A stretch of DNA of 64,000 nt from Chloroflexota bacterium (GCA_014360755.1 JACIWX010000003.1:27678-91677); one strand, 5' to 3'. Counted from the first letter of the stretch, positions 1-64,000 are shown. The notes: generated by a model not told the origin, from the sequence alone. A program made the numbers and translations.

Positions 1-1281
1 GAAGCGGCAACTCGTGTAGGTGAAAGGGTCAAACTCGCCGGATGGATGCATAACTGGCGCGATATGGGACAATTTGGCTTTCTGATTTTACGCGATGGAG
101 CGGGAACGTTCCAGGCTGTCCTGTACAAAGCAGAGGAAATGGAGAAACTCAAGGGCTTGCAATACGAAACGGTATTGCAGATTGAAGGCGTAGTGGCAGA
201 AGAACCTCGCGCGCCAGGAGGTGTCGAGCTGCACGACTGTCAGGTTACGGTCATCTCGCCGGTCCTGGAGCCTTTGCCCTTTGAAATCAACAAAAAAGAA
301 CTTAAACCTGGGCTGGATGTCTTCCTCGATAATGCGCCTGTGGGCTTGCGCCACTTGCGTAAGCGGGCGCTGTTCCGCATCTCGGCTGAGATCATGGCTG
401 GTTTCCGCGAATACCTCATGCAGCAGGGTTTTGTCGAGATTCAGACGCCCAAGATCGTTGGTTCAGCCACTGAAAGCGGAGCAAATGTTTTCGCTCTGGA
501 CTACTTTGGGCGCCCCGCTTACCTTGCCCAGAGCCCACAGTTCTACAAACAAATCATGGTAGGAGTTTTTGAGCGCGTTTTTGAAATCGGCCCGGTCTTT
601 CGCGCAGAGAAGCACAATACTGCAAGGCATACCAATGAATATGTCAGTCTGGACATTGAAATGGGGTTCATCCAGGATCACACTGATGTGATGGCGATGC
701 TCACCGGCGTACTGCGCCATATCTTCAACCGATTGACTCAAGTATGCCCGCGCGAGTTGGAGCTACTCAAGGTAAAGGTGCCCAATATTGGCCAGACGAT
801 CCCTGCCCTCCGCCTACCGGATGCTCAGGAACTCATTTTCAAGCGTTATGGTGAAGATTGCCGAGGTGAGCCCGACCTCGCGCCACAGCATGAAGAATGG
901 CTTTGCGAGTACGCTGCACAAGAGCTAGGCTCAGAACTGTTGTTCATTACCCATTATCCAACATCCAAGCGCCCGTTTTATGCCATGCCCGATGACGAGG
1001 ATCCGACACTGACAAAGAGCTTTGACTTACTATTTCGTGGATGCGAGGTCGTTACAGGTGGACAGCGCATTCACCGCTACGAGCAGTTGTTGGAAAATGC
1101 ACGAAAGTGGGGCATTAACCCCGAGGACATTGCGGGCTACCTGCAAGCTTTCAAGTTTGGCATGCCCCCGCATGGCGGTTTTGGTATGGGCTTGGAGCGG
1201 CTGCTGATGCAATTAACAGGACTCAAGAACCTGCGCGAGGCTACGCTCTTTCCTAGGGATCTGACTAGGGTAGCTCCTTAG
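1..1281 (+). CDS. aspS: Aspartyl-tRNA synthetase, archaeal/eukaryal short type, 5'-partial (frame continues upstream of the window start)
   Basis: Class II aaRS motifs (FYAMPDDEDP, GGFGMGLERLLMQL) with an N-terminal OB anticodon-binding domain. Total length of about 430 aa is the short non-bacterial type. The frame is open to position 1 (..VGERVKLAGW-MHNWRD). Confidence 0.9.
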   Translation, partial: EAATRVGERVKLAGWMHNWRDMGQFGFLILRDGAGTFQAVLYKAEEMEKLKGLQYETVLQIEGVVAEEPRAPGGVELHDCQVTVISPVLEPLPFEINKKELKPGLDVFLDNAPVGLRHLRKRALFRISAEIMAGFREYLMQQGFVEIQTPKIVGSATESGANVFALDYFGRPAYLAQSPQFYKQIMVGVFERVFEIGPVFRAEKHNTARHTNEYVSLDIEMGFIQDHTDVMAMLTGVLRHIFNRLTQVCPRELELLKVKVPNIGQTIPALRLPDAQELIFKRYGEDCRGEPDLAPQHEEWLCEYAAQELGSELLFITHYPTSKRPFYAMPDDEDPTLTKSFDLLFRGCEVVTGGQRIHRYEQLLENARKWGINPEDIAGYLQAFKFGMPPHGGFGMGLERLLMQLTGLKNLREATLFPRDLTRVAP

Positions 1282-1307
1282 AAAATCGCTCTAACCCCAG
1301 CGAAGGC

Positions 1308-1357
1308 GGCTCCCATGCTGCCGAACGTCGGGCATGGGAGCCCGCTTTGCTTCTTTT
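1308..1357. terminator. Bidirectional rho-independent terminator between convergent aspS and the isomerase gene
   Basis: Perfect 11-bp stem ggctcccatgc/gcatgggagcc with a 13-nt loop, followed by gctttgcttcttttg. Confidence 0.6.
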
Positions 1358-1375
1358 GAAATAGGCTTTCATTTG

Positions 1376-2196
1376 TCACTCTGCCTCGCACTGCTGCACA
1401 AATTCAAGCAGTTGGAGCAACTTCTGACGCACTCGTGCCAGGCTCCATGCCCCAATGGCTGTCGGGCTGACCTCGAGAGTGAAGATGCCTGAGTAGCCGG
1501 TAGCGACGAGATGCCGCACAAATTCTGCCAGTGGCAGACTGCCCTCGCCTGGCATCTGGTGATGTTTCAGGATACTGTACAGCGGCGGCCAATCCGGGAA
1601 GATGCGGCGCTGCACCAGGTCACTAAAATGCACATTCACTATCCGCCCATGAAATAGTTTGTACGCTTCCATGAGCGGGTAAGGTGATGCACCGGCATGG
1701 GCCGTATCAAACGTAATCGGTATATCATATTGGTCAGCAAATGCGCGTAGCCGATGGGCATCGTGGAGGATGTACTGGATATCGGATGGTCGAAAGAAGC
1801 CGGGGTTCTCCAGAGAGATCTGCACGCCTGGATTGCAGCGGGTCCGCTCGTACAACAGGGTGTCCACAAATTCCGTCCATCGCGCATCTCGCGGTGTGGT
1901 TACCTTGGGCACGTGCAGCACGACCAAGGGGCAATTCACCTGCTCAGCGAGGGAGACCAAACGCGGCAAGATGGACGCGGCGCTGTTGTGGCCAGGATAG
2001 GGGATAATCGGAGGGTGTACGCTGAACACGGGAAGGGCGTATTCCTGGCTTAGCGTGCGTACATACGCAGCTCCACGTAGGATGACCTCAGGGCTGAGAA
2101 CCAACTCTACTCCCGCAAAACCAGCTTCGTGCGCCAGAGCAAAGGCGGTCCGCAGCGGTAGATGGTACAGAGTGCCCGTAGAGAAGCTCCATTTCA

Positions 2197-2200
<4 letters not shown>
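1376..2200 (-). CDS. Sugar phosphate isomerase/epimerase (xylose isomerase-like TIM barrel) family protein
   Basis: 274-aa ORF with family-typical spacing of AGFAGVEL and ...HVP/FDTAHA motifs. The call is by recognition, not search. Confidence 0.65.
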
Positions 2201-4114
<1,914 letters not shown>

Positions 4115-4158
4115 TCATCCGTCAGTCAAGGCAACAGTGCAGGACCTCACACCATTTT

Positions 4159-4312
4159 GAGAGTGTTGAAAATCTTGTTACCCTGAGCAAAGCGAAGGTC
4201 TCGCGTAACTTTAGCCGTATTTTTCCAAGTACTGCGAGATGCTTCACTTCCCCTTCGCTTTGCTCAGCGCGAAGGTTCAGCATGACATTGGAAGGGCTTT
4301 TTCAACACCCTC
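4159..4312. mobile_element. MITE-like element copy A, about 154 bp. Its inverted ends are GAGAGTGTTGAAAAT and ATTTTTCAACACCCTC. A direct repeat acaccatt flanks it.
   Basis: A near-identical element with indels sits at 59239-59390. Both have the same inverted ends and an internal ctcgcgtaactttagccgtattttc...gcgagatgcttcac...cagcatgacattggaagggc core, and each is flanked by a short direct repeat. Confidence 0.55.
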
Positions 4313-4646
4313 ACACCATTGTATATCGCTCCAAAAACAGAGACGGTCAAGTTTCGTAACACGTCATGCAGCGCACAATTATATCACGGCAATGCATTGT
4401 GGGCAATTGTGCAAGGGCTGCGCTTGGTCTTTTTGCCCCGCAATTGAGGCTGCAAAGTGGAGCAAGGCGGTTTCATTATTTCGCCAAAATGCGCGCTTTT
4501 GACCGAAGATGTGATATAATGGGGATAAGAAAAAGCGCGCGTGGATGTGACGTGTACCATTGATGTCACTCGCTTGCGCAATCTCTTAGTGTGCTGTGGT
4601 GAAGAAACACAGAATGAGACGCTCCTACTAGCCTGCGAGGTAAAGA

Positions 4647-5126
4647 TTGGACATATATTCCCTGGCAAAAACAGTGGGTGAGTTACTACAAGAGCGCCAT
4701 CTTACTTTGGCGGTCGCCGAATCCTGCACTGGAGGGCTGCTGGCTGCGCATATCACAGACATCCCTGGCAGTTCGGCTTATTTCGAGGGGGGCGTAGTCG
4801 CCTATTCTTATGAAGCAAAGAAACGAGTGCTTGGGGTACCAGCCAGCACATTGGAGGTTTATGGCGCCGTCAGTGCAGAAACGGCGATTGCTATGGCCAG
4901 AGGGGTGCGTCATCTCCTGGGAGTAGATTGGGCCATCGCGATCACGGGCATTGCTGGGCCTACCGGTGCTACCCCTCAGAAACCGGTCGGGCTCACTTAT
5001 ATTGCCCTCGCCTCAGCCCAAGGGGAAGAGTGCAGGAAATACCTCTGGGGCGGAAACCGCTGGGAGAACCGCGCGCAGTCGGTTCGCGCAGCGCTGGAGT
5101 TGCTGCGAGAGTACTTGGCAAAGTGA
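4647..5126 (+). CDS. pncC: CinA C-terminal domain protein / nicotinamide-nucleotide amidohydrolase PncC
   Basis: LTLAVAESCTGGLLAAHITDIPGSSAYFEGGVVAYS matches the CinA-C signature. An extended -10 tgtgatataat lies about 120 nt upstream. Confidence 0.8.
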   Translation: MDIYSLAKTVGELLQERHLTLAVAESCTGGLLAAHITDIPGSSAYFEGGVVAYSYEAKKRVLGVPASTLEVYGAVSAETAIAMARGVRHLLGVDWAIAITGIAGPTGATPQKPVGLTYIALASAQGEECRKYLWGGNRWENRAQSVRAALELLREYLAK

Positions 5127-5190
5127 GGAGTGAGGAGTGATGAGTGAGAAGTGATGAGTGAGAGGTGAGGAATGAGGCGTAGGAGGTGAG
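5123..5190. repeat. Heptanucleotide tandem repeat (GTGAGGA/GTGATGA/GTGAGAA, about 9 units) in a convergent intergenic spacer; it includes the cinA stop codon
   Basis: Direct reading gives gtgagga gtgagga gtgatga gtgagaa gtgatga gtgagag gtgagga. A related repeat on the opposite strand lies at 37764-37805. Confidence 0.6.
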
Positions 5191-5191
5191 G

Positions 5192-6094
5192 CTAGAGTGA
5201 GGGGGTTATGCTGAAGCGTTGGCGTGCTGCTTCGAACAACAAAATGCCGGTTGCCACTGCCGTATTCAAAGATTCAACACCAGCACGCATCGGAATAGTG
5301 ACATAACCGGAGGCTAGCTTTTCTGCTTCTATCCCTGCGCCCTCCGCTTCCCCGCCAATCACCAAGGCGACTGGCTGTCGCCAGTCAATTTCCCAATAGG
5401 GAGTTCCCTCTCCAGGTTTGGCGAGAAGCACACACAAGCCGCGCACGATGTGCTCAATTGCCTGCCAGTCTTGGTTCACCAAAAAATTCAGGCGAAAATG
5501 CGCTCCCATAGCTGCGCGCACTACCTTAGGGCTGTAAATATCCACCGTGCCTTTGCTGGTGACCACTAATTCAACGCCTGCAGCAAGAGCAGAGCGCAGG
5601 ATCGTCCCCAAATTCCCTGGATCGCGTACAGAATCAATGACCAATCCCCACGCGAACGGATTGGGGATGGCATGTTCTCGCATTGGGAGCACTGCGAGGA
5701 TGCCTGAAGGGGCAACCGTATCCGACATGTGCACCATCACTGATTCATTGACTACCTTCGCCTGAATGCCTCGCGCCTCTGCCTGAGCCAAGATCAAACG
5801 AGCGCGCGGTTCATCCAACAGGGCTGGAGTGTGGAAAAGGACAGTGGGCTGGACGCCTGCTTTGAGTGCTTCTTCCACTGTGCGCAAGCCCTCGGCGATG
5901 AAAACACGCTCCTGATACCTGCTGCGCCGGCGGTGCAAAGAGCGCACATATTTGACGCTTTCATTCGCTGTGCTGGTAATAATCTCCAAATCGTCTACCC
6001 TTAGGACTTGTAGCGGAAGGCAGCATTGCACGCCAATAAGTAGCGACACACTGCCCCGCAAATATATGATTGTCTCCAAATAAAATCTCGCCAC
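5192..6094 (-). CDS. TrmH/SpoU-family RNA 2'-O-methyltransferase (RlmB-like); N-terminal start uncertain
   Basis: SPOUT motifs are present (DPGNLGTILRSA, IGGEAEGAG, ESLNTAVATGILLFE). Confidence 0.75.
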   Translation of the reverse strand: MARFYLETIIYLRGSVSLLIGVQCCLPLQVLRVDDLEIITSTANESVKYVRSLHRRRSRYQERVFIAEGLRTVEEALKAGVQPTVLFHTPALLDEPRARLILAQAEARGIQAKVVNESVMVHMSDTVAPSGILAVLPMREHAIPNPFAWGLVIDSVRDPGNLGTILRSALAAGVELVVTSKGTVDIYSPKVVRAAMGAHFRLNFLVNQDWQAIEHIVRGLCVLLAKPGEGTPYWEIDWRQPVALVIGGEAEGAGIEAEKLASGYVTIPMRAGVESLNTAVATGILLFEAARQRFSITPSL

Positions 6095-6162
6095 CTGGTC
6101 TCATAGCGCTATCCAGGGGCGAGATGTGTCCCTTTTGCGGAGCGATGAACAAAGGTGTGGTA

Positions 6163-6522
6163 TCAGGCTGCCACCGCTTTCTTTGCGATATCCGCAAGGC
6201 GCGCAAAAGTTGCGCTGTCGCGCACCGCCAGGTCTGCCAATGTCTTGCGGTCAACATCCACCCCAGCCTTGTTGAGGCCAGCGATCAACTGATGATAGGT
6301 TGTCCCACAAAGGCGAGCAGCGGCATTGATGCGCACAATCCACAGGCGACGAAAGTCACGCTTGCGGTTTCGGCGGTCACGGTAAGCGTACCAGAGCGAC
6401 TTCATGCGCGCTTCATTGGCTCGCCTGTACAGCAGATGCTTGCTTCCTCGCTGCCCTTCAGTAAATTTCAATACCTTTTTATGCCGCTTGTGGGCCGGCA
6501 CTCCCCTCTTTACTCTAGGCAA
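6163..6522 (-). CDS. rplT: 50S ribosomal protein L20
   Basis: [19 protein letters not shown]... matches the L20 N-terminus. It sits in the infC-rpmI-rplT order. Confidence 0.95.
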
Positions 6523-6549
6523 TCCAAAAACCTCCCTTCAATAAAGTTA

Positions 6550-6753
6550 TTACTTCGAGTATGGCATAAGGCGCTTAATACGCGCCTTCTCGCCCCTTGT
6601 TTCCACTTCGAGTTTGCGGTCATATAGCCGCTGGACGCGCTTGGCTTTTCTGCGTCGCAAATGGCTCCGATGGCCCTTGAGCCGCATGATCTTACCCGTG
6701 CCAGTTACGTGAAAGCGTTTGGCCGTGGTTTTATGGGTTTTCATCTTTGGCAC
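6550..6753 (-). CDS. rpmI: 50S ribosomal protein L35 (GTG start after a GGAGGTGA RBS)
   Basis: VPKMKTHKTTAKRF... matches L35. A GTG at 6751-6753 is preceded by ggaggtga. Confidence 0.9.
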   Translation of the reverse strand: MPKMKTHKTTAKRFHVTGTGKIMRLKGHRSHLRRRKAKRVQRLYDRKLEVETRGEKARIKRLMPYSK

Positions 6754-6780
6754 TGAACATTCACCTCCCTGAACTATCAC

Positions 6781-7380
6781 TCATCCTATCGTCTCGTATA
6801 CACTCTCATCGCTTTTGGGCTTTTCTGGAGTCGCTGGGCGTTGGCTTTCTGAACGGCGAGCGGACGGTTTGGGTGCCAGCAATAAGAATACGCTCTTTGC
6901 TCCTTCCTCCATTGTTGGCGCTTGCTCAACCGTGGCTACATCTGCAAGTTCAGCCGCCAGTCGTTCCAAGAGGTCGCGTCCAATCTCTGGATAGCTTCTC
7001 TCTCGCCCTCGAAACCGTACCCGCAACCGTACCTTTGCCCCATCCGCCAAGAACTCGCGCACTCGCCTAGTTTTGAACGCCAGGTCGTGGGCCCCAATCT
7101 TAGGGTGCATACGGATTTCCTTAATCTCCACCGTGCGTTGGCTTTTACGGGCCAACCTTTCCTTTTTTGTCCGTTCATAGATGAACTTGCCATAGTTCAG
7201 CAGACGGCACACAGGGGGATTGGCGGCAGGAGCAACTTCAACCAGATCCAAGTCCCGCTCCTGAGCAATGCGCAAGGCTTCTCGAATGGGGAATACTCCC
7301 ATCTGCTTGCCTGTTTCGTCAACCAGTCGCACCTCGCTGGCCGTAATCGCCTCATTGATGCGGTGTTCTCTACTGCTTAT
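6781..7380 (-). CDS. infC: Translation initiation factor IF-3, with an atypical ATA start codon
   Basis: ...INEAITASEVRLVDETGKQ is the IF3 N-terminus. An in-frame stop lies just upstream, and ggtgga-N6-ATA fits the known AUU/AUA autoregulatory start. Confidence 0.85.
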   Translation of the reverse strand: MSSREHRINEAITASEVRLVDETGKQMGVFPIREALRIAQERDLDLVEVAPAANPPVCRLLNYGKFIYERTKKERLARKSQRTVEIKEIRMHPKIGAHDLAFKTRRVREFLADGAKVRLRVRFRGRERSYPEIGRDLLERLAAELADVATVEQAPTMEEGAKSVFLLLAPKPSARRSESQRPATPEKPKSDESVYETIG

Positions 7381-7509
7381 TTCGCTTCCACCTCACGTCT
7401 CGATGATTTGGGCAATCGTAACCTTCCCAAGTGACCGGAAACATGCCCATTTAGTGGGCTATCTTATCATATTTATCGTTACTAGTCAAGTTTGCACTGC
7501 TAGCTAAGG

Positions 7510-8025
7510 GGGTGTAGTTCAGTTTGGGGGCAGGATATGGATAAGTGTATACGGCGGACTGTGGTCCGCCTGGAGCGGGATGGATTAGACCTGTCAGGTC
7601 TGTTTAAGATCCCTGGAGTGTGGACGGCGGCGTTTGCCATTGAGCCTGCCAGGGAATTGATTCCCTGGCGGCATCTGGGCATGGGAGCCCATGCCCAGGC
7701 GAGGTGGTCTCTTGCGTCACCCTGAGGCGAAGCCGAGGGGTCTCATGGAACTGAGGGGGAGATTCTTCGCCGCTACGCGGCTCAGAATGACAACGGGAAA
7801 GCAGGTGCTCTCACGTTTGGCGTGGACAGCGGGTGGTCCACCTGGAGCAGTCTCACGCTCAGCGTGGACCGCAGTCCACGCTGGGTATAAGATAGCCCCG
7901 TCTACTTGAGGAGCGAATCCGTTCCCCAAATCTGCTGACAGTGATTGTTCTTGTCCAGACTTGGCTGCTTTCCATCCGCCTGAGGCGGTGTAAGGCATTT
8001 CTTGCCCCAAAAGTGAACTACACCC
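7510..8025. mobile_element. 516-bp hairpin-rich non-coding element. Its ends are 16-bp inverted repeats, GGGTGTAGTTCAGTTT and AAAGTGAACTACACCC, and gctaagg flanks both sides. It is either a MITE-like insertion or a large structured RNA.
   Basis: No credible ORF lies within it. It contains perfect hairpins (ctgggcatggg-agc-cccatgcccag, gccagggaat-tga-ttccctggc, agcgtggac-cgc-agtccacgct). The terminal pairing of 12 bp plus 3 bp spans the whole element. Confidence 0.4.
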
Positions 8026-8092
8026 GTGCTAAGGCTTTCAGGGCTTGGCTAGATTTTTGCTTCGCGCCTTGTCTTGTGCATTCTTTATAAAA

Positions 8093-8127
8093 TTTGACCT
8101 TTCTGAATTTTGGGTATAAAATAGTGC
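8093..8127 (+). promoter_or_regulatory. Sigma70-like promoter for the ABC operon (TTGACC-17 bp-TAAAAT)
   Basis: The sequence tttgacctttctgaattttgggtataaaat lies about 35 nt before the aggaggg RBS and the ATG at 8162. Confidence 0.4.
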
Positions 8128-8161
8128 AAATTGGGAAAATATTCACTGATAGGAGGGATGA

Positions 8162-9082
8162 ATGTTCCGTTATATTGTGCGTCGGTTACTGTGGATGATC
8201 CCGGTACTATTTTTCATCTCAGTAATCACGTTTTCCTTGGCACATGCTGTTCCTGGCGGGCCCTTTGACCGCGAAAAAGCATTGCCCGCTGAGATCATTG
8301 CCAACCTGAATAAATACTATGGACTGGATCAACCGGTGTGGAAACAGTATGTGAAATATATGAGCGATATCCTATTGCGCTTTGACTTTGGGCCGGTGTA
8401 CTCTTCGCGCAGCCGGAGGGTGAATGATATCTTCCGTGACCACCTGCCGATATCAGCGCAATTAGGAGTTCTTGCCATGCTTATTGCGCTGGGCATTGGA
8501 ATTCCTCTGGGCATTCTGGCAGCGCTGAAGCAGAATTCATTCTGGGACTATTTAGGCATGGCTGTGGCTATCTTTGGTGTCTCTGTGCCGGGCATTGTGC
8601 TTGGCCCATTGCTAATACTGATCTTTGCCCTCACGCTAAAGTGGTTCCCCGTAGCCGGTTGGGGCACACCTGCCAAAATGGTCCTGCCCTCTATCGCCTT
8701 GGGCATGCGCGAGTCCGCCATCATTGCACGTTTGACGCGAGCAAGCATGTTGCAGGTGATCCGCGAGGATTACATCCGCACGGCGCGAGCCAAAGGCTTG
8801 ACCGAACGTGCCGTTATGATCCGTCATGCGCTGAAAAATGCTTTCATTCCGGTGGCAACGATCCTCGGACCGATGTTTGCGGTATTGGTAACAGGCACGT
8901 TCGTGATCGAGCAGATCTTTGCCATCCCGGGGATGGGCAAGTATTTTATTACCAGTATTACCAATCGCGATTATCCAGTAGTGATGGGCACGATTTTGCT
9001 CTATGCTGTGTTTTTGGTTATTGCCAACTTAGCGGTAGACATTACGTATGCCTTCCTGGATCCGCGTATTCGGTACACGTGA
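8162..9082 (+). CDS. ABC transporter permease, DppB/OppB type
   Basis: Six transmembrane segments with the EAA-like loop (IRTARAKGL) typical of peptide/oligosaccharide BPD permeases. Confidence 0.9.
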   Translation: MFRYIVRRLLWMIPVLFFISVITFSLAHAVPGGPFDREKALPAEIIANLNKYYGLDQPVWKQYVKYMSDILLRFDFGPVYSSRSRRVNDIFRDHLPISAQLGVLAMLIALGIGIPLGILAALKQNSFWDYLGMAVAIFGVSVPGIVLGPLLILIFALTLKWFPVAGWGTPAKMVLPSIALGMRESAIIARLTRASMLQVIREDYIRTARAKGLTERAVMIRHALKNAFIPVATILGPMFAVLVTGTFVIEQIFAIPGMGKYFITSITNRDYPVVMGTILLYAVFLVIANLAVDITYAFLDPRIRYT

Positions 9083-9094
9083 GGTTATGAGGAT

Positions 9095-10150
9095 ATGGCA
9101 ACACAAGAATTGACCGCACAACAGAAAGCAGCCTTGCGCCTGAGCGAGCGGCAGGGCAAGCCAGCAAATCTGTGGTTAGATGCGTGGAACAGGCTGATAC
9201 GTAACCGAGCAGCAGTCCTGGGCGGGATCGTTGTGATCTTGTTGATCCTTACAGCCATCCTAGCCCCTGTCATTGCTCCCTACCATTATGCCAAAGGCGA
9301 CTCCGCCGAAGCCTATACCGTTCCCAATTGGTTGATTGGCCTGCTACCGGGGAACATCTCTGCCTATGCCAAGACAAGTTCCAAGTTCCTGCTGGGCTCT
9401 GACTACCTTGGGCGTGATATGCTCAGCCGGTTGATTTATGGCACGCGCGTCTCACTGCCTGTTGGGTTTATGGGGGCTTTTACAGCGCTGATCATTGGCT
9501 TGGTCTATGGCTGTATCTCAGGCTACTATGGCGGCAGGGTGGACAACATCATGATGCGCATCGTAGACATCATGTACGCTTTTCCCACGATGTTGCTGAT
9601 TATCCTGATGATGGCATTTTTCAAATCCACCTTTGCTAAAGTGGAACCTGGGACGGTAGCCTATACCTTCAACCAAGTGAACCGCGTTGTGGATCGCATC
9701 CTGGGCTTGCAAGGCGGCGGAATGCTGTTCATCTTCATGGGCATTGGCATCACCGCCTGGATGGGCATGGCACGGCTGGCGCGGGGGCAAATTTTGTCGC
9801 TGAAGGAGAAAGAGTTTATTGAAGCAGCGCACATGATCGGGGCGGGGGACATCCGCATCATTGTGCGCCACATCCTGCCCAATATCATTGGCCCATGCAT
9901 CGTAGCGGAGACGCTGGCTATCCCAGGCTATATCAACACAGAAGTCTTCCTCAGTTTCATTGGCCTAGGCGTGGACCCGCCAACGCCGAGCTGGGGAGCG
10001 ATGATTTCCGAAGGAGCGCAATCTATACGCTCTTATCCGCATATGGTGTTGTTCCCAGCCTTGGCCTTGTCGCTGACCATGTTCGCTTTCAATTTCCTGG
10101 GCGATGGCTTGCGCGACGCACTCGATCCTAAGATGAAGGGCACGAGTTAG
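9095..10150 (+). CDS. ABC transporter permease, DppC/OppC type
   Basis: N-terminal OppC-like extension with the C-type permease signature (EAAHMIGAG, PSWGAMISEG). Confidence 0.9.
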   Translation: MATQELTAQQKAALRLSERQGKPANLWLDAWNRLIRNRAAVLGGIVVILLILTAILAPVIAPYHYAKGDSAEAYTVPNWLIGLLPGNISAYAKTSSKFLLGSDYLGRDMLSRLIYGTRVSLPVGFMGAFTALIIGLVYGCISGYYGGRVDNIMMRIVDIMYAFPTMLLIILMMAFFKSTFAKVEPGTVAYTFNQVNRVVDRILGLQGGGMLFIFMGIGITAWMGMARLARGQILSLKEKEFIEAAHMIGAGDIRIIVRHILPNIIGPCIVAETLAIPGYINTEVFLSFIGLGVDPPTPSWGAMISEGAQSIRSYPHMVLFPALALSLTMFAFNFLGDGLRDALDPKMKGTS

Positions 10151-10278
10151 CACTCAGAATAATACCGTGGGAATGTCCAAGCATCGTCCTTAGCATCATT
10201 GGATTGGCAGCGGAGTAGCTTGACTGTCCCTCTATCCATGCGGAGCAGGGACAGATTCTTTTTGAATGTTAGGCAGGA

Positions 10279-11892
10279 ATGTCGAGGAATCACTGGCCCG
10301 TTTTGGTGCTTGTTCCCCTGCTGCTCTGTCTTGTGTTGGCTCTGTGTCTGGGCTGCGCAGCAGCGGGGTGGTTTTTGTACCGTTCTGTGTCGCGTTCTGG
10401 GGTAGTGCCCATTGTGCCTTCCACCGATGGCGGCACATTGCGTCTTTTTGGTAGTGAACCGCTAACGCTTGATCCAGCATTGGTTGTGGATGCGACCTCG
10501 GCAGAATACGTGGTGGAAATTTTCGGCGGGCTGGTGACATTGGATGAGAGACTCGACGTGGTGCCAGATCTAGCGGAACGCTGGGAGGTCAGCGAGGATG
10601 GCAGGACATACACGTTCTTTCTGCGCGAAGGAGCCAGGTTCCACGACGGACACCCTGTTACAGCTGCCGATTTCAAGTATTCGCTAGAACGTGCTTGTGA
10701 CCCGCGTACGGGCTCTACTGTGGCGGGAGTTTATCTCGGCGATATCGTGGGCGCCAAGGAAAAGCTGGAAGGAAAGGCAAACGAGATACGCGGCATTCAG
10801 GTTGTGGATGAGCGTACCCTGCGGATTACGATAGATGCCCCTAAGGCGTATTTCTTGGCGAAATTGACATATTCTACTGCCTTCGTGGTAGACCAAAGAA
10901 CGGCTGATCGGCCCGGTTGGCTTACACAACCGAACGGCACTGGCCCGTTCAAATTACAAGAATATAGCGGACAGCGCATTGTGCTGCAGCGCAATGAGTA
11001 TTATCATCGGGGCAAGCCCAAACTGGCAAAGGTGGTTTTTATTCTTTCCGGCGGCTCGCCGATGAGCATGTATGAAAATGGAGAACTGGACATTGTAGGT
11101 GTAGGTCCAGCAGACATTGAGCGCGTGCGCGATCCGAGCAATCCACTGCATGCGGAGTTGTCTGTTGTTCCACAATTGGATATACAATATTTGGCTTTCG
11201 ATGTGAGGCAAGCACCTTTTCAGGATGTGAGGGTTCGCCAGGCATTTTCCTTGGCTATTGACCGGCAGAAGATCTGCGACGTGGTGTGGAAGGGGATGAG
11301 AATGCCGGCGCAAGGCATCGTGCCTCCTGGCATGCCTGGCTATACGCGCGAGACATCCCTGGTGAGTTATGACCCGGAACGGGCGAGACAACTCATTGCT
11401 GAATCTGAATACGGGGGAGTAGATCGTTTGCCGCCGATAACGCTCAGCATCAGTGGGCGTGATGGGCAGCTTCCTCCGGTCATCGAGGCGATTGTGGCTA
11501 TGTACCGTGACAACCTAGGCATTGAAATCGCTGTGGAACAGACCGAGGACGTCCTGGCGGGAGAACCGCAGTTCTTTTCTCTAGGTTGGATTGCAGATTA
11601 TCCCGACCCCGAGGATTTTTTGGACATTCTCTTTCACAGTCAGAGCGGGCTGAACCATACCCATTACGCAAACCCGCAGGTGGATCGGCTTTTGGAAGAA
11701 GCGCGTGTGGAAAGCAACACACAGCGACGGATGCAGTTATACAAACAAGCAGAGGAAATGCTCGTGGCAGAAGCGCCATGGGTGCCATTGTGGCACAGTG
11801 TGGACTATATCCTGACCAAGCCCTATGTCAAAGGCGCGGCGTATGCAGCGGCCATTTACCCATGGCTAAGCACTGTGTACATAGAGCGATGA
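10279..11892 (+). CDS. ABC transporter substrate-binding protein, family 5 (peptide/nickel/oligosaccharide)
   Basis: N-terminal transmembrane/signal anchor followed by the SBP_bac_5 architecture (..VVPDLAERWEVSEDGRTYTFFLREGARFHDG..). Confidence 0.85.
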   Translation: MSRNHWPVLVLVPLLLCLVLALCLGCAAAGWFLYRSVSRSGVVPIVPSTDGGTLRLFGSEPLTLDPALVVDATSAEYVVEIFGGLVTLDERLDVVPDLAERWEVSEDGRTYTFFLREGARFHDGHPVTAADFKYSLERACDPRTGSTVAGVYLGDIVGAKEKLEGKANEIRGIQVVDERTLRITIDAPKAYFLAKLTYSTAFVVDQRTADRPGWLTQPNGTGPFKLQEYSGQRIVLQRNEYYHRGKPKLAKVVFILSGGSPMSMYENGELDIVGVGPADIERVRDPSNPLHAELSVVPQLDIQYLAFDVRQAPFQDVRVRQAFSLAIDRQKICDVVWKGMRMPAQGIVPPGMPGYTRETSLVSYDPERARQLIAESEYGGVDRLPPITLSISGRDGQLPPVIEAIVAMYRDNLGIEIAVEQTEDVLAGEPQFFSLGWIADYPDPEDFLDILFHSQSGLNHTHYANPQVDRLLEEARVESNTQRRMQLYKQAEEMLVAEAPWVPLWHSVDYILTKPYVKGAAYAAAIYPWLSTVYIER

Positions 11893-11974
11893 GAAGAGCA
11901 ACCCCATTTATCTTTCGAGGAGGGGTTTTGTAGAACTTTTGCAATGATAGGATTCTTTGGAAGGAGGAGATTTT

Positions 11975-12958
11975 ATGGGAACATTGCTGCAGGTGAAGGG
12001 ACTGAAGACACAATTTTTCACGCAGGATGGTGTGGTCAATGCCGTGAACGGCATTGACTTCGACCTGAATGAAGGTGAGACGTTGGGCATTGTGGGCGAA
12101 AGCGGCTGTGGAAAGAGCGTTAGCGTTCTGTCCCTGATGCGCCTTATCCCTTCACCCCCTGGTCGAATTGTAGGAGGAGAAGCCTGGTTTCAAGGACGAG
12201 ATTTGTTGAAGATGAGCGAGGAGGAGATCCGCTCTGTACGTGGCAACAAGATTGCCATGATCTTCCAAGACCCTATGACTTCTCTGAATCCGGTTCTTAC
12301 CATTAACCAGCAGGTGAGTGAGGCACTGGAGCTTCACCTGGGCATGGATAAACGGCAAGCCCGCAAGCGCACGATCGAACTTCTGGAGATGGTGCGTATC
12401 CCAGACGCCGCGAACCGCGTGGATGACTATCCCCATCAATTCTCTGGCGGCATGCGCCAAAGAGTGATGATTGCCATGGGGCTGTCCTGCAACCCGCAAT
12501 TGCTGATTGCCGATGAGCCAACGACTGCTTTGGACGTTACGATTCAAGCGCAGATTATAGACCTGGTCAAGCAGTTGAAAAAGGAAATCGGCATGGCTGT
12601 GATTTGGATCACCCATGATTTGGGGGTGGTTGCTGGCTTGGCGGATCGCGTGAATGTCATGTACGCCGGCTACATTGTGGAAAGCGCGGATGTGAAGGAC
12701 ATGTATGCAGATCCACGGCACCCTTACACGCTGGGCTTGCTGGGATCTATCCCTCGCTTGGATGCCGAGCGCAAAGCGAAATTGACACCAATTGAGGGCT
12801 TGCCGCCAGACTTGATTGATATGCCGCCGGGATGCCCCTTTGCACCGCGGTGCCGTTATGCCATTGATCGCTGCCTTGAGGAGAATCCCAAATTGGAGAC
12901 TGTCGCTCGGCGGCATAGCGTTGCCTGCTGGGTAGATGTTACGGGAGGGAAGAGATAA
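11975..12958 (+). CDS. ABC transporter ATP-binding protein, DppD/OppD type
   Basis: Walker A GESGCGKS, the signature FSGGMRQRV, Walker [13 protein letters not shown], and a C-terminal oligopeptide-ABC extension with a Cys cluster. The RBS is aaggagga. Confidence 0.9.
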
Positions 12959-12959
12959 C

Positions 12960-13946
12960 ATGCCTGAGAACGAGATCCTGCTCGAAGTCAAAAATCTAAA
13001 AATGTGGTTCCCTATCACTCAGGGGATCATATTCCAGCGCCATATCGGGGACATCAAAGCGGTGGATGGGATCAGCTTTTACATCCGACGTGGCGAGACG
13101 TTAGGACTGGTAGGCGAAAGCGGCTGTGGCAAATCTACCACTGGCCGTGCCATTCTGCAACTGTACCGGCCTACGGCAGGGGATGTGTACTTTGAGGGCA
13201 AAAACTTGTGCAAACTCAAGGGCGAAGAACTGCGCCGCATGCGCCGCAAGATGCAGATGATTTTCCAAGACCCCTACGCCTCGCTGAATCCGCGTATGAC
13301 CGTCGGTGACATCATCGGCGAACCCCTTGAAGTACACAACATCATGAAGGGCAAGGAACTGCGTGAGCGGGTAATGGAATTGCTGGAGATCGTCGGACTG
13401 AACCGTTACTTCATCAACCGCTACCCTCATGAATTCTCCGGTGGGCAGCGCCAGCGCATCGGCGTAGCTAGAGCTTTGGCCGTGCAACCTGACTTTATCG
13501 TCTGCGATGAGCCTATCTCGGCATTGGATGTGTCCATTCAAGCGCAGATTATCAACCTATTGGAGGAGCTGCAGGCGAAATTCCACCTGACGTATCTGTT
13601 CATTGCCCATGACCTATCAGTAGTCAGGCACATCAGCGACCGTGTCGCTGTGATGTATCTGGGCAAAATCGTGGAACTGACCACACGGGATAAGCTCTAC
13701 TCCGATGCCCGTCACCCCTATACGCAGGCGTTGCTCTCTGCAGTGCCTATCCCGGACCCGGTGGTGGAGGAAAAGCGCAAGCGCATTATCCTGGTGGGCG
13801 ATGTGCCTAGCCCGGCGAATCCGCCCAAGGGATGCCATTTCCATACACGTTGTGCGCTCAAGATCGAAGGGACCTGCGATGTAGTTGAGCCTGAGTTCAA
13901 GGACATCGGCGGAGAACACTGGGTAGCCTGCCATCGGGTGGCATAG
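12960..13946 (+). CDS. ABC transporter ATP-binding protein, DppF/OppF type
   Basis: Walker [10 protein letters not shown], signature FSGGQRQRI, Walker [13 protein letters not shown]. Confidence 0.9.
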
Positions 13947-14008
13947 TGGATACATTTCCATGCGTTTCGTCGCAGCCTTTGTAACACAAGAAGAACAAGA
14001 TTCCTCCA

Positions 14009-14047
14009 AGAGAGGCCAGTTCCATGTCTGGCCTCTCTTTTATCATC
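14009..14047 (+). terminator. Rho-independent terminator after the ABC ATPase gene
   Basis: Stem agagaggccag/ctggcctctct (11 bp) with loop ttccatgt, followed by tttatcatc. Confidence 0.55.
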
Positions 14048-14062
14048 TTAGGGAGGGTTGCG

Positions 14063-16405
14063 ATGTCTGAGCAGGAAATCTACATTCGCGATCAACTCGT
14101 TCTACAGCCTGGCATTGGCTCCGTCCGATTTGTGCGTCAGGGCAGGGCATTGCTCGAGCGCGCTACGGCGGGAGTGGTATACACTAGCGCAAAAGGGCAA
14201 AAGAAACGCCTGGCTTTGGCTGGCCATGCTGTGTCCTACGGCTTGGCGCAAGACAGTGTCAGCCTGAGCGTCGCCAACGATGAGGTACAGCTCACCTGGC
14301 AGTTGCTGCTCGGCGAGGAACTGCGTTTGAACCTTGAGGTCAAAAACATCGGGGCTCAAACAGTGCGCGTTGAGGAATTCTATGTGCTGGATGTAGATGC
14401 ACAAAAGGGTGGTTCGCTGCGTTTTACCTCCTCACCTCAAAATTGGCGCTGCTACCAGAACGGCTGGCAGTCATGGACGCCTACATTCGCCCGTCACATC
14501 GCCGATGGCTTGTGGGTGGATCCCAACACGGACGATTATCGCGTCAAGCACCAGCCCCACGCCCCACTGCCGAGCAGAAAAACCATCAGCAGCGAGTGGT
14601 TTACCGTTATCGTGCCTGCCGGGGAAGAAAAGGCTACTGCATCAAGTGCCGCAAGGGGGCAGGTGGGCGCTGCTGCGGATCCTTCTATCCTCCTAGGTTT
14701 TATCACGACTGCCGATCAACTGGCTGAACTGCGCCTTGCCCTTTCGGACAGCACTCGATTCCAAAGGCTGGTTGCCATAACGTATGCGGATGGCGTGCCA
14801 CTGGCACCTGGTGAGAAGCTGCTCTCGGAAACGCTCCTCCTTGCGCTTGGTGATGACCCCCTGGGGTTATTGGACTTGTATGCGACGCACGTGGGGGAAA
14901 CGATGCACGCACGAACAGCCGCAGAAATCCCCACCGGATGGTGTACCTGGTACTATTTCTTTGGTGAGGATACTGCCGATGACGTCCTGAACAATTTGAC
15001 CTGGATTGAGAAAAGGCAGTTGCCGCTGGATGTGATCCTCATTGACGACGGTTATGAAATGGCCATCGGTGACTGGCTGGATGTCCACAGTGCCAAGTAC
15101 CCGCAGGGCATGAAACACATGGCGGAGCAAATTGCAGCGGCAGGTCACAAGCCAGGGATCTGGACGGCGCCCTTTGCCGCTAGTTCCGCCTCCAAACTCT
15201 ATGCGGAGCATCCTGATTGGGTGCTGCGCAATAAGCAGGGAGAACCGCTCGTCGCCTGGCAGCATTGGGGGGTGGATGTCTATGGGCTGGACCTGTCATT
15301 GCCTGACGTGCAGGACTGGCTGCGCGACCTGTTTCGCGTTCTGAGCGATGATTGGGGCTTTCGCTTTTTCAAGGTTGATTTCCTGTATGCAGCAGCGCTC
15401 CCTGGAGTGCGCCATGATCGCCGTATGACCCGTGCCCAAGCCGTACGGCGCGGGCTGGAGATCATCCGGGCAGCAATTGGCGATCACTTCCTGTTGGGTT
15501 GTGGAGCGCCCCTTGGGCCTTCTATTGGCATGGTGGATGCCATGCGTATTGGCCCTGATGTCCATGTGGATTGGGAGCCATTTTGGCAGGATTTGTCGGC
15601 GCCCTCGGCGGCAAATGCCATCCTCAACTCTATCGCTCGTAGTTTCATGCACGGCAAGCTCTGGGTGAATGACCCCGATTGCTTGGTTCTCAGGCCCCGT
15701 GGCGATGACTCCAACCTGGTCCTGAATGAGATGCGTACCCTGACAACCATTGTTGGGCTGAGCGGCGGCTCCGTGCTGAGCAGCGATAACCTGCCTTCCC
15801 TCCGCCGTGGCCGGCCCAGATACCTGCAGCGCATCCTGCCTCCCTATGGCCGTAGCATGATCCCCTTGGACCTCTTCCACAACGAACGCCCGCGGCTACT
15901 GGTCCTCCCGGTGGAGACTTTATGGGGTTCCTGGGTGATTGTTGCCCTGCTCAATTGGGACGACCATTCTCGCGTTACCCAACTTGACCTGGCCCAGCTT
16001 GGCCTGCCTCAGGGCGCCTATCATGTGTACAACTACTGGCGCCAGCGCTATCTGGGCGTCGTGCAAGACCACATCGTAATTGACCCGCACCAACCGCACG
16101 AAACTGTGCTGTTGTTGCTCAAACCCGTATCCGACCAACCGCAATTGCTGAGTTCAACATTTCACATACTGCAGGGGGCGGTGGAAGTGAAAGAGGTGTA
16201 CCTAGCGCCGCACAGGCTGGTGGTCGAATTGGAAAAGCAAGGGAACCAGTTTGGTCGTCTGGTTTTCGCCGTCCCTGGCGAGCGCACGGTGTCCAAAGTG
16301 CTGGTCAACGGCCGCCCCCAGCGCCCACGCCAGATTGCGGCTGGCATCTGGCAAGCTGGATTCTTCCTACAGGATCGGGCTACGGTAGAGCTCACGCTGA
16401 GTTGA
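14063..16405 (+). CDS. Alpha-galactosidase, GH36 family (start moved to ATG 14063, after RBS ggaggg)
   Basis: Clan GH-D motifs TGWCTWYYF, ILIDDGYE and FRFFKVDF (K-x-D nucleophile region). Length is about 780 aa. Confidence 0.7.
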   Translation: MSEQEIYIRDQLVLQPGIGSVRFVRQGRALLERATAGVVYTSAKGQKKRLALAGHAVSYGLAQDSVSLSVANDEVQLTWQLLLGEELRLNLEVKNIGAQTVRVEEFYVLDVDAQKGGSLRFTSSPQNWRCYQNGWQSWTPTFARHIADGLWVDPNTDDYRVKHQPHAPLPSRKTISSEWFTVIVPAGEEKATASSAARGQVGAAADPSILLGFITTADQLAELRLALSDSTRFQRLVAITYADGVPLAPGEKLLSETLLLALGDDPLGLLDLYATHVGETMHARTAAEIPTGWCTWYYFFGEDTADDVLNNLTWIEKRQLPLDVILIDDGYEMAIGDWLDVHSAKYPQGMKHMAEQIAAAGHKPGIWTAPFAASSASKLYAEHPDWVLRNKQGEPLVAWQHWGVDVYGLDLSLPDVQDWLRDLFRVLSDDWGFRFFKVDFLYAAALPGVRHDRRMTRAQAVRRGLEIIRAAIGDHFLLGCGAPLGPSIGMVDAMRIGPDVHVDWEPFWQDLSAPSAANAILNSIARSFMHGKLWVNDPDCLVLRPRGDDSNLVLNEMRTLTTIVGLSGGSVLSSDNLPSLRRGRPRYLQRILPPYGRSMIPLDLFHNERPRLLVLPVETLWGSWVIVALLNWDDHSRVTQLDLAQLGLPQGAYHVYNYWRQRYLGVVQDHIVIDPHQPHETVLLLLKPVSDQPQLLSSTFHILQGAVEVKEVYLAPHRLVVELEKQGNQFGRLVFAVPGERTVSKVLVNGRPQRPRQIAAGIWQAGFFLQDRATVELTLS

Positions 16406-17270
16406 GCTCGTGGGTCGCAGAGAGCGCTTCTATCTGCGCCCGATACACGCCCCATAACGCCGGAGGCAACTGGGCTCCGATGGCTACCATTACCTGCGTG
16501 CTTGCCTGGTGGTCCTGTTCTTCCTTGCCTAGTTCGGGCCAGGAGCCAAGGACGAAAGGTGGGCCAAAGCGAGCCGTAAGCACACCATCTACTTCAGCCA
16601 CCCCGACGGGCAGTATTTGCCACCCATAGCCAGCCATGCGCAGCAAGAACCGTCCATTGCCCGGCGGAGGTTCAATCAAGCTGCCATCGGGGCTATCGCG
16701 TCCCTCTGGGGCGAGGCCAATCAATGGTTTACGTTCCCCTGTGGCGTTGCTGAGCAGAGACAATACCTGCCGCACCGCACATACCCCCTCCTGTGCGTAC
16801 TCGGGATGGGGGGGCATGGGAGGCATGGGGATGAAGCCATAGGTTCGGGCAAGCCGGGTGAAGAAGAGGTGCGTGGTGGGCGTTACCAGGTGATGGCGCA
16901 GCGCATCGGGATACGTCCAGCGGTTGGTCATCAACCACACAATCTCCTCAGAGGAACATCGCGCTTGGGCAATGACTGCCGTGATGAGCGCGATGCCCCA
17001 CCATACTCCATAACCCGGCTTGCAATAGTGGTTGGTAACGACAATGAAGGCGTCCTGGGGAGGGATCAAGTGCGCATTTTCTACGCAGGGCGCCGGCTGG
17101 ATGCCAGCGATCAATTGCTGGGCATCAGCGCGAAAGCTGCGTTTTTTGCCCAGAAGGACGCATGTCGCGATGGACAGCACCAGCCGAGGCGGGTAGGAAT
17201 AGTGTGGACTGGCCTCGGCGGCTACGGCACGGGATGACCAACGCGGCAATGGGATCGCTCGCCAGCTCAC
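16392..17270 (-). CDS. Acyltransferase family protein (PlsC/lysophospholipid acyltransferase-like), tentative
   Basis: VVTNH...(H-x4-D-like block) and a later APEGRDS block (PEGTR-like motif III). The call is weak. Confidence 0.4.
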   Translation of the reverse strand: MSWRAIPLPRWSSRAVAAEASPHYSYPPRLVLSIATCVLLGKKRSFRADAQQLIAGIQPAPCVENAHLIPPQDAFIVVTNHYCKPGYGVWWGIALITAVIAQARCSSEEIVWLMTNRWTYPDALRHHLVTPTTHLFFTRLARTYGFIPMPPMPPHPEYAQEGVCAVRQVLSLLSNATGERKPLIGLAPEGRDSPDGSLIEPPPGNGRFLLRMAGYGWQILPVGVAEVDGVLTARFGPPFVLGSWPELGKEEQDHQASTQVMVAIGAQLPPALWGVYRAQIEALSATHELNSA

Positions 17271-17280
17271 TGTAGTCCTT

Positions 17281-18312
17281 CTACACGCTTTTGTGTGCCA
17301 ATCCTACGCCGTCAATCGCGGCACCGCAATAAGGGCATTGGGAGTTCGGGAGGATGACGTTTTCCAGAATGTTGAAGCCAAAGCGGCGAATGAGCAATTT
17401 ATGGCAGTTGTAGCAGTAGGTGTTTTCGCCCTCGCTGCCAGGCACGTTTCCCTCATAGACATAACGCAGCCCAGCTTCCACGCCAATCTCACGCGCACGG
17501 TGTAGGGTGGATAGTGGCGTAGGAATAGCATTGCGCATCTCGTAGTCAGGGCGAAAGCGGCTGACATGCCAAGGCGTGTCCACCCCTACTTCTTCTGCGA
17601 TGAATTTCGCCAACTGGCGCAGTTCTTCTTCTGAGTCGTTCTGCCCGGGAACTACCAAGGTGGTGATCTCCACCCAGATTCCCCTCTTCTTCATCGCCTT
17701 GATGGCATCGAGCACCGGCTGCAAACGGGCACCGCAGATCTTGCGGTAAAAATCATCGCGGAAAGATTTCAAATCCACGTTCGCAGCATGGAGATGGGTT
17801 CCAAAGGCATCCAGCATCTCCTCGGTCATATAGCCATTGGTGACGTAAATGCTCTTGATGCCCCACTTTTCTGCCAGTACTGCCGTATCGTAGGCGTATT
17901 CGAAAAAGATGGTGGGTTCGGTATAGGTGTAAGCGATGCTCTTGCAGCCATAATGGCGCGCCGCAGCGGCAAGGTGATCGGGGGAAGCTTCGTGCCCGTC
18001 AATCTGGCCCCCATCGCGTACCACCTGCGAAATCTGCCAGTTCTGGCAGAAGGAGCAGCGGAAATTGCAACCCACGGTGGCAAAGGAAAACGTGGACGAC
18101 CCGGGATAAAAGTGGAAAAGCGGCTTTTTCTCCACGGGGTCAATGGCTTGAGAAATGGCCAAGCCGTACACTAGCGTATAGAGCACGCCATCCCTGTTCT
18201 CGCGTACCAGGCAGATCCCTCGTTTCCCATCCGCGATTGTGCAGCGATGAGCACATAAATGGCATTTTACCTTCTTGTCCTCTAGCCGCTCATAAAGCCG
18301 CGCTTCTCGCAT
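17281..18312 (-). CDS. AmmeMemoRadiSam system radical SAM enzyme (PFL-activase-like)
   Basis: CNFRCSFCQNW radical-SAM cysteine triad. The N-terminus (KCHLCAHRC, GICLVREN) and overall pattern match that family. The true start is probably MREARLY. Confidence 0.8.
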   Translation of the reverse strand: MREARLYERLEDKKVKCHLCAHRCTIADGKRGICLVRENRDGVLYTLVYGLAISQAIDPVEKKPLFHFYPGSSTFSFATVGCNFRCSFCQNWQISQVVRDGGQIDGHEASPDHLAAAARHYGCKSIAYTYTEPTIFFEYAYDTAVLAEKWGIKSIYVTNGYMTEEMLDAFGTHLHAANVDLKSFRDDFYRKICGARLQPVLDAIKAMKKRGIWVEITTLVVPGQNDSEEELRQLAKFIAEEVGVDTPWHVSRFRPDYEMRNAIPTPLSTLHRAREIGVEAGLRYVYEGNVPGSEGENTYCYNCHKLLIRRFGFNILENVILPNSQCPYCGAAIDGVGLAHKSV

Positions 18313-18839
18313 TATGACACCTCCTTTAAGCCTAGCGGATACCTCCGCGCCAGGTCCTGGTAGATGCTCTTGAAATTGGACCACTCTGCTTTATATTCTT
18401 CACTGACCTGTTTGTCCAACAACCTGGCTGGCACGCCCACGGCAATACAGCCATCCGGAACCTCCTGGCCCTGCCGGACGACTGCTCCTTCGCCGACCAC
18501 TGCCCATTCTCCGACCTGAGCCCAGTCGCTGACCACGGATCCCATACCAATTACCGCATGGTCTTTGATGGTCGCGTTGTGTATGACACAGCCATGGCCG
18601 ATAGTCACGTTCCTGCCGATGCGCGTAATCTCACCGGGGCGGGCGTGGATGACGCAATTATCCTCGATACTCGTGCCATCCCCGATGATAATCGTACCAT
18701 AGTCGCCACGCAGACGTGCGCCAGGTCCAATCCAACAATTAGCGCCAATGGTTACCGCACCGATGACATCAGCGGAAGGATGGATATAGGTGTCCTGCCC
18801 TAGTTCTGGTTTGCGTCCCTCGAATTCGTAGATGGCCAT
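18312..18839 (-). CDS. Gamma carbonic anhydrase family protein (hexapeptide-repeat, PaaY/CaiE-like)
   Basis: Left-handed beta-helix hexapeptide repeats with His ligands (IHPSADVIG..., CVIHARPG, IGHGCVIH). Confidence 0.8.
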   Translation of the reverse strand: MAIYEFEGRKPELGQDTYIHPSADVIGAVTIGANCWIGPGARLRGDYGTIIIGDGTSIEDNCVIHARPGEITRIGRNVTIGHGCVIHNATIKDHAVIGMGSVVSDWAQVGEWAVVGEGAVVRQGQEVPDGCIAVGVPARLLDKQVSEEYKAEWSNFKSIYQDLARRYPLGLKEVS

Positions 18840-19165
18840 TGCTCAATGCTCCTCTCGATGAATCCAATCTTTCGCCCCATTTTACTGCACGGCGGTGGGG
18901 GAAGCAAAAGGAGTGCGGAAGTATTGCTCCATGGTATTACAGAGGCTATTCCAAGTAGATTTAAAGGGAGATGTTGGGGGAAAGAGGGGAAGATCGAAGT
19001 TAGTGCCGAGGTCTGCTATTCATAGTCCGCCGAGTTACATGCATCCCAGAACCTTGGCGAATCGGCCTCTTGCACCTATATTGCACGTGCTTGCTGGTAC
19101 TTGCCTATCTTCGTGGGATAGTGCTCAGCGACAGCGCAGATAGCGTACGCAAGTCGGCTCAGGTT

Positions 19166-19410
19166 TGTCTTCTTGGCCGATACTGTATCACCTCCGCCAG
19201 GTGATGCGTCTTGATCTCCGCCGCACCCTCCAGGACTGCCCTGAGCCTGTCGAAGGGTCAGCGATAGTGCGCGCCAGCTTGAGGGCTTGTCCTGAGCAAA
19301 GCGAAGGGATGCGGTGAAAGGCCCGTGCGCTCATGCCCAGTTGCGTCATGACAGCGCGCAGCAAACTCTTGCCGGAGTCATCCAAGCGGCAGTATTCGCG
19401 TACTTCGGGT
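19166..19410 (-). pseudogene. Degenerate duplicate of the comM 3' end (about 245 bp), with two small repeat-unit insertions
   Basis: It aligns base for base to 19963-20175 (...cttcttggccgatactg...caggtgatgcgtcttgatctccgc...atgcggtgaaaggc...ctcatgcccagttgcgtcatg...cttgccggagtc...caagcggcagta.tcgcgtac). The fragment translates to [25 protein letters not shown]. Confidence 0.65.
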
Positions 19411-19411
19411 A

Positions 19412-19642
19412 TTACTCTTCCAACAGCTCCATCAATTCCTCTAGTGACAGCTCTGCATCACGTAAAATCTTGCGCAGCAAGCCGCGCCCAATATCCTGAC
19501 CTATATGAACAGGTACTGTCACTACTCGACCATCTGCGTGTTTGCGTCGAGCGTGGCTTCCCCGCTGCCGAGCAACTTTGAACCCAACTTTCTCCAGGAC
19601 TCGGAGCACCTGTCCTGCCTTCAGTACCGGAAGACGGGGCAT
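19412..19642 (-). CDS. hicA: Type II toxin HicA (YcfA family)
   Basis: KAGQVLRVLEKVGFKVARQRGSHARRKHADGRVVTVPVH matches the HicA signature (GSHxxxxHxDGRxxTVPxH). Confidence 0.8.
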   Translation of the reverse strand: MPRLPVLKAGQVLRVLEKVGFKVARQRGSHARRKHADGRVVTVPVHIGQDIGRGLLRKILRDAELSLEELMELLEE

Positions 19643-19878
19643 CAAATCAGCACCTTTTGCAGGCCAATGAACTCTGGCCACCCTTCGGTTTGGGGTTGTT
19701 CTTCCAGACACAGTTCGATCACTTCGCGGATGTTCTGCAACAATTCATCTATCGTTCGTCCTTGCGCATAACATCCGCGCAACTGGGGAACCTCTCCGAT
19801 AAAGAAACCATCCTCATCCTGTTCAATTAGGACATAAAACTCTCGTTTCATCAGGCTATCCTCCACTCTGCCAACCAT
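19642..19878 (-). CDS. hicB: Type II antitoxin HicB (UPF0150 family)
   Basis: YVLIEQDEDGFFIGEVPQLRGCYAQGRTIDELLQNIREVIELCLE has the HicB/UPF0150 fold pattern. Its stop overlaps the hicA start. Confidence 0.75.
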   Translation of the reverse strand: MVGRVEDSLMKREFYVLIEQDEDGFFIGEVPQLRGCYAQGRTIDELLQNIREVIELCLEEQPQTEGWPEFIGLQKVLI

Positions 19879-19957
19879 CTCTGCTTTTTCGACTGTCCTG
19901 ATGCTTGATTATAGTATAGGAAAGACATACAAGCCAAGAGCGCTGTGAAACTATGGA

Positions 19958-21502
19958 TCACATCTGCCTTCTTGGCCGATACTGGATTGCCTCTGCCAGG
20001 TGATGCGTCTTGATCTCCGCTGCACCCTCCAAATCGGCGATGGTGCGCGCCAGTTTGAGGATGCGGTGAAAGGCGCGGGCGCTCATGCCCAGTTGCGTCA
20101 TGGCGGCGCGCAGCAGGCTCTTGCCGGAGTCGTCCAAGCGGCAGTACTCGCGTACCTCCGCTGGGCCCATGTCGGCGTTGCAGAGGAGTGGCAAGTTGCC
20201 CTTGACTCCGCCCAGCCGACCGGCAAAGCGTTGGCGTTGGATTTCCCGCGCTTGCTCGATGCGGGCGCGGATAGTAGCGCTCGGTTCGCCCAGGCGGTCA
20301 TCGGTCAGTTTCTCGTACTCCACGCGTGGCACTTCGACGTGGATGTCAATGCGGTCCAAGAGCGGGCCAGAAATGCGCTTGCGGTAGCGGGTGATCATGC
20401 TTGGCGAGCAGGTGCACTCTTTGACCGGGTCACCGAAGTAGCCGCACGGACAGGGGTTCATCGCCGCCACCAGCATAAAGTTGGCTGGGAAGGTCAGCGT
20501 GGTTGTGGCGCGGCTGATGGTAACGATCTTGTCCTCCAACGGCTGGCGTAGCACCTCCAGCACGTGCTGGCTGAACTCGGGTAGCTCATCTAGGAAAAGC
20601 ACCCCGCGATGTGCTAATGAGATCTCACCTGGACGTGGCCAATGACCACCACCAACCAACCCGGCATGGCTGATGGTATGATGGGGTGCGCGGAAAGGAC
20701 GCTCGGTAATCAGCGGCTGGTCAGCGGGTAAAAGCCCGCTTACAGAATAAATCTTGGTGATTTCCAGTGCTTCTTCTACGGTTAGTTTAGGTAGAATAGA
20801 GGGCAAAGCCCGTGCCAGCAGTGTCTTGCCTGCGCCTGGGGGTCCAGTCATCAGCACGCAGTGGGCACCGGCAGCCGCTACTTCTAAGGCGCGCTTGACA
20901 TGCTCCTGGCCCTTGATGTCGCGAAAGTCAGTGCCATAGCGCGGCTGATCCAACAGGTCATAATCGAATGCAGAATGATAAGGCGGTATAGGGTGCAAGC
21001 CCTGCAGGTGCCCTACTAGCTCTGCCAAGTTGGACACTGGGATGATCTCTATGCCAGGCACCAGTGCAGCCTCTGGAGCATCCTCAGCCGGCACAAATGC
21101 CCTTTTGTAGCCCTGCGCCTGCGCTATGCTGATCATAGGCAATACGCCAGTGGTATGGCGCACGTTGCCGTCCAGCGAAAGTTCGCCAAGGAAAATGCTT
21201 GACTCTAAATCAGGCCAAATTTGCCCGGAGGCAGCAATGATGCCCACCGCGATAGGGAGGTCATAAGCGGGACCTTCTTTGCGCAAATCCGCCGGAGCCA
21301 GGTTCACCGTAATGCGCTGGCCAGGGAACCTACAGCCCGAGTTCTTAATCGCTGCGCGGACGCGCTCACGGGATTCCTGCACGGCAGTATCAGGCAAACC
21401 AACGATAATGAAACTGCTGAGGCCATGTGAGATGTCCACTTCCACTTGGATGGCTGCACCGTCCAGACCGACCACAGCGAAACTGGTTACTTTGGCAAGC
21501 AT
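19958..21502 (-). CDS. comM: YifB/ComM family Mg-chelatase-like AAA+ ATPase
   Basis: N-terminal Lon-protease-like domain, AAA+ Walker A GPPGAGKT and a C-terminal ChlI-C domain. Length is 514 aa. Confidence 0.9.
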
Positions 21503-21793
21503 GAGGGTCTCCTAAGCAATGATGAAATCCAAATGAGCAAATAGTGCAATGACCAATAACGAAACCTCAGGCGATCTCTCATTGGGTTACCAACGGATGA
21601 CTTCGTCCGGGCGGATTTCTTGCCGGTCCGGGTAGAGCCATTGCGCTGCCAGCGCAGACTGGAGCACTGCCCTGCTGGTTGGCCCATTGAGCACGGGTTT
21701 ATTACTTTTCAGTGGAAAGATATGTACATAATTGTAGTGCCAATACACTGTTTCTACAAAATGCGGGGGATATCACGAAGCGCAGTGTGAATT

Positions 21794-21828
21794 TGACATT
21801 TTGGGGAAAATATCTATAATGTGAGCCC
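21794..21828 (+). promoter_or_regulatory. Sigma70 consensus-like promoter (TTGACA-16 bp-TATAAT) about 390 nt upstream of the M24 peptidase gene
   Basis: The sequence gaatttgacattttggggaaaatatctataatgtg. Confidence 0.4.
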
Positions 21829-22216
21829 ACAAAGCAATCGGCAACTTCCTCGTTGCCAGAGTTATGTATTGATAGCCCATGCTTGAATCCTGAGCATTGT
21901 TGCTCCCCACGAAAGATCCTCATTGCCAGGAATTCCTGGCGCACCGCCGCCAAGGCCAAGGCTGGCCACAAGATCACCATCAATGATTGCACCGTGTAGT
22001 TGATGCTGCTGGGCATGCTGCCCAACCCATATTCCGTATGGTCAATTGCTATTTGGCCCTTGCTGGCCATTGTGTTGTCTTGCTTTTTCTTTAGCGCTAA
22101 ACCATTGCCGGTGCTCGCAACGCCTGCTTTTCCAAAGGCGCCCCTGTCATCACTGCTGATGTTCCTTTTGGCCTGTCAATAGGCAGAGCCATATCTCTGG
22201 ACGTACTTATCTCAGA

Positions 22217-23383
22217 TTGGAGGTCGCGATGATTGATTATGCGAGGCGTTTGGATAACGCTCGAACGCGCATGGCTGAACAGAACATTGGCCTGATGTTC
22301 CTCAAACCAGGGGCAAATCTGTTCTATTTGACCGGTATCCGACGGCAGGAAGCAGATAATACCGATGCCAACGCGTATGGTGACTGGGCTGTGGGCGGCT
22401 ACATTGGTCTAAAAGATGGCATTACCCTCACTGCGCCGAGGATGGGCGGTGCCTTTTTCCAAGCAGAGGCTGAGGACAAGCCATGGTTCGAGTCCGTGCG
22501 TTTGATCCTCGAATCAGAAGATCCGGAACAAGTCATGCGTCAAGTGATCAGCCGGTTTGACCTACGCGGTAAAAAGGTCGCACTCGATGACCGCGCTTGG
22601 GCGCAAACTGTGCTTGCCTTTCGCCGGCTCCTTCCGGATACTGAATTCGTCCTGGCTTCCGCGGTGATCGAGCCAATGCGCATGATTAAAGAGGATGCTG
22701 CTATCGAACTCATGCGCAAGGCTGGGCAGATTACCGATAGTGCCTTTCAGCGCGCTCTGGCGATGCTCAAACCAGGCGTTACCGAACTCGAAGTTGCCAG
22801 GGAAATTGATTATCAATTGAAGCTGCTAGGAGCGGATTACACCTCTTTTGTTACGGGTATTCGTTTCACCGGTCCCGGACGAGCGACTCCGAGTGCCCTC
22901 GGTAGGGTTACTGAAAGACGCTTATTGCCCGGCGATTCCGTTACTTTTGACTTTGGCTGTGTTTACCAGGGCTATTGTTCCGATTTTGGCCGCTCCGCGT
23001 TTGTCGGTGACCCACCAGCAGAGTATATCAAGATCCATGAGATCGTGCTGCGCGCCCAACGAGAAGCTATGCAGGCAATGAAGGCGGGCCAGATCACGGC
23101 TAGCCAGACAGATCGAATTGCACGCAGCGTGATTGAGGCTGAGGGCTATGGAGAGTATTTCACGCATCGTCTAGGACATGGCATCGGTGTAACAGTGCAT
23201 GAGGAGCCATTCTTGGATGCCGTGAACCAAACTGTGTTGCAGACCAATATGACTTTTACCGTCGAGCCTAGTATCCGCATCCCTGATCGCTTCAGCAACC
23301 GCGTAGAGGATGTGGTGCAAGTAACACCGTCCGGAGCAGTATCGCTTTATACCACGGACCATCGCCTCTATGTGATTGGTTAG
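22217..23383 (+). CDS. M24 family metallopeptidase (Xaa-Pro aminopeptidase/prolidase-like)
   Basis: Creatinase N-terminal domain followed by a pita-bread catalytic domain (HRLGHGIGVTVHE, metal-ligand pattern D..D..H..E..E). Confidence 0.8.
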   Translation: MEVAMIDYARRLDNARTRMAEQNIGLMFLKPGANLFYLTGIRRQEADNTDANAYGDWAVGGYIGLKDGITLTAPRMGGAFFQAEAEDKPWFESVRLILESEDPEQVMRQVISRFDLRGKKVALDDRAWAQTVLAFRRLLPDTEFVLASAVIEPMRMIKEDAAIELMRKAGQITDSAFQRALAMLKPGVTELEVAREIDYQLKLLGADYTSFVTGIRFTGPGRATPSALGRVTERRLLPGDSVTFDFGCVYQGYCSDFGRSAFVGDPPAEYIKIHEIVLRAQREAMQAMKAGQITASQTDRIARSVIEAEGYGEYFTHRLGHGIGVTVHEEPFLDAVNQTVLQTNMTFTVEPSIRIPDRFSNRVEDVVQVTPSGAVSLYTTDHRLYVIG

Positions 23384-23420
23384 GGCAAGCGGCATAGATT
23401 CCGAGCGAGGGGAAGAAAAG

Positions 23421-24572
23421 ATGCCAAACTTTTACCGAGAACGCCTGGAACGAGTACGGCAAGCCATGCGCCAATGGGGCGCAGATTGGATGTTCCTGAA
23501 CTATGGGGCGGACTTTACCTATCTCACAGGTATCACCACCCCCATGTACTACCCCATCCTGAAAGGGCTGGGCGATTGGATCACTGGTCTGTTCCTCGGC
23601 TTGGACGGGGATCCAGTGCTTTTCCTCCAAAAGAGCTTTGCCATCAATGTAGAGGGACAGACTTGGATACAGGATATCCGCGTACTGCCTGAGGGCGAAG
23701 ATCCAGACGCTTTTCTGGCGAGGAATCTGGCTGCATTCCCAACAGCGGGCAAGACCATTGCGGTCAGCAAGATGCTGTGGGCTCAGTCTCTCCTGTCCTT
23801 GCAGGCAGCTGCACCGGGGGCACGATTTATCCCTGCTACCAATGAGATGATGGACCGCATTCGTGCCATTAAGGATGAGCAAGAGATCCGGCTTATGCAA
23901 CGAGCTGCCGAAATTACAGACGCTGCATTGGCAGCGACTATTAAGGTCATGAAAGCCGGCATGACTGAACGCGATGTAGCCATTGAAGTGGATTATCAGA
24001 TTCGGCGCTGCGGCGGCGATGGTTACTCCTTCTACCCTGGTATTATCTGCGTCGGCAATGGCAGTGATCCCCAAAGGCATATCTTGACACGCAACACCGA
24101 TATGCTACTGGCCCCTGGCACAACGGTCGCTTTTGACTTTGGTGTCCTATACCAAGGCTACTGCTCTGATTTTGGCCGCTCTGCGTTCATTGGAGAGCCT
24201 CAGGCTGATGCCCTAGCAGCTTATCGCTCTATCACACAGGCATCTCAGGCAGCTATGAACATAATGGCTGATGGTCAGGTCACACCGGCGCAGATTGCTG
24301 ACTTTGTCCGAGACCGCGTCACGGCAGATGGCTTTGGGGAATGGTATTGGTACCTAGGCCTCGGGCATGGCATTGGGTTGGAAGTACATGAATGGCCGTG
24401 GCTACGCCCTGGGTTTAACGAACCCGTCCGCGCTGGGATGTGCTTCACCCTGGAGCCAAAGGTGTGGAAGCCGGGTGTGTTCTATGTGCGTTGTGAGGAT
24501 GTGGTCGTGGTAGGCAAAGATCGAGCAAATTCACTAACCAAGTTTTGCTATGAGCCTATCGTCATCGAGTGA
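23421..24572 (+). CDS. M24 family metallopeptidase, paralogue of the preceding gene
   Basis: Same architecture (GLGHGIGLEVHE). The RBS is gaggggaag and the start is MPNFYRE. Confidence 0.8.
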   Translation: MPNFYRERLERVRQAMRQWGADWMFLNYGADFTYLTGITTPMYYPILKGLGDWITGLFLGLDGDPVLFLQKSFAINVEGQTWIQDIRVLPEGEDPDAFLARNLAAFPTAGKTIAVSKMLWAQSLLSLQAAAPGARFIPATNEMMDRIRAIKDEQEIRLMQRAAEITDAALAATIKVMKAGMTERDVAIEVDYQIRRCGGDGYSFYPGIICVGNGSDPQRHILTRNTDMLLAPGTTVAFDFGVLYQGYCSDFGRSAFIGEPQADALAAYRSITQASQAAMNIMADGQVTPAQIADFVRDRVTADGFGEWYWYLGLGHGIGLEVHEWPWLRPGFNEPVRAGMCFTLEPKVWKPGVFYVRCEDVVVVGKDRANSLTKFCYEPIVIE

Positions 24573-24588
24573 AAGGTAGGCATAAGCC

Positions 24589-25506
24589 ATGGAAGAAGGT
24601 ATTGCTCAGCAATTGGTGGTCGGCACGCGCGCAGCCACCGCACAAGAGTGCATAAGGCTGAAGCAGCAAAGCCAATTGTCCATCGTGTTGCGTCAGCTGC
24701 GTCGTAATCGAGGGGCAATCGTTGGCTTGTCCTTGCTCATCTTGGAAGTTCTGATCGCGATTGCTGCGCCATTGGTTGCCCCCTACAATCCTTTGGAACA
24801 GTCCCCGCTCGCCGCGCTTAAGGGACCTTCAACGAAGCATCTCTTTGGCACTGATGATGTCGGGCGGGACATCCTCAGCCGGGTCATTTATGGTGCGCGC
24901 ATCTCTCTGCGTGTAGGACTGATTTCCGTAAGCATTGCCGCTACGATAGGTACCACGCTTGGCATCATCGCGGGTTTTTATGGCGGGCGCTTGGATAGTG
25001 TCATTATGGGTTTGGCAAATGTCTTGCTGGCATTTCCTGGTATTTTGCTCGCGCTGGCGATCATCGCTGTTCTGGGTCCAGGTCTCTTTAATGTGATGAT
25101 CGCGGTCGGCATTGGAGGCATCCCTACCTATATCCGTGTGGCTCGTGGCTCCACTCTAAGTATCCGCAATTGTGATTACGTAACAGGTGCAAGAGCTGTT
25201 GGTTGCAATAACAATCGGATCATGTTGCGCTATATCCTGCCCAATGCCCTTCCCCCGTTGATTGTGCTCATGACGGTAGGCGTAGCGGGGGCTATCTTGA
25301 CCGCATCGGGCTTGAGTTTCCTCGGTTTAGGCGCACAACCGCCGACGCCAGAGTGGGGCGCGATGCTGAACGCTGGTCGCACATATTTGCGTCAGGCATG
25401 GTGGGTAGCGGTATTTCCAGGGCTGGCGATTACCATCACGGTGTTGAGCATCAACATGCTTGGCGATGGCTTACGCGATGCTCTGGATCCAAAGTTAAGA
25501 CGCTGA
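24589..25506 (+). CDS. ABC transporter permease, DppC/OppC type
   Basis: C-type permease signature (ARAVGCNN, PEWGAML). Confidence 0.85.
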   Translation: MEEGIAQQLVVGTRAATAQECIRLKQQSQLSIVLRQLRRNRGAIVGLSLLILEVLIAIAAPLVAPYNPLEQSPLAALKGPSTKHLFGTDDVGRDILSRVIYGARISLRVGLISVSIAATIGTTLGIIAGFYGGRLDSVIMGLANVLLAFPGILLALAIIAVLGPGLFNVMIAVGIGGIPTYIRVARGSTLSIRNCDYVTGARAVGCNNNRIMLRYILPNALPPLIVLMTVGVAGAILTASGLSFLGLGAQPPTPEWGAMLNAGRTYLRQAWWVAVFPGLAITITVLSINMLGDGLRDALDPKLRR

Positions 25507-25794
25507 GGAGTACGATGGACAGGCGCACCCGGTTTGATATCCTGAGTATGGGGTTACACAGCGTGGTCCGGTCGAATCACCACGATGGTGAACTGGCCCT
25601 CGAATCAAAAGGAAGGAGGTGAAACGTGCGACAGGCCCTCATCCTTTGTTCCTGGGCCAGCCCCCAGGATTGATATGACTGGCTACTGCTAGGGTTAGGC
25701 TCTAAGCAATTAGCCATAGCCGGGTGTCCCGGCTGGTGGGCGGTGGGCTGGCACCCCCACAACCTTACTATACTAATTACCAGGAGGTTACACC

Positions 25795-27492
25795 ATGTCT
25801 CGTTCACATTTCATCATTTGCTTGTTGGTACTGGCGGTGGTCCTGGCAGGCTGTGCTGCTCCTAAGGCAACACCAACGCCCACGCCAACAGCAGCCCCAG
25901 CACAGGCTCCAACGTCGGCTCCGCCTACAGCAGCACCAACAGAAGCACCAACGCAACCCGCTGGCCCGCAACCCGTCAGGGGTGGTACGCTGGTTGTGTC
26001 CCACGGCAGGAACGTTGCCGACACCTTGAACCAGCATACTAGCATCTATACGGTATCGCGCATGGTCGCGCGTCATGTCCTTGACACGCTCGTTGCCGTC
26101 AATCCTGCCGATGGTTCCATCCATCCCTGCCTGGCTACCTCGTGGGAGATTTCTCCGGACGGCAGGGTCTACACTTTCAAACTGCGACAGGGTGTCAAGT
26201 TCCACGATGGCACGCCGTTCAATGCCCAGGCAGTCAAGTTCAACTTCGACTATACCGTTCGGCCTGATATCCGACACGGATTTGCCTGGTCGGCTATTGG
26301 AGGCGAGAACTATGAAAAGTGCGAAGTCGTGGATGATTACACGGTCAAGATTTATTTCAAAGAACCCAACTCCGCGTTTTTGATCAGCCTGAGCGATGGC
26401 GGACTGGGCATTGACTCGCCTACGGCGATGCAACAGGCGGGAGATGACTATGGCGTCAAGGTGCTCGTCGGCACAGGTCCGTTCAAATTCAAAGAATGGG
26501 TGAAGGACGACCACACCACTCTAGTGCGCAATGACGAATACAACTGGGCGCCAGAATTCTTCAAGCACCAGGGCCCGCCATATCTGGATGAGATTATCTA
26601 CCGTGATGTGCAAGATGTTGCCACGCGGGTAGCTGCTCTGGAAGCAGGTGAACTGCATGTAGCGACGGTAACCGAACCCTTTGTGGCTCAGTTACGGGCG
26701 AATAAGGATCTCCAGATCGTGACCACACCCAAAGCGGGCACGTCGCGTATGTTTACGATGAACCTGGGTAAACCGCCCACGGATGACATCCGCGTGCGCA
26801 GAGCCATCAACCACGCCATCAACAAAGAAGCGCTATTGCAACTCCCAGCCTGGTCGGGCATCGGCAAGGTTGCTATTGCCCCGCTGCCTTCCAATATGGT
26901 GCCCAACGGCGATTTGAGCAGCCTCAAGCCCTATGACTATGAGTACGATCCAGAGAAAGCCAAAGCGCTTCTCGAAGAAGCGGGGTGGAAAGTTGGTGCG
27001 GATGGTATCCGTGAAAAAGACGGGCAGAAGCTCGTCTTGGACATGGTCACTACGGCTACCAGCGTTCCCCAGGTGGAGCCGATCGAGCAGATGTTGCGCG
27101 AAGTAGGCATTAAGATGAACATCCGCACTGGCGATTTCAACTTCTGGATTGCTGAGTGCGAGAAGGGGAATTACAACATCACGCTGATGAGCGATAGCGG
27201 CTACAACGCGTTGTTCCTGTTAGAGGAGTTCTGGCTTTCGACCTCCGCTGGCAACTGGCAAGCGTATAAAAACCCAGTTGTTGACGAGCAGTTGGCTAAG
27301 ATGCGCGCTGCAACGAACCAGGAGGACTATTGGAAAGCTGCCTTTGCGGTCATGGCAGAGACCATGAAGGATGCCCAAGGTGTCAATGCTTGGGAACAAC
27401 AGTACATCTATGGTGTTTCTGCCAAAGTGCGCGACATCGGCTTCAACGAAATCGGCTTCCCCTTCTTCTATGATACCTGGATTGAGAAATAG
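25795..27492 (+). CDS. ABC transporter substrate-binding lipoprotein, family 5
   Basis: Signal peptide with lipobox LAGC, a Pro/Thr/Ala-rich linker, then an SBP_bac_5 domain. Confidence 0.85.
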   Translation: MSRSHFIICLLVLAVVLAGCAAPKATPTPTPTAAPAQAPTSAPPTAAPTEAPTQPAGPQPVRGGTLVVSHGRNVADTLNQHTSIYTVSRMVARHVLDTLVAVNPADGSIHPCLATSWEISPDGRVYTFKLRQGVKFHDGTPFNAQAVKFNFDYTVRPDIRHGFAWSAIGGENYEKCEVVDDYTVKIYFKEPNSAFLISLSDGGLGIDSPTAMQQAGDDYGVKVLVGTGPFKFKEWVKDDHTTLVRNDEYNWAPEFFKHQGPPYLDEIIYRDVQDVATRVAALEAGELHVATVTEPFVAQLRANKDLQIVTTPKAGTSRMFTMNLGKPPTDDIRVRRAINHAINKEALLQLPAWSGIGKVAIAPLPSNMVPNGDLSSLKPYDYEYDPEKAKALLEEAGWKVGADGIREKDGQKLVLDMVTTATSVPQVEPIEQMLREVGIKMNIRTGDFNFWIAECEKGNYNITLMSDSGYNALFLLEEFWLSTSAGNWQAYKNPVVDEQLAKMRAATNQEDYWKAAFAVMAETMKDAQGVNAWEQQYIYGVSAKVRDIGFNEIGFPFFYDTWIEK

Positions 27493-27565
27493 GAGGGGCA
27501 ACCAAGCTAGGGAGCAAGGACATGTCCTTGCTCCCTAGCCCTAGCCATGTCGGGAGGTAGAAAGT

Positions 27566-28510
27566 ATGTGGCGTTACATCATCAATCGGCTGACGTGGGT
27601 TGTCCCAGTGCTTTTAGCCATTTCGATCCTCGTTTTTTCCATGCTCCATTTGGTACCGGGCGACCCTGTGCGCGCCATGTTCGTCGAGTCGGGGGGTGCG
27701 ACAGCGGAACAGCTTGCCCAAATCCGCCACTTGCTCGGCCTGGATAAGCCCCTGCATATGCAGTATTTGGATTACATCAGCAAGGCGCTTCGAGGCAATC
27801 TGGGCCAGTCCATTATTACACAGCAATCCGTTTCCGAGCTGATCCGTGCGAATTTCCCCAGCACCTTTCAACTTGCACTAGCAGGGATGAGTTTAGCCGT
27901 CCTCTTAGGCACGTTTCTGGGCATAGTCGCTGCTCTGCACCACGACTCGTGGTTTGATAATCTGATCATGCTCATTGCTACACTAGGCGTTTCCATGCCG
28001 AGTTTCTGGCTGGGTTTATTGCTCATCTATGTGTTTGGCATCAAACTGCGCTGGGTGCCGATCACTTCTGGTACGGATCTGAAACGCCTTGCACTGCCAG
28101 CAGTTGCACTCGGTTTCCAGGCGGCGGCAATCATTGCCCGCATGGTGCGTTCTAGCTTGCTCGAAGTACTCAAAGAGGACTATATCCGCACCGCTCATGC
28201 CAAAGGCCTTAGCAATTCGGTCGTTATTCTGCGTCATGCTCTCCGCAATGCCCTTATCCCCGTAGTAACCGTGGTTGGCTTGCAATTTGGGGGCTTACTA
28301 GGTGGCGCTGTCATTGTGGAAAGTGTATTTGCGCGACGCGGGATTGGACAGCTACTGGTTGGGGCGCTCCAAGCACGCGACTTTCCCCTTGCGCAGGGAT
28401 GTGTGCTATTTGTTGCGGTTACCTATGTGCTGGTCAACCTGGCAGTGGATCTCATTTACGGATTTCTTGACCCGCGCATACAATACCACACGGAGTCAAC
28501 TGCTCTTTAA
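27566..28510 (+). CDS. ABC transporter permease, DppB/OppB type
   Basis: IRTAHAKGL EAA loop with six transmembrane segments. Confidence 0.9.
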   Translation: MWRYIINRLTWVVPVLLAISILVFSMLHLVPGDPVRAMFVESGGATAEQLAQIRHLLGLDKPLHMQYLDYISKALRGNLGQSIITQQSVSELIRANFPSTFQLALAGMSLAVLLGTFLGIVAALHHDSWFDNLIMLIATLGVSMPSFWLGLLLIYVFGIKLRWVPITSGTDLKRLALPAVALGFQAAAIIARMVRSSLLEVLKEDYIRTAHAKGLSNSVVILRHALRNALIPVVTVVGLQFGGLLGGAVIVESVFARRGIGQLLVGALQARDFPLAQGCVLFVAVTYVLVNLAVDLIYGFLDPRIQYHTESTAL

Positions 28511-28616
28511 GGGCAAACAACGTTGGTTTCAGCCTTCTCTCCATTGGGCTCCCAATGGCAGATTACCGTGCGTTTGAACTTGAATCACATTGACTACGGC
28601 AACGAAGGGAGTATAG

Positions 28617-29864
28617 GTGTCTGACCTAGGATTTGCTTTGCGCAGAACTTTGCGCAGCGATGTTTTGACGATTTGTCTGGTCATCTTCTGCGCCGATATT
28701 ATGTCGGGCGTTGTCTCGCCAACTTTCTCGCTCTATGCACGGCAACTCGGCGCATCGCTGACACTCATTGGTATACTCAGCAGCACAGTTGGGCTAACGC
28801 GCTTGCTCGTCTCGATGCCGTTGGGTCTGCTATCAGACCGAGTAGGGCGGAAAACGGTGGTTACGCTCGGGATGGTCAGCTTTGCTGCTGCGTTAGTGCT
28901 TTTTGCCATAGCACCTAATGCCTATTTTCTGCTGATCGGACGGATTATTGATGGCATAGCTATGGTTTGCACCTTTTTGATTGGTGCGGCGTATGTCAGT
29001 GACATCACTTCTCCAGAGGAGCGAGGACTGGCATTTGGGCTGTATTCCACCGCAATGGGACTTGGTTTCACGGTAGGTCCTCTGTTTGGCGCGGCTGTTG
29101 CCGTACGCTATGGCATTGCTGGCAGTTATTGGGCTGGGGCGGCAGTAGGCCTTACAGGTGCCCTGATCGCAGCCTGGCGCTTAAAGAACATACATCCTGA
29201 TGATGTGACGGTGGTCAACCAAGCACGTTCACCGTGGGCAGATTTGCGTCAGATGATGCATAATCGCAATCTAATGGCGGGTTCTCTGGCAAACTTGCTG
29301 ATGAGTATGGTTTTTAGCGGAGCGGTGGTCAATTTCTTTCCCGTATATGCGGCACAGTTAGGCATACCTCAGACAACGATCAGTTCGATGTTTTCCGCTC
29401 GCGCACTCACTTCTGCATCTGCTCGATTGCCAACCGGGGCTATCGCAAGCAAGATATCGAGCCGGGCAGTAATGCTGACGGCCCTCCTTATCGCAGTGGT
29501 AGCGATGTTCTTGTTGCCACAAACAGAGCAGCGCGTTGTCCTGAGTTTGTTGCTGATCCTGGAAGGCGTAGCCTTTGGGTCATTCCTAACCTCGGGTCAG
29601 ATCTTCGTAGCGCAGTATTCCGCTGTTGATACCCGCGGAGCAGCGGTGGGCGCCTATAGTGCTGCCGGCAGCCTAGGGAGCATCTTCAGCCCAATTGTAT
29701 TGGGCGTAGTCGCTGATTTAGGCGGAGTGCAGACTGTTTTTTGGCTGACTGGCCTCTTGGTCTTACTGGGAATCGTAGTCATCACATACCTATATAGTGG
29801 CAAGAACCCTGTTCAACCCGTGCTCAGGCGGATTGAAAGGCTAGCCAAACGTTCAGAGCTTTGA
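28617..29864 (+). CDS. MFS transporter
   Basis: Twelve predicted transmembrane segments with MFS motif A-like GRxxDRxGRK (LSDRVGRKT). Confidence 0.8.
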   Translation: MSDLGFALRRTLRSDVLTICLVIFCADIMSGVVSPTFSLYARQLGASLTLIGILSSTVGLTRLLVSMPLGLLSDRVGRKTVVTLGMVSFAAALVLFAIAPNAYFLLIGRIIDGIAMVCTFLIGAAYVSDITSPEERGLAFGLYSTAMGLGFTVGPLFGAAVAVRYGIAGSYWAGAAVGLTGALIAAWRLKNIHPDDVTVVNQARSPWADLRQMMHNRNLMAGSLANLLMSMVFSGAVVNFFPVYAAQLGIPQTTISSMFSARALTSASARLPTGAIASKISSRAVMLTALLIAVVAMFLLPQTEQRVVLSLLLILEGVAFGSFLTSGQIFVAQYSAVDTRGAAVGAYSAAGSLGSIFSPIVLGVVADLGGVQTVFWLTGLLVLLGIVVITYLYSGKNPVQPVLRRIERLAKRSEL

Positions 29865-30047
29865 ACCAGTGCTATTACATTCATCTTGTGGCCGACGGAT
29901 GTATAAACGAGTAGGGCAAACCGCCATCCTTGCTTTTCTCCTCACACCAAAAGTGATTTATCCACAGCATCTGAAAGGATCCATCTCCCCTCCTGTTGCG
30001 CGCTGCTTTGGCATATAGTGGCTTGATATAGTACAATAGCATGTACT

Positions 30048-30917
30048 ATGCCAAAATCCTATCGAGAACCCAAGAGAATATACCGCTTTATCGTCTGTGA
30101 CCTAGATGGAACCGTGCTGACTCATGACTATAAGCTGAGCCCGAGGGTGCGCGAGGCTATGCAAGCAGTGGTAGACGCAGGGGGTTGGATCACCATTTCC
30201 AGCGGCCGGGGATATCAGATGCTCAAACCAGTTCTCCGCTCTTTGCCACTGAATGCTCCCGTTATCGGCTGTAACGGCGGCTTGATTTTCGACCCAGCAA
30301 CTCGGCAAATCCTCTACCTCCAGCCAATGCCGCTTCCATTAGCACAATACATCGTGCGTTTAGCCTTACAAGAGCAGTGGGGAATGCGCATCTACCTGGA
30401 TGATATGGAGACCATGCTCGAATTTCACCCCGAGCAACAACCCGCTTTGGTTCTCGTGCGCGATGGGATCGTAGTGGGCGAAATCACTGACGCGGTGGCA
30501 GCACTGCAACGTCCCCCCCATAAATTGGTCGTTTATTCCCAATCTCCTGATGCAACTCCCGCGCTTGTAGCGCGTTTACAAGAATACGTGGGGGACCGGG
30601 CACACGTAGTGGCTTCGAACACGCAGATTGTAGAAATCATCACGCCGGGCATCTCCAAAGCCACAGGGATGTCATGGGTCGCATCTTATCTGGGGGTGAA
30701 ACGTGAGGAAACCATAGCCATCGGCGATGGGGATAACGACGTCGAGATGCTGGAATGGGCAGGATTGGGGATCGCTATGGGCAATGCCACCCCGGCGGCA
30801 AAAGCCGCTGCGGATTGGATTGCCCCTCCGGTGGAAGAGGATGGCGTAGCAGTCGCGTTGCAGCAGTTCGTATTGCGCCCCGCGCCCGCTAGAGTAACTG
30901 ATTCAGAAAGGATATAA
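30048..30917 (+). CDS. Cof-type HAD-IIB family hydrolase
   Basis: DLDGT motif I, SGRG motif II and the GDGDND motif III/IV. Confidence 0.8.
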   Translation: MPKSYREPKRIYRFIVCDLDGTVLTHDYKLSPRVREAMQAVVDAGGWITISSGRGYQMLKPVLRSLPLNAPVIGCNGGLIFDPATRQILYLQPMPLPLAQYIVRLALQEQWGMRIYLDDMETMLEFHPEQQPALVLVRDGIVVGEITDAVAALQRPPHKLVVYSQSPDATPALVARLQEYVGDRAHVVASNTQIVEIITPGISKATGMSWVASYLGVKREETIAIGDGDNDVEMLEWAGLGIAMGNATPAAKAAADWIAPPVEEDGVAVALQQFVLRPAPARVTDSERI

Positions 30918-30922
30918 GGACA

Positions 30923-31147
30923 ATGAGGCGACGTCAAGGATGTTTGGAAGGGCTGTTCGAACTGTTTATGCTTAACGTGATTTTCGATTGGTTGCAGGAT
31001 CACTTCGGTTTTGGACGCGGTGTTTCCTGCTTTGGTTGTGGTTGTGGCTTTCTGCTGCTCATCCTCTTTATTCTGCTAGCATGTAATATCATCTTTTCAA
31101 CGGATTGGTTCCGTGCGTCGTGGGCCATTCTGCGGGGTTTTATCTAA
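30923..31147 (+). CDS. Small hypothetical membrane protein with a Cys/Gly cluster (CFGCGCGF)
   Basis: The ORF is tightly packed between the Cof hydrolase and murE and has a hydrophobic core. There is no family call. Confidence 0.3.
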   Translation: MRRRQGCLEGLFELFMLNVIFDWLQDHFGFGRGVSCFGCGCGFLLLILFILLACNIIFSTDWFRASWAILRGFI

Positions 31148-31207
31148 GCCTAGCACTGTTCCAGGGGATTTCCCTGCCCCCAGGCGTTCACGGACGGGAT
31201 AAACAGA

Positions 31208-32743
31208 ATGGAACTAGCGAAATTATTGGCTGGTTTGCCTCCAAGGCTCATGCTCTCTGCACAAGCGACCAAGTTCCAAGTGGAAATCACCGGCATTACC
31301 TGTGATTCCCGGCGGGTACAGCCGGGCAATTTGTTTGTTGCCATTCATGGGGTAGAAGCGGACGGCCATGCATTCATCCCTGCTGCTTTGCAGAGGGGAG
31401 CGGCAGCGATTGTAGGGCAGATGCCCGCATCCAGCCTCTTTCCCCGTGGTTCCCCCGTACCCTACCTCGCAGTGACCGACTCTAGAGAAGCACTGGCTTG
31501 GCTTGCAGCAGCCTGGTATGGGTACCCAGCGCGTGAGCTTTGCGTCATTGGCGTTACCGGCACGGATGGCAAGACAACCACCGTGCGCCTGATCGGCGCT
31601 ATCCTGCAAGCAGCCAGGTATCCTGTTGGGTGGATCAGCACGGTGAATGCCCTCATCGGCGATAAAGAAATAGACACAGGCTTGCATACCACTACGCCTG
31701 ACGCACCGGATATACAGAACTACCTGGCGCAGATGGTTGCTCATGGGGCTCGATACGCAGTGATTGAAGCAACCTCACACGGCCTTGCCCAACACCGAGT
31801 TACGGCTTGCGAATTCGACGTGGCAGTAGTAACCAATATTACCCATGAACACCTGGATTACCATGGCACGTTCGAAGAGTATCGGGCAGCCAAGGCTCGC
31901 CTATTCGAGGGCCTGGCAACCTCTTACCAAAAACCAGGCATACCTAAATTCGCGATTCTCAACGCAGATGACCCCTCCTACGATTTTCTCAAAGCCATCT
32001 GCGCGGTGCGCTGTTATTCGTACGGGATAGAAAAGCCCTGCGACATACGGGCACAGCGTATCCACTCTTCACCTTCTGGGCTCGCATTCGAGGTCCTTAC
32101 GCCTGAAGGGGAATTCCCTGTTACGTCGCCGCTCGTTGGTCTTTTCAATGTCTATAACATCCTGGCGGCTATTGCCGTGGGCATGTCACAGGGCCTCTCG
32201 TATGAGGCGATGCAGCGCGGTATCCTTGCCGTGAGCGGAGTACCGGGGCGCATGGAACGCATCGAACTAGGGCAAGATTTCACCGTGCTGATTGATTTTG
32301 CCCATACGCCCAATGCCTTGGAAAAGGCACTGAAAACAGTGCGTAGCATGACGCAAGGCAAAGTGATCGTTGTCTTTGGTTGTGCTGGCTTGCGCGACCG
32401 TGCCAAACGCCCCATTATGGGAGCAATTGCTGGCCGGTTTGCTGACTATATTTTCCTCACTGCCGAAGACCCGCGTACCGAGGATGTCCACGACATCATC
32501 CATCAGATAGCCGTTGGTTGTGAAAGCGCGGGGCGCCGCGAAGGGGTGGATTTCTGGAAGATACCTGATCGGGGTGAAGCCATTTCTGCTGCTATTGCCA
32601 TGGCCCAATCGGGCGATCTGGTCATCGTTACGGGCAAGGGTCACGAGTGCTCGATGTGTTTTGGAACTATAGAGTATCCCTGGAGCGAACACGAAGCAGT
32701 GAAAAAGGCGCTGCGTAGGCGACTTGGCAGCAGCACGGAGTAG
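31208..32743 (+). CDS. murE: UDP-N-acetylmuramoyl-L-alanyl-D-glutamate--2,6-diaminopimelate ligase
   Basis: Mur ligase P-loop GVTGTDGKTTT, central and C-terminal Mur domains, and a DNPR-like region. Confidence 0.9.
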   Translation: MELAKLLAGLPPRLMLSAQATKFQVEITGITCDSRRVQPGNLFVAIHGVEADGHAFIPAALQRGAAAIVGQMPASSLFPRGSPVPYLAVTDSREALAWLAAAWYGYPARELCVIGVTGTDGKTTTVRLIGAILQAARYPVGWISTVNALIGDKEIDTGLHTTTPDAPDIQNYLAQMVAHGARYAVIEATSHGLAQHRVTACEFDVAVVTNITHEHLDYHGTFEEYRAAKARLFEGLATSYQKPGIPKFAILNADDPSYDFLKAICAVRCYSYGIEKPCDIRAQRIHSSPSGLAFEVLTPEGEFPVTSPLVGLFNVYNILAAIAVGMSQGLSYEAMQRGILAVSGVPGRMERIELGQDFTVLIDFAHTPNALEKALKTVRSMTQGKVIVVFGCAGLRDRAKRPIMGAIAGRFADYIFLTAEDPRTEDVHDIIHQIAVGCESAGRREGVDFWKIPDRGEAISAAIAMAQSGDLVIVTGKGHECSMCFGTIEYPWSEHEAVKKALRRRLGSSTE

Positions 32744-32898
32744 TTTCTACCTGCCGCTTAGCCTCTGAAAATCATCTAGCGTCCTGTAGAACTCAGGAGA
32801 TACCTTCGCACCAATCACTCCCGGCCTTGTGAAAATCTCCCCGCGTAGCCCGTCAGGGTATTTGCCAGCATACCAGCAAATATCAAAAGCCAGTTCGC

Positions 32899-33171
32899 CT
32901 AGCTTAACTCCCATAACACAGTTGCAGTATTCTTCCAGGTTTTCTTTGTAGGTGTTGCAGTGGGAGTAAGGGTAAAGGTTGCTGTCGGTGTTGGAGTGGC
33001 TGAGTGCGTGGGAGAAAGGGTCGCAGTAGGAGTTACGGTTGGGAAGGGAGTCGCTGTGTCAGTTGGAGTTGGTACCGGTGTTGCAGTCGGCGTTGGTGCT
33101 GCGCACGCTGTCATCAAGGCTATTACGAGGAGCGCTACTACGCCCGCCCCGCATCGTGCTTGGTGATTCAT
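32899..33171 (-). CDS. Small Pro/Thr-rich secreted or lipoprotein-like protein
   Basis: A signal peptide ([11 protein letters not shown]) mirrors the N-terminal linker of the family-5 SBPs. It overlaps the 3' end of ftcD in another frame, so either it or the ftcD tail may be an artefact. Confidence 0.3.
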
Positions 33172-34063
33172 CTAATCCTCCCCATAATCTAGTTTCTAGT
33201 ACTTGATCGTCGCGAAAGTTCTCCAATTGTAGGTAGTAGCGCGCTGCTTCGAGGATAACTGTGAGCGGCACCAATCCCACAATTTCACTGCCAACTACCG
33301 GCACTCCATAGCGTGCTGCTTCTATGCGCACCATTTCCAGCACACGGTAAAGGGGTGTCTGGAAAGGATCAACGATGTTCATCGTTACCTGCGCCAGATT
33401 GCGCTCTTGGAGCATCACCCCCAGTGCTTTGACATTTTTCAGCCCGCCAGTCTTGGCACGTAGCGCATGAGCAATGGCTTTGGCGAAGCGGACATCAGAT
33501 GTCCCCAGGTTGACATTGTAGGCTACCAGATAGATGCGGGCTCCGACCGCTGTGGCTCCTGCGGTTGGGTGTGGATGGTCTGGGCCAAAGTCAGGCTTCC
33601 ACTCGGGCTTGGCCATCTTTAAGGCCAACCCTTCGTATTCCCCTTGCCGCACATCGGCCAGATTGCGCCTTTCGGGACGTGTGGCTGCTTCTTCGTACAG
33701 ATAGACCGGTATGCCCAATTCTTCGCCAAGCCGCTGCCCCACCTGGCGAGCCACGGCTATCGCTTCTTCCATGCTGGCCTGACCAAGGGGCACAAAGGGA
33801 ATGACATCCACTGCACCCATACGGGGGTGCGCGCCGCGGTGCTGATTCATGTCAATCAGTTCCACCGCCTTGGCGCTGACGCGCAAAGCGGCTTCAGCGG
33901 CTGCTTCTGGTGATCCTACAAAGGTAAGTACTGTGCGGTTATGATCCTTATCTGAAGATACATCGAGCACACGCACTCCCTCTGCTGCAGCCACAATAGC
34001 GCGGATAACGTCCTCTCTCCTTCCTTCGCTAAAGTTCAGCGCACACTCCAGAAGTTTAGCCAT
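33059..34063 (-). CDS. ftcD: Glutamate formimidoyltransferase (FtcD N-terminal-type domain); the last ~30 aa are low-complexity read-through
   Basis: [16 protein letters not shown]...[16 protein letters not shown] matches the formiminotransferase N/C subdomains. Confidence 0.8.
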
Positions 34064-34066
34064 GTG

Positions 34067-34429
34067 TTATGGCTCCTTTTCCCTAGCCGATAACAATGCC
34101 TCAACCAGGACGGAAAGCAGCAAAAGCAGGCTTGCCTTAGCCCAGTTGAAAGCCTGCATCAGGCGCAAAGCGACGCACATGGTCACAAACAGCGCTGCTA
34201 GCGCGCTTTGGCGAGCGATAAGGGACATATTGCCCTCCTGCTGCCCTAATCGCCAATAGATCATATATACCATGGGCAGAAAGGTGGTCAGGAGCGTTGG
34301 CCACAGCGCAACTACAACGATCCAGCGGTTCCAGATGTCAGGAGGATTGTAATAAGTGAAAGAGGCTAGCCCAATCCAGCCAAGCAAAGCCAAAATAATG
34401 CAAAGGGCTAGCGTGCCCCTTGTGCTCAT
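34067..34429 (-). CDS. Small hypothetical membrane protein (three to four transmembrane segments)
   Basis: Hydrophobic ORF starting MSTRGTLALCIIL. The longer alternative start would overlap the upstream gene. Confidence 0.4.
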   Translation of the reverse strand: MSTRGTLALCIILALLGWIGLASFTYYNPPDIWNRWIVVVALWPTLLTTFLPMVYMIYWRLGQQEGNMSLIARQSALAALFVTMCVALRLMQAFNWAKASLLLLLSVLVEALLSAREKEP

Positions 34430-34439
34430 GCACGGCTCC

Positions 34440-35054
34440 TCATCTTGTCTCTCTGCTGCGCAAAGCCTGCAATAGATAGGCAAGAGCCCGCTCATAGAGA
34501 GCCTGGTTTTCAGAACGTAGACGTCCAAAGCGCCGGTCGAATTTCTCTCCAGAAACCAGATAGGCGAGCGCGCCAAGGTAAGTGTGCCAACGCGTGTAGG
34601 AACCCTTGAGAGTTCCCTGAGGATCGAAGAGCAACAGCGGGTGCTGTTCACTAGCGATAATGAAATGCGATGGTAGGTCAAAATGGGTTGCCTGAAGCAG
34701 GATGGCAACGAGCTCTTCGTCCTCGCCTCCGGGAAAGCGTTCTGCATCATGGCTTAAGTATAGAAGAGGATCAAAGCCAATGTCCTGCAGAATGCGGGTA
34801 TAGCATTGTACGCCCCAGCGGCGAACGCTATGCACACAGCCGCTCTCCCCAATCCATACTTCTGGACAGGCATCAGCATACCCCAGGGGTAATTGGATCA
34901 CTGCCCGGCGGCTGTGCAATTGTCCCTGTGGATCAACATCCCAGTAATAGACGGTCCAATCCTCGGTTGGGTAGAGACCAGGCAAGTTATTGATGGGCTT
35001 GCCATCGTCTTTGGCTGTGCTGGGGCGCATCGTATTTCCGGAAGTTTTGGGCAT
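34440..35054 (-). CDS. Hypothetical protein
   Basis: ORF of about 204 aa with protein-like composition and no motif I can name. The longer start would overlap the divergent ABC-F gene. Confidence 0.4.
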   Translation of the reverse strand: MPKTSGNTMRPSTAKDDGKPINNLPGLYPTEDWTVYYWDVDPQGQLHSRRAVIQLPLGYADACPEVWIGESGCVHSVRRWGVQCYTRILQDIGFDPLLYLSHDAERFPGGEDEELVAILLQATHFDLPSHFIIASEQHPLLLFDPQGTLKGSYTRWHTYLGALAYLVSGEKFDRRFGRLRSENQALYERALAYLLQALRSRETR

Positions 35055-35207
35055 ACCAATCCTCTTTACCAAGATGCATGAGGAAAGCCTAACGGCCCTA
35101 GCCTGCGCTTGTTCGATTTGAAGTATAAATCGCAACGGCAGTCCTGTCAATTCCGCTTTCCTCTTGGTTGCATCGTCTATCCTATGGTATAATCCAAACC
35201 AGGAACC

Positions 35208-37085
35208 ATGTCCATCGTGATCGCAGAGCATCTAAGTAAATATTATGGGGCACAGGATATCTTTTCTGCTCTCGCGTTCCAAGTTGCCCATGGTGACAAA
35301 ATCGCCCTAGTTGGAGCCAATGGAGTGGGCAAGACAACCCTGCTGCGCATTATTGCAGGCCTGGAGACGCCTTCTTCTGGGCGCTTGCAGGTAGCTAGGG
35401 GTATACGCATTGGCTACCTAAGCCAAAAAGCGGACATACAGAGTGAGCGCACTTTGTACCAGGAAATGCTCGAAGCGTTTGCCCATCTCCGTGCTCAGCA
35501 AGAGCGGCTGCGCAGGCTGGAAGAGGAAATGGCCGATCCTGACCGCCGAGCCAAAGCGATGGAACGTTATGGCGAATTGTTGCACCTTTTCGAATTGGCG
35601 GGTGGATATACGTTTGAGCAGGAGATTCGGCGGGTGCTGATGGGGCTTGGTTTTGAGGAAGCGGATTTTGAACAACCCATCGCCCTGCTAAGCGGTGGGC
35701 AAAGGACGCGGGCACAACTCGCCAAGCTGCTATTGTCCAACTACAACCTTCTGCTTCTAGATGAGCCAACCAATCACTTGGATCTGGAAGCAACACAGTG
35801 GCTGGAGGAGTACCTATCTCAGTGGAAAGGCAGTCTGATTGTTGTTGCCCATGACCGTTACTTTTTGGACAAGGTCGTCAATCGCGTGTGGGAAATGAGC
35901 TTTGGCGCTTTGGAACAATATCCTGGCAATTACAGCCATTATATGACATTGCGCAATGAACGCTATCGCCAACGCCAAGCGGAATACGAGGCACAAAGGG
36001 AGTACATCGCGCGGGCAGAAGAATTCATCCGTCGCTACAAGGCGGGGCAACGCTCGCGCGAAGCCAGAAGCCGCGAAAAGCGCCTGCAACACCTGGAGCG
36101 CGTGGAGCAACCCAGGCAGCACAAAATGATGAAATTGGAGTTGACCAGCACGGTGCGTGGTGGAAACAACGTGCTGACTCTCCGCGGATTAGAAGTGGGT
36201 TATGACCGTCCTCTTATCCGTTGTCCTGATTTGCTCTTGCTCCGGCGTCAACGAGTGGCTCTATTGGGTCCCAATGGTTGTGGCAAGACTACCTTGCTCA
36301 AGACCATTTTGGGTGAGGTGCCTCCGCTGGCTGGCGAGGTGAAAATAGGCGTCAACGTCCAAGTGGCTTACCTCGCTCAAGGCCATGAAAACCTATGCGA
36401 GGAAAACACCGTGCTCGAAGAGATACTGCGGGCGAAAGACCTGCCTGTAGAAATGGCACGTGGCTATCTAGGACGCTTTCTCTTTTCGGGCGATGACGTG
36501 TTCAAGCGCGTTGCTCATTTGAGCGGGGGAGAACGGAGCAGGGTAGCCTTAGCCATGCTGGCTTTACAAGGAGCGAATTTTTTGCTGCTGGATGAGCCAA
36601 CGAACCAATTAGATATACCATCGCAAGAACTTCTCGAACAGGTGCTGCAGAACTTTGAGGGCACGATCCTGTTTGTCTCACACGACCGCTATTTCATTGA
36701 CGCTGTGGCCACTCAGCTCTGGATAGTGGAAAATGGCGTGTTGCGCGTGTATACTGGAAACTATACTGCATGCCTCGAGCAGTTGGAAAAAGAAAAAGCC
36801 AAAATGGAAGCAACGGTAGCCGCGGGCGAGCGCAAGTCACGCTCTCGGCAAGTGGATCACGAACTCCAACGAGCGCAGACACTCGCTCGGCAACGCGAAG
36901 AGAAGCGCGCCGAATTGGAAGAACAAATCCAGCAACTGGAACTGCGCCTTTCCCTGCTCACCCACGAATTGGAACTGGCTAGCCGAGCGCAACGAGTGGA
37001 CCGCGTGTATGACCTGGGTCGCGAATATGCTGAACTGCAGGAAGAATTGCAAAGGCGGCTGGAAGAGTGGACGAAGTGGGCTTGA
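35208..37085 (+). CDS. ABC-F family ATPase (Uup/EttA-like translation factor) with a C-terminal coiled coil
   Basis: Two ABC cassettes (GANGVGKTT and GPNGCGKTT, with LSGGQRTR and LSGGERSR signatures), an inter-domain linker and a charged C-terminal coiled coil. Confidence 0.9.
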   Translation: MSIVIAEHLSKYYGAQDIFSALAFQVAHGDKIALVGANGVGKTTLLRIIAGLETPSSGRLQVARGIRIGYLSQKADIQSERTLYQEMLEAFAHLRAQQERLRRLEEEMADPDRRAKAMERYGELLHLFELAGGYTFEQEIRRVLMGLGFEEADFEQPIALLSGGQRTRAQLAKLLLSNYNLLLLDEPTNHLDLEATQWLEEYLSQWKGSLIVVAHDRYFLDKVVNRVWEMSFGALEQYPGNYSHYMTLRNERYRQRQAEYEAQREYIARAEEFIRRYKAGQRSREARSREKRLQHLERVEQPRQHKMMKLELTSTVRGGNNVLTLRGLEVGYDRPLIRCPDLLLLRRQRVALLGPNGCGKTTLLKTILGEVPPLAGEVKIGVNVQVAYLAQGHENLCEENTVLEEILRAKDLPVEMARGYLGRFLFSGDDVFKRVAHLSGGERSRVALAMLALQGANFLLLDEPTNQLDIPSQELLEQVLQNFEGTILFVSHDRYFIDAVATQLWIVENGVLRVYTGNYTACLEQLEKEKAKMEATVAAGERKSRSRQVDHELQRAQTLARQREEKRAELEEQIQQLELRLSLLTHELELASRAQRVDRVYDLGREYAELQEELQRRLEEWTKWA

Positions 37086-37789
37086 GTACGTGCAAAAGGT
37101 CCAGCGTGAAAGGCAAAGGTCTATACATTATCGGACTTACTGGCAACATTGCTACAGGAAAAAGCGTGGTCGCAGCCATGCTCGCAGAGCTTGGGGCGCG
37201 GGTTATTGATGCAGATGCGCTCGCCCATGAAGTCATGAAAGCGGGCACTCCTACCTGGCAGCGCGTGGTGGATGAATTCGGAACAGACATCTTGGAACCC
37301 GATGGCCAAATCAGTCGTGCAAGGTTAGGGGCACGGGTTTTTGCTGACCCCAAGGCGCTGCAACGCTTGGAATCCATTGTGCACCCAGCCGTGATTGCCG
37401 AAAGTGAACGTTTGCTGCTCCAATGGCAAAGAGAGTCAAGCGCGCTGGCATTGGAGGAGGCAGGGAACAAGGTTGTAGTTCTGGAAGCGATAAAACTGAT
37501 TGAGTCTGGCATGCACCACCAGTGCGACGAACTCTGGGTGGTAACTTGCCCTTATGAACAGCAGGTACAACGCTTGATGGAAAATCGCGGGCTGAGTCGG
37601 ACCGAAGCAGAGTTGCGCATCCGCGCGCAGCCACCCCAGGAAGAGAAAATCGCTTTGGCAGATGTGGTCATTGATAACAGCGGAGACCTGGAGCAAACAC
37701 GGGCGCAAGTTCTGCGCGAATGGAATCGCATCTGTTGCAGCAATAGGAAACGCAAACTCGACGCTCATCACTTATCACTTAACACTTAA
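37067..37789 (+). CDS. coaE: Dephospho-CoA kinase; the 3' end reads into a heptamer repeat
   Basis: IIGLTGNIATGKS P-loop with the CoaE fold pattern (DADALAHEV, VVLEAIKLIE). Confidence 0.8.
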   Translation: MDEVGLSTCKRSSVKGKGLYIIGLTGNIATGKSVVAAMLAELGARVIDADALAHEVMKAGTPTWQRVVDEFGTDILEPDGQISRARLGARVFADPKALQRLESIVHPAVIAESERLLLQWQRESSALALEEAGNKVVVLEAIKLIESGMHHQCDELWVVTCPYEQQVQRLMENRGLSRTEAELRIRAQPPQEEKIALADVVIDNSGDLEQTRAQVLREWNRICCSNRKRKLDAHHLSLNT

Positions 37790-37805
37790 CACTCATCACT
37801 TCTCA
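37764..37805. repeat. Heptanucleotide tandem repeat (GTGATGA/GTGTTAA/GTGATAA on the minus strand), related to the repeat at 5123-5190
   Basis: The plus strand reads ctcatcacttatcacttaacacttaacactcatcacttctca. Its reverse complement shares gagaagtgatgagtg with the first locus. Confidence 0.55.
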
Positions 37806-37814
37806 GGAGGCAAT

Positions 37815-38006
37815 ATGTCTTCATGGCGAAAATTTATGGAAGAGCATCCCTTTTTGACTATGTGGGCTGTTTTGGCTGTAGGCATGGTCGTCATTTTTTT
37901 GATCACTTCGCGTGGCGTGGATCTGTTGCCCAGCCAGCGCCTGTTCATGGCTGTGGCTTGTGTCCTCCTCGCTGGCCTGTGTGCGTGGATCGTGAGTTGG
38001 GAATAA
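37815..38006 (+). CDS. Small hypothetical membrane protein (63 aa, two transmembrane segments)
   Basis: RBS ggagg 6 nt before the ATG. The hydrophobic ORF lies between coaE and glgA. Confidence 0.4.
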   Translation: MSSWRKFMEEHPFLTMWAVLAVGMVVIFLITSRGVDLLPSQRLFMAVACVLLAGLCAWIVSWE

Positions 38007-38022
38007 ACGAAGGAGGCATGCT

Positions 38023-39525
38023 ATGACAGCACAACAACCTTTGAAGATCCTCTATCTTGCGGCAGAAATGGTCCCTTTTGCCAAGACCGGGGGACTGGCA
38101 GACGTAGCAGGGTCTTTGCCCAAGGCAATCCGCGCGCTTGGACACGACATCCGTGTGTCTATGCCGCGCTATGGGCGCATTGACCCCATCAGATTTGGCC
38201 TCCAAGAAGTGCTCCCTGCTTTTCCTGTGCCTATGGACAAACAGATGGAAGAAGCAGCTGTTTTACAAGGGACCATTGCGTCCGACGTGCCCGTCTACTT
38301 CATTGAGAATGCCAAATATTACGATCGCGATGGCATCTATATGTACCCAGATGACGCGGAGCGTTTTATCTTTTTCTGCCGCAGTGCATTGGAAATGCTG
38401 AAGCGTTTGAATTGGCGTCCTGACATCATCCACTGCAACGATTGGCACACTGCGATTATCCCCAATTGGCTGAAGACGGTTTACAAAGATGATCCCTTCT
38501 TCGCCCAAACGGCCACCGTTTATACGATCCACAATTTGGCTTATCAGGGTATTTTTGGCTACCGCGTCCTTGAGATCGCGGGCATTGCCGAGTATGGCTT
38601 CATGTACCATCCAGAAATGGCTGATTTAGCAGAAGTGGTCGACTTCATGGCACGGGGTATCTTTTTTGCGGATGTGATTAACACGGTTAGTGAAAAGTAT
38701 GCTCAAGAGATCCTCACTCCCGAGTTCGGAGAAAAACTCGATCCCCTCTTACGCGACCGTCGCGATCGCTTATTTGGCATCCTGAATGGCATTGACTACG
38801 AGGTCATGAACCCTGCAACCGATAAGTACATTGTCCAGAATTACGATGTGGAACACCTTGAGAAGCGTGTACAGAACAAATTGGCTTTGCAACAGCAAGC
38901 CAATCTGAAACAGGATGCTGGTATTCCTCTCATCGGCATTATCTCACGGCTGACCGATCAAAAAGGTTTCGATATCCTGGGCGATGTATTGGACCATGTT
39001 CTCGACCTGGATTTACAGCTCATTGTGCTGGGGACCGGAGATCCGCACTACCACGAGATGTTTTCACGCATCGCCCAGGCATACCAGGGCAAGGCTGCAG
39101 TATTCCTCACCTTCAACGCCGAATTGGCGCAGAGAATCTATGCCGGTACGGATATGTTTTTGATGCCCTCGCGGTTTGAGCCTTGTGGGCTTGGCCAAAT
39201 GATCGCTATGCGCTATGGCAGTGTTCCGATTGTCCGTGCCACAGGAGGATTGGCGGATACAGTCAAAGATTTTGATCCACGTACCGGTGAGGGGAATGGT
39301 TTTTCGTTTGCCCGCTATGACCGCTGGGCATTGTTCGCCACAATCGTGCGTGCTTTGGAAAATTACAAATACAAGGATACATGGCGTCGGTTGCAAATCA
39401 AGGGCATGACCGCCGATTTTTCCTGGAATGCGTCAGCCCGGAAGTATGTGGATCTATACTACCGGGCTATCGCTGCCCGAGGCAAAGAAACCAAACTGGA
39501 AGACTATGGCGTGGTGCGAAAATAG
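38023..39525 (+). CDS. glgA: Glycogen synthase (ADP-glucose type, GT5)
   Basis: KILYLAAEMVPFAKTGGLADVAGSLP N-terminal signature with the GT-B fold pattern. Confidence 0.9.
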   Translation: MTAQQPLKILYLAAEMVPFAKTGGLADVAGSLPKAIRALGHDIRVSMPRYGRIDPIRFGLQEVLPAFPVPMDKQMEEAAVLQGTIASDVPVYFIENAKYYDRDGIYMYPDDAERFIFFCRSALEMLKRLNWRPDIIHCNDWHTAIIPNWLKTVYKDDPFFAQTATVYTIHNLAYQGIFGYRVLEIAGIAEYGFMYHPEMADLAEVVDFMARGIFFADVINTVSEKYAQEILTPEFGEKLDPLLRDRRDRLFGILNGIDYEVMNPATDKYIVQNYDVEHLEKRVQNKLALQQQANLKQDAGIPLIGIISRLTDQKGFDILGDVLDHVLDLDLQLIVLGTGDPHYHEMFSRIAQAYQGKAAVFLTFNAELAQRIYAGTDMFLMPSRFEPCGLGQMIAMRYGSVPIVRATGGLADTVKDFDPRTGEGNGFSFARYDRWALFATIVRALENYKYKDTWRRLQIKGMTADFSWNASARKYVDLYYRAIAARGKETKLEDYGVVRK

Positions 39526-39556
39526 CACTCAGCCGCGACTGTACCCCATAAGAGTG

Positions 39557-41308
39557 TTACTGTGCCCTCAAGTTCGCAATGGTTATGCGGTTGAGCAAAC
39601 CGATGCCAGGCTGCGCACTCCAACCCGTGAAATGCTCTTCCCGATACAGGTTCAGCACACGGGGGACATATAGAGGAATCTGTGGCAAGTCAGCAGCCAA
39701 GACTGCTTGGAGTTTGCACAACAGTTCCCGTTTCTCTTCGACGTCCCGCGCTTGCTGTAAGGCTTCGACCATTTCGTCGTATTGGGGGTTGGCATAGCCG
39801 CCATAGTTCAAGCCGGAGACTCGCTCATCTCTCAGTACCCCACACGTGCTATGGAAATAGAAAAAAGCCATCTCGGGCTCTTGAAGCGATAAGCGATGTA
39901 GAATCACGTGAAATTGAGCCTGCATGAGTATGGGCATTATGAGAGCCTGATCCACAGGTTCTGCCTTTGCTGCAATGCCTATAGCCTTCCAATTTGTGGC
40001 TATCCTTTCCCCAATCTCCAAAGCAATATCCTGTTTGGGACACGTAATCGGTATCTGTAAGGCGCTGCCATCCGGGTTTTCCCGCATTCCATCGCCATCT
40101 CTGTCAATAAATCCCGCTGCAGATAATTTTGCGGCTGCTTCCTGTGGGTCGAAGGCAATAGGGAAGATATCGGTATTATGCCAAGGGGAAGCAGGGGGAA
40201 AAAGCCCTGCTGCTACATCTCCAAAACCCATAAGGGCTTGATCTATGATGGCTTGGGTGTCGAGAGCCTCCGCCAGAGCACGGCGCAACACTGGATTGTC
40301 AAATGGCGCAATGCGCAGGTTGAAAAGCAATGTCACTATGGATAGGCCCGGGGCTTCTGCCATGCGGATGCCCGGATAGTCTTCTGGATGATCTCGCACA
40401 TCACGGGCTTGTGCTGGCGTGATTTCCCAACCTAGTGCATCTAACTTGCCATCTTTCAGCGCTTGCAGGGCTTTGCTTTCGTCGTGTTGAATTTCCAGAA
40501 CCAGGGTCCCAATGCTCGGTTGACCGCTGGGATGAATCCCCGTATTGCGCAAGATCAGCCGCTCTCCAGGTATGTGCTCTACCAAGAGAAAAGGTCCTGA
40601 TCCCACAGGGTTGTCCAGGTTAGCATAGTGAAGAGGGTCATCGAGGCGCTCCCAGAGCGTAGCGGGAACAATAGGTAGGCTTGTGCCAAGAAGGCGTACA
40701 GGATCGGGCCATGTAGTAAACAGCGTGAATTCTACCTCTGTGCGGCTGATGGCTTCCGCACGGTGGACGAGAGCAGCCAACCGCGTAAATCCTGGGAATC
40801 CATTCTGCTGTACAAGTCGGAAAGAAAAGACCACGTCGGCTGCCGTTACAGCTTCGCCGTTGTGCCACTTGGCTTGAGGGTTGAGTGTAAACGAGAGCCT
40901 GCTCCCATCGGGTGTCAGCTCCCAATGCTCTGCCAAGTTGGGACGCAAGTCTCCATGTGCATCGGACTCCAAAAGGGTATCGTAAAGCAGGCTCACAACA
41001 AACTCTTCGCTCACGTTTTGGGCAAGGTATGGATTTAGAGTCTGGATATTCTCACGGATAGCCAGGTGTAGTTCTCCAGCGGTGGGAAAGGGCGTGTTCG
41101 TTGCCATAGGTGTGACAGGCCTCACAACCGTGAGTGAGGGGGTGGAATCAGAGGTAGAGGCAACGGTCGGCGTGCTGCCCAAGGAGCGAAGAGATGTCAA
41201 TGCCTCACGCCCATGGGGTGAAGCGCAAGCGGCTAGCAGCATGCAGCCTACTATCAGGATAAGCGCTAATGCCCACTGCGATCGGTTTTTTGTCAATGGA
41301 TTGACCAT
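39557..41308 (-). CDS. ABC transporter substrate-binding lipoprotein, family 5 (orphan; no permease or ATPase adjacent)
   Basis: Lipobox LLAACAS, an S/T-rich linker and an SBP_bac_5 domain. Confidence 0.85.
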   Translation of the reverse strand: MVNPLTKNRSQWALALILIVGCMLLAACASPHGREALTSLRSLGSTPTVASTSDSTPSLTVVRPVTPMATNTPFPTAGELHLAIRENIQTLNPYLAQNVSEEFVVSLLYDTLLESDAHGDLRPNLAEHWELTPDGSRLSFTLNPQAKWHNGEAVTAADVVFSFRLVQQNGFPGFTRLAALVHRAEAISRTEVEFTLFTTWPDPVRLLGTSLPIVPATLWERLDDPLHYANLDNPVGSGPFLLVEHIPGERLILRNTGIHPSGQPSIGTLVLEIQHDESKALQALKDGKLDALGWEITPAQARDVRDHPEDYPGIRMAEAPGLSIVTLLFNLRIAPFDNPVLRRALAEALDTQAIIDQALMGFGDVAAGLFPPASPWHNTDIFPIAFDPQEAAAKLSAAGFIDRDGDGMRENPDGSALQIPITCPKQDIALEIGERIATNWKAIGIAAKAEPVDQALIMPILMQAQFHVILHRLSLQEPEMAFFYFHSTCGVLRDERVSGLNYGGYANPQYDEMVEALQQARDVEEKRELLCKLQAVLAADLPQIPLYVPRVLNLYREEHFTGWSAQPGIGLLNRITIANLRAQ

Positions 41309-41419
41309 GTCACAATGATGTTATCATAGCGAGGTGCTTTTGTCAAAAGCCAGGGGGATTTTGCCCTTTCACCCTGAGTATGGTACTATTTGCCGCTGTA
41401 CCCGATGGGGTAAATCCTA

Positions 41420-42535
41420 TTGCAAGAGGGGAATTTTGTGATGTCTGATTCTGTTAAGAGTATCGTCTATTTAGAGGAAGCAGTGCAGGCTTTGCCACCT
41501 GAGGAGCAGGAACGTTTCCGACGCATCTTTCAGATCAATACCACGGTCGGCGAGCTTACACCACCACCTTCCATGTACGAATGGATCGAACGGTATTTTG
41601 GCTCTGTGGATGCGGTGCGCAAACAGCGCATTGTTAAGGTCACTAACCTGATCACTCTGGAAGGAGCTCTTTTCAACGAATTGCGCGCTAGCCGTCCTAT
41701 GGAAGCCAAAGCATCCGGCGACTTGGAGCAGACCATTCTGAGCAACGTTGGCGACCCTTTCTGCCGTCCTTTGGAGGGCACACCCGAGGATGTTTTTGGT
41801 CGCATTAAGGGCAGATACTGTGTTACTGCTTCTAACGTGGCAAAATACGATGGTTTCCATGGCTTAGTTATTTTTGATGAGCATCATCCATTGCGCTTTA
41901 CTGAGGAAGGGGTCAGAGATTATATTGATACTGCCCTGGCATGGGCACGAAAAGCGCATTGCGTGGACAAAGAGGCGCGGTACTTTTTCCTCATGTGGAA
42001 CTGTTTATGGAAAAGCGGCGCTTCCATTCTGCACGGTCATGCACAGATGACCTTGAGCCGGGGCATCCATTATGCCAAGATAGAGCACCTGCGGCGCGCT
42101 GCGCTGCTCTATAGCATAGCACATGGTGTGAATTATTTTGATGATCTATACGCGGTGCATAAAGCTCTGGGACTCGCTGTGCTCTCCAATGGAGTGCGTG
42201 TCTTGGCTTACCTCGCTCCGATCAAAGAGAAGGAAGTTATCCTGATCTCCGAGCGCCTGGACGACGCATTGAAACACGCTATCTATCAAGTCTTGCAGTG
42301 CTTTGTTGGAGCCTTGGGAGTGACTAGCTTCAACCTTGCCCTGTGTATGAGGCCCATAGATAGCGTACCAGAGGACTGGCGAGGATTTCCTGTTCTAGTG
42401 CGTGTGGTTGACCGCGGGGATCCAAATAACAGGACTGCTGATTTTGCCGCCATGGAACTTTATGCCAGCAGTGTCATCTCCAGTGACCCATTCCATGTCG
42501 CTCAGGCACTGGCCAAGTCCCTCGGCAACTCTTAA
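41420..42535 (+). CDS. Hypothetical protein with a GalT/HIT-superfamily-like HxHxQ motif (HGHAQM); possible nucleotidyltransferase or phosphorylase
   Basis: DPFCRPLEG... and ILHGHAQMT resemble the CPFCxGNE and HPHGQ motifs of galactose-1-phosphate uridylyltransferase-like enzymes. The assignment is weak. Confidence 0.4.
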   Translation: MQEGNFVMSDSVKSIVYLEEAVQALPPEEQERFRRIFQINTTVGELTPPPSMYEWIERYFGSVDAVRKQRIVKVTNLITLEGALFNELRASRPMEAKASGDLEQTILSNVGDPFCRPLEGTPEDVFGRIKGRYCVTASNVAKYDGFHGLVIFDEHHPLRFTEEGVRDYIDTALAWARKAHCVDKEARYFFLMWNCLWKSGASILHGHAQMTLSRGIHYAKIEHLRRAALLYSIAHGVNYFDDLYAVHKALGLAVLSNGVRVLAYLAPIKEKEVILISERLDDALKHAIYQVLQCFVGALGVTSFNLALCMRPIDSVPEDWRGFPVLVRVVDRGDPNNRTADFAAMELYASSVISSDPFHVAQALAKSLGNS

Positions 42536-42544
42536 TCAGGTGCT

Positions 42545-42778
42545 TTATTCAGCTTTTTCAACCTTGATTTTGGTGACCCGCTTCTCGGGTTTGGTTTCCA
42601 ATTTCTCAATGGCTGCATCGAGCAAACTGCGCGCAGCGAGCAATGCCTCGCGGCCAGCAGCACGGCTATGCTCCCAGAACGCTTCCGGAAGCAAAGTCCT
42701 CTTGGTCACCCAGGAACACATGCCCTTTGCACCATTGGACAGCCATTCCCTGAAGCGAAATTCTTGCTCTTGCACCAT
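42545..42778 (-). CDS. Small hypothetical protein (77 aa)
   Basis: The ORF has protein-like composition with a charged C-terminus. No family call. Confidence 0.3.
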   Translation of the reverse strand: MVQEQEFRFREWLSNGAKGMCSWVTKRTLLPEAFWEHSRAAGREALLAARSLLDAAIEKLETKPEKRVTKIKVEKAE

Positions 42779-42871
42779 GGTTATTCACCTCCTCTAACTC
42801 CATAGTGTCAAGATTTGTCTGATACAAATATTATAAAACGAGCAACGAATAGGACAAAATCTTTAGGGGAA

Positions 42872-44284
42872 TTACCAGTTTGACATGAAATAATCCCGGG
42901 GCATACTTTTCGGAGGCGGCCTAGGCAAAACGGAAGCCAATTCAGCCAATGTAGCCACGCATGCTTTGGAAAACTCGACCATCATCTGCGTCTGCAGGCG
43001 CGACAAGGTATCGTTGGTCGAATGATAATAGGGATTGAAATCCTGAAAGTCTTCAATGCCAAGGATGGCTGGATATCCCTGGTTCCAAAAGGAAGCATGG
43101 TCGCTGCGACCGATTGCGCCATTTGTAATTTTCTCAGGGCGAAGGAGCAGGCTATATTTAGCGATTTGGTTCATGAACACATCGGCCAAGGCTATGGAGG
43201 CAGGATTCATTCCTGCATGTATTTCCACGATGTGGTCATTAGGCGGTACGCTTTCATAGGCAATCATATCCAGGTTGATAACCCCGGCAATCACATCGCC
43301 GCGTTGTGCTGCCTGAGCAGCATAATGGGCGCTGCCAAGCAACCCTTGCTCTTCTCCCGCGAAATGGACGAAACGTAGGGTATGGGAATAAGAATAGCGG
43401 CTCAGGACACGTGCTGCTTCCAGCACCGCAGCCGAGCCACTGGCATTGTCATCGGCACCAGGGGCGATATGATATGGGTCATTCGAAGTGGAATCATAAT
43501 GGGCACAGAGGATATAGATATGATCGCTCGCAGGCCCCATTCCTGGCAATTCGGCTACCACGTTGGTCATCACGTGGCTATTGTGGAGGAATGGCTCATA
43601 AGTTACCCGCATGCCTAGTGCCTTGTACTGCTGATAAATATATTGCGCTGCCTCATTAAGTTTGGCCGCCGCATACGAATAACGCGTTCCCCGTTCATTG
43701 CAGTACTCCAAACAGTCGTCATCCTGGAGTTTACAGACGTGGTGGATCAACAGGGTTGGTGACACAGCATCCACCATTGCCTGGATATTACGACGGTACG
43801 CGAGTTTTCCCGCAGGCTGATAGGCATCTGGCAACACTCTACTGAGCACGACCGCGGTGGGAAGCTTCGCGACCTGGATTCCTTTCCTGGCTAGGCTCTC
43901 TACTTGAGCGATTGTGGCTTTGACGATGTAGACGCCCCTTCCGTATGGATACAAGGCTTCTACTGGAGGCCATTGGGCTAAATCATCCCCTGGAGTAGGA
44001 TAAGCCAGGTAGTAGTGTTTTAGATCGGTGTCAGGCTTGGTGTCCAGAACTTGGACCTGAAACCCAGACCGGTGCAATCGCTCGATCTGCTCGTCAGAGC
44101 ATAGGGCTGCAAGGACATTTCCTTGATAGTTGATGATTTGCAATCCCCAGGATGCCAACTGCTGGAGCTGTTCCCATCCCACGTAGGAGACAACTACCAG
44201 GCGCAGGTCTTCCTGCGCATGAACCACCGCAACCAATAGCGCTGTAAGTAGCAGAATAACGGCGATTGTATGAATAAAGCGCAT
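42872..44284 (-). CDS. M28 family peptidase (secreted aminopeptidase)
   Basis: Signal peptide plus M28 zinc-ligand motifs (HYDS, GADDNASG, AGEEQGLLGS). Confidence 0.8.
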   Translation of the reverse strand: MRFIHTIAVILLLTALLVAVVHAQEDLRLVVVSYVGWEQLQQLASWGLQIINYQGNVLAALCSDEQIERLHRSGFQVQVLDTKPDTDLKHYYLAYPTPGDDLAQWPPVEALYPYGRGVYIVKATIAQVESLARKGIQVAKLPTAVVLSRVLPDAYQPAGKLAYRRNIQAMVDAVSPTLLIHHVCKLQDDDCLEYCNERGTRYSYAAAKLNEAAQYIYQQYKALGMRVTYEPFLHNSHVMTNVVAELPGMGPASDHIYILCAHYDSTSNDPYHIAPGADDNASGSAAVLEAARVLSRYSYSHTLRFVHFAGEEQGLLGSAHYAAQAAQRGDVIAGVINLDMIAYESVPPNDHIVEIHAGMNPASIALADVFMNQIAKYSLLLRPEKITNGAIGRSDHASFWNQGYPAILGIEDFQDFNPYYHSTNDTLSRLQTQMMVEFSKACVATLAELASVLPRPPPKSMPRDYFMSNW

Positions 44285-44292
44285 GTTGCCCC

Positions 44293-44895
44293 TTATGGAT
44301 GAACAGTATGCTCAATCAAGAAACTCAGGATTAACGCCAGGATGCCGGCAGCGATCATTTTCAAGCCAGCAAGGAACACGTTCTGCTTAGCTATCTTGCC
44401 CAGAAACGCTCCTAGGGCGAACAAAGAAGACAAGGCAATAGCCAGCGCAGAGTAATAGCTATACAGGATATTGCCCCACAGATAAGTGAGGAAGAAAGGC
44501 AATAAGACAAGGAAAGAAGCGAGAAGCGGAGCAAGGCCGTCCACCATGGCAACGATGACCACCGCCACGCGTGCTGCGCGCCCGATACGCGTATTGCTAA
44601 GGTCAGCAAGTGTGTACTCTTCCAGGTCATCCAGGCTGCGTTGACGTTCGGCAGACTCAGTAAGGTATGCCCCCCATAGACCGGAAATCGCCATGGAGAC
44701 GCTAGTAGCCAGGCCCGTGATAATGACAACAGTTGGCTCCCGCACATGTGCCAGATAGTTACCCATTAGCACGCCCAAGATCGTCAGGACACCATCGAAA
44801 GAATTCATAGCGAAGTAACGGCGGGCTATCTCGCCAACGTCGGCGACTTCCTGATATTCTTTGAGGCGTTTTAGTTTGCTCCGCAGATGTATCAT
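44293..44895 (-). CDS. VIT1/CCC1 family (DUF125) membrane protein, putative Fe/Mn transporter
   Basis: Five transmembrane segments with an N-terminal cytosolic segment and the G-rich TM pattern of the VIT family. Confidence 0.6.
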   Translation of the reverse strand: MIHLRSKLKRLKEYQEVADVGEIARRYFAMNSFDGVLTILGVLMGNYLAHVREPTVVIITGLATSVSMAISGLWGAYLTESAERQRSLDDLEEYTLADLSNTRIGRAARVAVVIVAMVDGLAPLLASFLVLLPFFLTYLWGNILYSYYSALAIALSSLFALGAFLGKIAKQNVFLAGLKMIAAGILALILSFLIEHTVHP

Positions 44896-44954
44896 TTACC
44901 GGAATAGAGATGGCTTTTCCTTATGCGCAGGGGGTAGACGCTGGGAAACTGTCC

Positions 44955-45251
44955 TTATCCCAGCGGATCCTGCGGCGTTTCTGCATCTTCGATGATCATG
45001 CGGCCTGCTACCACTTCATCAATGGAGTGCACGGTGCCACCATTTTCACCGATCACTTTCAGGATATCATCATAATGAAGGTCATTGCCTTCCACAGTGA
45101 TCTTGGCGTTTTCGACCCTCCGATCCATCTCGTAAATGCTGATATTCACTGCCTCTACACCAGGCAGTTCGCTCAGCTCTCCGGCTACCTCAATGATAGA
45201 GGGCTCATGAGGCTTCAACACATCCAGAACCAACCTGCGAATCTTGCCCAT
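44955..45251 (-). CDS. DUF211 domain protein
   Basis: RRLVLDVLKPHEPSI... matches the DUF211 N-terminus as I recall it. About 98 aa. Confidence 0.55.
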   Translation of the reverse strand: MGKIRRLVLDVLKPHEPSIIEVAGELSELPGVEAVNISIYEMDRRVENAKITVEGNDLHYDDILKVIGENGGTVHSIDEVVAGRMIIEDAETPQDPLG

Positions 45252-45266
45252 CTAATCCAACTCCTC

Positions 45267-46094
45267 CTACCCGTTCGTTAGCTCCTCCAGGGATATTTGT
45301 CCTTTTGGCATGCTTTGATGAGAAAGCGCCTTCTCGATGCGGCGCGCAAAGACCAGGTAACCCGTATGTGCTACCATACGATCTGCGGGACGCAGACGGG
45401 CTGCTACCGGCTTATAGGGGCGCAGTAGAATCTCGCTCACTTCGATGTCACCGAAATAGCTGCTCTCCAGCGCAGCGATCAGCTCCGAAACCTGATTGGC
45501 GGTTGGGACAATCGCTCCAAAGAAGCCCCCTTCTGCCAAGGCATTCCACACCGCTTGCAGATACAGCCATGGAGTGCGTACATCCAAGAATGCAGCGTCT
45601 ATATCTCGCTCATCGAAGCCCGTTGCAATATCCCGCTGTTTCAACTCTACCCATTCCTGAAGGCCGGTGTCAGCCAGGTTTCGTGCCGCTACACGCAACA
45701 TGTCTTCACGGATTTCATAAGAGTACACGCGCCCATTGGGACGGACCGCGTGTGCCAATGCAATCGTGAGCGCACCACTGCCAGTGCCGGCTTCTATAAT
45801 GCGGCACCCTGGGCCCACGTTCAACTTCAGCAGGATGTAACCAATCTCTTTAGGATACACGATCTGTGAGACGCGCTCTATGCTCATGATCATATCATGA
45901 AGCGAAGGGCGCAATGCGAGAAGCGGATAACCCAAGTGAGTGGTCAAGGAAATGCCAGGTAATTGCCCAATCAAGTCATTGTGGTGAATCAAGCCGTGGT
46001 GGGTATGCTGTACTTGATCCCGCTGCAAGCGCATCAAGAAGCGCTTACGACCAAGGAGGATAAGAACGGTTTCTCCCTCGCTAAAGACACGCAT
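45267..46094 (-). CDS. trmI: tRNA (adenine-N1)-methyltransferase TrmI
   Basis: IIEAGTGSGALT SAM motif I and a Gcd14-like N-terminal beta domain. The start was chosen at the M that abuts the upstream mazG-like stop. Confidence 0.8.
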   Translation of the reverse strand: MRVFSEGETVLILLGRKRFLMRLQRDQVQHTHHGLIHHNDLIGQLPGISLTTHLGYPLLALRPSLHDMIMSIERVSQIVYPKEIGYILLKLNVGPGCRIIEAGTGSGALTIALAHAVRPNGRVYSYEIREDMLRVAARNLADTGLQEWVELKQRDIATGFDERDIDAAFLDVRTPWLYLQAVWNALAEGGFFGAIVPTANQVSELIAALESSYFGDIEVSEILLRPYKPVAARLRPADRMVAHTGYLVFARRIEKALSHQSMPKGQISLEELTNG

Positions 46095-46095
46095 C

Positions 46096-46404
46096 TTATC
46101 CGCCACGCACCGTGCCATATTTATAAGGCCGAGACCAGTTGACCTCCATCTTGTGCTCAAATAGCTCTTCGGCATCCAGCCCCAGGGCAGAGAGCAAGTG
46201 CAGAATACGGATCACCGCATCAATCAATTCTTCTCCGACCTTGTCCAGAGGTTGCCCCTTCTTATAGGCATCGGTTGCCTCTGATACTTCGGTGTGGATC
46301 AAAGCAAGCATTTCCCAGATACGCGCCGGGTCAGAGGAAAAACCTTTGGCATCAGCCATCTCGCGCACCTGCCGCATCTTGATATTCAATCCCTCATCTC
46401 GCAT
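46096..46404 (-). CDS. MazG-like nucleotide pyrophosphohydrolase family protein
   Basis: EVSEATDAYKKG...ELIDAVIRIL matches the MazG/NTP-PPase EExxE/D helix motif pair. About 102 aa. Confidence 0.6.
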   Translation of the reverse strand: MRDEGLNIKMRQVREMADAKGFSSDPARIWEMLALIHTEVSEATDAYKKGQPLDKVGEELIDAVIRILHLLSALGLDAEELFEHKMEVNWSRPYKYGTVRGG

Positions 46405-46504
46405 CTGTACTCCTCTCCCCAGTTGCCAGCGCTCGGTCCCGCTGCTAGCGGCAAAAATCGTAGGGCTGGGAACGTGTTTCCCAAGCAGGATACTAGAGAA
46501 CTAC

Positions 46505-47950
<1,446 letters not shown>

Positions 47951-47965
47951 TTACAATAAGTTAGT

Positions 47966-49786
47966 TCAGTCTAATGGCTCTCCTGATTCATCACCCAGGA
48001 GGTGAGATGGACGGAAAGGAACTGGAAGCAATTCGCGTAAGGTATATACCTTATGATTGCCTGAAACATCCGTTGCCAGGACGCGCATCTCCGGCCCGAA
48101 CTCGGCGAGCACCTGCCGACAGGCACCACACGGTGCTCCCCCGTTCTCAGTAACTACTGCTATGGCAACAAACTCGCGTTCACCATCGCAGACTGCCTTC
48201 AATGCGGCTACTCGTTCCGCACAAACAGTCAAACCGTAAGATACATTTTCGACATTGCAACCGGTATAGACCTTGCCCGAAGCGGTCAAAAGCGCTGCTC
48301 CTACCCGATAGTGCGAGTAAGGTGCATAGGCTTTCTGACGTGCCTCAATCGCCAGGGCAATAAGTTCTTTATCTTCCACGTTTTTCTCCTTGTTCGTTTG
48401 GTGTGGAGATGGATCTGCATCGCTGGCGGCCTCTGTTCCGCTCCCCATCTTGGGCTTCACCCGGGCTGGTACCCCGTAAGCCGTGCTATCCGGCGGTATA
48501 TCGCGGGTGACCACCGAACCTGCCCCAATTCGCGCCCGTGCTCCAATACGCACTGGCGCTACCAACATGGTGTCGCTGCCAATAAATGCCCCATCCTCTA
48601 TCACCGTACGATGCTTTTTAATGCCATCAAAATTGCAGGTAACAGTCCCTGCACCAATGTTTACATCAGCCCCTATCGTAGCATCCCCAATGTAACTGAA
48701 ATGTCCCATCTTTACGCCTGGGCCGAGGTAAGAGGCCTTGACCTCGCCAAAGTTGCCCATGTGCACGCCCTCGGCCAAATGGGCTCCTGGACGCAGGTGA
48801 GCAAAAGGCCCGATGGAGACTTGGTTTTCCACGATTGCGCCTTCAATCACAGAGGCTTCAAGACGGCAGTCATTTCCAATCGTGGAATCGCGGATGATCG
48901 TATTCGGCCCCACCAGGCAGTTCGACCCAATACGGGTAGTGCCTTGTAAATAGGTATTGGGATAGATCACCGTGTCTTGCCCCATCTGCACAGTGGCGTC
49001 AATATAGATGGAAGAGGGATTCACGAGAGTCACTCCGGCACGCATCCAATTTTCGCGGATGCGTTGCCGCACAACCTCCTCAACCTTAGCCAGGTGCAAC
49101 CGATCGTTGACCCCAAGGGTCTCCAGTGGGTCCTCAACCTGGATAGCCTCCACTGCATGGCCTTCGGCTACAGCCATGCCTACCAGATCGGTCAGGTAAT
49201 ATTCGCCTTTTGGGCTGCGTGGCAGCCGTGGTAAATGTGCCCAAAGCCAAGCGGCCTCAAAGCAATAGACGCCGGGGTTTAACTCTTGAATTGCCAATTG
49301 CTCTGGTGTTGCCTGACTTTCTTCGACGATGCCAATCACCCGTCCCTTTGCATCTCGCAGAATGCGACCAAATCCCATCGACTCCTCGTGCACACACGTG
49401 AGCATGGTGATTGGAGTTGAGCGCGTCTCATGAGCCCGAACCAGGGTGTGCAGTGTTGTACCCGAAAGCAACGGCATGTCTCCATACAGCACGAGAACTG
49501 CTTCTGCACGGCCTTCTAATTGCTCGCGTGTCTGAAGCACTGCGTGCCCTGTACCTAACTGTTGTTCTTGAAAAACATAGGTAACGGCGTCACCTAATGT
49601 CTGACGTACCAAGTCCGCTCCGTAGCCCACGACCAGCACAGGTTTCTCTTCACCCAATCCCATTACTGCGTTGAGGACGTATTTGACCATCGGCTGGCCA
49701 GCAATGGGATGCAAAACCTTGGGTAGTTTGGATTTCATCCGTGTGCCTTGTCCAGCGGCCAGTATCACTACCGCCAGCTTGTTCAT
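47966..49786 (-). CDS. glmU: Fusion protein: bifunctional GlmU (GlcNAc-1-P uridyltransferase and GlcN-1-P acetyltransferase) with a C-terminal cytidine deaminase domain
   Basis: A GlmU N-terminus (AVILAAGQGTRMKS, hexapeptide LbH domain) spans about 455 aa. After a ~25-aa linker comes a complete Cdd domain (AYAPYSHYRVGAALL, CAERVAAL, PCGACRQV) in the same frame with no stop. Confidence 0.85.
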   Translation of the reverse strand: MNKLAVVILAAGQGTRMKSKLPKVLHPIAGQPMVKYVLNAVMGLGEEKPVLVVGYGADLVRQTLGDAVTYVFQEQQLGTGHAVLQTREQLEGRAEAVLVLYGDMPLLSGTTLHTLVRAHETRSTPITMLTCVHEESMGFGRILRDAKGRVIGIVEESQATPEQLAIQELNPGVYCFEAAWLWAHLPRLPRSPKGEYYLTDLVGMAVAEGHAVEAIQVEDPLETLGVNDRLHLAKVEEVVRQRIRENWMRAGVTLVNPSSIYIDATVQMGQDTVIYPNTYLQGTTRIGSNCLVGPNTIIRDSTIGNDCRLEASVIEGAIVENQVSIGPFAHLRPGAHLAEGVHMGNFGEVKASYLGPGVKMGHFSYIGDATIGADVNIGAGTVTCNFDGIKKHRTVIEDGAFIGSDTMLVAPVRIGARARIGAGSVVTRDIPPDSTAYGVPARVKPKMGSGTEAASDADPSPHQTNKEKNVEDKELIALAIEARQKAYAPYSHYRVGAALLTASGKVYTGCNVENVSYGLTVCAERVAALKAVCDGEREFVAIAVVTENGGAPCGACRQVLAEFGPEMRVLATDVSGNHKVYTLRELLPVPFRPSHLLGDESGEPLD

Positions 49787-49877
49787 CCCGCCTCCACAGG
49801 AATATGAGTCCAAGAAACCCGTTCTCGCAGGGAAAACGGGTTTCTGAATCGCATTCTAGTACTTTGCGTATAAAGAA

Positions 49878-49948
49878 CTGGGGCGGGAGGGTTCGAACCT
49901 CCGTTAACGGATCCAAAGTCCGCTGTGCTACCATTGCACCACGCCCCA
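49878..49948 (-). tRNA. tRNA-Gln (anticodon UUG)
   Basis: The reverse complement folds as a cloverleaf: acceptor TGGGGCG/CGCCCCA (U1-A72, typical of tRNA-Gln), D stem GTGC/GCAC, anticodon stem GCGGA/TCCGT with loop CTTTGGA, and T arm GGAGG-TTCGAAC-CCTCC. CCA is not encoded. Confidence 0.85.
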
Positions 49949-50016
49949 AAACAATTACAACTTATTGTAACACAAACCAATCATATCTGCAAATGTACCG
50001 AATGATTTAGCGGGGA

Positions 50017-51066
50017 CTAAGCTGCTTTTCGCTGGCGCGACCGCAATTGCCCACATCCTGCTTGGATGTCAATGCCACGTCCCAAACGCACGGTGCTCGC
50101 GATGCCCATGCGATTCAGTTCACGTCGAAATGCCATAATTCGCTCGCGAGTAGATGGCTGATAATCGCATTCAGCAGTGGGATTCAGAGGGATGAGATTC
50201 ACATGGCAGAGCAAGCCTCGCAACAGATGGGCTAATTCCCTGGCTTGTCCTGGGTCGTCGTTAACTCCCTGGATCAGGGCATATTCGAAGCTAATGCGCC
50301 GGCCGGTGCGTTGCACATATTCCTGGCAAGCAGCGAGCAATTCTGCCAAGGGATAACGTTTGTTGATAGGCACTAGACGGTCGCGCAGTGCGTTGTTCGC
50401 TGCATGCAACGAGACTGCCAAACCCACGGAAAGCCCTTCCTGTGCCATACGGCGGATGCCCGGTACCAATCCTACCGTCGAGATAGTGAAGCGCCGTGCA
50501 CCTAAATTGAAGCCGCGATGGTCATTCAAAATTCGTATCGCTTGCCAGGTTGCCTCATAGTTGGCTAATGGCTCGCCCATGCCCATGAACACCACATTGG
50601 TAATGGCTGTCCCTTGCTCTTGCAATTGCCTGGCAAAATAGAGCACTTGGCCCACGATTTCACCGCCGCTCAAATTGCGCTTGAACCCGCTCTGGCCTGT
50701 AGCACAGAAGGGACAACCCAGTGCACAGCCCACTTGGGTCGAGACGCATACCGTATGGCGCCCCTCATAGTGCATGAGCACGCTTTCGATGGTATCGCCA
50801 TCCGGCAACTCCAGCAATACCTTGGTGGTTAAGCCATCCGCAGAAGTGAGGGTTTCCAGAGGCTGCAATGGCTGGATGATCGCCAAGTCGCTCCACTTCT
50901 GACGCAAACCCAATGGTAAATTGGTCATATCGGCAAAATCGAACACCAGCGAGTGGTAAATCCACGCGAAGAGTTGCTGAGCACGGAAGGAAGGCTCACC
51001 CTGCTCAGCAACCCAGGATGCTAGTTGCTCATAAGGCAAGTCCGTGAGTAGAATTTTGGCGCTCAT
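50017..51066 (-). CDS. rlmN: Dual-specificity RNA methyltransferase RlmN (radical SAM)
   Basis: CVSTQVGCALGCPFCATGQ radical-SAM cluster with the RlmN/Cfr family pattern. Confidence 0.9.
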   Translation of the reverse strand: MSAKILLTDLPYEQLASWVAEQGEPSFRAQQLFAWIYHSLVFDFADMTNLPLGLRQKWSDLAIIQPLQPLETLTSADGLTTKVLLELPDGDTIESVLMHYEGRHTVCVSTQVGCALGCPFCATGQSGFKRNLSGGEIVGQVLYFARQLQEQGTAITNVVFMGMGEPLANYEATWQAIRILNDHRGFNLGARRFTISTVGLVPGIRRMAQEGLSVGLAVSLHAANNALRDRLVPINKRYPLAELLAACQEYVQRTGRRISFEYALIQGVNDDPGQARELAHLLRGLLCHVNLIPLNPTAECDYQPSTRERIMAFRRELNRMGIASTVRLGRGIDIQAGCGQLRSRQRKAA

Positions 51067-51869
51067 CCCACAACCCTCTGCCAATCCCGATGTAGAGCAG
51101 CGACATCCTCATAAACCAGATCTGGTACGAGGGGAGAATTTGCTAATTGTTGCTGGTCTGTCACACCGCTCAGGACCAGGATGGTCATTAACCCCAATCG
51201 TTTCCCGCCAAGGATGTCGGTATCGAGACGGTCGCCCAGTATCGCCGTCGTCTTTGGGTCAGTCTGGAGCTTTTGGAATGCGATTTCAAAGATGGCTGGC
51301 TGCGGCTTGCCGATGACCAAGGGAGCAGTATCCGTAGCGGCTTCGATCGCTGCCAAAAGCGCTCCTGCACCGGGAGTCAATTCGCCCTCGGAGGGGAAAG
51401 TTTTGTCGGGATTGGTACCAATGAATTGGGCCCCTGCTCTGATGGCACGGGTGGCGCGCGTCATCTTCTCATAGTCGAACTGGTGATCGAGACCCACTAC
51501 CACGTAGGCAACGTCCGTGTCCTCGCTGAGAATGAACCCTCTCTTTTCCAGCTCCTTTCGCACACCCTGTTCGCCGATCAGGTAGACCTTGGTTCCAGGA
51601 GGAGCAATCTCAGCCAGGTACATAGCCGTAGCTTCTCCCGAGGTCAAAATTTCTTTTTCTTCCACTTGGATGCCCATGCGCGCTAATTTGGCCACATATT
51701 GCGCTGCAGTGAGGGTGGAATTGTTTGTTAATAGGAGAAAGCGCACTCCTATCTGACGTAGGAAACGGAGAAATTCGCCTGCGCCTTGGATAGGGGCATT
51801 TCCGCGGTAGAGGACGCCATCCATGTCAATAAGCAGGCTACGTAGTTGGTTCAACTTAGAAACGGTCAT
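51063..51869 (-). CDS. HAD-IIA family hydrolase (NagD-like sugar phosphatase)
   Basis: DMDGVLY motif I, LTNNS motif II and GDRLDTDI motif IV. Confidence 0.8.
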   Translation of the reverse strand: MTVSKLNQLRSLLIDMDGVLYRGNAPIQGAGEFLRFLRQIGVRFLLLTNNSTLTAAQYVAKLARMGIQVEEKEILTSGEATAMYLAEIAPPGTKVYLIGEQGVRKELEKRGFILSEDTDVAYVVVGLDHQFDYEKMTRATRAIRAGAQFIGTNPDKTFPSEGELTPGAGALLAAIEAATDTAPLVIGKPQPAIFEIAFQKLQTDPKTTAILGDRLDTDILGGKRLGLMTILVLSGVTDQQQLANSPLVPDLVYEDVAALHRDWQRVVG

Positions 51870-51896
51870 GCGGTTTTGCTCATTCCCTCCCCAATA

Positions 51897-53249
51897 TCAC
51901 GATGTCATTCGTTTCGTTCGCTCTAAAATCTTTTCATAGTCAGTAGCTGTATCAATATCCCATAGAAATTCTGGGGACTCTACTTCCACTGACACCACTT
52001 TGTCCGGAAAGCGCGCGATGATTTGCCGTCCACCAACGTCTCCTTGCAGATTCTTCAATTCAGGGAAGAGACAACGGTCGAACAGGGCAGGGATGCCCCG
52101 CTGTCCTTGACACTCAGAAGCCACAATGGGCTTTGTCGTGGCATAATAGGCTTCTAGGATGCGCTCCAGTGCCGCTACGGTAACCAGCGGTTGGTCAGCT
52201 AGGACAAAGAGGGCAGCTTCTGCCCGGCGATCAATGGCATCCAGCCCCGCACGTATGGAGGAGCTGATGCCCGCTTCCCAGTTCTCGTTGAATACCATTC
52301 GGCAGTCTGCTGGAATGTGTTCCGCAATCTGTCCTGCAGCGTGCCCCAGAACGACCACCACTTCATCTACACTGATGGCCCTCACCGCTTCCAGCACGTG
52401 CTCGATCATGGTTTTCCCCGCGAGTGGCAAAAGTTGCTTCGGAACCCCGAAACGCTTGGAAGCCCCGGCAGCCAGGACAATCGCTGAAACCTGACGCCAG
52501 CACTCTAAAACCGGGGTATCGGTTTCAGCGGCGCCAATGAGCACCCTTGTCAATGGAGGAGCGCCTTTGATCTGGCGCGCTATCTGGCGGGCACTAGCCA
52601 GGGCATTTGCGCCCTGAACTTTGTTGATAAAAGGCATCACGCGAGCATGAGCAGGCGCTCCTTTGAGTGCTCCTCGTTCATGGATCAAAAGCCTAGCCAA
52701 GGCCGCAGCAGGGATCACTTCTCCGGGTGCCAAGCCTGTCAATTCGGCAACCAATTGCGGGCGGTGAACGGCTTCTTCGCTCAGCGTGCATCCGACCGCA
52801 TCTATCCCCACGATGGGAACGAAAAGGGTGGTAGCAGTAGGGACGACAGGCTCATAAGCAGCGGGAGCCTTGAGCGAACGCCCTCTAGCTCCATCTGCCT
52901 CAACAATCACTGCATCTGCCAGACTCAAAAGCTCTTCAACTAGGTCTGGTTCAATCCCTTTCAGTTTGTTCTCTGCCTCAATCCGCTTGGCAGCCAGTGT
53001 AATCAGGCTATGAAGGCGCAATGTCTCCTTTGCTAGGTGCAATACCTCTACAGGATCGCTGGACAGCACCAAGGCTTCTCCCACTCCAAGGGATGGCGGG
53101 CGTATCATGGTTGTTGTAGTGGCAATGACCCGCCAGCCTTGGCTGGCTAACTCACGGCCCAGGCGGTACATAACGGTAGTCTTTCCCCCTGCGCCCACCA
53201 GGGAGATAACCTCACCTTTATGAACCTGCAATGCCTCCCAGAGCTGCAT
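51897..53249 (-). CDS. Fusion: YqeC-family selenium-dependent hydroxylase accessory domain (N-terminal) and MocA-like molybdenum cofactor cytidylyltransferase (C-terminal)
   Basis: N-terminal ISLVGAGGKTTVMYRL P-loop and CoA-ligase-like fold match the YqeC family. C-terminal AIVLAAGASKRFG...KQLLPL matches MobA-like NTP_transf_3. The start was chosen where a 4-nt overlap couples it to ygfK. Confidence 0.7.
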   Translation of the reverse strand: MQLWEALQVHKGEVISLVGAGGKTTVMYRLGRELASQGWRVIATTTTMIRPPSLGVGEALVLSSDPVEVLHLAKETLRLHSLITLAAKRIEAENKLKGIEPDLVEELLSLADAVIVEADGARGRSLKAPAAYEPVVPTATTLFVPIVGIDAVGCTLSEEAVHRPQLVAELTGLAPGEVIPAAALARLLIHERGALKGAPAHARVMPFINKVQGANALASARQIARQIKGAPPLTRVLIGAAETDTPVLECWRQVSAIVLAAGASKRFGVPKQLLPLAGKTMIEHVLEAVRAISVDEVVVVLGHAAGQIAEHIPADCRMVFNENWEAGISSSIRAGLDAIDRRAEAALFVLADQPLVTVAALERILEAYYATTKPIVASECQGQRGIPALFDRCLFPELKNLQGDVGGRQIIARFPDKVVSVEVESPEFLWDIDTATDYEKILERTKRMTS

Positions 53250-53251
53250 TT

Positions 53252-56200
53252 CTATCCACTGCCAAAGGGCAAGAAAGGCAGAGTGGACCTCACACCCTGG
53301 AGGATAGCGTACATTTCTGCCGCGCCGATGGTTGAGAACTCTCCTGGAAACTCCTGCTTGAGCTCCATGGCTTTGGCTAGAAATCCAGGAAGCGAGAAAG
53401 TAATGTTCAACCAATCGTTCTCAAAAACCGCCTCATCTGTAGCGTCTGCTATTAAGAGATACGATTCCTTCCCACTTTCTCGCCTCTTGATCATCCATCC
53501 TCTGCTGTCCCTTCCAATGTAAAAAGCATTGTTTTCTTCTTGCCCAAAATCGCTTTCGCTGAGGAAAAGCCGAGGCTTCTCCTGATAAGGTTTTCCTTGG
53601 TGCACACAGAAGGTGGCGCAGTTTCCGCACTCGTTGCAAAAATCATCTATGTGGATGATCTGCCGGCGCTGCTCCACTTGAAACGCCTGTTCTCCTAATA
53701 TGACCAGTTTGCCATTGCGACAGGAGAGTTTGGGTAAGGTCATCTTCATTGGCGAAATCACATAAGCGTAGTTGGCACGGTTAGGGCAGACTTCGACGCA
53801 CTTGTCACAGAGGGTGGAGCATTGCAAACAGCGAGCGGCTTCGCTACGCGCTGCGCTCTCGGTCAGCGTGCGTTCCACTAAATCAAAGTGGTTGCGCCAG
53901 GCAGGAGGAAGTGTCTCTGGTTTGTATTGTGCTTCTTTTCTGGCACGTGCGCGTTTTAGCTGCAAGATGTCCGCTTCTGAGATCTCTGCCATTTTGGCCG
54001 GCAACCGTGTAAACTCGATTCCCAGTTCGGAGCAAATGGCTTCGGCAGCACGTAATCCATCCGCGCAGGCTTCGATAACCGTTGCGGGACCTCGCACCAC
54101 ATCCCCACCTGCATATATGCAGCCCTCTCCCGCGCGTCCGCTCTGAGGATCAACGGCGATGGTGCCGTCTTTGCGTAGAGAAACTGAACTTCCATCGAGA
54201 AAAGCAATGTCCGGCTTCTGGCCAATAGCCACGATAATGGAATCAGCCTCAATGGTAAACTCACTCCCCTGAATGGGAATAGGCTCTCTTCGTCCATCCG
54301 CACCAGGTTCGCCTAACCGGTTGCGCACACATTCCAATGCCGCTACCCGTCCATCCTTCACAATGACCCTCGTTGGAGAAGCGAGTTCGATCAAGGCGTT
54401 GCCTTCGGCGAAGAATGCCTCCTTCTCTTCTTCCGAGGCTGGCATCTCGTGCTTTGTGCGCCGATAGACAACGGTAACGGGCTTCCCCGTGAGTCGACGC
54501 GCCGTGCGAGCGGCATCCATGGCAGTGTTCCCACCGCCAATGACCAACACCTTGGAGCCTAGGTGCAACTTTTCTCCTCCCGCTACCCGTTCCAATAGGT
54601 CAAGAGCCGCAAAGACGCCCGTTGCTTCGATCCCTTCGATATTTAATGGGGTATCCTTAGCAAAGCCACATGCGATGTAGACCGCATCAAAGCCTTGTTT
54701 GAACAACTCTTCTGGTGGTGTGGTGATAGGATGGGCAAGCTCAATTTTGACCCCCATCCTGGCAATGCGCTCGATGTCCTCCTTTACAACAGAGGCAGGC
54801 AACCGGAAGGCAGGGGCGATACGCAACATACCGCCCGGTTTGTCCCTGGCTTCGTAAATGGTTACCTGAACGCCGTTCAAAGCGAGGAAATAGGCTGCAG
54901 CCAATCCTGAGGGACCGCTGCCAATAATAGCCACCTTTCGGCTACGAGACGAGCCTGCCTCGCACTCGCTTTTTCCTTTTACCGGCACTGTAACGTTTCC
55001 CTTTTCAACGGCGACTCGTTTGAGCGCTCGGATGGCTACTGGTTCGTCGTAGTTATTGCGGGTGCAACGGGTCTGACACAGGTGTGTGCAAATATAACCC
55101 GTTACACCCGGTAGGGGATTGCGGCTGAGAATAACTTCCAGGGCGCGATCGTACTCTCTTTGGGCGATCCACCAGACATACTCTGGGATATCCTGGCGTA
55201 CGGCGCATTGCTCCTTACAGGGTGCAGTGATGCAGTCAAAAAGACCGAGCCCCGATGCCACCTTTGGTAAGCCATACGGATGATAACTTTTCTTATACCG
55301 TGGATTCTCTAAAGCCTCGCCGGCTGCTTTTTCCAGGTTAACCAATCTGTTCCAGGTGAGTTCTTCTAGACTGGTAACCCCCTGGTCACGCATCGTTTGT
55401 TCCAAATTTTCCAGGAATTGAAGGAGCCTGGAATAGCCGCCTGGTTTGAGCAGATCAGTAACCGCCGTGACGGGACAAGCGCCGGCTGCCAGAATCGTTG
55501 CCACATTGAAGGCATCGGCTCCTGCCGAATATGAGACGTTTAAATCGCCATTGAACTCTTGAACCAGTTTGTGGAATAGGTTTATGGTAATAGGATAGAG
55601 AGCGCGGCCTGACATGTACATCTCATCCCCAGGAAGAAGCCCCTTGTGGTTCGCCATGGCGAGCGTATTGCTCAGCTTGATACCGAAAGTCAGGTTATGC
55701 TCTGCAGCTACTTGCTTCAGTGTCTTGATCAATTCTACGGCGCGATCGTATTGCAAATCGTGCTCAAATACTGCATCGGGGATATGGATCTCGCGGAAGC
55801 CCAAACGCTCATGGAGGATATGCATCACCATTTCCTTGCCCAGCAGGGTGGGGTTCAATTTCACTGTGGTATGCAGTCCCCTTTCCTCCAACAGGTAGCG
55901 GACGATGCGCTCGATTTCATCCGGGGGGCAACCATGCATGGTGGAGAGAGTAACGTTGTTCGTCAGTTGGGTGGGGATCTCGATATCCGCAAACTGAGGG
56001 AATTGTGTACGTAGGATGCCCTTGATTGCGGCAATTTCTTCCGAGGCGTCAACCATGCGTTCCATAAAGCGCGTCAAGGGTGGGCTTTGTATCCCAGCCA
56101 GGTTATAGCCAACGCTCATATTGAAGATCGTTCCAAGGGGCGCCTTATCCTCAAAACCGAGCAGACGGTGCAGGATATGGATTAGTACCCATGCCTTGAT

Positions 56201-56575
56201 GTACTCGTGCGCGGACTGCTCCAGTTTGAGTTCCTGCGACCACTCCACATTATAGCCCTCGTCCTCCATATCAATACAAGGACGAGGGATTTCCAGTTCG
56301 TCTAGAATCTGCACAGTTTTGAGTTCAATAAAGCGGCCTCCAGAAAGCCAGGCGCAGACAATGTTCTGCGCCAGCTGCGTATGTGGGCCCGCTGCCGGCC
56401 CAATCGGGGTAGCCAGATAATGCCCGAACATGTCCTTAACAGCATAAGGGCTATCCTTGCTGGGCGTGTAGAACAGCGAGCGGGGGATGCCAAAGACCGA
56501 TTGCTTTTCCTTAAGCTCTTTCACGATCCACTCCAGCAGGACCTCAAAAGGTTGGGCGCGCATTTTATCAGACAT
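53252..56575 (-). CDS. ygfK: YgfK-like putative selenate reductase / Fe-S flavoprotein (DPD-like TIM barrel, FAD/NADPH-binding GltD-like domain and 4Fe-4S ferredoxin domains)
   Basis: 1107 aa. It has VAIIGSGPSGLAAAYFLA and VLVIGGGNTAMDAA dinucleotide folds plus Cys clusters (CTHLCQTRC, CLQCSTLCDKCVEVCP, CNECGNCATFC). The architecture matches E. coli YgfK. Confidence 0.8.
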   Translation of the reverse strand: MSDKMRAQPFEVLLEWIVKELKEKQSVFGIPRSLFYTPSKDSPYAVKDMFGHYLATPIGPAAGPHTQLAQNIVCAWLSGGRFIELKTVQILDELEIPRPCIDMEDEGYNVEWSQELKLEQSAHEYIKAWVLIHILHRLLGFEDKAPLGTIFNMSVGYNLAGIQSPPLTRFMERMVDASEEIAAIKGILRTQFPQFADIEIPTQLTNNVTLSTMHGCPPDEIERIVRYLLEERGLHTTVKLNPTLLGKEMVMHILHERLGFREIHIPDAVFEHDLQYDRAVELIKTLKQVAAEHNLTFGIKLSNTLAMANHKGLLPGDEMYMSGRALYPITINLFHKLVQEFNGDLNVSYSAGADAFNVATILAAGACPVTAVTDLLKPGGYSRLLQFLENLEQTMRDQGVTSLEELTWNRLVNLEKAAGEALENPRYKKSYHPYGLPKVASGLGLFDCITAPCKEQCAVRQDIPEYVWWIAQREYDRALEVILSRNPLPGVTGYICTHLCQTRCTRNNYDEPVAIRALKRVAVEKGNVTVPVKGKSECEAGSSRSRKVAIIGSGPSGLAAAYFLALNGVQVTIYEARDKPGGMLRIAPAFRLPASVVKEDIERIARMGVKIELAHPITTPPEELFKQGFDAVYIACGFAKDTPLNIEGIEATGVFAALDLLERVAGGEKLHLGSKVLVIGGGNTAMDAARTARRLTGKPVTVVYRRTKHEMPASEEEKEAFFAEGNALIELASPTRVIVKDGRVAALECVRNRLGEPGADGRREPIPIQGSEFTIEADSIIVAIGQKPDIAFLDGSSVSLRKDGTIAVDPQSGRAGEGCIYAGGDVVRGPATVIEACADGLRAAEAICSELGIEFTRLPAKMAEISEADILQLKRARARKEAQYKPETLPPAWRNHFDLVERTLTESAARSEAARCLQCSTLCDKCVEVCPNRANYAYVISPMKMTLPKLSCRNGKLVILGEQAFQVEQRRQIIHIDDFCNECGNCATFCVHQGKPYQEKPRLFLSESDFGQEENNAFYIGRDSRGWMIKRRESGKESYLLIADATDEAVFENDWLNITFSLPGFLAKAMELKQEFPGEFSTIGAAEMYAILQGVRSTLPFLPFGSG

Positions 56576-56649
56576 ATTTCCCTCCTATTGGCCAGCACTC
56601 TGGAAGACACATTGGAACCCTTAGGTACAACAAGACCATTGTGGGCTTT

Positions 56650-56913
56650 TTACCGGCCTTTCCTTGCCGCAACGTCTTCCTCAACCTGTACAGCAGCGGT
56701 TGCAATGGCCCAACTAACCAGACCCCAAGTGCCGCCACAGAGTGCTATCGCCAGCAGGATGTTACGCAGGGATAGGTTTTGTGCTCGCCATAGGCCCACA
56801 ATGGTTAGTAAAATCGCCAAAACAGCGAAAAAGAGCCCAACCATCACTGGTCCACTCAACCTGCTTTTTCTTTCTCTTGCGCCTTGCTTCATGATTTCCT
56901 CTCCATGCTTCAT
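56650..56913 (-). CDS. Small hypothetical membrane protein (two transmembrane segments)
   Basis: Hydrophobic 87-aa ORF between ssnA and ygfK on the same strand. Confidence 0.35.
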   Translation of the reverse strand: MKHGEEIMKQGARERKSRLSGPVMVGLFFAVLAILLTIVGLWRAQNLSLRNILLAIALCGGTWGLVSWAIATAAVQVEEDVAARKGR

Positions 56914-56918
56914 TAGTG

Positions 56919-58244
56919 CTATATCCGTTGCCAGAGCTTGGCTGCCCGTTCCCGCGCTTTCGCTCCAATCTCTTCTTCGTCCAGCGTCTTCAGCTCGCGG
57001 TTGTGCATGAGCACCTTGCCGGCGACAATCGTTGTGCTCACATGAGCGCCATCCATGCCAAAGATGAGATGCCAGGGCAAATTCCCTGCCGTCAGCGGAG
57101 TGGGTGGGATATAGTCCAAGAAGATGATATCTGCGTACGCGCCAGGAGTCAGTTCAGCCAATGGCCGGGGGTAGAAAATTCCCGCCGTCTGCGCATTGTT
57201 GCGCACAGCCATGGTCAAGACCTGATCAGCGCCTAGCACGCGAGGGTCCTCCTTCGCCAGTTTGTGCAAAAGATACGCTGTTTTCATCTCCATGAACATG
57301 TTGTTCGAGAAGCCATCGTTGCCCAGGCCGACCTCAATGCCGCTCGCCAACATCTGGGGTACATTGGCTACCCCTACGGCGTTGTTCATGTTGGAGCGTG
57401 GGTTGTGCACCACACGGGTACCCGTTTCACGCAGGATATCCATCTCGTGGGCATCCACATGGACACAGTGTGCGGCGATGGTTTTGGGCCCCAAGATTCC
57501 GCGCTGTGCTAAGCGTTCCACCACGCGCAGTCCGTATTTCTTCAGCGAGTCCTGCACGTCAGCAATGCCTTCAGCGACGTGGATGTGGAAGCCGACGTCC
57601 AGACTTCGCACTATCTCTACGGCACGGTCGAGCGTTTCATCCGACAGCGTCAGCGAAGCGTGCAGCCCGAAAGTGCTAGCAAGCAGTCCCTCTTTACCCT
57701 TCACGCGTTGAATGAAGCGGGCGTTCTCATCCAAACCCTCTTGTGCTGCCTTTGGCCCATCCCGATCCGAGACCTCGTAGCACAAACAACACCGTACCCC
57801 TGCTTGGGTTGCTGCCTCAGCGATGGCATCTAGGGAATACGGGATGGCATGTGGCGAAGCGTGGTGATCGAGAAGTGTGGTGGTTCCATTGCGAATGGCA
57901 TCAATGAGGCAAACGAGAGCGCTGTAGCGGATGTCTTCGAGGGTAAGCGCCTTGTCCAGGCGCCACCAGAGACGCTCCAGGATTTGCGGAAAGTCTGCGG
58001 GAGGCTCTCCCCGCAGGCTCATGCCCCGTGCAAACAAGCCATAGAAGTGGGTGTGTGCGCAAATCATGCCGGGCATGACAATCTTGCCACCTGCATCGAG
58101 TTCCTCCTCCCCTGGATATCGGGCTTTCAAATCCGAAGTAGTGGAAACCTCCGCAATAGTGTCACCCCGGATTTGTATTGCTCCGTCGGGTATAATGCGC
58201 GGGTTAGCTCCAAATGTCACCACCGTCCCCTTAACGATTAACAT
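56919..58244 (-). CDS. ssnA: SsnA-like amidohydrolase (chlorohydrolase/aminohydrolase family; putative selenium-metabolism protein SsnA)
   Basis: Amidohydrolase metal-binding motif CAHTHFYG, later HIHVAEG and a conserved Asp. Length, pattern and the YgfK/MocA context all fit SsnA. Confidence 0.75.
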   Translation of the reverse strand: MLIVKGTVVTFGANPRIIPDGAIQIRGDTIAEVSTTSDLKARYPGEEELDAGGKIVMPGMICAHTHFYGLFARGMSLRGEPPADFPQILERLWWRLDKALTLEDIRYSALVCLIDAIRNGTTTLLDHHASPHAIPYSLDAIAEAATQAGVRCCLCYEVSDRDGPKAAQEGLDENARFIQRVKGKEGLLASTFGLHASLTLSDETLDRAVEIVRSLDVGFHIHVAEGIADVQDSLKKYGLRVVERLAQRGILGPKTIAAHCVHVDAHEMDILRETGTRVVHNPRSNMNNAVGVANVPQMLASGIEVGLGNDGFSNNMFMEMKTAYLLHKLAKEDPRVLGADQVLTMAVRNNAQTAGIFYPRPLAELTPGAYADIIFLDYIPPTPLTAGNLPWHLIFGMDGAHVSTTIVAGKVLMHNRELKTLDEEEIGAKARERAAKLWQRI

Positions 58245-58245
58245 G

Positions 58246-59154
58246 TTATCCTCCTTCCGACCCAACTGTGTACCACAGCAGCCGGTTGTCCTTCACTTGG
58301 TATGCGATCTGTCCCGTGTTGCGCAGATGGCTCAGATAGGCATGAAGTGTAGGGTAGAAAAGATAGTATTCTCGGATATTGCGCATCTCGATCTTGTAGT
58401 GCTCGCAGACGGCACTTAGAAGGTTATTGGCTTCAGCGGGGGCTTGAGCAAGATAGCGCCAGATAAAATGCAGGACATCCATTATCTGCGCGATGTTGCG
58501 TTCGATTAGTTCGGTGATGTCACGTTCCAATGAGCCATGCCCTAACACGTAATATGAACAGAAGTAATTACGCAGTTTTTGCAGGCTTTCGAGGCGCTTG
58601 GTAATGCTGTACGCATAGGAAATGGGTGCATTTGCCAATTCCTCTTCTCCAGCCAGGATATCGCCAGTGAAGAAAACATCGTTCACAATATACCCAGTAT
58701 GACTGCCAGTATGGCCAGGCAAGGGTACTGCTTGAACCGTTACTCCAGCGATCTGGACCTCACCTTCGGTGACAATCACATCTGTCGCGCATGGTTGTGG
58801 AGCAAAGCGAGGCGTGCTTAATTCGTTGATGGGTTCTGCACCGCCGAATACGCACATCGAACCCCATGCGGGATGCTGTAACACGATCGAGTCATACAAC
58901 GGGGCATAAACTTTGGCACCTGTATGCTCCACCAGATAGGCATTACCGCCGGTATGATCACCATGGCCATGGGTATTAAAGATAGCAGCTAGCTTGAGGC
59001 CTCGTTCTTCGAGTATTTGCAACAGTTGTCGGCCAGAACGTTGCCCAACGCCTGTGTCAATCAGAAGTGCCTGGTTCCCTTCGCCTACAATAAGGCCGAT
59101 GTTGCTCGCGCCAGGGAGATAATAGACGTTGTGCAGTACATGTTGCAAAGCCAA
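58246..59154 (-). CDS. MBL-fold metallo-hydrolase
   Basis: HGHGDHTGG (HxHxDH) motif with later His and Asp ligands. Its stop abuts the ssnA start. Confidence 0.8.
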   Translation of the reverse strand: MALQHVLHNVYYLPGASNIGLIVGEGNQALLIDTGVGQRSGRQLLQILEERGLKLAAIFNTHGHGDHTGGNAYLVEHTGAKVYAPLYDSIVLQHPAWGSMCVFGGAEPINELSTPRFAPQPCATDVIVTEGEVQIAGVTVQAVPLPGHTGSHTGYIVNDVFFTGDILAGEEELANAPISYAYSITKRLESLQKLRNYFCSYYVLGHGSLERDITELIERNIAQIMDVLHFIWRYLAQAPAEANNLLSAVCEHYKIEMRNIREYYLFYPTLHAYLSHLRNTGQIAYQVKDNRLLWYTVGSEGG

Positions 59155-59238
59155 GGCTTATCCCCTTTGAATTCCTTTTGGCAAGATTATACACGAGTTT
59201 ATGGCAACAATCCAAAAGGAGTTCTGGTTTCTACGCAA

Positions 59239-59390
59239 GAGAGTGTTGAAAATCTTGTCACCCTGAGCAAGCGAAGAGCCTGCCCTGAGTACAACGAAGG
59301 GGTCTCGCGTAACTTTAGCCGTATTTTCAAGTACCGCGAGATGCTTCACTCCGTTCAGCATGACATTGGAAGGGCTTTTTCAACACTCTC
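59239..59390. mobile_element. MITE-like element copy B, about 152 bp. Its inverted ends are GAGAGTGTTGAAAA and TTTTCAACACTCTC. A direct repeat cgcaag flanks it.
   Basis: Homologous to 4159-4312 over its full length, with indels in the CCTGAGC...CGAAGG sub-repeat region. Confidence 0.55.
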
Positions 59391-59462
59391 CGCAAGAGCG
59401 CTTTGCGTTTTCTCTCGAAGGGTGATATACTGGTCTATACTGAACGCAGGAGAAACAATCCC

Positions 59463-60251
59463 GTGCACGAGAGGAGCATTCAGCCAGTCTATCTATCGCC
59501 ACATCTCGATGATGCGGTTCTTTCCTGCGGTGGCTTGATTCATCAGCAGAAACAACAGGGCTTTCAGCCGTTTGTTATCACTTGCTTCGCTGGTGTGCCG
59601 GATTACCAGCTGCTTTCCCCATTTGCGACTATGCAGCATCAGCGTTGGGGAGAAACATTGCATCCCACCGAGCACCGACGCAAGGAAGATGTCCTGGCTA
59701 TGGCGTGCCTCGGTGCAGCCTATGAACACTGGGATTATCTGGATTGCATTTATCGTCGCCATCCGGAGAGCGGTGAGTTTCTTTACACAACGGAAGAAGC
59801 CTTATTCAGTGCTGTGGCAAGTGTGGAACATTATCTGGTTGACGAGCTGGCTGCGCGTCTGAAAGGGGCTTTTTCGGCTCATAATGCGCTCATCTATGCG
59901 CCTCTCGCCGTCGGGCAGCACGTAGACCACCAGCTTGTGTCCCAGGCTGCGCTTAGGTTGCGCGATGACGGGTTCTTTATATGGTTCTATGAGGACTATC
60001 CGTACGCTGAAGATGCCCAAAAGATCGCCAATGCTTTACAATGTTGGGCTTCTCCGCCCAAGCCTACCGTCTATCCGCTGCGTGAAGAAGATATGGCTGC
60101 CAAAATCGCTGCTGTTCGCTGCTATGCTTCACAACTTGCTATACTATTTGGCGACGAAGCATCTGTTCCAGCAAAGATCAAAGCCTATGCATTTGCTGTA
60201 GGAAGTGGTCAGGGCTATGGCGAACGCTACTGGAAGGAAGGGGTGCGGTGA
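59463..60251 (+). CDS. PIG-L/LmbE family N-acetylglucosaminyl deacetylase
   Basis: VYLSPHLDDAVLSCGG matches the PIG-L signature. The GTG start at 59463 follows RBS aggag; the longer TTG-start ORF would begin inside the MITE. Confidence 0.75.
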   Translation: MHERSIQPVYLSPHLDDAVLSCGGLIHQQKQQGFQPFVITCFAGVPDYQLLSPFATMQHQRWGETLHPTEHRRKEDVLAMACLGAAYEHWDYLDCIYRRHPESGEFLYTTEEALFSAVASVEHYLVDELAARLKGAFSAHNALIYAPLAVGQHVDHQLVSQAALRLRDDGFFIWFYEDYPYAEDAQKIANALQCWASPPKPTVYPLREEDMAAKIAAVRCYASQLAILFGDEASVPAKIKAYAFAVGSGQGYGERYWKEGVR

Positions 60252-61792
60252 ACAGTAGGCGTTTGGTGCTGTACTCCCTCGTTGTAATAAGCGGTGCAGC
60301 CACGATGGGCGTGGAAATGTGTGCCTCTCGCTTACTGGCTCCGTACTTTGGCACTTCGTTGCCTGTATGGGGTCTCCTGATCGGATTGCTATTGGCGTAC
60401 CTTTCACTCGGTTACTTTTGGGGAGGGAAGCTCGCAGACCGCTATCCGGAGGCAAGTATATTGTATCAGTTCTCCGCCTGGGCCGGTTTCACTATTGGGC
60501 TGATTCCTTATCTCGCTCATCCCATTCTGCGCTACTCCGTAATAGCCTTTACCGGCTACCATGTAGGAGCACTGCTTGGTTCTCTGGTCAGTGTGCTGGT
60601 ATTATTTGCAATTCCTATCATCCTACTGGGTTTCATTTTCCCCTTTGCCATGCGCCTCAGTATCAAGGATGCTACTTCAAGTGGCAACATAGCCGGGCGC
60701 CTGTATGCTTTATCCACTATCGGCAGTCTCTTGGGGACTTTTGGAAGCGTTTTCCTGCTTATTCCTGCCTTCGGCACACGGCGCACCATCTTTGCTTTGT
60801 CGCTCTTGTTGTTGACCATAGCCATTATCGGCCTGCTCCACACTTCCGGGCGTCGAGCATGGCCCTATATCTTGCTGCTGGCTCTCATTGTTGCCCTTCA
60901 GCTTCTACCTCAGGGGGCTATCAAACCCACGCCGGGTTTGATCTACGAGATGGATTCTGCGTATAACTACATCCAGGTGCTGCGGGATGGAGAGAACCTT
61001 GTCCTGAAATTGAACGAAGGAGAGGGCATTCAATCGGTGTATCATCCACAGCGCATATTGACTGGATATATGTATGATTATTTCCTTTTAGTTCCTTTCT
61101 TTAGAAGCGGGCAACCCGAACCGCCCATAGGTAGCCTGTGCTTAATCGGCTTGGCTGGTGGCACTACTGCGCGTCAGTACAGCGCAGTATTCGGTGCAGT
61201 GCCCATAGATGGTGTGGAAATTGATCCCGCTATTATCGAAGTGGGGCAGCGCTTCTTCGACCTGAACTTGCCTAATTTGCATATCGTGGCAGAGGATGGT
61301 CGCTATTACCTGGCGCACACGAGAAATTGCTATGACGTCATCATTGTGGATGCCTATTGTCCACCGTACATCCCCTTTCAACTCACTACAGTTGAGTTTT
61401 TCCGCCAGGCGCAAGCCCATCTGACCGCGGATGGAGTTGTGGCTATGAATGTGGCACGGACTGAGACAGATTACAGCCTCGTCGATGCCATCGCAAGCAC
61501 ATTGAAAGCCGTCTATCCCAATGTGTACATCATGGATACGCTCAGCAATCTCAATAGCATTGTCATTGCTTCGCGTCAACCTACTGATCTGGCCACCATT
61601 ACTGCTAGGCTCGCTAGCCTGAGTGACCCTATTTTGGGAGACGTGGCTCACCGTGCCGCAGGCCGTATACGCGAATTTCTCGCGCCCAATTCACCCATAC
61701 TCTGCGACGACCATGCTCCTGTGGAACAGATGGTGCATGCGATCGTTGCGCGTTATTTTCTTGGCCAATCCAGTCGGGAGGTAAAGAGGTGA
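60248..61792 (+). CDS. Fused membrane domain and spermidine synthase-like aminopropyltransferase family protein
   Basis: About 7 N-terminal transmembrane segments, then an aminopropyltransferase fold (GLAGGTTARQY, VDGVEIDPAIIEVGQRFF, VIIVDAY). Confidence 0.65.
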   Translation: MNSRRLVLYSLVVISGAATMGVEMCASRLLAPYFGTSLPVWGLLIGLLLAYLSLGYFWGGKLADRYPEASILYQFSAWAGFTIGLIPYLAHPILRYSVIAFTGYHVGALLGSLVSVLVLFAIPIILLGFIFPFAMRLSIKDATSSGNIAGRLYALSTIGSLLGTFGSVFLLIPAFGTRRTIFALSLLLLTIAIIGLLHTSGRRAWPYILLLALIVALQLLPQGAIKPTPGLIYEMDSAYNYIQVLRDGENLVLKLNEGEGIQSVYHPQRILTGYMYDYFLLVPFFRSGQPEPPIGSLCLIGLAGGTTARQYSAVFGAVPIDGVEIDPAIIEVGQRFFDLNLPNLHIVAEDGRYYLAHTRNCYDVIIVDAYCPPYIPFQLTTVEFFRQAQAHLTADGVVAMNVARTETDYSLVDAIASTLKAVYPNVYIMDTLSNLNSIVIASRQPTDLATITARLASLSDPILGDVAHRAAGRIREFLAPNSPILCDDHAPVEQMVHAIVARYFLGQSSREVKR

Positions 61793-62463
61793 ACATTTCC
61801 TCGCTCTCTACTCGAGTTGTGCACATCCTCTTTTTGGTCTGCACTCCTTTCATACTTCTCCTATCCAACCTGTACCTTTTGGCTACCCCAGCGTTTATCC
61901 GCCATGAGTATAGCAAGCCGAATTTCCCGCCAGCGGTCTTGTACAGCGATGCTGAACGCCTCTCTCTCGCAGAAGCAACACTGCATTACCTTCGCTCCAC
62001 CGAAAGCGTTGAATATCTCAACAATTTACGCTCTCGAGGGCAAGTGGTCTATAACACCCGGGAGGTGAAGCATTTGGTGGACGTAAAGCGGGTGATGAAC
62101 GCGGCTTTCTGGATACATGGGATCTGTCTCCTGCTATGGATTGCGGCGGCAGCCTTCGTCTGGCGTCAACGCCAGGAGTGGTACAGCGCTTTGCGGGCGA
62201 TCTTCATGGGCTGCCTAGCGCTTTTTGCGGTATTGCTCACTATTGGCTTGTTGGCTTATGCCAATTTTGATTTGTTTTTCACTGCCTTTCACCGTCTTTT
62301 CTTCGAAGGAGATTCCTGGCTGTTTGCGTATTCCGATACGCTCATCCAATTGTTCCCAGTCCCATTCTGGATGGATGCTACCTGGGCGCTGGCTCTGCTA
62401 ACCATGGGCGAATGCCTCATCCTAGGCGCGGCAGCCTGGGCTCTGCTCCGGCGCTTTCAATAG
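61789..62463 (+). CDS. TIGR01906/DUF1461-like integral membrane protein
   Basis: Four transmembrane segments with the N-terminal LLSNLYLLATPAFIRHEY pattern I recall for this family. Low certainty. Confidence 0.45.
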   Translation: MNISSLSTRVVHILFLVCTPFILLLSNLYLLATPAFIRHEYSKPNFPPAVLYSDAERLSLAEATLHYLRSTESVEYLNNLRSRGQVVYNTREVKHLVDVKRVMNAAFWIHGICLLLWIAAAAFVWRQRQEWYSALRAIFMGCLALFAVLLTIGLLAYANFDLFFTAFHRLFFEGDSWLFAYSDTLIQLFPVPFWMDATWALALLTMGECLILGAAAWALLRRFQ

Positions 62464-62516
62464 CAGGTTCCTATGGCGGGTGATTTTCTGGAAGGCTATT
62501 ACCTGGAAGGAGTCCA

Positions 62517-63155
62517 ATGATAAGCATTGAAGAAGCGCGGTTGTATTACTCTGGTGTAGATGCAGCACACAATTTTGACCACGTTTTGCGCGTTTGGAGG
62601 TTGGCTGAACGCATTGGCAAAGCCGAGGGCGCTGACATGGAGATCCTTCAGGCTGCTGTTTTGCTACATGACGTGGCGCGTGTCGCTGAAGATGAAGGTG
62701 GACCTTGTCATGCCCGCGAAGGCGCCGAACGCGTGCGGGCGATTTTGGCGGGGCATCCGCTGGAGAAGGTAGAGGCAGTTGCCCATGCCATTGCTACCCA
62801 TCGTTTCCGTGACTCGGCCATACCCCAGACATTGGAAGCGCGCATCTTGTACGATGCTGATAAATTGGACGCAATCGGTGCCATTGGAGTGGCACGCGCC
62901 TATGCCATAGCGGGGCGGCATGCACAACGGCTTTGGGCTGATGTGCCGCAAGAGTATGCTCAGCGGAGCGTAGAAGAATCACGGGGGGATGTAACAGATG
63001 CGCAACATACGCCGGTGCACGAATACATCTTCAAACTGTCCAAACTCAAAGATACGCTTTTCACGGCCACTGCACGGGCTATTGCCAAGGGCCGCCATGA
63101 ATATATGGTGCAGTTCTTCGAACGGTTAGAGCGTGAGGTAAAGGGTGAGCTTTAA
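62517..63155 (+). CDS. HD domain phosphohydrolase
   Basis: HNFDHVLRV...LLHDVAR (H..HD...D motif). Confidence 0.75.
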   Translation: MISIEEARLYYSGVDAAHNFDHVLRVWRLAERIGKAEGADMEILQAAVLLHDVARVAEDEGGPCHAREGAERVRAILAGHPLEKVEAVAHAIATHRFRDSAIPQTLEARILYDADKLDAIGAIGVARAYAIAGRHAQRLWADVPQEYAQRSVEESRGDVTDAQHTPVHEYIFKLSKLKDTLFTATARAIAKGRHEYMVQFFERLEREVKGEL

Positions 63156-63180
63156 AAGCAAGCATGGGCTTGTAGGTTAT

Positions 63181-63215
63181 TGACAATTGTCTATAGATGG
63201 TGTAGAATATAAGTA
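63181..63215 (+). promoter_or_regulatory. Consensus sigma70 promoter (TTGACA-17 bp-TAGAAT) for rpsA, followed by a leader of about 300 nt
   Basis: The sequence ttgacaattgtctatagatggtgtagaatat. Confidence 0.55.
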
Positions 63216-63515
63216 CCTGAAGTGTAATCAATAATAACAGATGGTCTAATCGTGTTTTATAGGCCGTTCGGCTGCGCCGGGCCGGACTAGGAACGGTACA
63301 CTGTTCAGAGCATAGTTGGAAAGAAACATACTCTCAGCGTTGTAGCATCATTGCATCGTGGGGAGAGTAAAGACAGTCAGTCTTCTCTGATCTTGTGTGG
63401 ATCCGCTTGGGTGGGTCTCGATTTCTGGCACTCGGTTTCCGTCTGCATTTGGCGAAGCTGAACACCGAGTGTTTTTGTTTTCGACTGTCAAACAAGGCAT
63501 TATGGAGGATAATTC

Positions 63516-64000
63516 ATGAGCAATGATGTAACTCCCATGGGCAAGGATCTTATGTCGCCAGGGGAGGAGGAAAAGCAGACAAATTCTCTTTTATCCACGC
63601 ACGCAAGAAATGGACCTGCTATGGAGCAGGCGCCATCTCTCGCAGCGCAGCAAACATCCTCAACAGCAGAGCCCACGGAGACCGCAGTCCCATCCACCCA
63701 GCGTCCGGCAAATGAAGGTGCGGCGGCTGCAGCACCAGCAAGCAATGCGCCGTTGCAGTCCATTGTCATGCAGCAAGCGCTTTCTGATGAATATGCTTAT
63801 GTGCGGCCCAAGCGAGGAGAGATCCGCCTGGGGAGAGTCATGGACATCCGGCAGGATAGTATCTTGGTAGATCTGGGGCTCAAACATGAGGGCATCATCC
63901 CAGCAGAAGACCTGCAGCGGGTGGGCCAGAATGCAATCGAATCCGTCTCCGTTGGGGACGAAATACCAGTGTATATTCTCAGGCCGGAAGGAGGTCCAGA
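63516..64000 (+). CDS. rpsA: 30S ribosomal protein S1, 5' part only (runs off the window end; absent from the ORF track because no stop is reached)
   Basis: RBS ggagga then ATG 63516. An S/T/A/P-rich N-terminal extension is followed by an S1 domain (EIRLGRVMDIRQDSILVDLGLKHEGIIPAEDL...VGDEIPVYIL). Confidence 0.8.
   Translation, partial: MSNDVTPMGKDLMSPGEEEKQTNSLLSTHARNGPAMEQAPSLAAQQTSSTAEPTETAVPSTQRPANEGAAAAAPASNAPLQSIVMQQALSDEYAYVRPKRGEIRLGRVMDIRQDSILVDLGLKHEGIIPAEDLQRVGQNAIESVSVGDEIPVYILRPEGGP

Follow-up and report, generated by a model that had tools for sequence, protein, structure and literature searches.

We propose, with a probability of roughly 60%, that a single minus-strand operon in an uncultured Anaerolineae (Chloroflexota) bacterium combines a reductive purine-catabolism module with a functionally linked MCD-maturation module, and that the hydroxylase is encoded elsewhere in the genome. 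In the catabolic module, YgfK would reduce (dearomatize) 2,8-dioxopurine and SsnA would at once hydrolyze the reduced ring. In the anaerobic reductive uric-acid (2,8-dioxopurine) pathway these are the committed steps; their substrate would be made from urate by an XdhD/DOPDH-type hydroxylase encoded elsewhere. In the maturation module, the MocA domain of a YqeC::MocA fusion would add CMP to Mo-molybdopterin to give the MCD cofactor of xanthine-dehydrogenase-family hydroxylases, and the fused YqeC, a SIMIBI P-loop NTPase, would work alongside it. Protein families, synteny, fusions and fold were computed here; the reactions of YgfK, SsnA and MocA are taken from the literature.

The window, that is, the whole 64-kb stretch of DNA analyzed, carries five genes that an earlier note had named and placed, and profile matches confirmed both names and positions. 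The operon opens with an MBL-fold metallo-hydrolase (58246..59154, minus strand; 302 aa; PF00753, E = 9.5e-26), whose TTG start codon is preceded by a AAAGGGGA ribosome-binding site. SsnA follows after 1 nt (56919..58244; 441 aa when begun at ATG 58244, the ORF remaining open upstream to TTG 58265), then, after 26 or 5 nt, a small membrane protein with two predicted transmembrane helices (56650..56892; 80 aa, or 87 aa if begun at ATG 56913), after 74 nt the Fe-S flavoprotein YgfK (53252..56575; 1107 aa), and after 2 nt the fusion, in which YqeC (residues 1 to ~245) occupies 52515..53249 and MocA, a presumed CTP:molybdopterin cytidylyltransferase (residues ~252 to 450), occupies 51897..52496. 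The five genes do share a strand, as had been noted, but the run continues past 51897: a HAD-IIA phosphatase gene (51063..51869; 268 aa) begins 27 nt downstream of the fusion and is followed on the same strand by the gene for RlmN, a radical-SAM rRNA/tRNA methyltransferase (50017..51066; PF21016 and PF04055). The 4-nt junctions ascribed to the five-gene set do not occur within it, the sole 4-nt overlap being that between the HAD and RlmN genes downstream. The gene order is repeated in relatives L004, L084 and L086, whose fusions are 61 to 77% identical to that of the window, and the operon is therefore real rather than a product of chance. The MBL gene and a PIG-L deacetylase gene diverge from an intergenic spacer (59155..59402) that is the presumed promoter region; it contains a perfect TATAAT (59191-59186, minus strand), an Rfam scan of it returned no match, and promoter and terminator scans performed no better than on shuffled sequence. 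Elsewhere in the window, the only other ORF longer than 700 aa (14024-16405) encodes a GH31/melibiase-type protein, and the only tRNA found was tRNA-Gln, with no tRNA-Sec in the scan.

As judged from gene order in relatives, the locus is made up of two modules, a conserved cofactor backbone and a plug-in cargo of SsnA plus reductase. The Anaerolineae backbone comprises the MBL hydrolase, the small membrane protein, YqeC::MocA, the HAD-IIA phosphatase and, at its housekeeping end, RlmN; the order fusion-HAD-RlmN is kept in L009, L013, L028, L080, L084, L086, L093, L095 and L097. Close relatives L095 and L097 retain the full MBL-small-YqeC::MocA-HAD-RlmN series without SsnA or YgfK, so that the five genes do not form the one unit they had been taken for, nor was that set complete, the MocA-linked HAD-IIA gene having been left out. 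SsnA and a reductase, of either the YgfK or the UacX type, are jointly present or jointly absent: SsnA accompanies a YgfK-type reductase in the window, L004, L084 and L086 and, by domain scan, a UacX type (DHO_dh plus 2x[4Fe-4S]) within the backbone of L006, and both are absent from the backbones of L095, L097 and L013. The SsnA-small-gap-fusion layout of L006 is shared by L005 and L007, the reductase type having been assigned by domain scan in L006 alone. The MBL protein, with its HGHGDH motif intact, belongs to a narrow family whose 133 members at E <= 1e-10 all come from Anaerolineae and show identities of 43% or more; by sequence, even its best match among solved structures is not close (4ysb; E = 3e-8). 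In the window, L004, L084 and L086 it accompanies SsnA and the fusion; L095 and L097 have it beside the fusion without SsnA, L098 and L088 have it beside SsnA and a UacX-type reductase without the fusion, and in L087 and L089 it stands by itself following RecJ. The small membrane protein matches no Pfam or NCBIfam family; it fills the same slot in L004 to L007, L084 and L086, throughout which the motif G..WGL.SWAIA is invariant, and also lies directly upstream of the fusion in L095 and L013, loci that lack SsnA and reductase. Both proteins belong to the conserved backbone, in which their roles are putative.

Assignment of the cargo is based on family models. YgfK scored 1044 bits against TIGR03315 (cut-off, 835) over model positions 1 to 991 of 1012, is 42% identical to Escherichia coli YgfK over 1041 aligned positions and contains Fer4_20 and Pyr_redox_2 domains; it passes an equivalog model and is not the generic glutamate-synthase/DPD homologue that had been considered as an alternative. 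SsnA scored 570 bits against NF005540 (cut-off, 444) and 557 bits against TIGR03314 (cut-off, 455.5), with 36% full-length identity to E. coli SsnA. YgfK is thus presumed to be the 2,8-dioxopurine reductase of the degradation cluster, a place filled by YgfK/DOPOR or UacX, and SsnA, by its profile scores, the ring-opening amidohydrolase. In the literature, YgfK is a 2,8-dioxopurine (isoxanthine) reductase and SsnA opens the reduced ring (10.1101/2025.05.19.654654; 10.1101/2025.04.24.650524), conversion of isoxanthine to ureidomethylhydantoin needs the two combined (10.1101/2025.05.19.654654), and XdhD/DOPDH makes their substrate, 2,8-dioxopurine, with SelD required (10.1101/2025.04.24.650524).

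That YqeC and MocA form one polypeptide, as previously reported for this locus, is supported by matches to TIGR03172, TIGR03310, PF19842 and PF12804. The N-terminal domain of 51897-53249, whose identity had been open to challenge, is YqeC-like (187 bits against TIGR03172; cut-off, 73). The MocA domain scored 182.6 bits against TIGR03310 (cut-off, 186.45) over the full model, positions 1 to 188, and this was the top model by a wide margin, the next being the DVU_1551 family (145 bits; cut-off, 315). The predicted structure of the two-domain protein is confident (pTM 0.91), with a SIMIBI-class fold, Walker A motif and Walker B region in YqeC and a MobA-like nucleotidyltransferase fold in MocA. 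UreG, HypB and MeaB, all metallochaperone GTPases, belong to the SIMIBI class as well. The N-terminal LAAG of the MocA domain may be closer to the TAAG of E. coli MocA than to the LAGG of MobA. Far from being peculiar to this locus, YqeC::MocA is a large family and the commonest of several recurrent, independent fusion forms (at least 150 clusters at 50% identity), alongside MocA::YqeC in reverse order, YqeC::MocA::MocA, YqeC::MocA::HAD and MocA::HAD. Among 80 Chloroflexota genome loci, xdhA-like genes lie within 10 kb of the fusion in 30 and yqeB-like genes in 47, a link between this family of fusions and Mo hydroxylases. Fusions that adjoin xdh and yqeB genes belong to more distant Chloroflexota, and the window fusion is 33 to 40% similar to them over its full length. 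A HAD gene adjoins the fusion in 12 of the 80, and none of these HAD-linked relatives has a gene for a Mo hydroxylase, YqeB, SelD or a later enzyme of the pathway within 10 kb. The window HAD-IIA protein, assigned at the subfamily level by TIGR01460 (174.6 bits; cut-off, 100), has all four catalytic motifs intact (DMDGV, TNNS, GKP, GDRLDTD). Single-protein YqeC::MocA::HAD fusions in L012 (773 aa) and L080 (728 aa) and MocA::HAD fusions in P0352, P0317 and P0332 point to a third partner of MocA and YqeC, possibly one that removes pyrophosphate or a nucleotide by-product.

The nearest known arrangement is the E. coli purine region ygeV-ygfT, with the core yqeB-yqeC / mocA(ygfJ)-ygfK-ssnA-ygfM-xdhD (Li et al. 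2025; Liu et al. 2025). Both contain adjoining orthologues of YgfK (42% identical), SsnA (36%), YqeC (35%) and MocA (25%), and the chemistry of the YgfK/SsnA pair is presumably the same. Unlike E. coli, the window has no nearby XdhD/YgfM, YqeB, HyuA, YgeW, YgeX, YgeY, YqeA or purine transporters, encodes YqeC and MocA as a single polypeptide, adds the MBL hydrolase, two-helix membrane protein and HAD-IIA phosphatase, and has its cluster embedded in a housekeeping operon. In the Clostridioides difficile-type variant, UacX (PydA-like DHO_dh plus 2x[4Fe-4S]) replaces YgfK, as in sister locus L006 and unlike the window itself. Chloroflexota SsnA neighborhoods have been reported with an F420/luciferase-like reductase (Li et al., 10.1101/2025.05.19.654654); none was seen among the loci examined here.

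No tblastn match to xdhA/B/C/D, ygfM, yqeB, selD, hyuA, ygeW/X/Y or yqeA was obtained in the whole 64-kb window (E <= 1e-3 for downstream enzymes), which extends 52 kb to the low-coordinate side of the five genes and 4.8 kb to the high side. A further 9.2 kb on the high side comes from an overlapping, 100% identical contig (L090), in which tblastn found no xdh-type, ygfM, yqeB or selD gene; the possibility that a hydroxylase lies just outside the window is not borne out on that side. Since these two lengths sum to ~14 kb, the earlier note's absence of Mo subunit, YqeB and SelD within 20 kb on either side stands as to the genes but not as to the distance covered on the high side. Altogether, the searches of ~75 kb of contiguous sequence turned up neither a Mo hydroxylase nor YqeB, SelD or any of the downstream enzymes. 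Compared with the 2,8-dioxopurine cluster, XdhD/DOPDH is missing from the window and L090, and HyuA, YgeW/YqeA or UacY, YgeY and YgeX are missing from the window. Nor does the M28/M20-like peptidase encoded at 42872-44284 match YgeY. The selenium-cofactor trait is defined by SelD, YqeB and YqeC (Haft & Self 2008; Zhang et al. 2008); the window has the YqeC equivalog (TIGR03172), and the distant Chloroflexota fusions adjoin yqeB and xdh, but YqeB (TIGR03309) and SelD are missing from the ~75 kb visible. YqeC by itself is no signature of the trait (PMC5029168). We infer that the XdhD/DOPDH-type hydroxylase, YqeB, SelD and the downstream enzymes named above are encoded elsewhere in the genome.

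Other readings of the locus differ in what they make of this layout. The earlier note took the five genes to serve a labile-selenium Mo hydroxylase as its accessory or maturation island, a view that draws on phylogenetic profiling, in which SsnA and YgfK co-occur with YqeB and SelD (PMC2276186) and from which the idea of accessory markers arose. It is now barely tenable: YgfK and SsnA worked as catabolic enzymes when reconstituted with neither Mo nor Se (10.1101/2025.05.19.654654) and act after XdhD, which makes the accessory-factor view outdated, and the five genes split into backbone and cargo in relatives. The purine catabolic module that the same note offered as another option fits these 2025 reconstitutions (10.1101/2025.05.19.654654; 10.1101/2025.04.24.650524). 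A possible but rather unlikely alternative is that the organism has no urate-reducing hydroxylase and that YgfK and SsnA use 2,8-dioxopurine from neighbors, or another oxopurine or pyrimidine, next to a YqeC::MocA-HAD housekeeping MCD operon serving unrelated Mo enzymes. Isoxanthine is released by E. coli and Enterococcus, no xdh occurs across the ~75 kb, MBL-SsnA-UacX stands without the fusion in L098, and the backbone persists without SsnA and YgfK in L095, L097, L013 and L093, among genes for RlmN, Rpe, Asp23, FakA, DegV and RecG, so that adjacency could be historical. However, mocA, yqeC, ygfK and ssnA adjoin in E. coli too, another phylum; two reductase types share one slot beside the fusion, which argues for selection on the arrangement; and YqeBC and SelD are present in every cultured strain with the pathway cluster (10.1101/2025.04.24.650524).

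It is also conceivable, if doubtful, that what the HAD-linked transferase, P-loop domain, HAD phosphatase, MBL hydrolase and small protein make or recycle is not MCD but another NDP-linked metabolite or cofactor. A nucleotidyltransferase paired with a HAD phosphatase is typical of other pathways, and the best matches of the HAD protein are phosphoglycolate or PLP-type phosphatases. The MocA domain falls below the TIGR03310 cut-off, as does L080 MocA (168.8 bits, with a weak CofC match), and in a neighbor-joining tree without support values the HAD-linked fusions group apart from those linked to xdh and yqeB, so that they may form a paralogous subfamily that does something else. Against this, TIGR03310 is clearly the top model, the L012 triple-fusion orthologue passes it at 191.6 bits, and the full-length similarity extends to the xdh/yqeB-adjoining fusions. 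MCD synthesis from Mo-MPT and CTP is the presumed reaction of the MocA domain.

With purine catabolism coupled to MCD maturation as the preferred reading, the fusion also bears on YqeC. MobB, the P-loop partner of MobA, is dispensable in knock-outs. YqeC resembles it in this respect, deletion of C. difficile yqeC having no phenotype (PMC11448449), and the window fusion, like MobA/MobB (a molybdopterin guanine dinucleotide transferase and P-loop adaptor, of which fused forms are also known; NF011056), joins a MobA-like nucleotidyltransferase to a P-loop NTPase, the nucleotide here being presumed CTP, not GTP. Between YqeC and MobB, hhalign gave a probability of 14%, with no specific similarity past the Walker A motif. 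YqeC is probably a nucleotide-dependent chaperone or hand-off factor acting with MocA, and the gene fusions of YqeC, MocA and HAD provide a testable clue to its function.

The long run of minus-strand genes in the window includes the five named in the earlier note, and profile searches bore out each of those names. An MBL-fold hydrolase gene (58246-59154, minus strand; PF00753, with an intact HxHxDH motif) is followed by ssnA (56919-58265, minus strand; NF005540, 570 bits against a cut-off of 444; TIGR03314, 557 against 455.5), a small gene for which the profile searches returned no family match (56650-56913, minus strand), ygfK (53252-56575, minus strand; TIGR03315, 1044 bits against 835) and a YqeC::MocA fusion gene (51897-53249, minus strand). 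The YqeC domain of the fusion scores 187 bits with TIGR03172 (cut-off 73), and its MocA domain matches PF12804 (E value of 2e-41) and reaches 182.6 bits with TIGR03310, just under the cut-off of 186.45. Gene calls on identical metagenome contigs place the likely starts of SsnA and the small gene at ATG 58244 and ATG 56892, so the junctions are 1, 26, 74, and 2 nt; this is tight spacing, but without the 4-nt overlaps reported in the earlier note. The co-oriented run also continues past 51897 with a HAD-IIA hydrolase gene omitted from that set (51063-51869, minus strand), which lies 27 nt downstream of the fusion gene and shares a 4-nt overlap with an rlmN gene. GC content in the operon (0.53 to 0.55) is similar to that of the rest of the window (~53%), with no compositional break at the locus, which speaks against recent horizontal transfer. 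No riboswitch or other RNA regulator was found upstream of the operon: a search of the whole window with Rfam at the gathering threshold returned only a tRNA-Gln (49877-49949), and relaxing the threshold to an E value of ≤1 over 51500-59700 gave no match. Promoter and terminator scans performed no better than on shuffled sequence. The independent Logan contigs examined end in the divergent intergenic region at ~59265-59365 both on the operon side (L001 and L002) and on the PIG-L side (L090, an end found in three samples), as might be expected if strains differ there or if the region contains a feature that assembles poorly.

Phylogenetic profiling in 2008 co-scored YgfK, SsnA, YqeC, and YgfJ with YqeB and SelD (PMC2276186), and SsnA and YgfK had been taken here as accessory factors of a selenium-dependent molybdenum (Mo) hydroxylase. 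Biochemistry from two 2025 preprints contradicts that assignment. XdhD/DOPDH is a selenium-dependent Mo hydroxylase that converts urate to 2,8-dioxopurine (isoxanthine) by reduction (10.1101/2025.04.24.650524). YgfK then dearomatizes 2,8-dioxopurine through reduction, and SsnA opens the ring to yield ureidomethylhydantoin, a product seen only when YgfK and SsnA are present together (10.1101/2025.05.19.654654). The later steps to pyruvate involve HyuA, YgeW/YqeA or UacY, YgeY, and YgeX (2025 preprints). Given this reconstitution, SsnA and YgfK are catabolic enzymes rather than cofactor accessories.

When every protein encoded in the E. coli ygeV-ygfT region and SelD were used as tblastn queries against the window, only orthologues of YgfK, SsnA, YqeC, and MocA were matched; GuaD and YgfT of E. 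coli also hit the ssnA and ygfK genes, respectively, as cross-matches that were to be expected. The window reaches 52 kb from the locus on the low-coordinate side and 4.8 kb on the high side, where a contig from the same sample matches 59365-64000 at 100% identity and runs 9.2 kb further through genes for S1, DksA, a second MBL protein, ArgRS, and PolA. Because tblastn found no xdh, yqeB, or selD in either the window or this extension, the negative is valid for ~75 kb of contiguous sequence. The claim that hydroxylase, YqeB, and SelD are absent within 20 kb on both sides therefore stands as to absence, but on the high side the sequence covered amounts to 4.8 plus 9.2 kb. A Mo subunit hidden in the window was rejected, as the sole other large open reading frame (ORF) is of the GH31 type and the remaining ORFs encode housekeeping and peptide transport functions (tRNA synthetases, Obg, peptide ABC transporters, M24 peptidases, MurE, and similar). 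We infer that the hydroxylase is encoded elsewhere in the genome. Among the surrounding genes are a 615-amino-acid protein of unusual architecture (47966-49813, minus strand), in which a GlmU-like nucleotidyltransferase and a hexapeptide-repeat region are joined to a C-terminal cytidine/dCMP deaminase, and two tandem M24 (creatinase/prolidase-type) peptidase paralogues within a peptide ABC-transporter cluster (22217-24572, plus strand). At a distance of 18 kb from the locus is a formiminotransferase (FTCD_N plus FTCD; 33059-34063, minus strand), from a family that takes part in histidine degradation and clostridial purine fermentation.

Gene order in relatives separates the locus into two parts. 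A context scan of 80 loci (tblastn of E. coli and window proteins, 10 kb on either side, with some contigs shorter than that flank) detected xdhA-like genes at 30 loci and yqeB-like genes at 47. These contain only the more distant fusions, 33 to 40% identical to the window protein, and represent typical hydroxylase loci, where another, stand-alone MocA gene often comes after the fusion (e.g., L071:11358-11936). The loci closest to the window never carry xdh or yqeB and have fusion-HAD(-RlmN) instead; in a quick neighbor-joining tree without support values, HAD-linked fusions cluster together, apart from the xdh/yqeB-linked ones. Three relatives (L004, L084, and L086) share the window's order of MBL-SsnA-small-YgfK-fusion-HAD-RlmN. 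Two others (L095 and L097) have MBL-small-fusion-HAD-RlmN without SsnA or a reductase, in the same upstream frame as the window (HD-Lit-spermine-synthase-like-PIG-L, divergent from MBL). Loci L005 to L007 have SsnA-small-fusion-HAD, with a ~1.3-kb gap before the fusion and ~0.7 kb separating fusion from HAD. Among these three, ORFs were scanned in L006 alone, and their order there is RecJ-NUDIX-SsnA-small-reductase-fusion-His-phosphatase-HAD, where the reductase is a DHO_dh plus 2x(4Fe-4S) protein of the UacX/clostridial PydA type. Here, a NUDIX hydrolase (L006:6585-7037) occupies the slot of MBL and a histidine phosphatase (L006:11247-11960) lies between fusion and HAD; nucleotide/phosphate hydrolases thus recur around the module. 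Elsewhere we found RecJ-(different MBL)-small-fusion-HAD (L013), MBL-SsnA-(sensor kinase)-UacX without the fusion (L098), MBL-SsnA (L088), and RecJ-MBL alone (L087 and L089). The five genes are therefore not the single unit that the earlier note described, since their parts come apart in L095, L097, and L098. The backbone, made up of YqeC/MocA/HAD and the small membrane protein, is independent of SsnA and the reductase, and the latter are gained or lost as a pair, as their obligate enzymatic coupling would predict. Li et al. had already called Chloroflexota SsnA neighborhoods unusual, with an F420-type reductase (10.1101/2025.05.19.654654), whereas the Anaerolineae loci examined here encode YgfK or UacX. 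At one locus (L078; Anaerolineae MAG F14_21, 265-kb contig), the fusion occurs with xdhABC-like, yqeB-like, and YgeW-, YgeY-, and YqeA-like genes, a combination unique among the 80; SsnA, YgfK, and HyuA are absent within 10 kb of it.

The fusion belongs to a large family. Homologues number 1923 at an E value of ≤1e-10 in a 90%-identity protein collection, and the top 120 all combine PF19842 with PF12804 in 382 to 509 amino acids (mostly 440 to 480). Among 50%-identity representatives, 1248 proteins reach an E value of ≤1e-30, the best 150 being mostly full-length two-domain proteins, and a fusion relative occurs in 563 stretches of GTDB one-genome-per-species contigs, of which the best 80 are nearly all from Anaerolineae or other Chloroflexota. 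Other architectures include the reverse order MocA::YqeC (P0406, P0422, and P0427), YqeC::MocA::MocA (P0371, P0393, and P0419), YqeC::MocA::HAD (773 amino acids at L012:8843-11164 and 728 at L080:1638-3824), MocA::HAD (P0317 and P0332), and MocA::HAD with a separate yqeC gene just upstream (P0352 in L093/L094; L093:10001-11359). These are independent fusion events, and by Rosetta-stone logic they argue that YqeC works with MocA, an argument that extends to the HAD-IIA phosphatase; the proposal that fusion ties YqeC to molybdopterin cytosine dinucleotide (MCD) synthesis is thereby strengthened. The full fusion was modeled with a pLDDT of 92.5 and a pTM of 0.91, and its two domains are accordingly predicted to have a defined relative orientation. 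GAGGKT, E-x-D-G, and N-K residues are invariant in the YqeC domain and appear to resemble the Walker A, Glu-type Walker B, and [NT]KxD motifs of cofactor-inserting GTPases. Homology to MobB was rejected (hhalign covered the Walker A motif only, at 14% probability), and sequence search retrieved no solved structure of a YqeC relative. All four catalytic motifs are present in the HAD protein, which reaches only the subfamily model, its best sub-threshold matches being phosphoglycolate or PLP-type phosphatases. MocA makes MCD, and deletion of yqeC in C. difficile gives no phenotype, unlike deletion of yqeB (PMC11448449); YqeC and MocA remain maturation candidates.

The small gene (56650-56892, minus strand) encodes an unannotated protein of 80 amino acids in which an invariant G..WGL.SWAIA motif accompanies two hydrophobic helices. 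It lies directly upstream of YqeC::MocA also where SsnA and YgfK are lacking (L095:10996-11268 and L013:9680-9964) and is a bona fide conserved gene. The MBL hydrolase associates with both backbone and cargo. It could not be placed in a characterized subfamily, as matches to glyoxalase II, B3 lactamases, and ETHE1-like proteins were weak, and the 213-amino-acid MBL of L013 is not its orthologue. Mere synteny does not fully account for its presence, since the MBL-SsnA pair is found again in another genomic setting (L088 and L098). A dedicated role, such as replacement of HyuA, is unsupported, because MBL persists without SsnA (L095, L097, L087, and L089). In that other Anaerolineae frame (L098:5282-10204 and L088:10001-12238), the genes after MBL encode SsnA, a PAS/histidine-kinase response-regulator hybrid, and a UacX-type reductase without YqeC::MocA, possibly a regulated three-enzyme version of the module.

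We propose, with a probability of roughly 60%, that the locus represents the reductive urate pathway in split form, with a linkage that is functional. YgfK and SsnA would catalyze its committed steps, dearomatization and ring opening; their neighbors YqeC::MocA and HAD would mature the MCD cofactor for a hydroxylase encoded elsewhere; and the promoter of the operon would lie in the divergent region preceding the MBL gene. In E. coli, as in the window, mocA, yqeC, ygfK, and ssnA are neighbors, and beside the fusion YgfK is exchanged in place for UacX; both observations argue for functional linkage. If instead a urate-reducing hydroxylase is lacking, the organism might scavenge 2,8-dioxopurine or a similar compound and the backbone could be a housekeeping cofactor operon; the backbone loci without cargo are compatible with this main alternative, the E. 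coli adjacency speaks for linkage, and we regard the alternative as unlikely. A shift of the HAD-linked subfamily to a different nucleotide-activated product is more improbable still; these fusions do cluster apart, and the MocA domain falls just short of its family cut-off, while TIGR03310 is by far the best-scoring model for that domain. Throughout, the roles assigned to YqeC, HAD, MBL, and the small protein are hypothetical.

Every protein family here is already known, its members sitting in public databases under automatic names, and a specialist in purine catabolism would find the result unsurprising. As far as the literature is searchable, the backbone-and-cargo anatomy, the conserved small membrane protein, and the YqeC/MocA/HAD fusion family in its several configurations are new, and we found no paper there joining YqeC with cytidylyltransferase and molybdenum. 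YgfK and SsnA were characterized only in 2025, in gut bacteria (10.1101/2025.05.19.654654; 10.1101/2025.04.24.650524); here, the pair occurs in environmental Anaerolineae, apart from the hydroxylase and the remaining pathway, and acts as gain-or-loss cargo within a cofactor operon. For the long-unexplained YqeC, this locus gives a concrete handle: the recurrent fusions (YqeC::MocA, MocA::YqeC, MocA::HAD, and YqeC::MocA::HAD) point to cytidylylation or hand-off in MCD synthesis as the step where YqeC acts and nominate the HAD-IIA phosphatase as a candidate unrecognized partner in MCD maturation. More tentatively, we speculate that YqeC, MocA, HAD-IIA, the two-helix membrane protein, and a clade-specific MBL might together constitute an unrecognized maturation machine for an MCD cofactor, possibly selenium-bearing, in which the YqeC NTPase couples cytidylylation to hand-off and HAD pulls or edits the reaction. 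If true, this would give a biochemical role to YqeC, a "selenium trait marker" since 2008, and would add a new enzyme to Moco biosynthesis.
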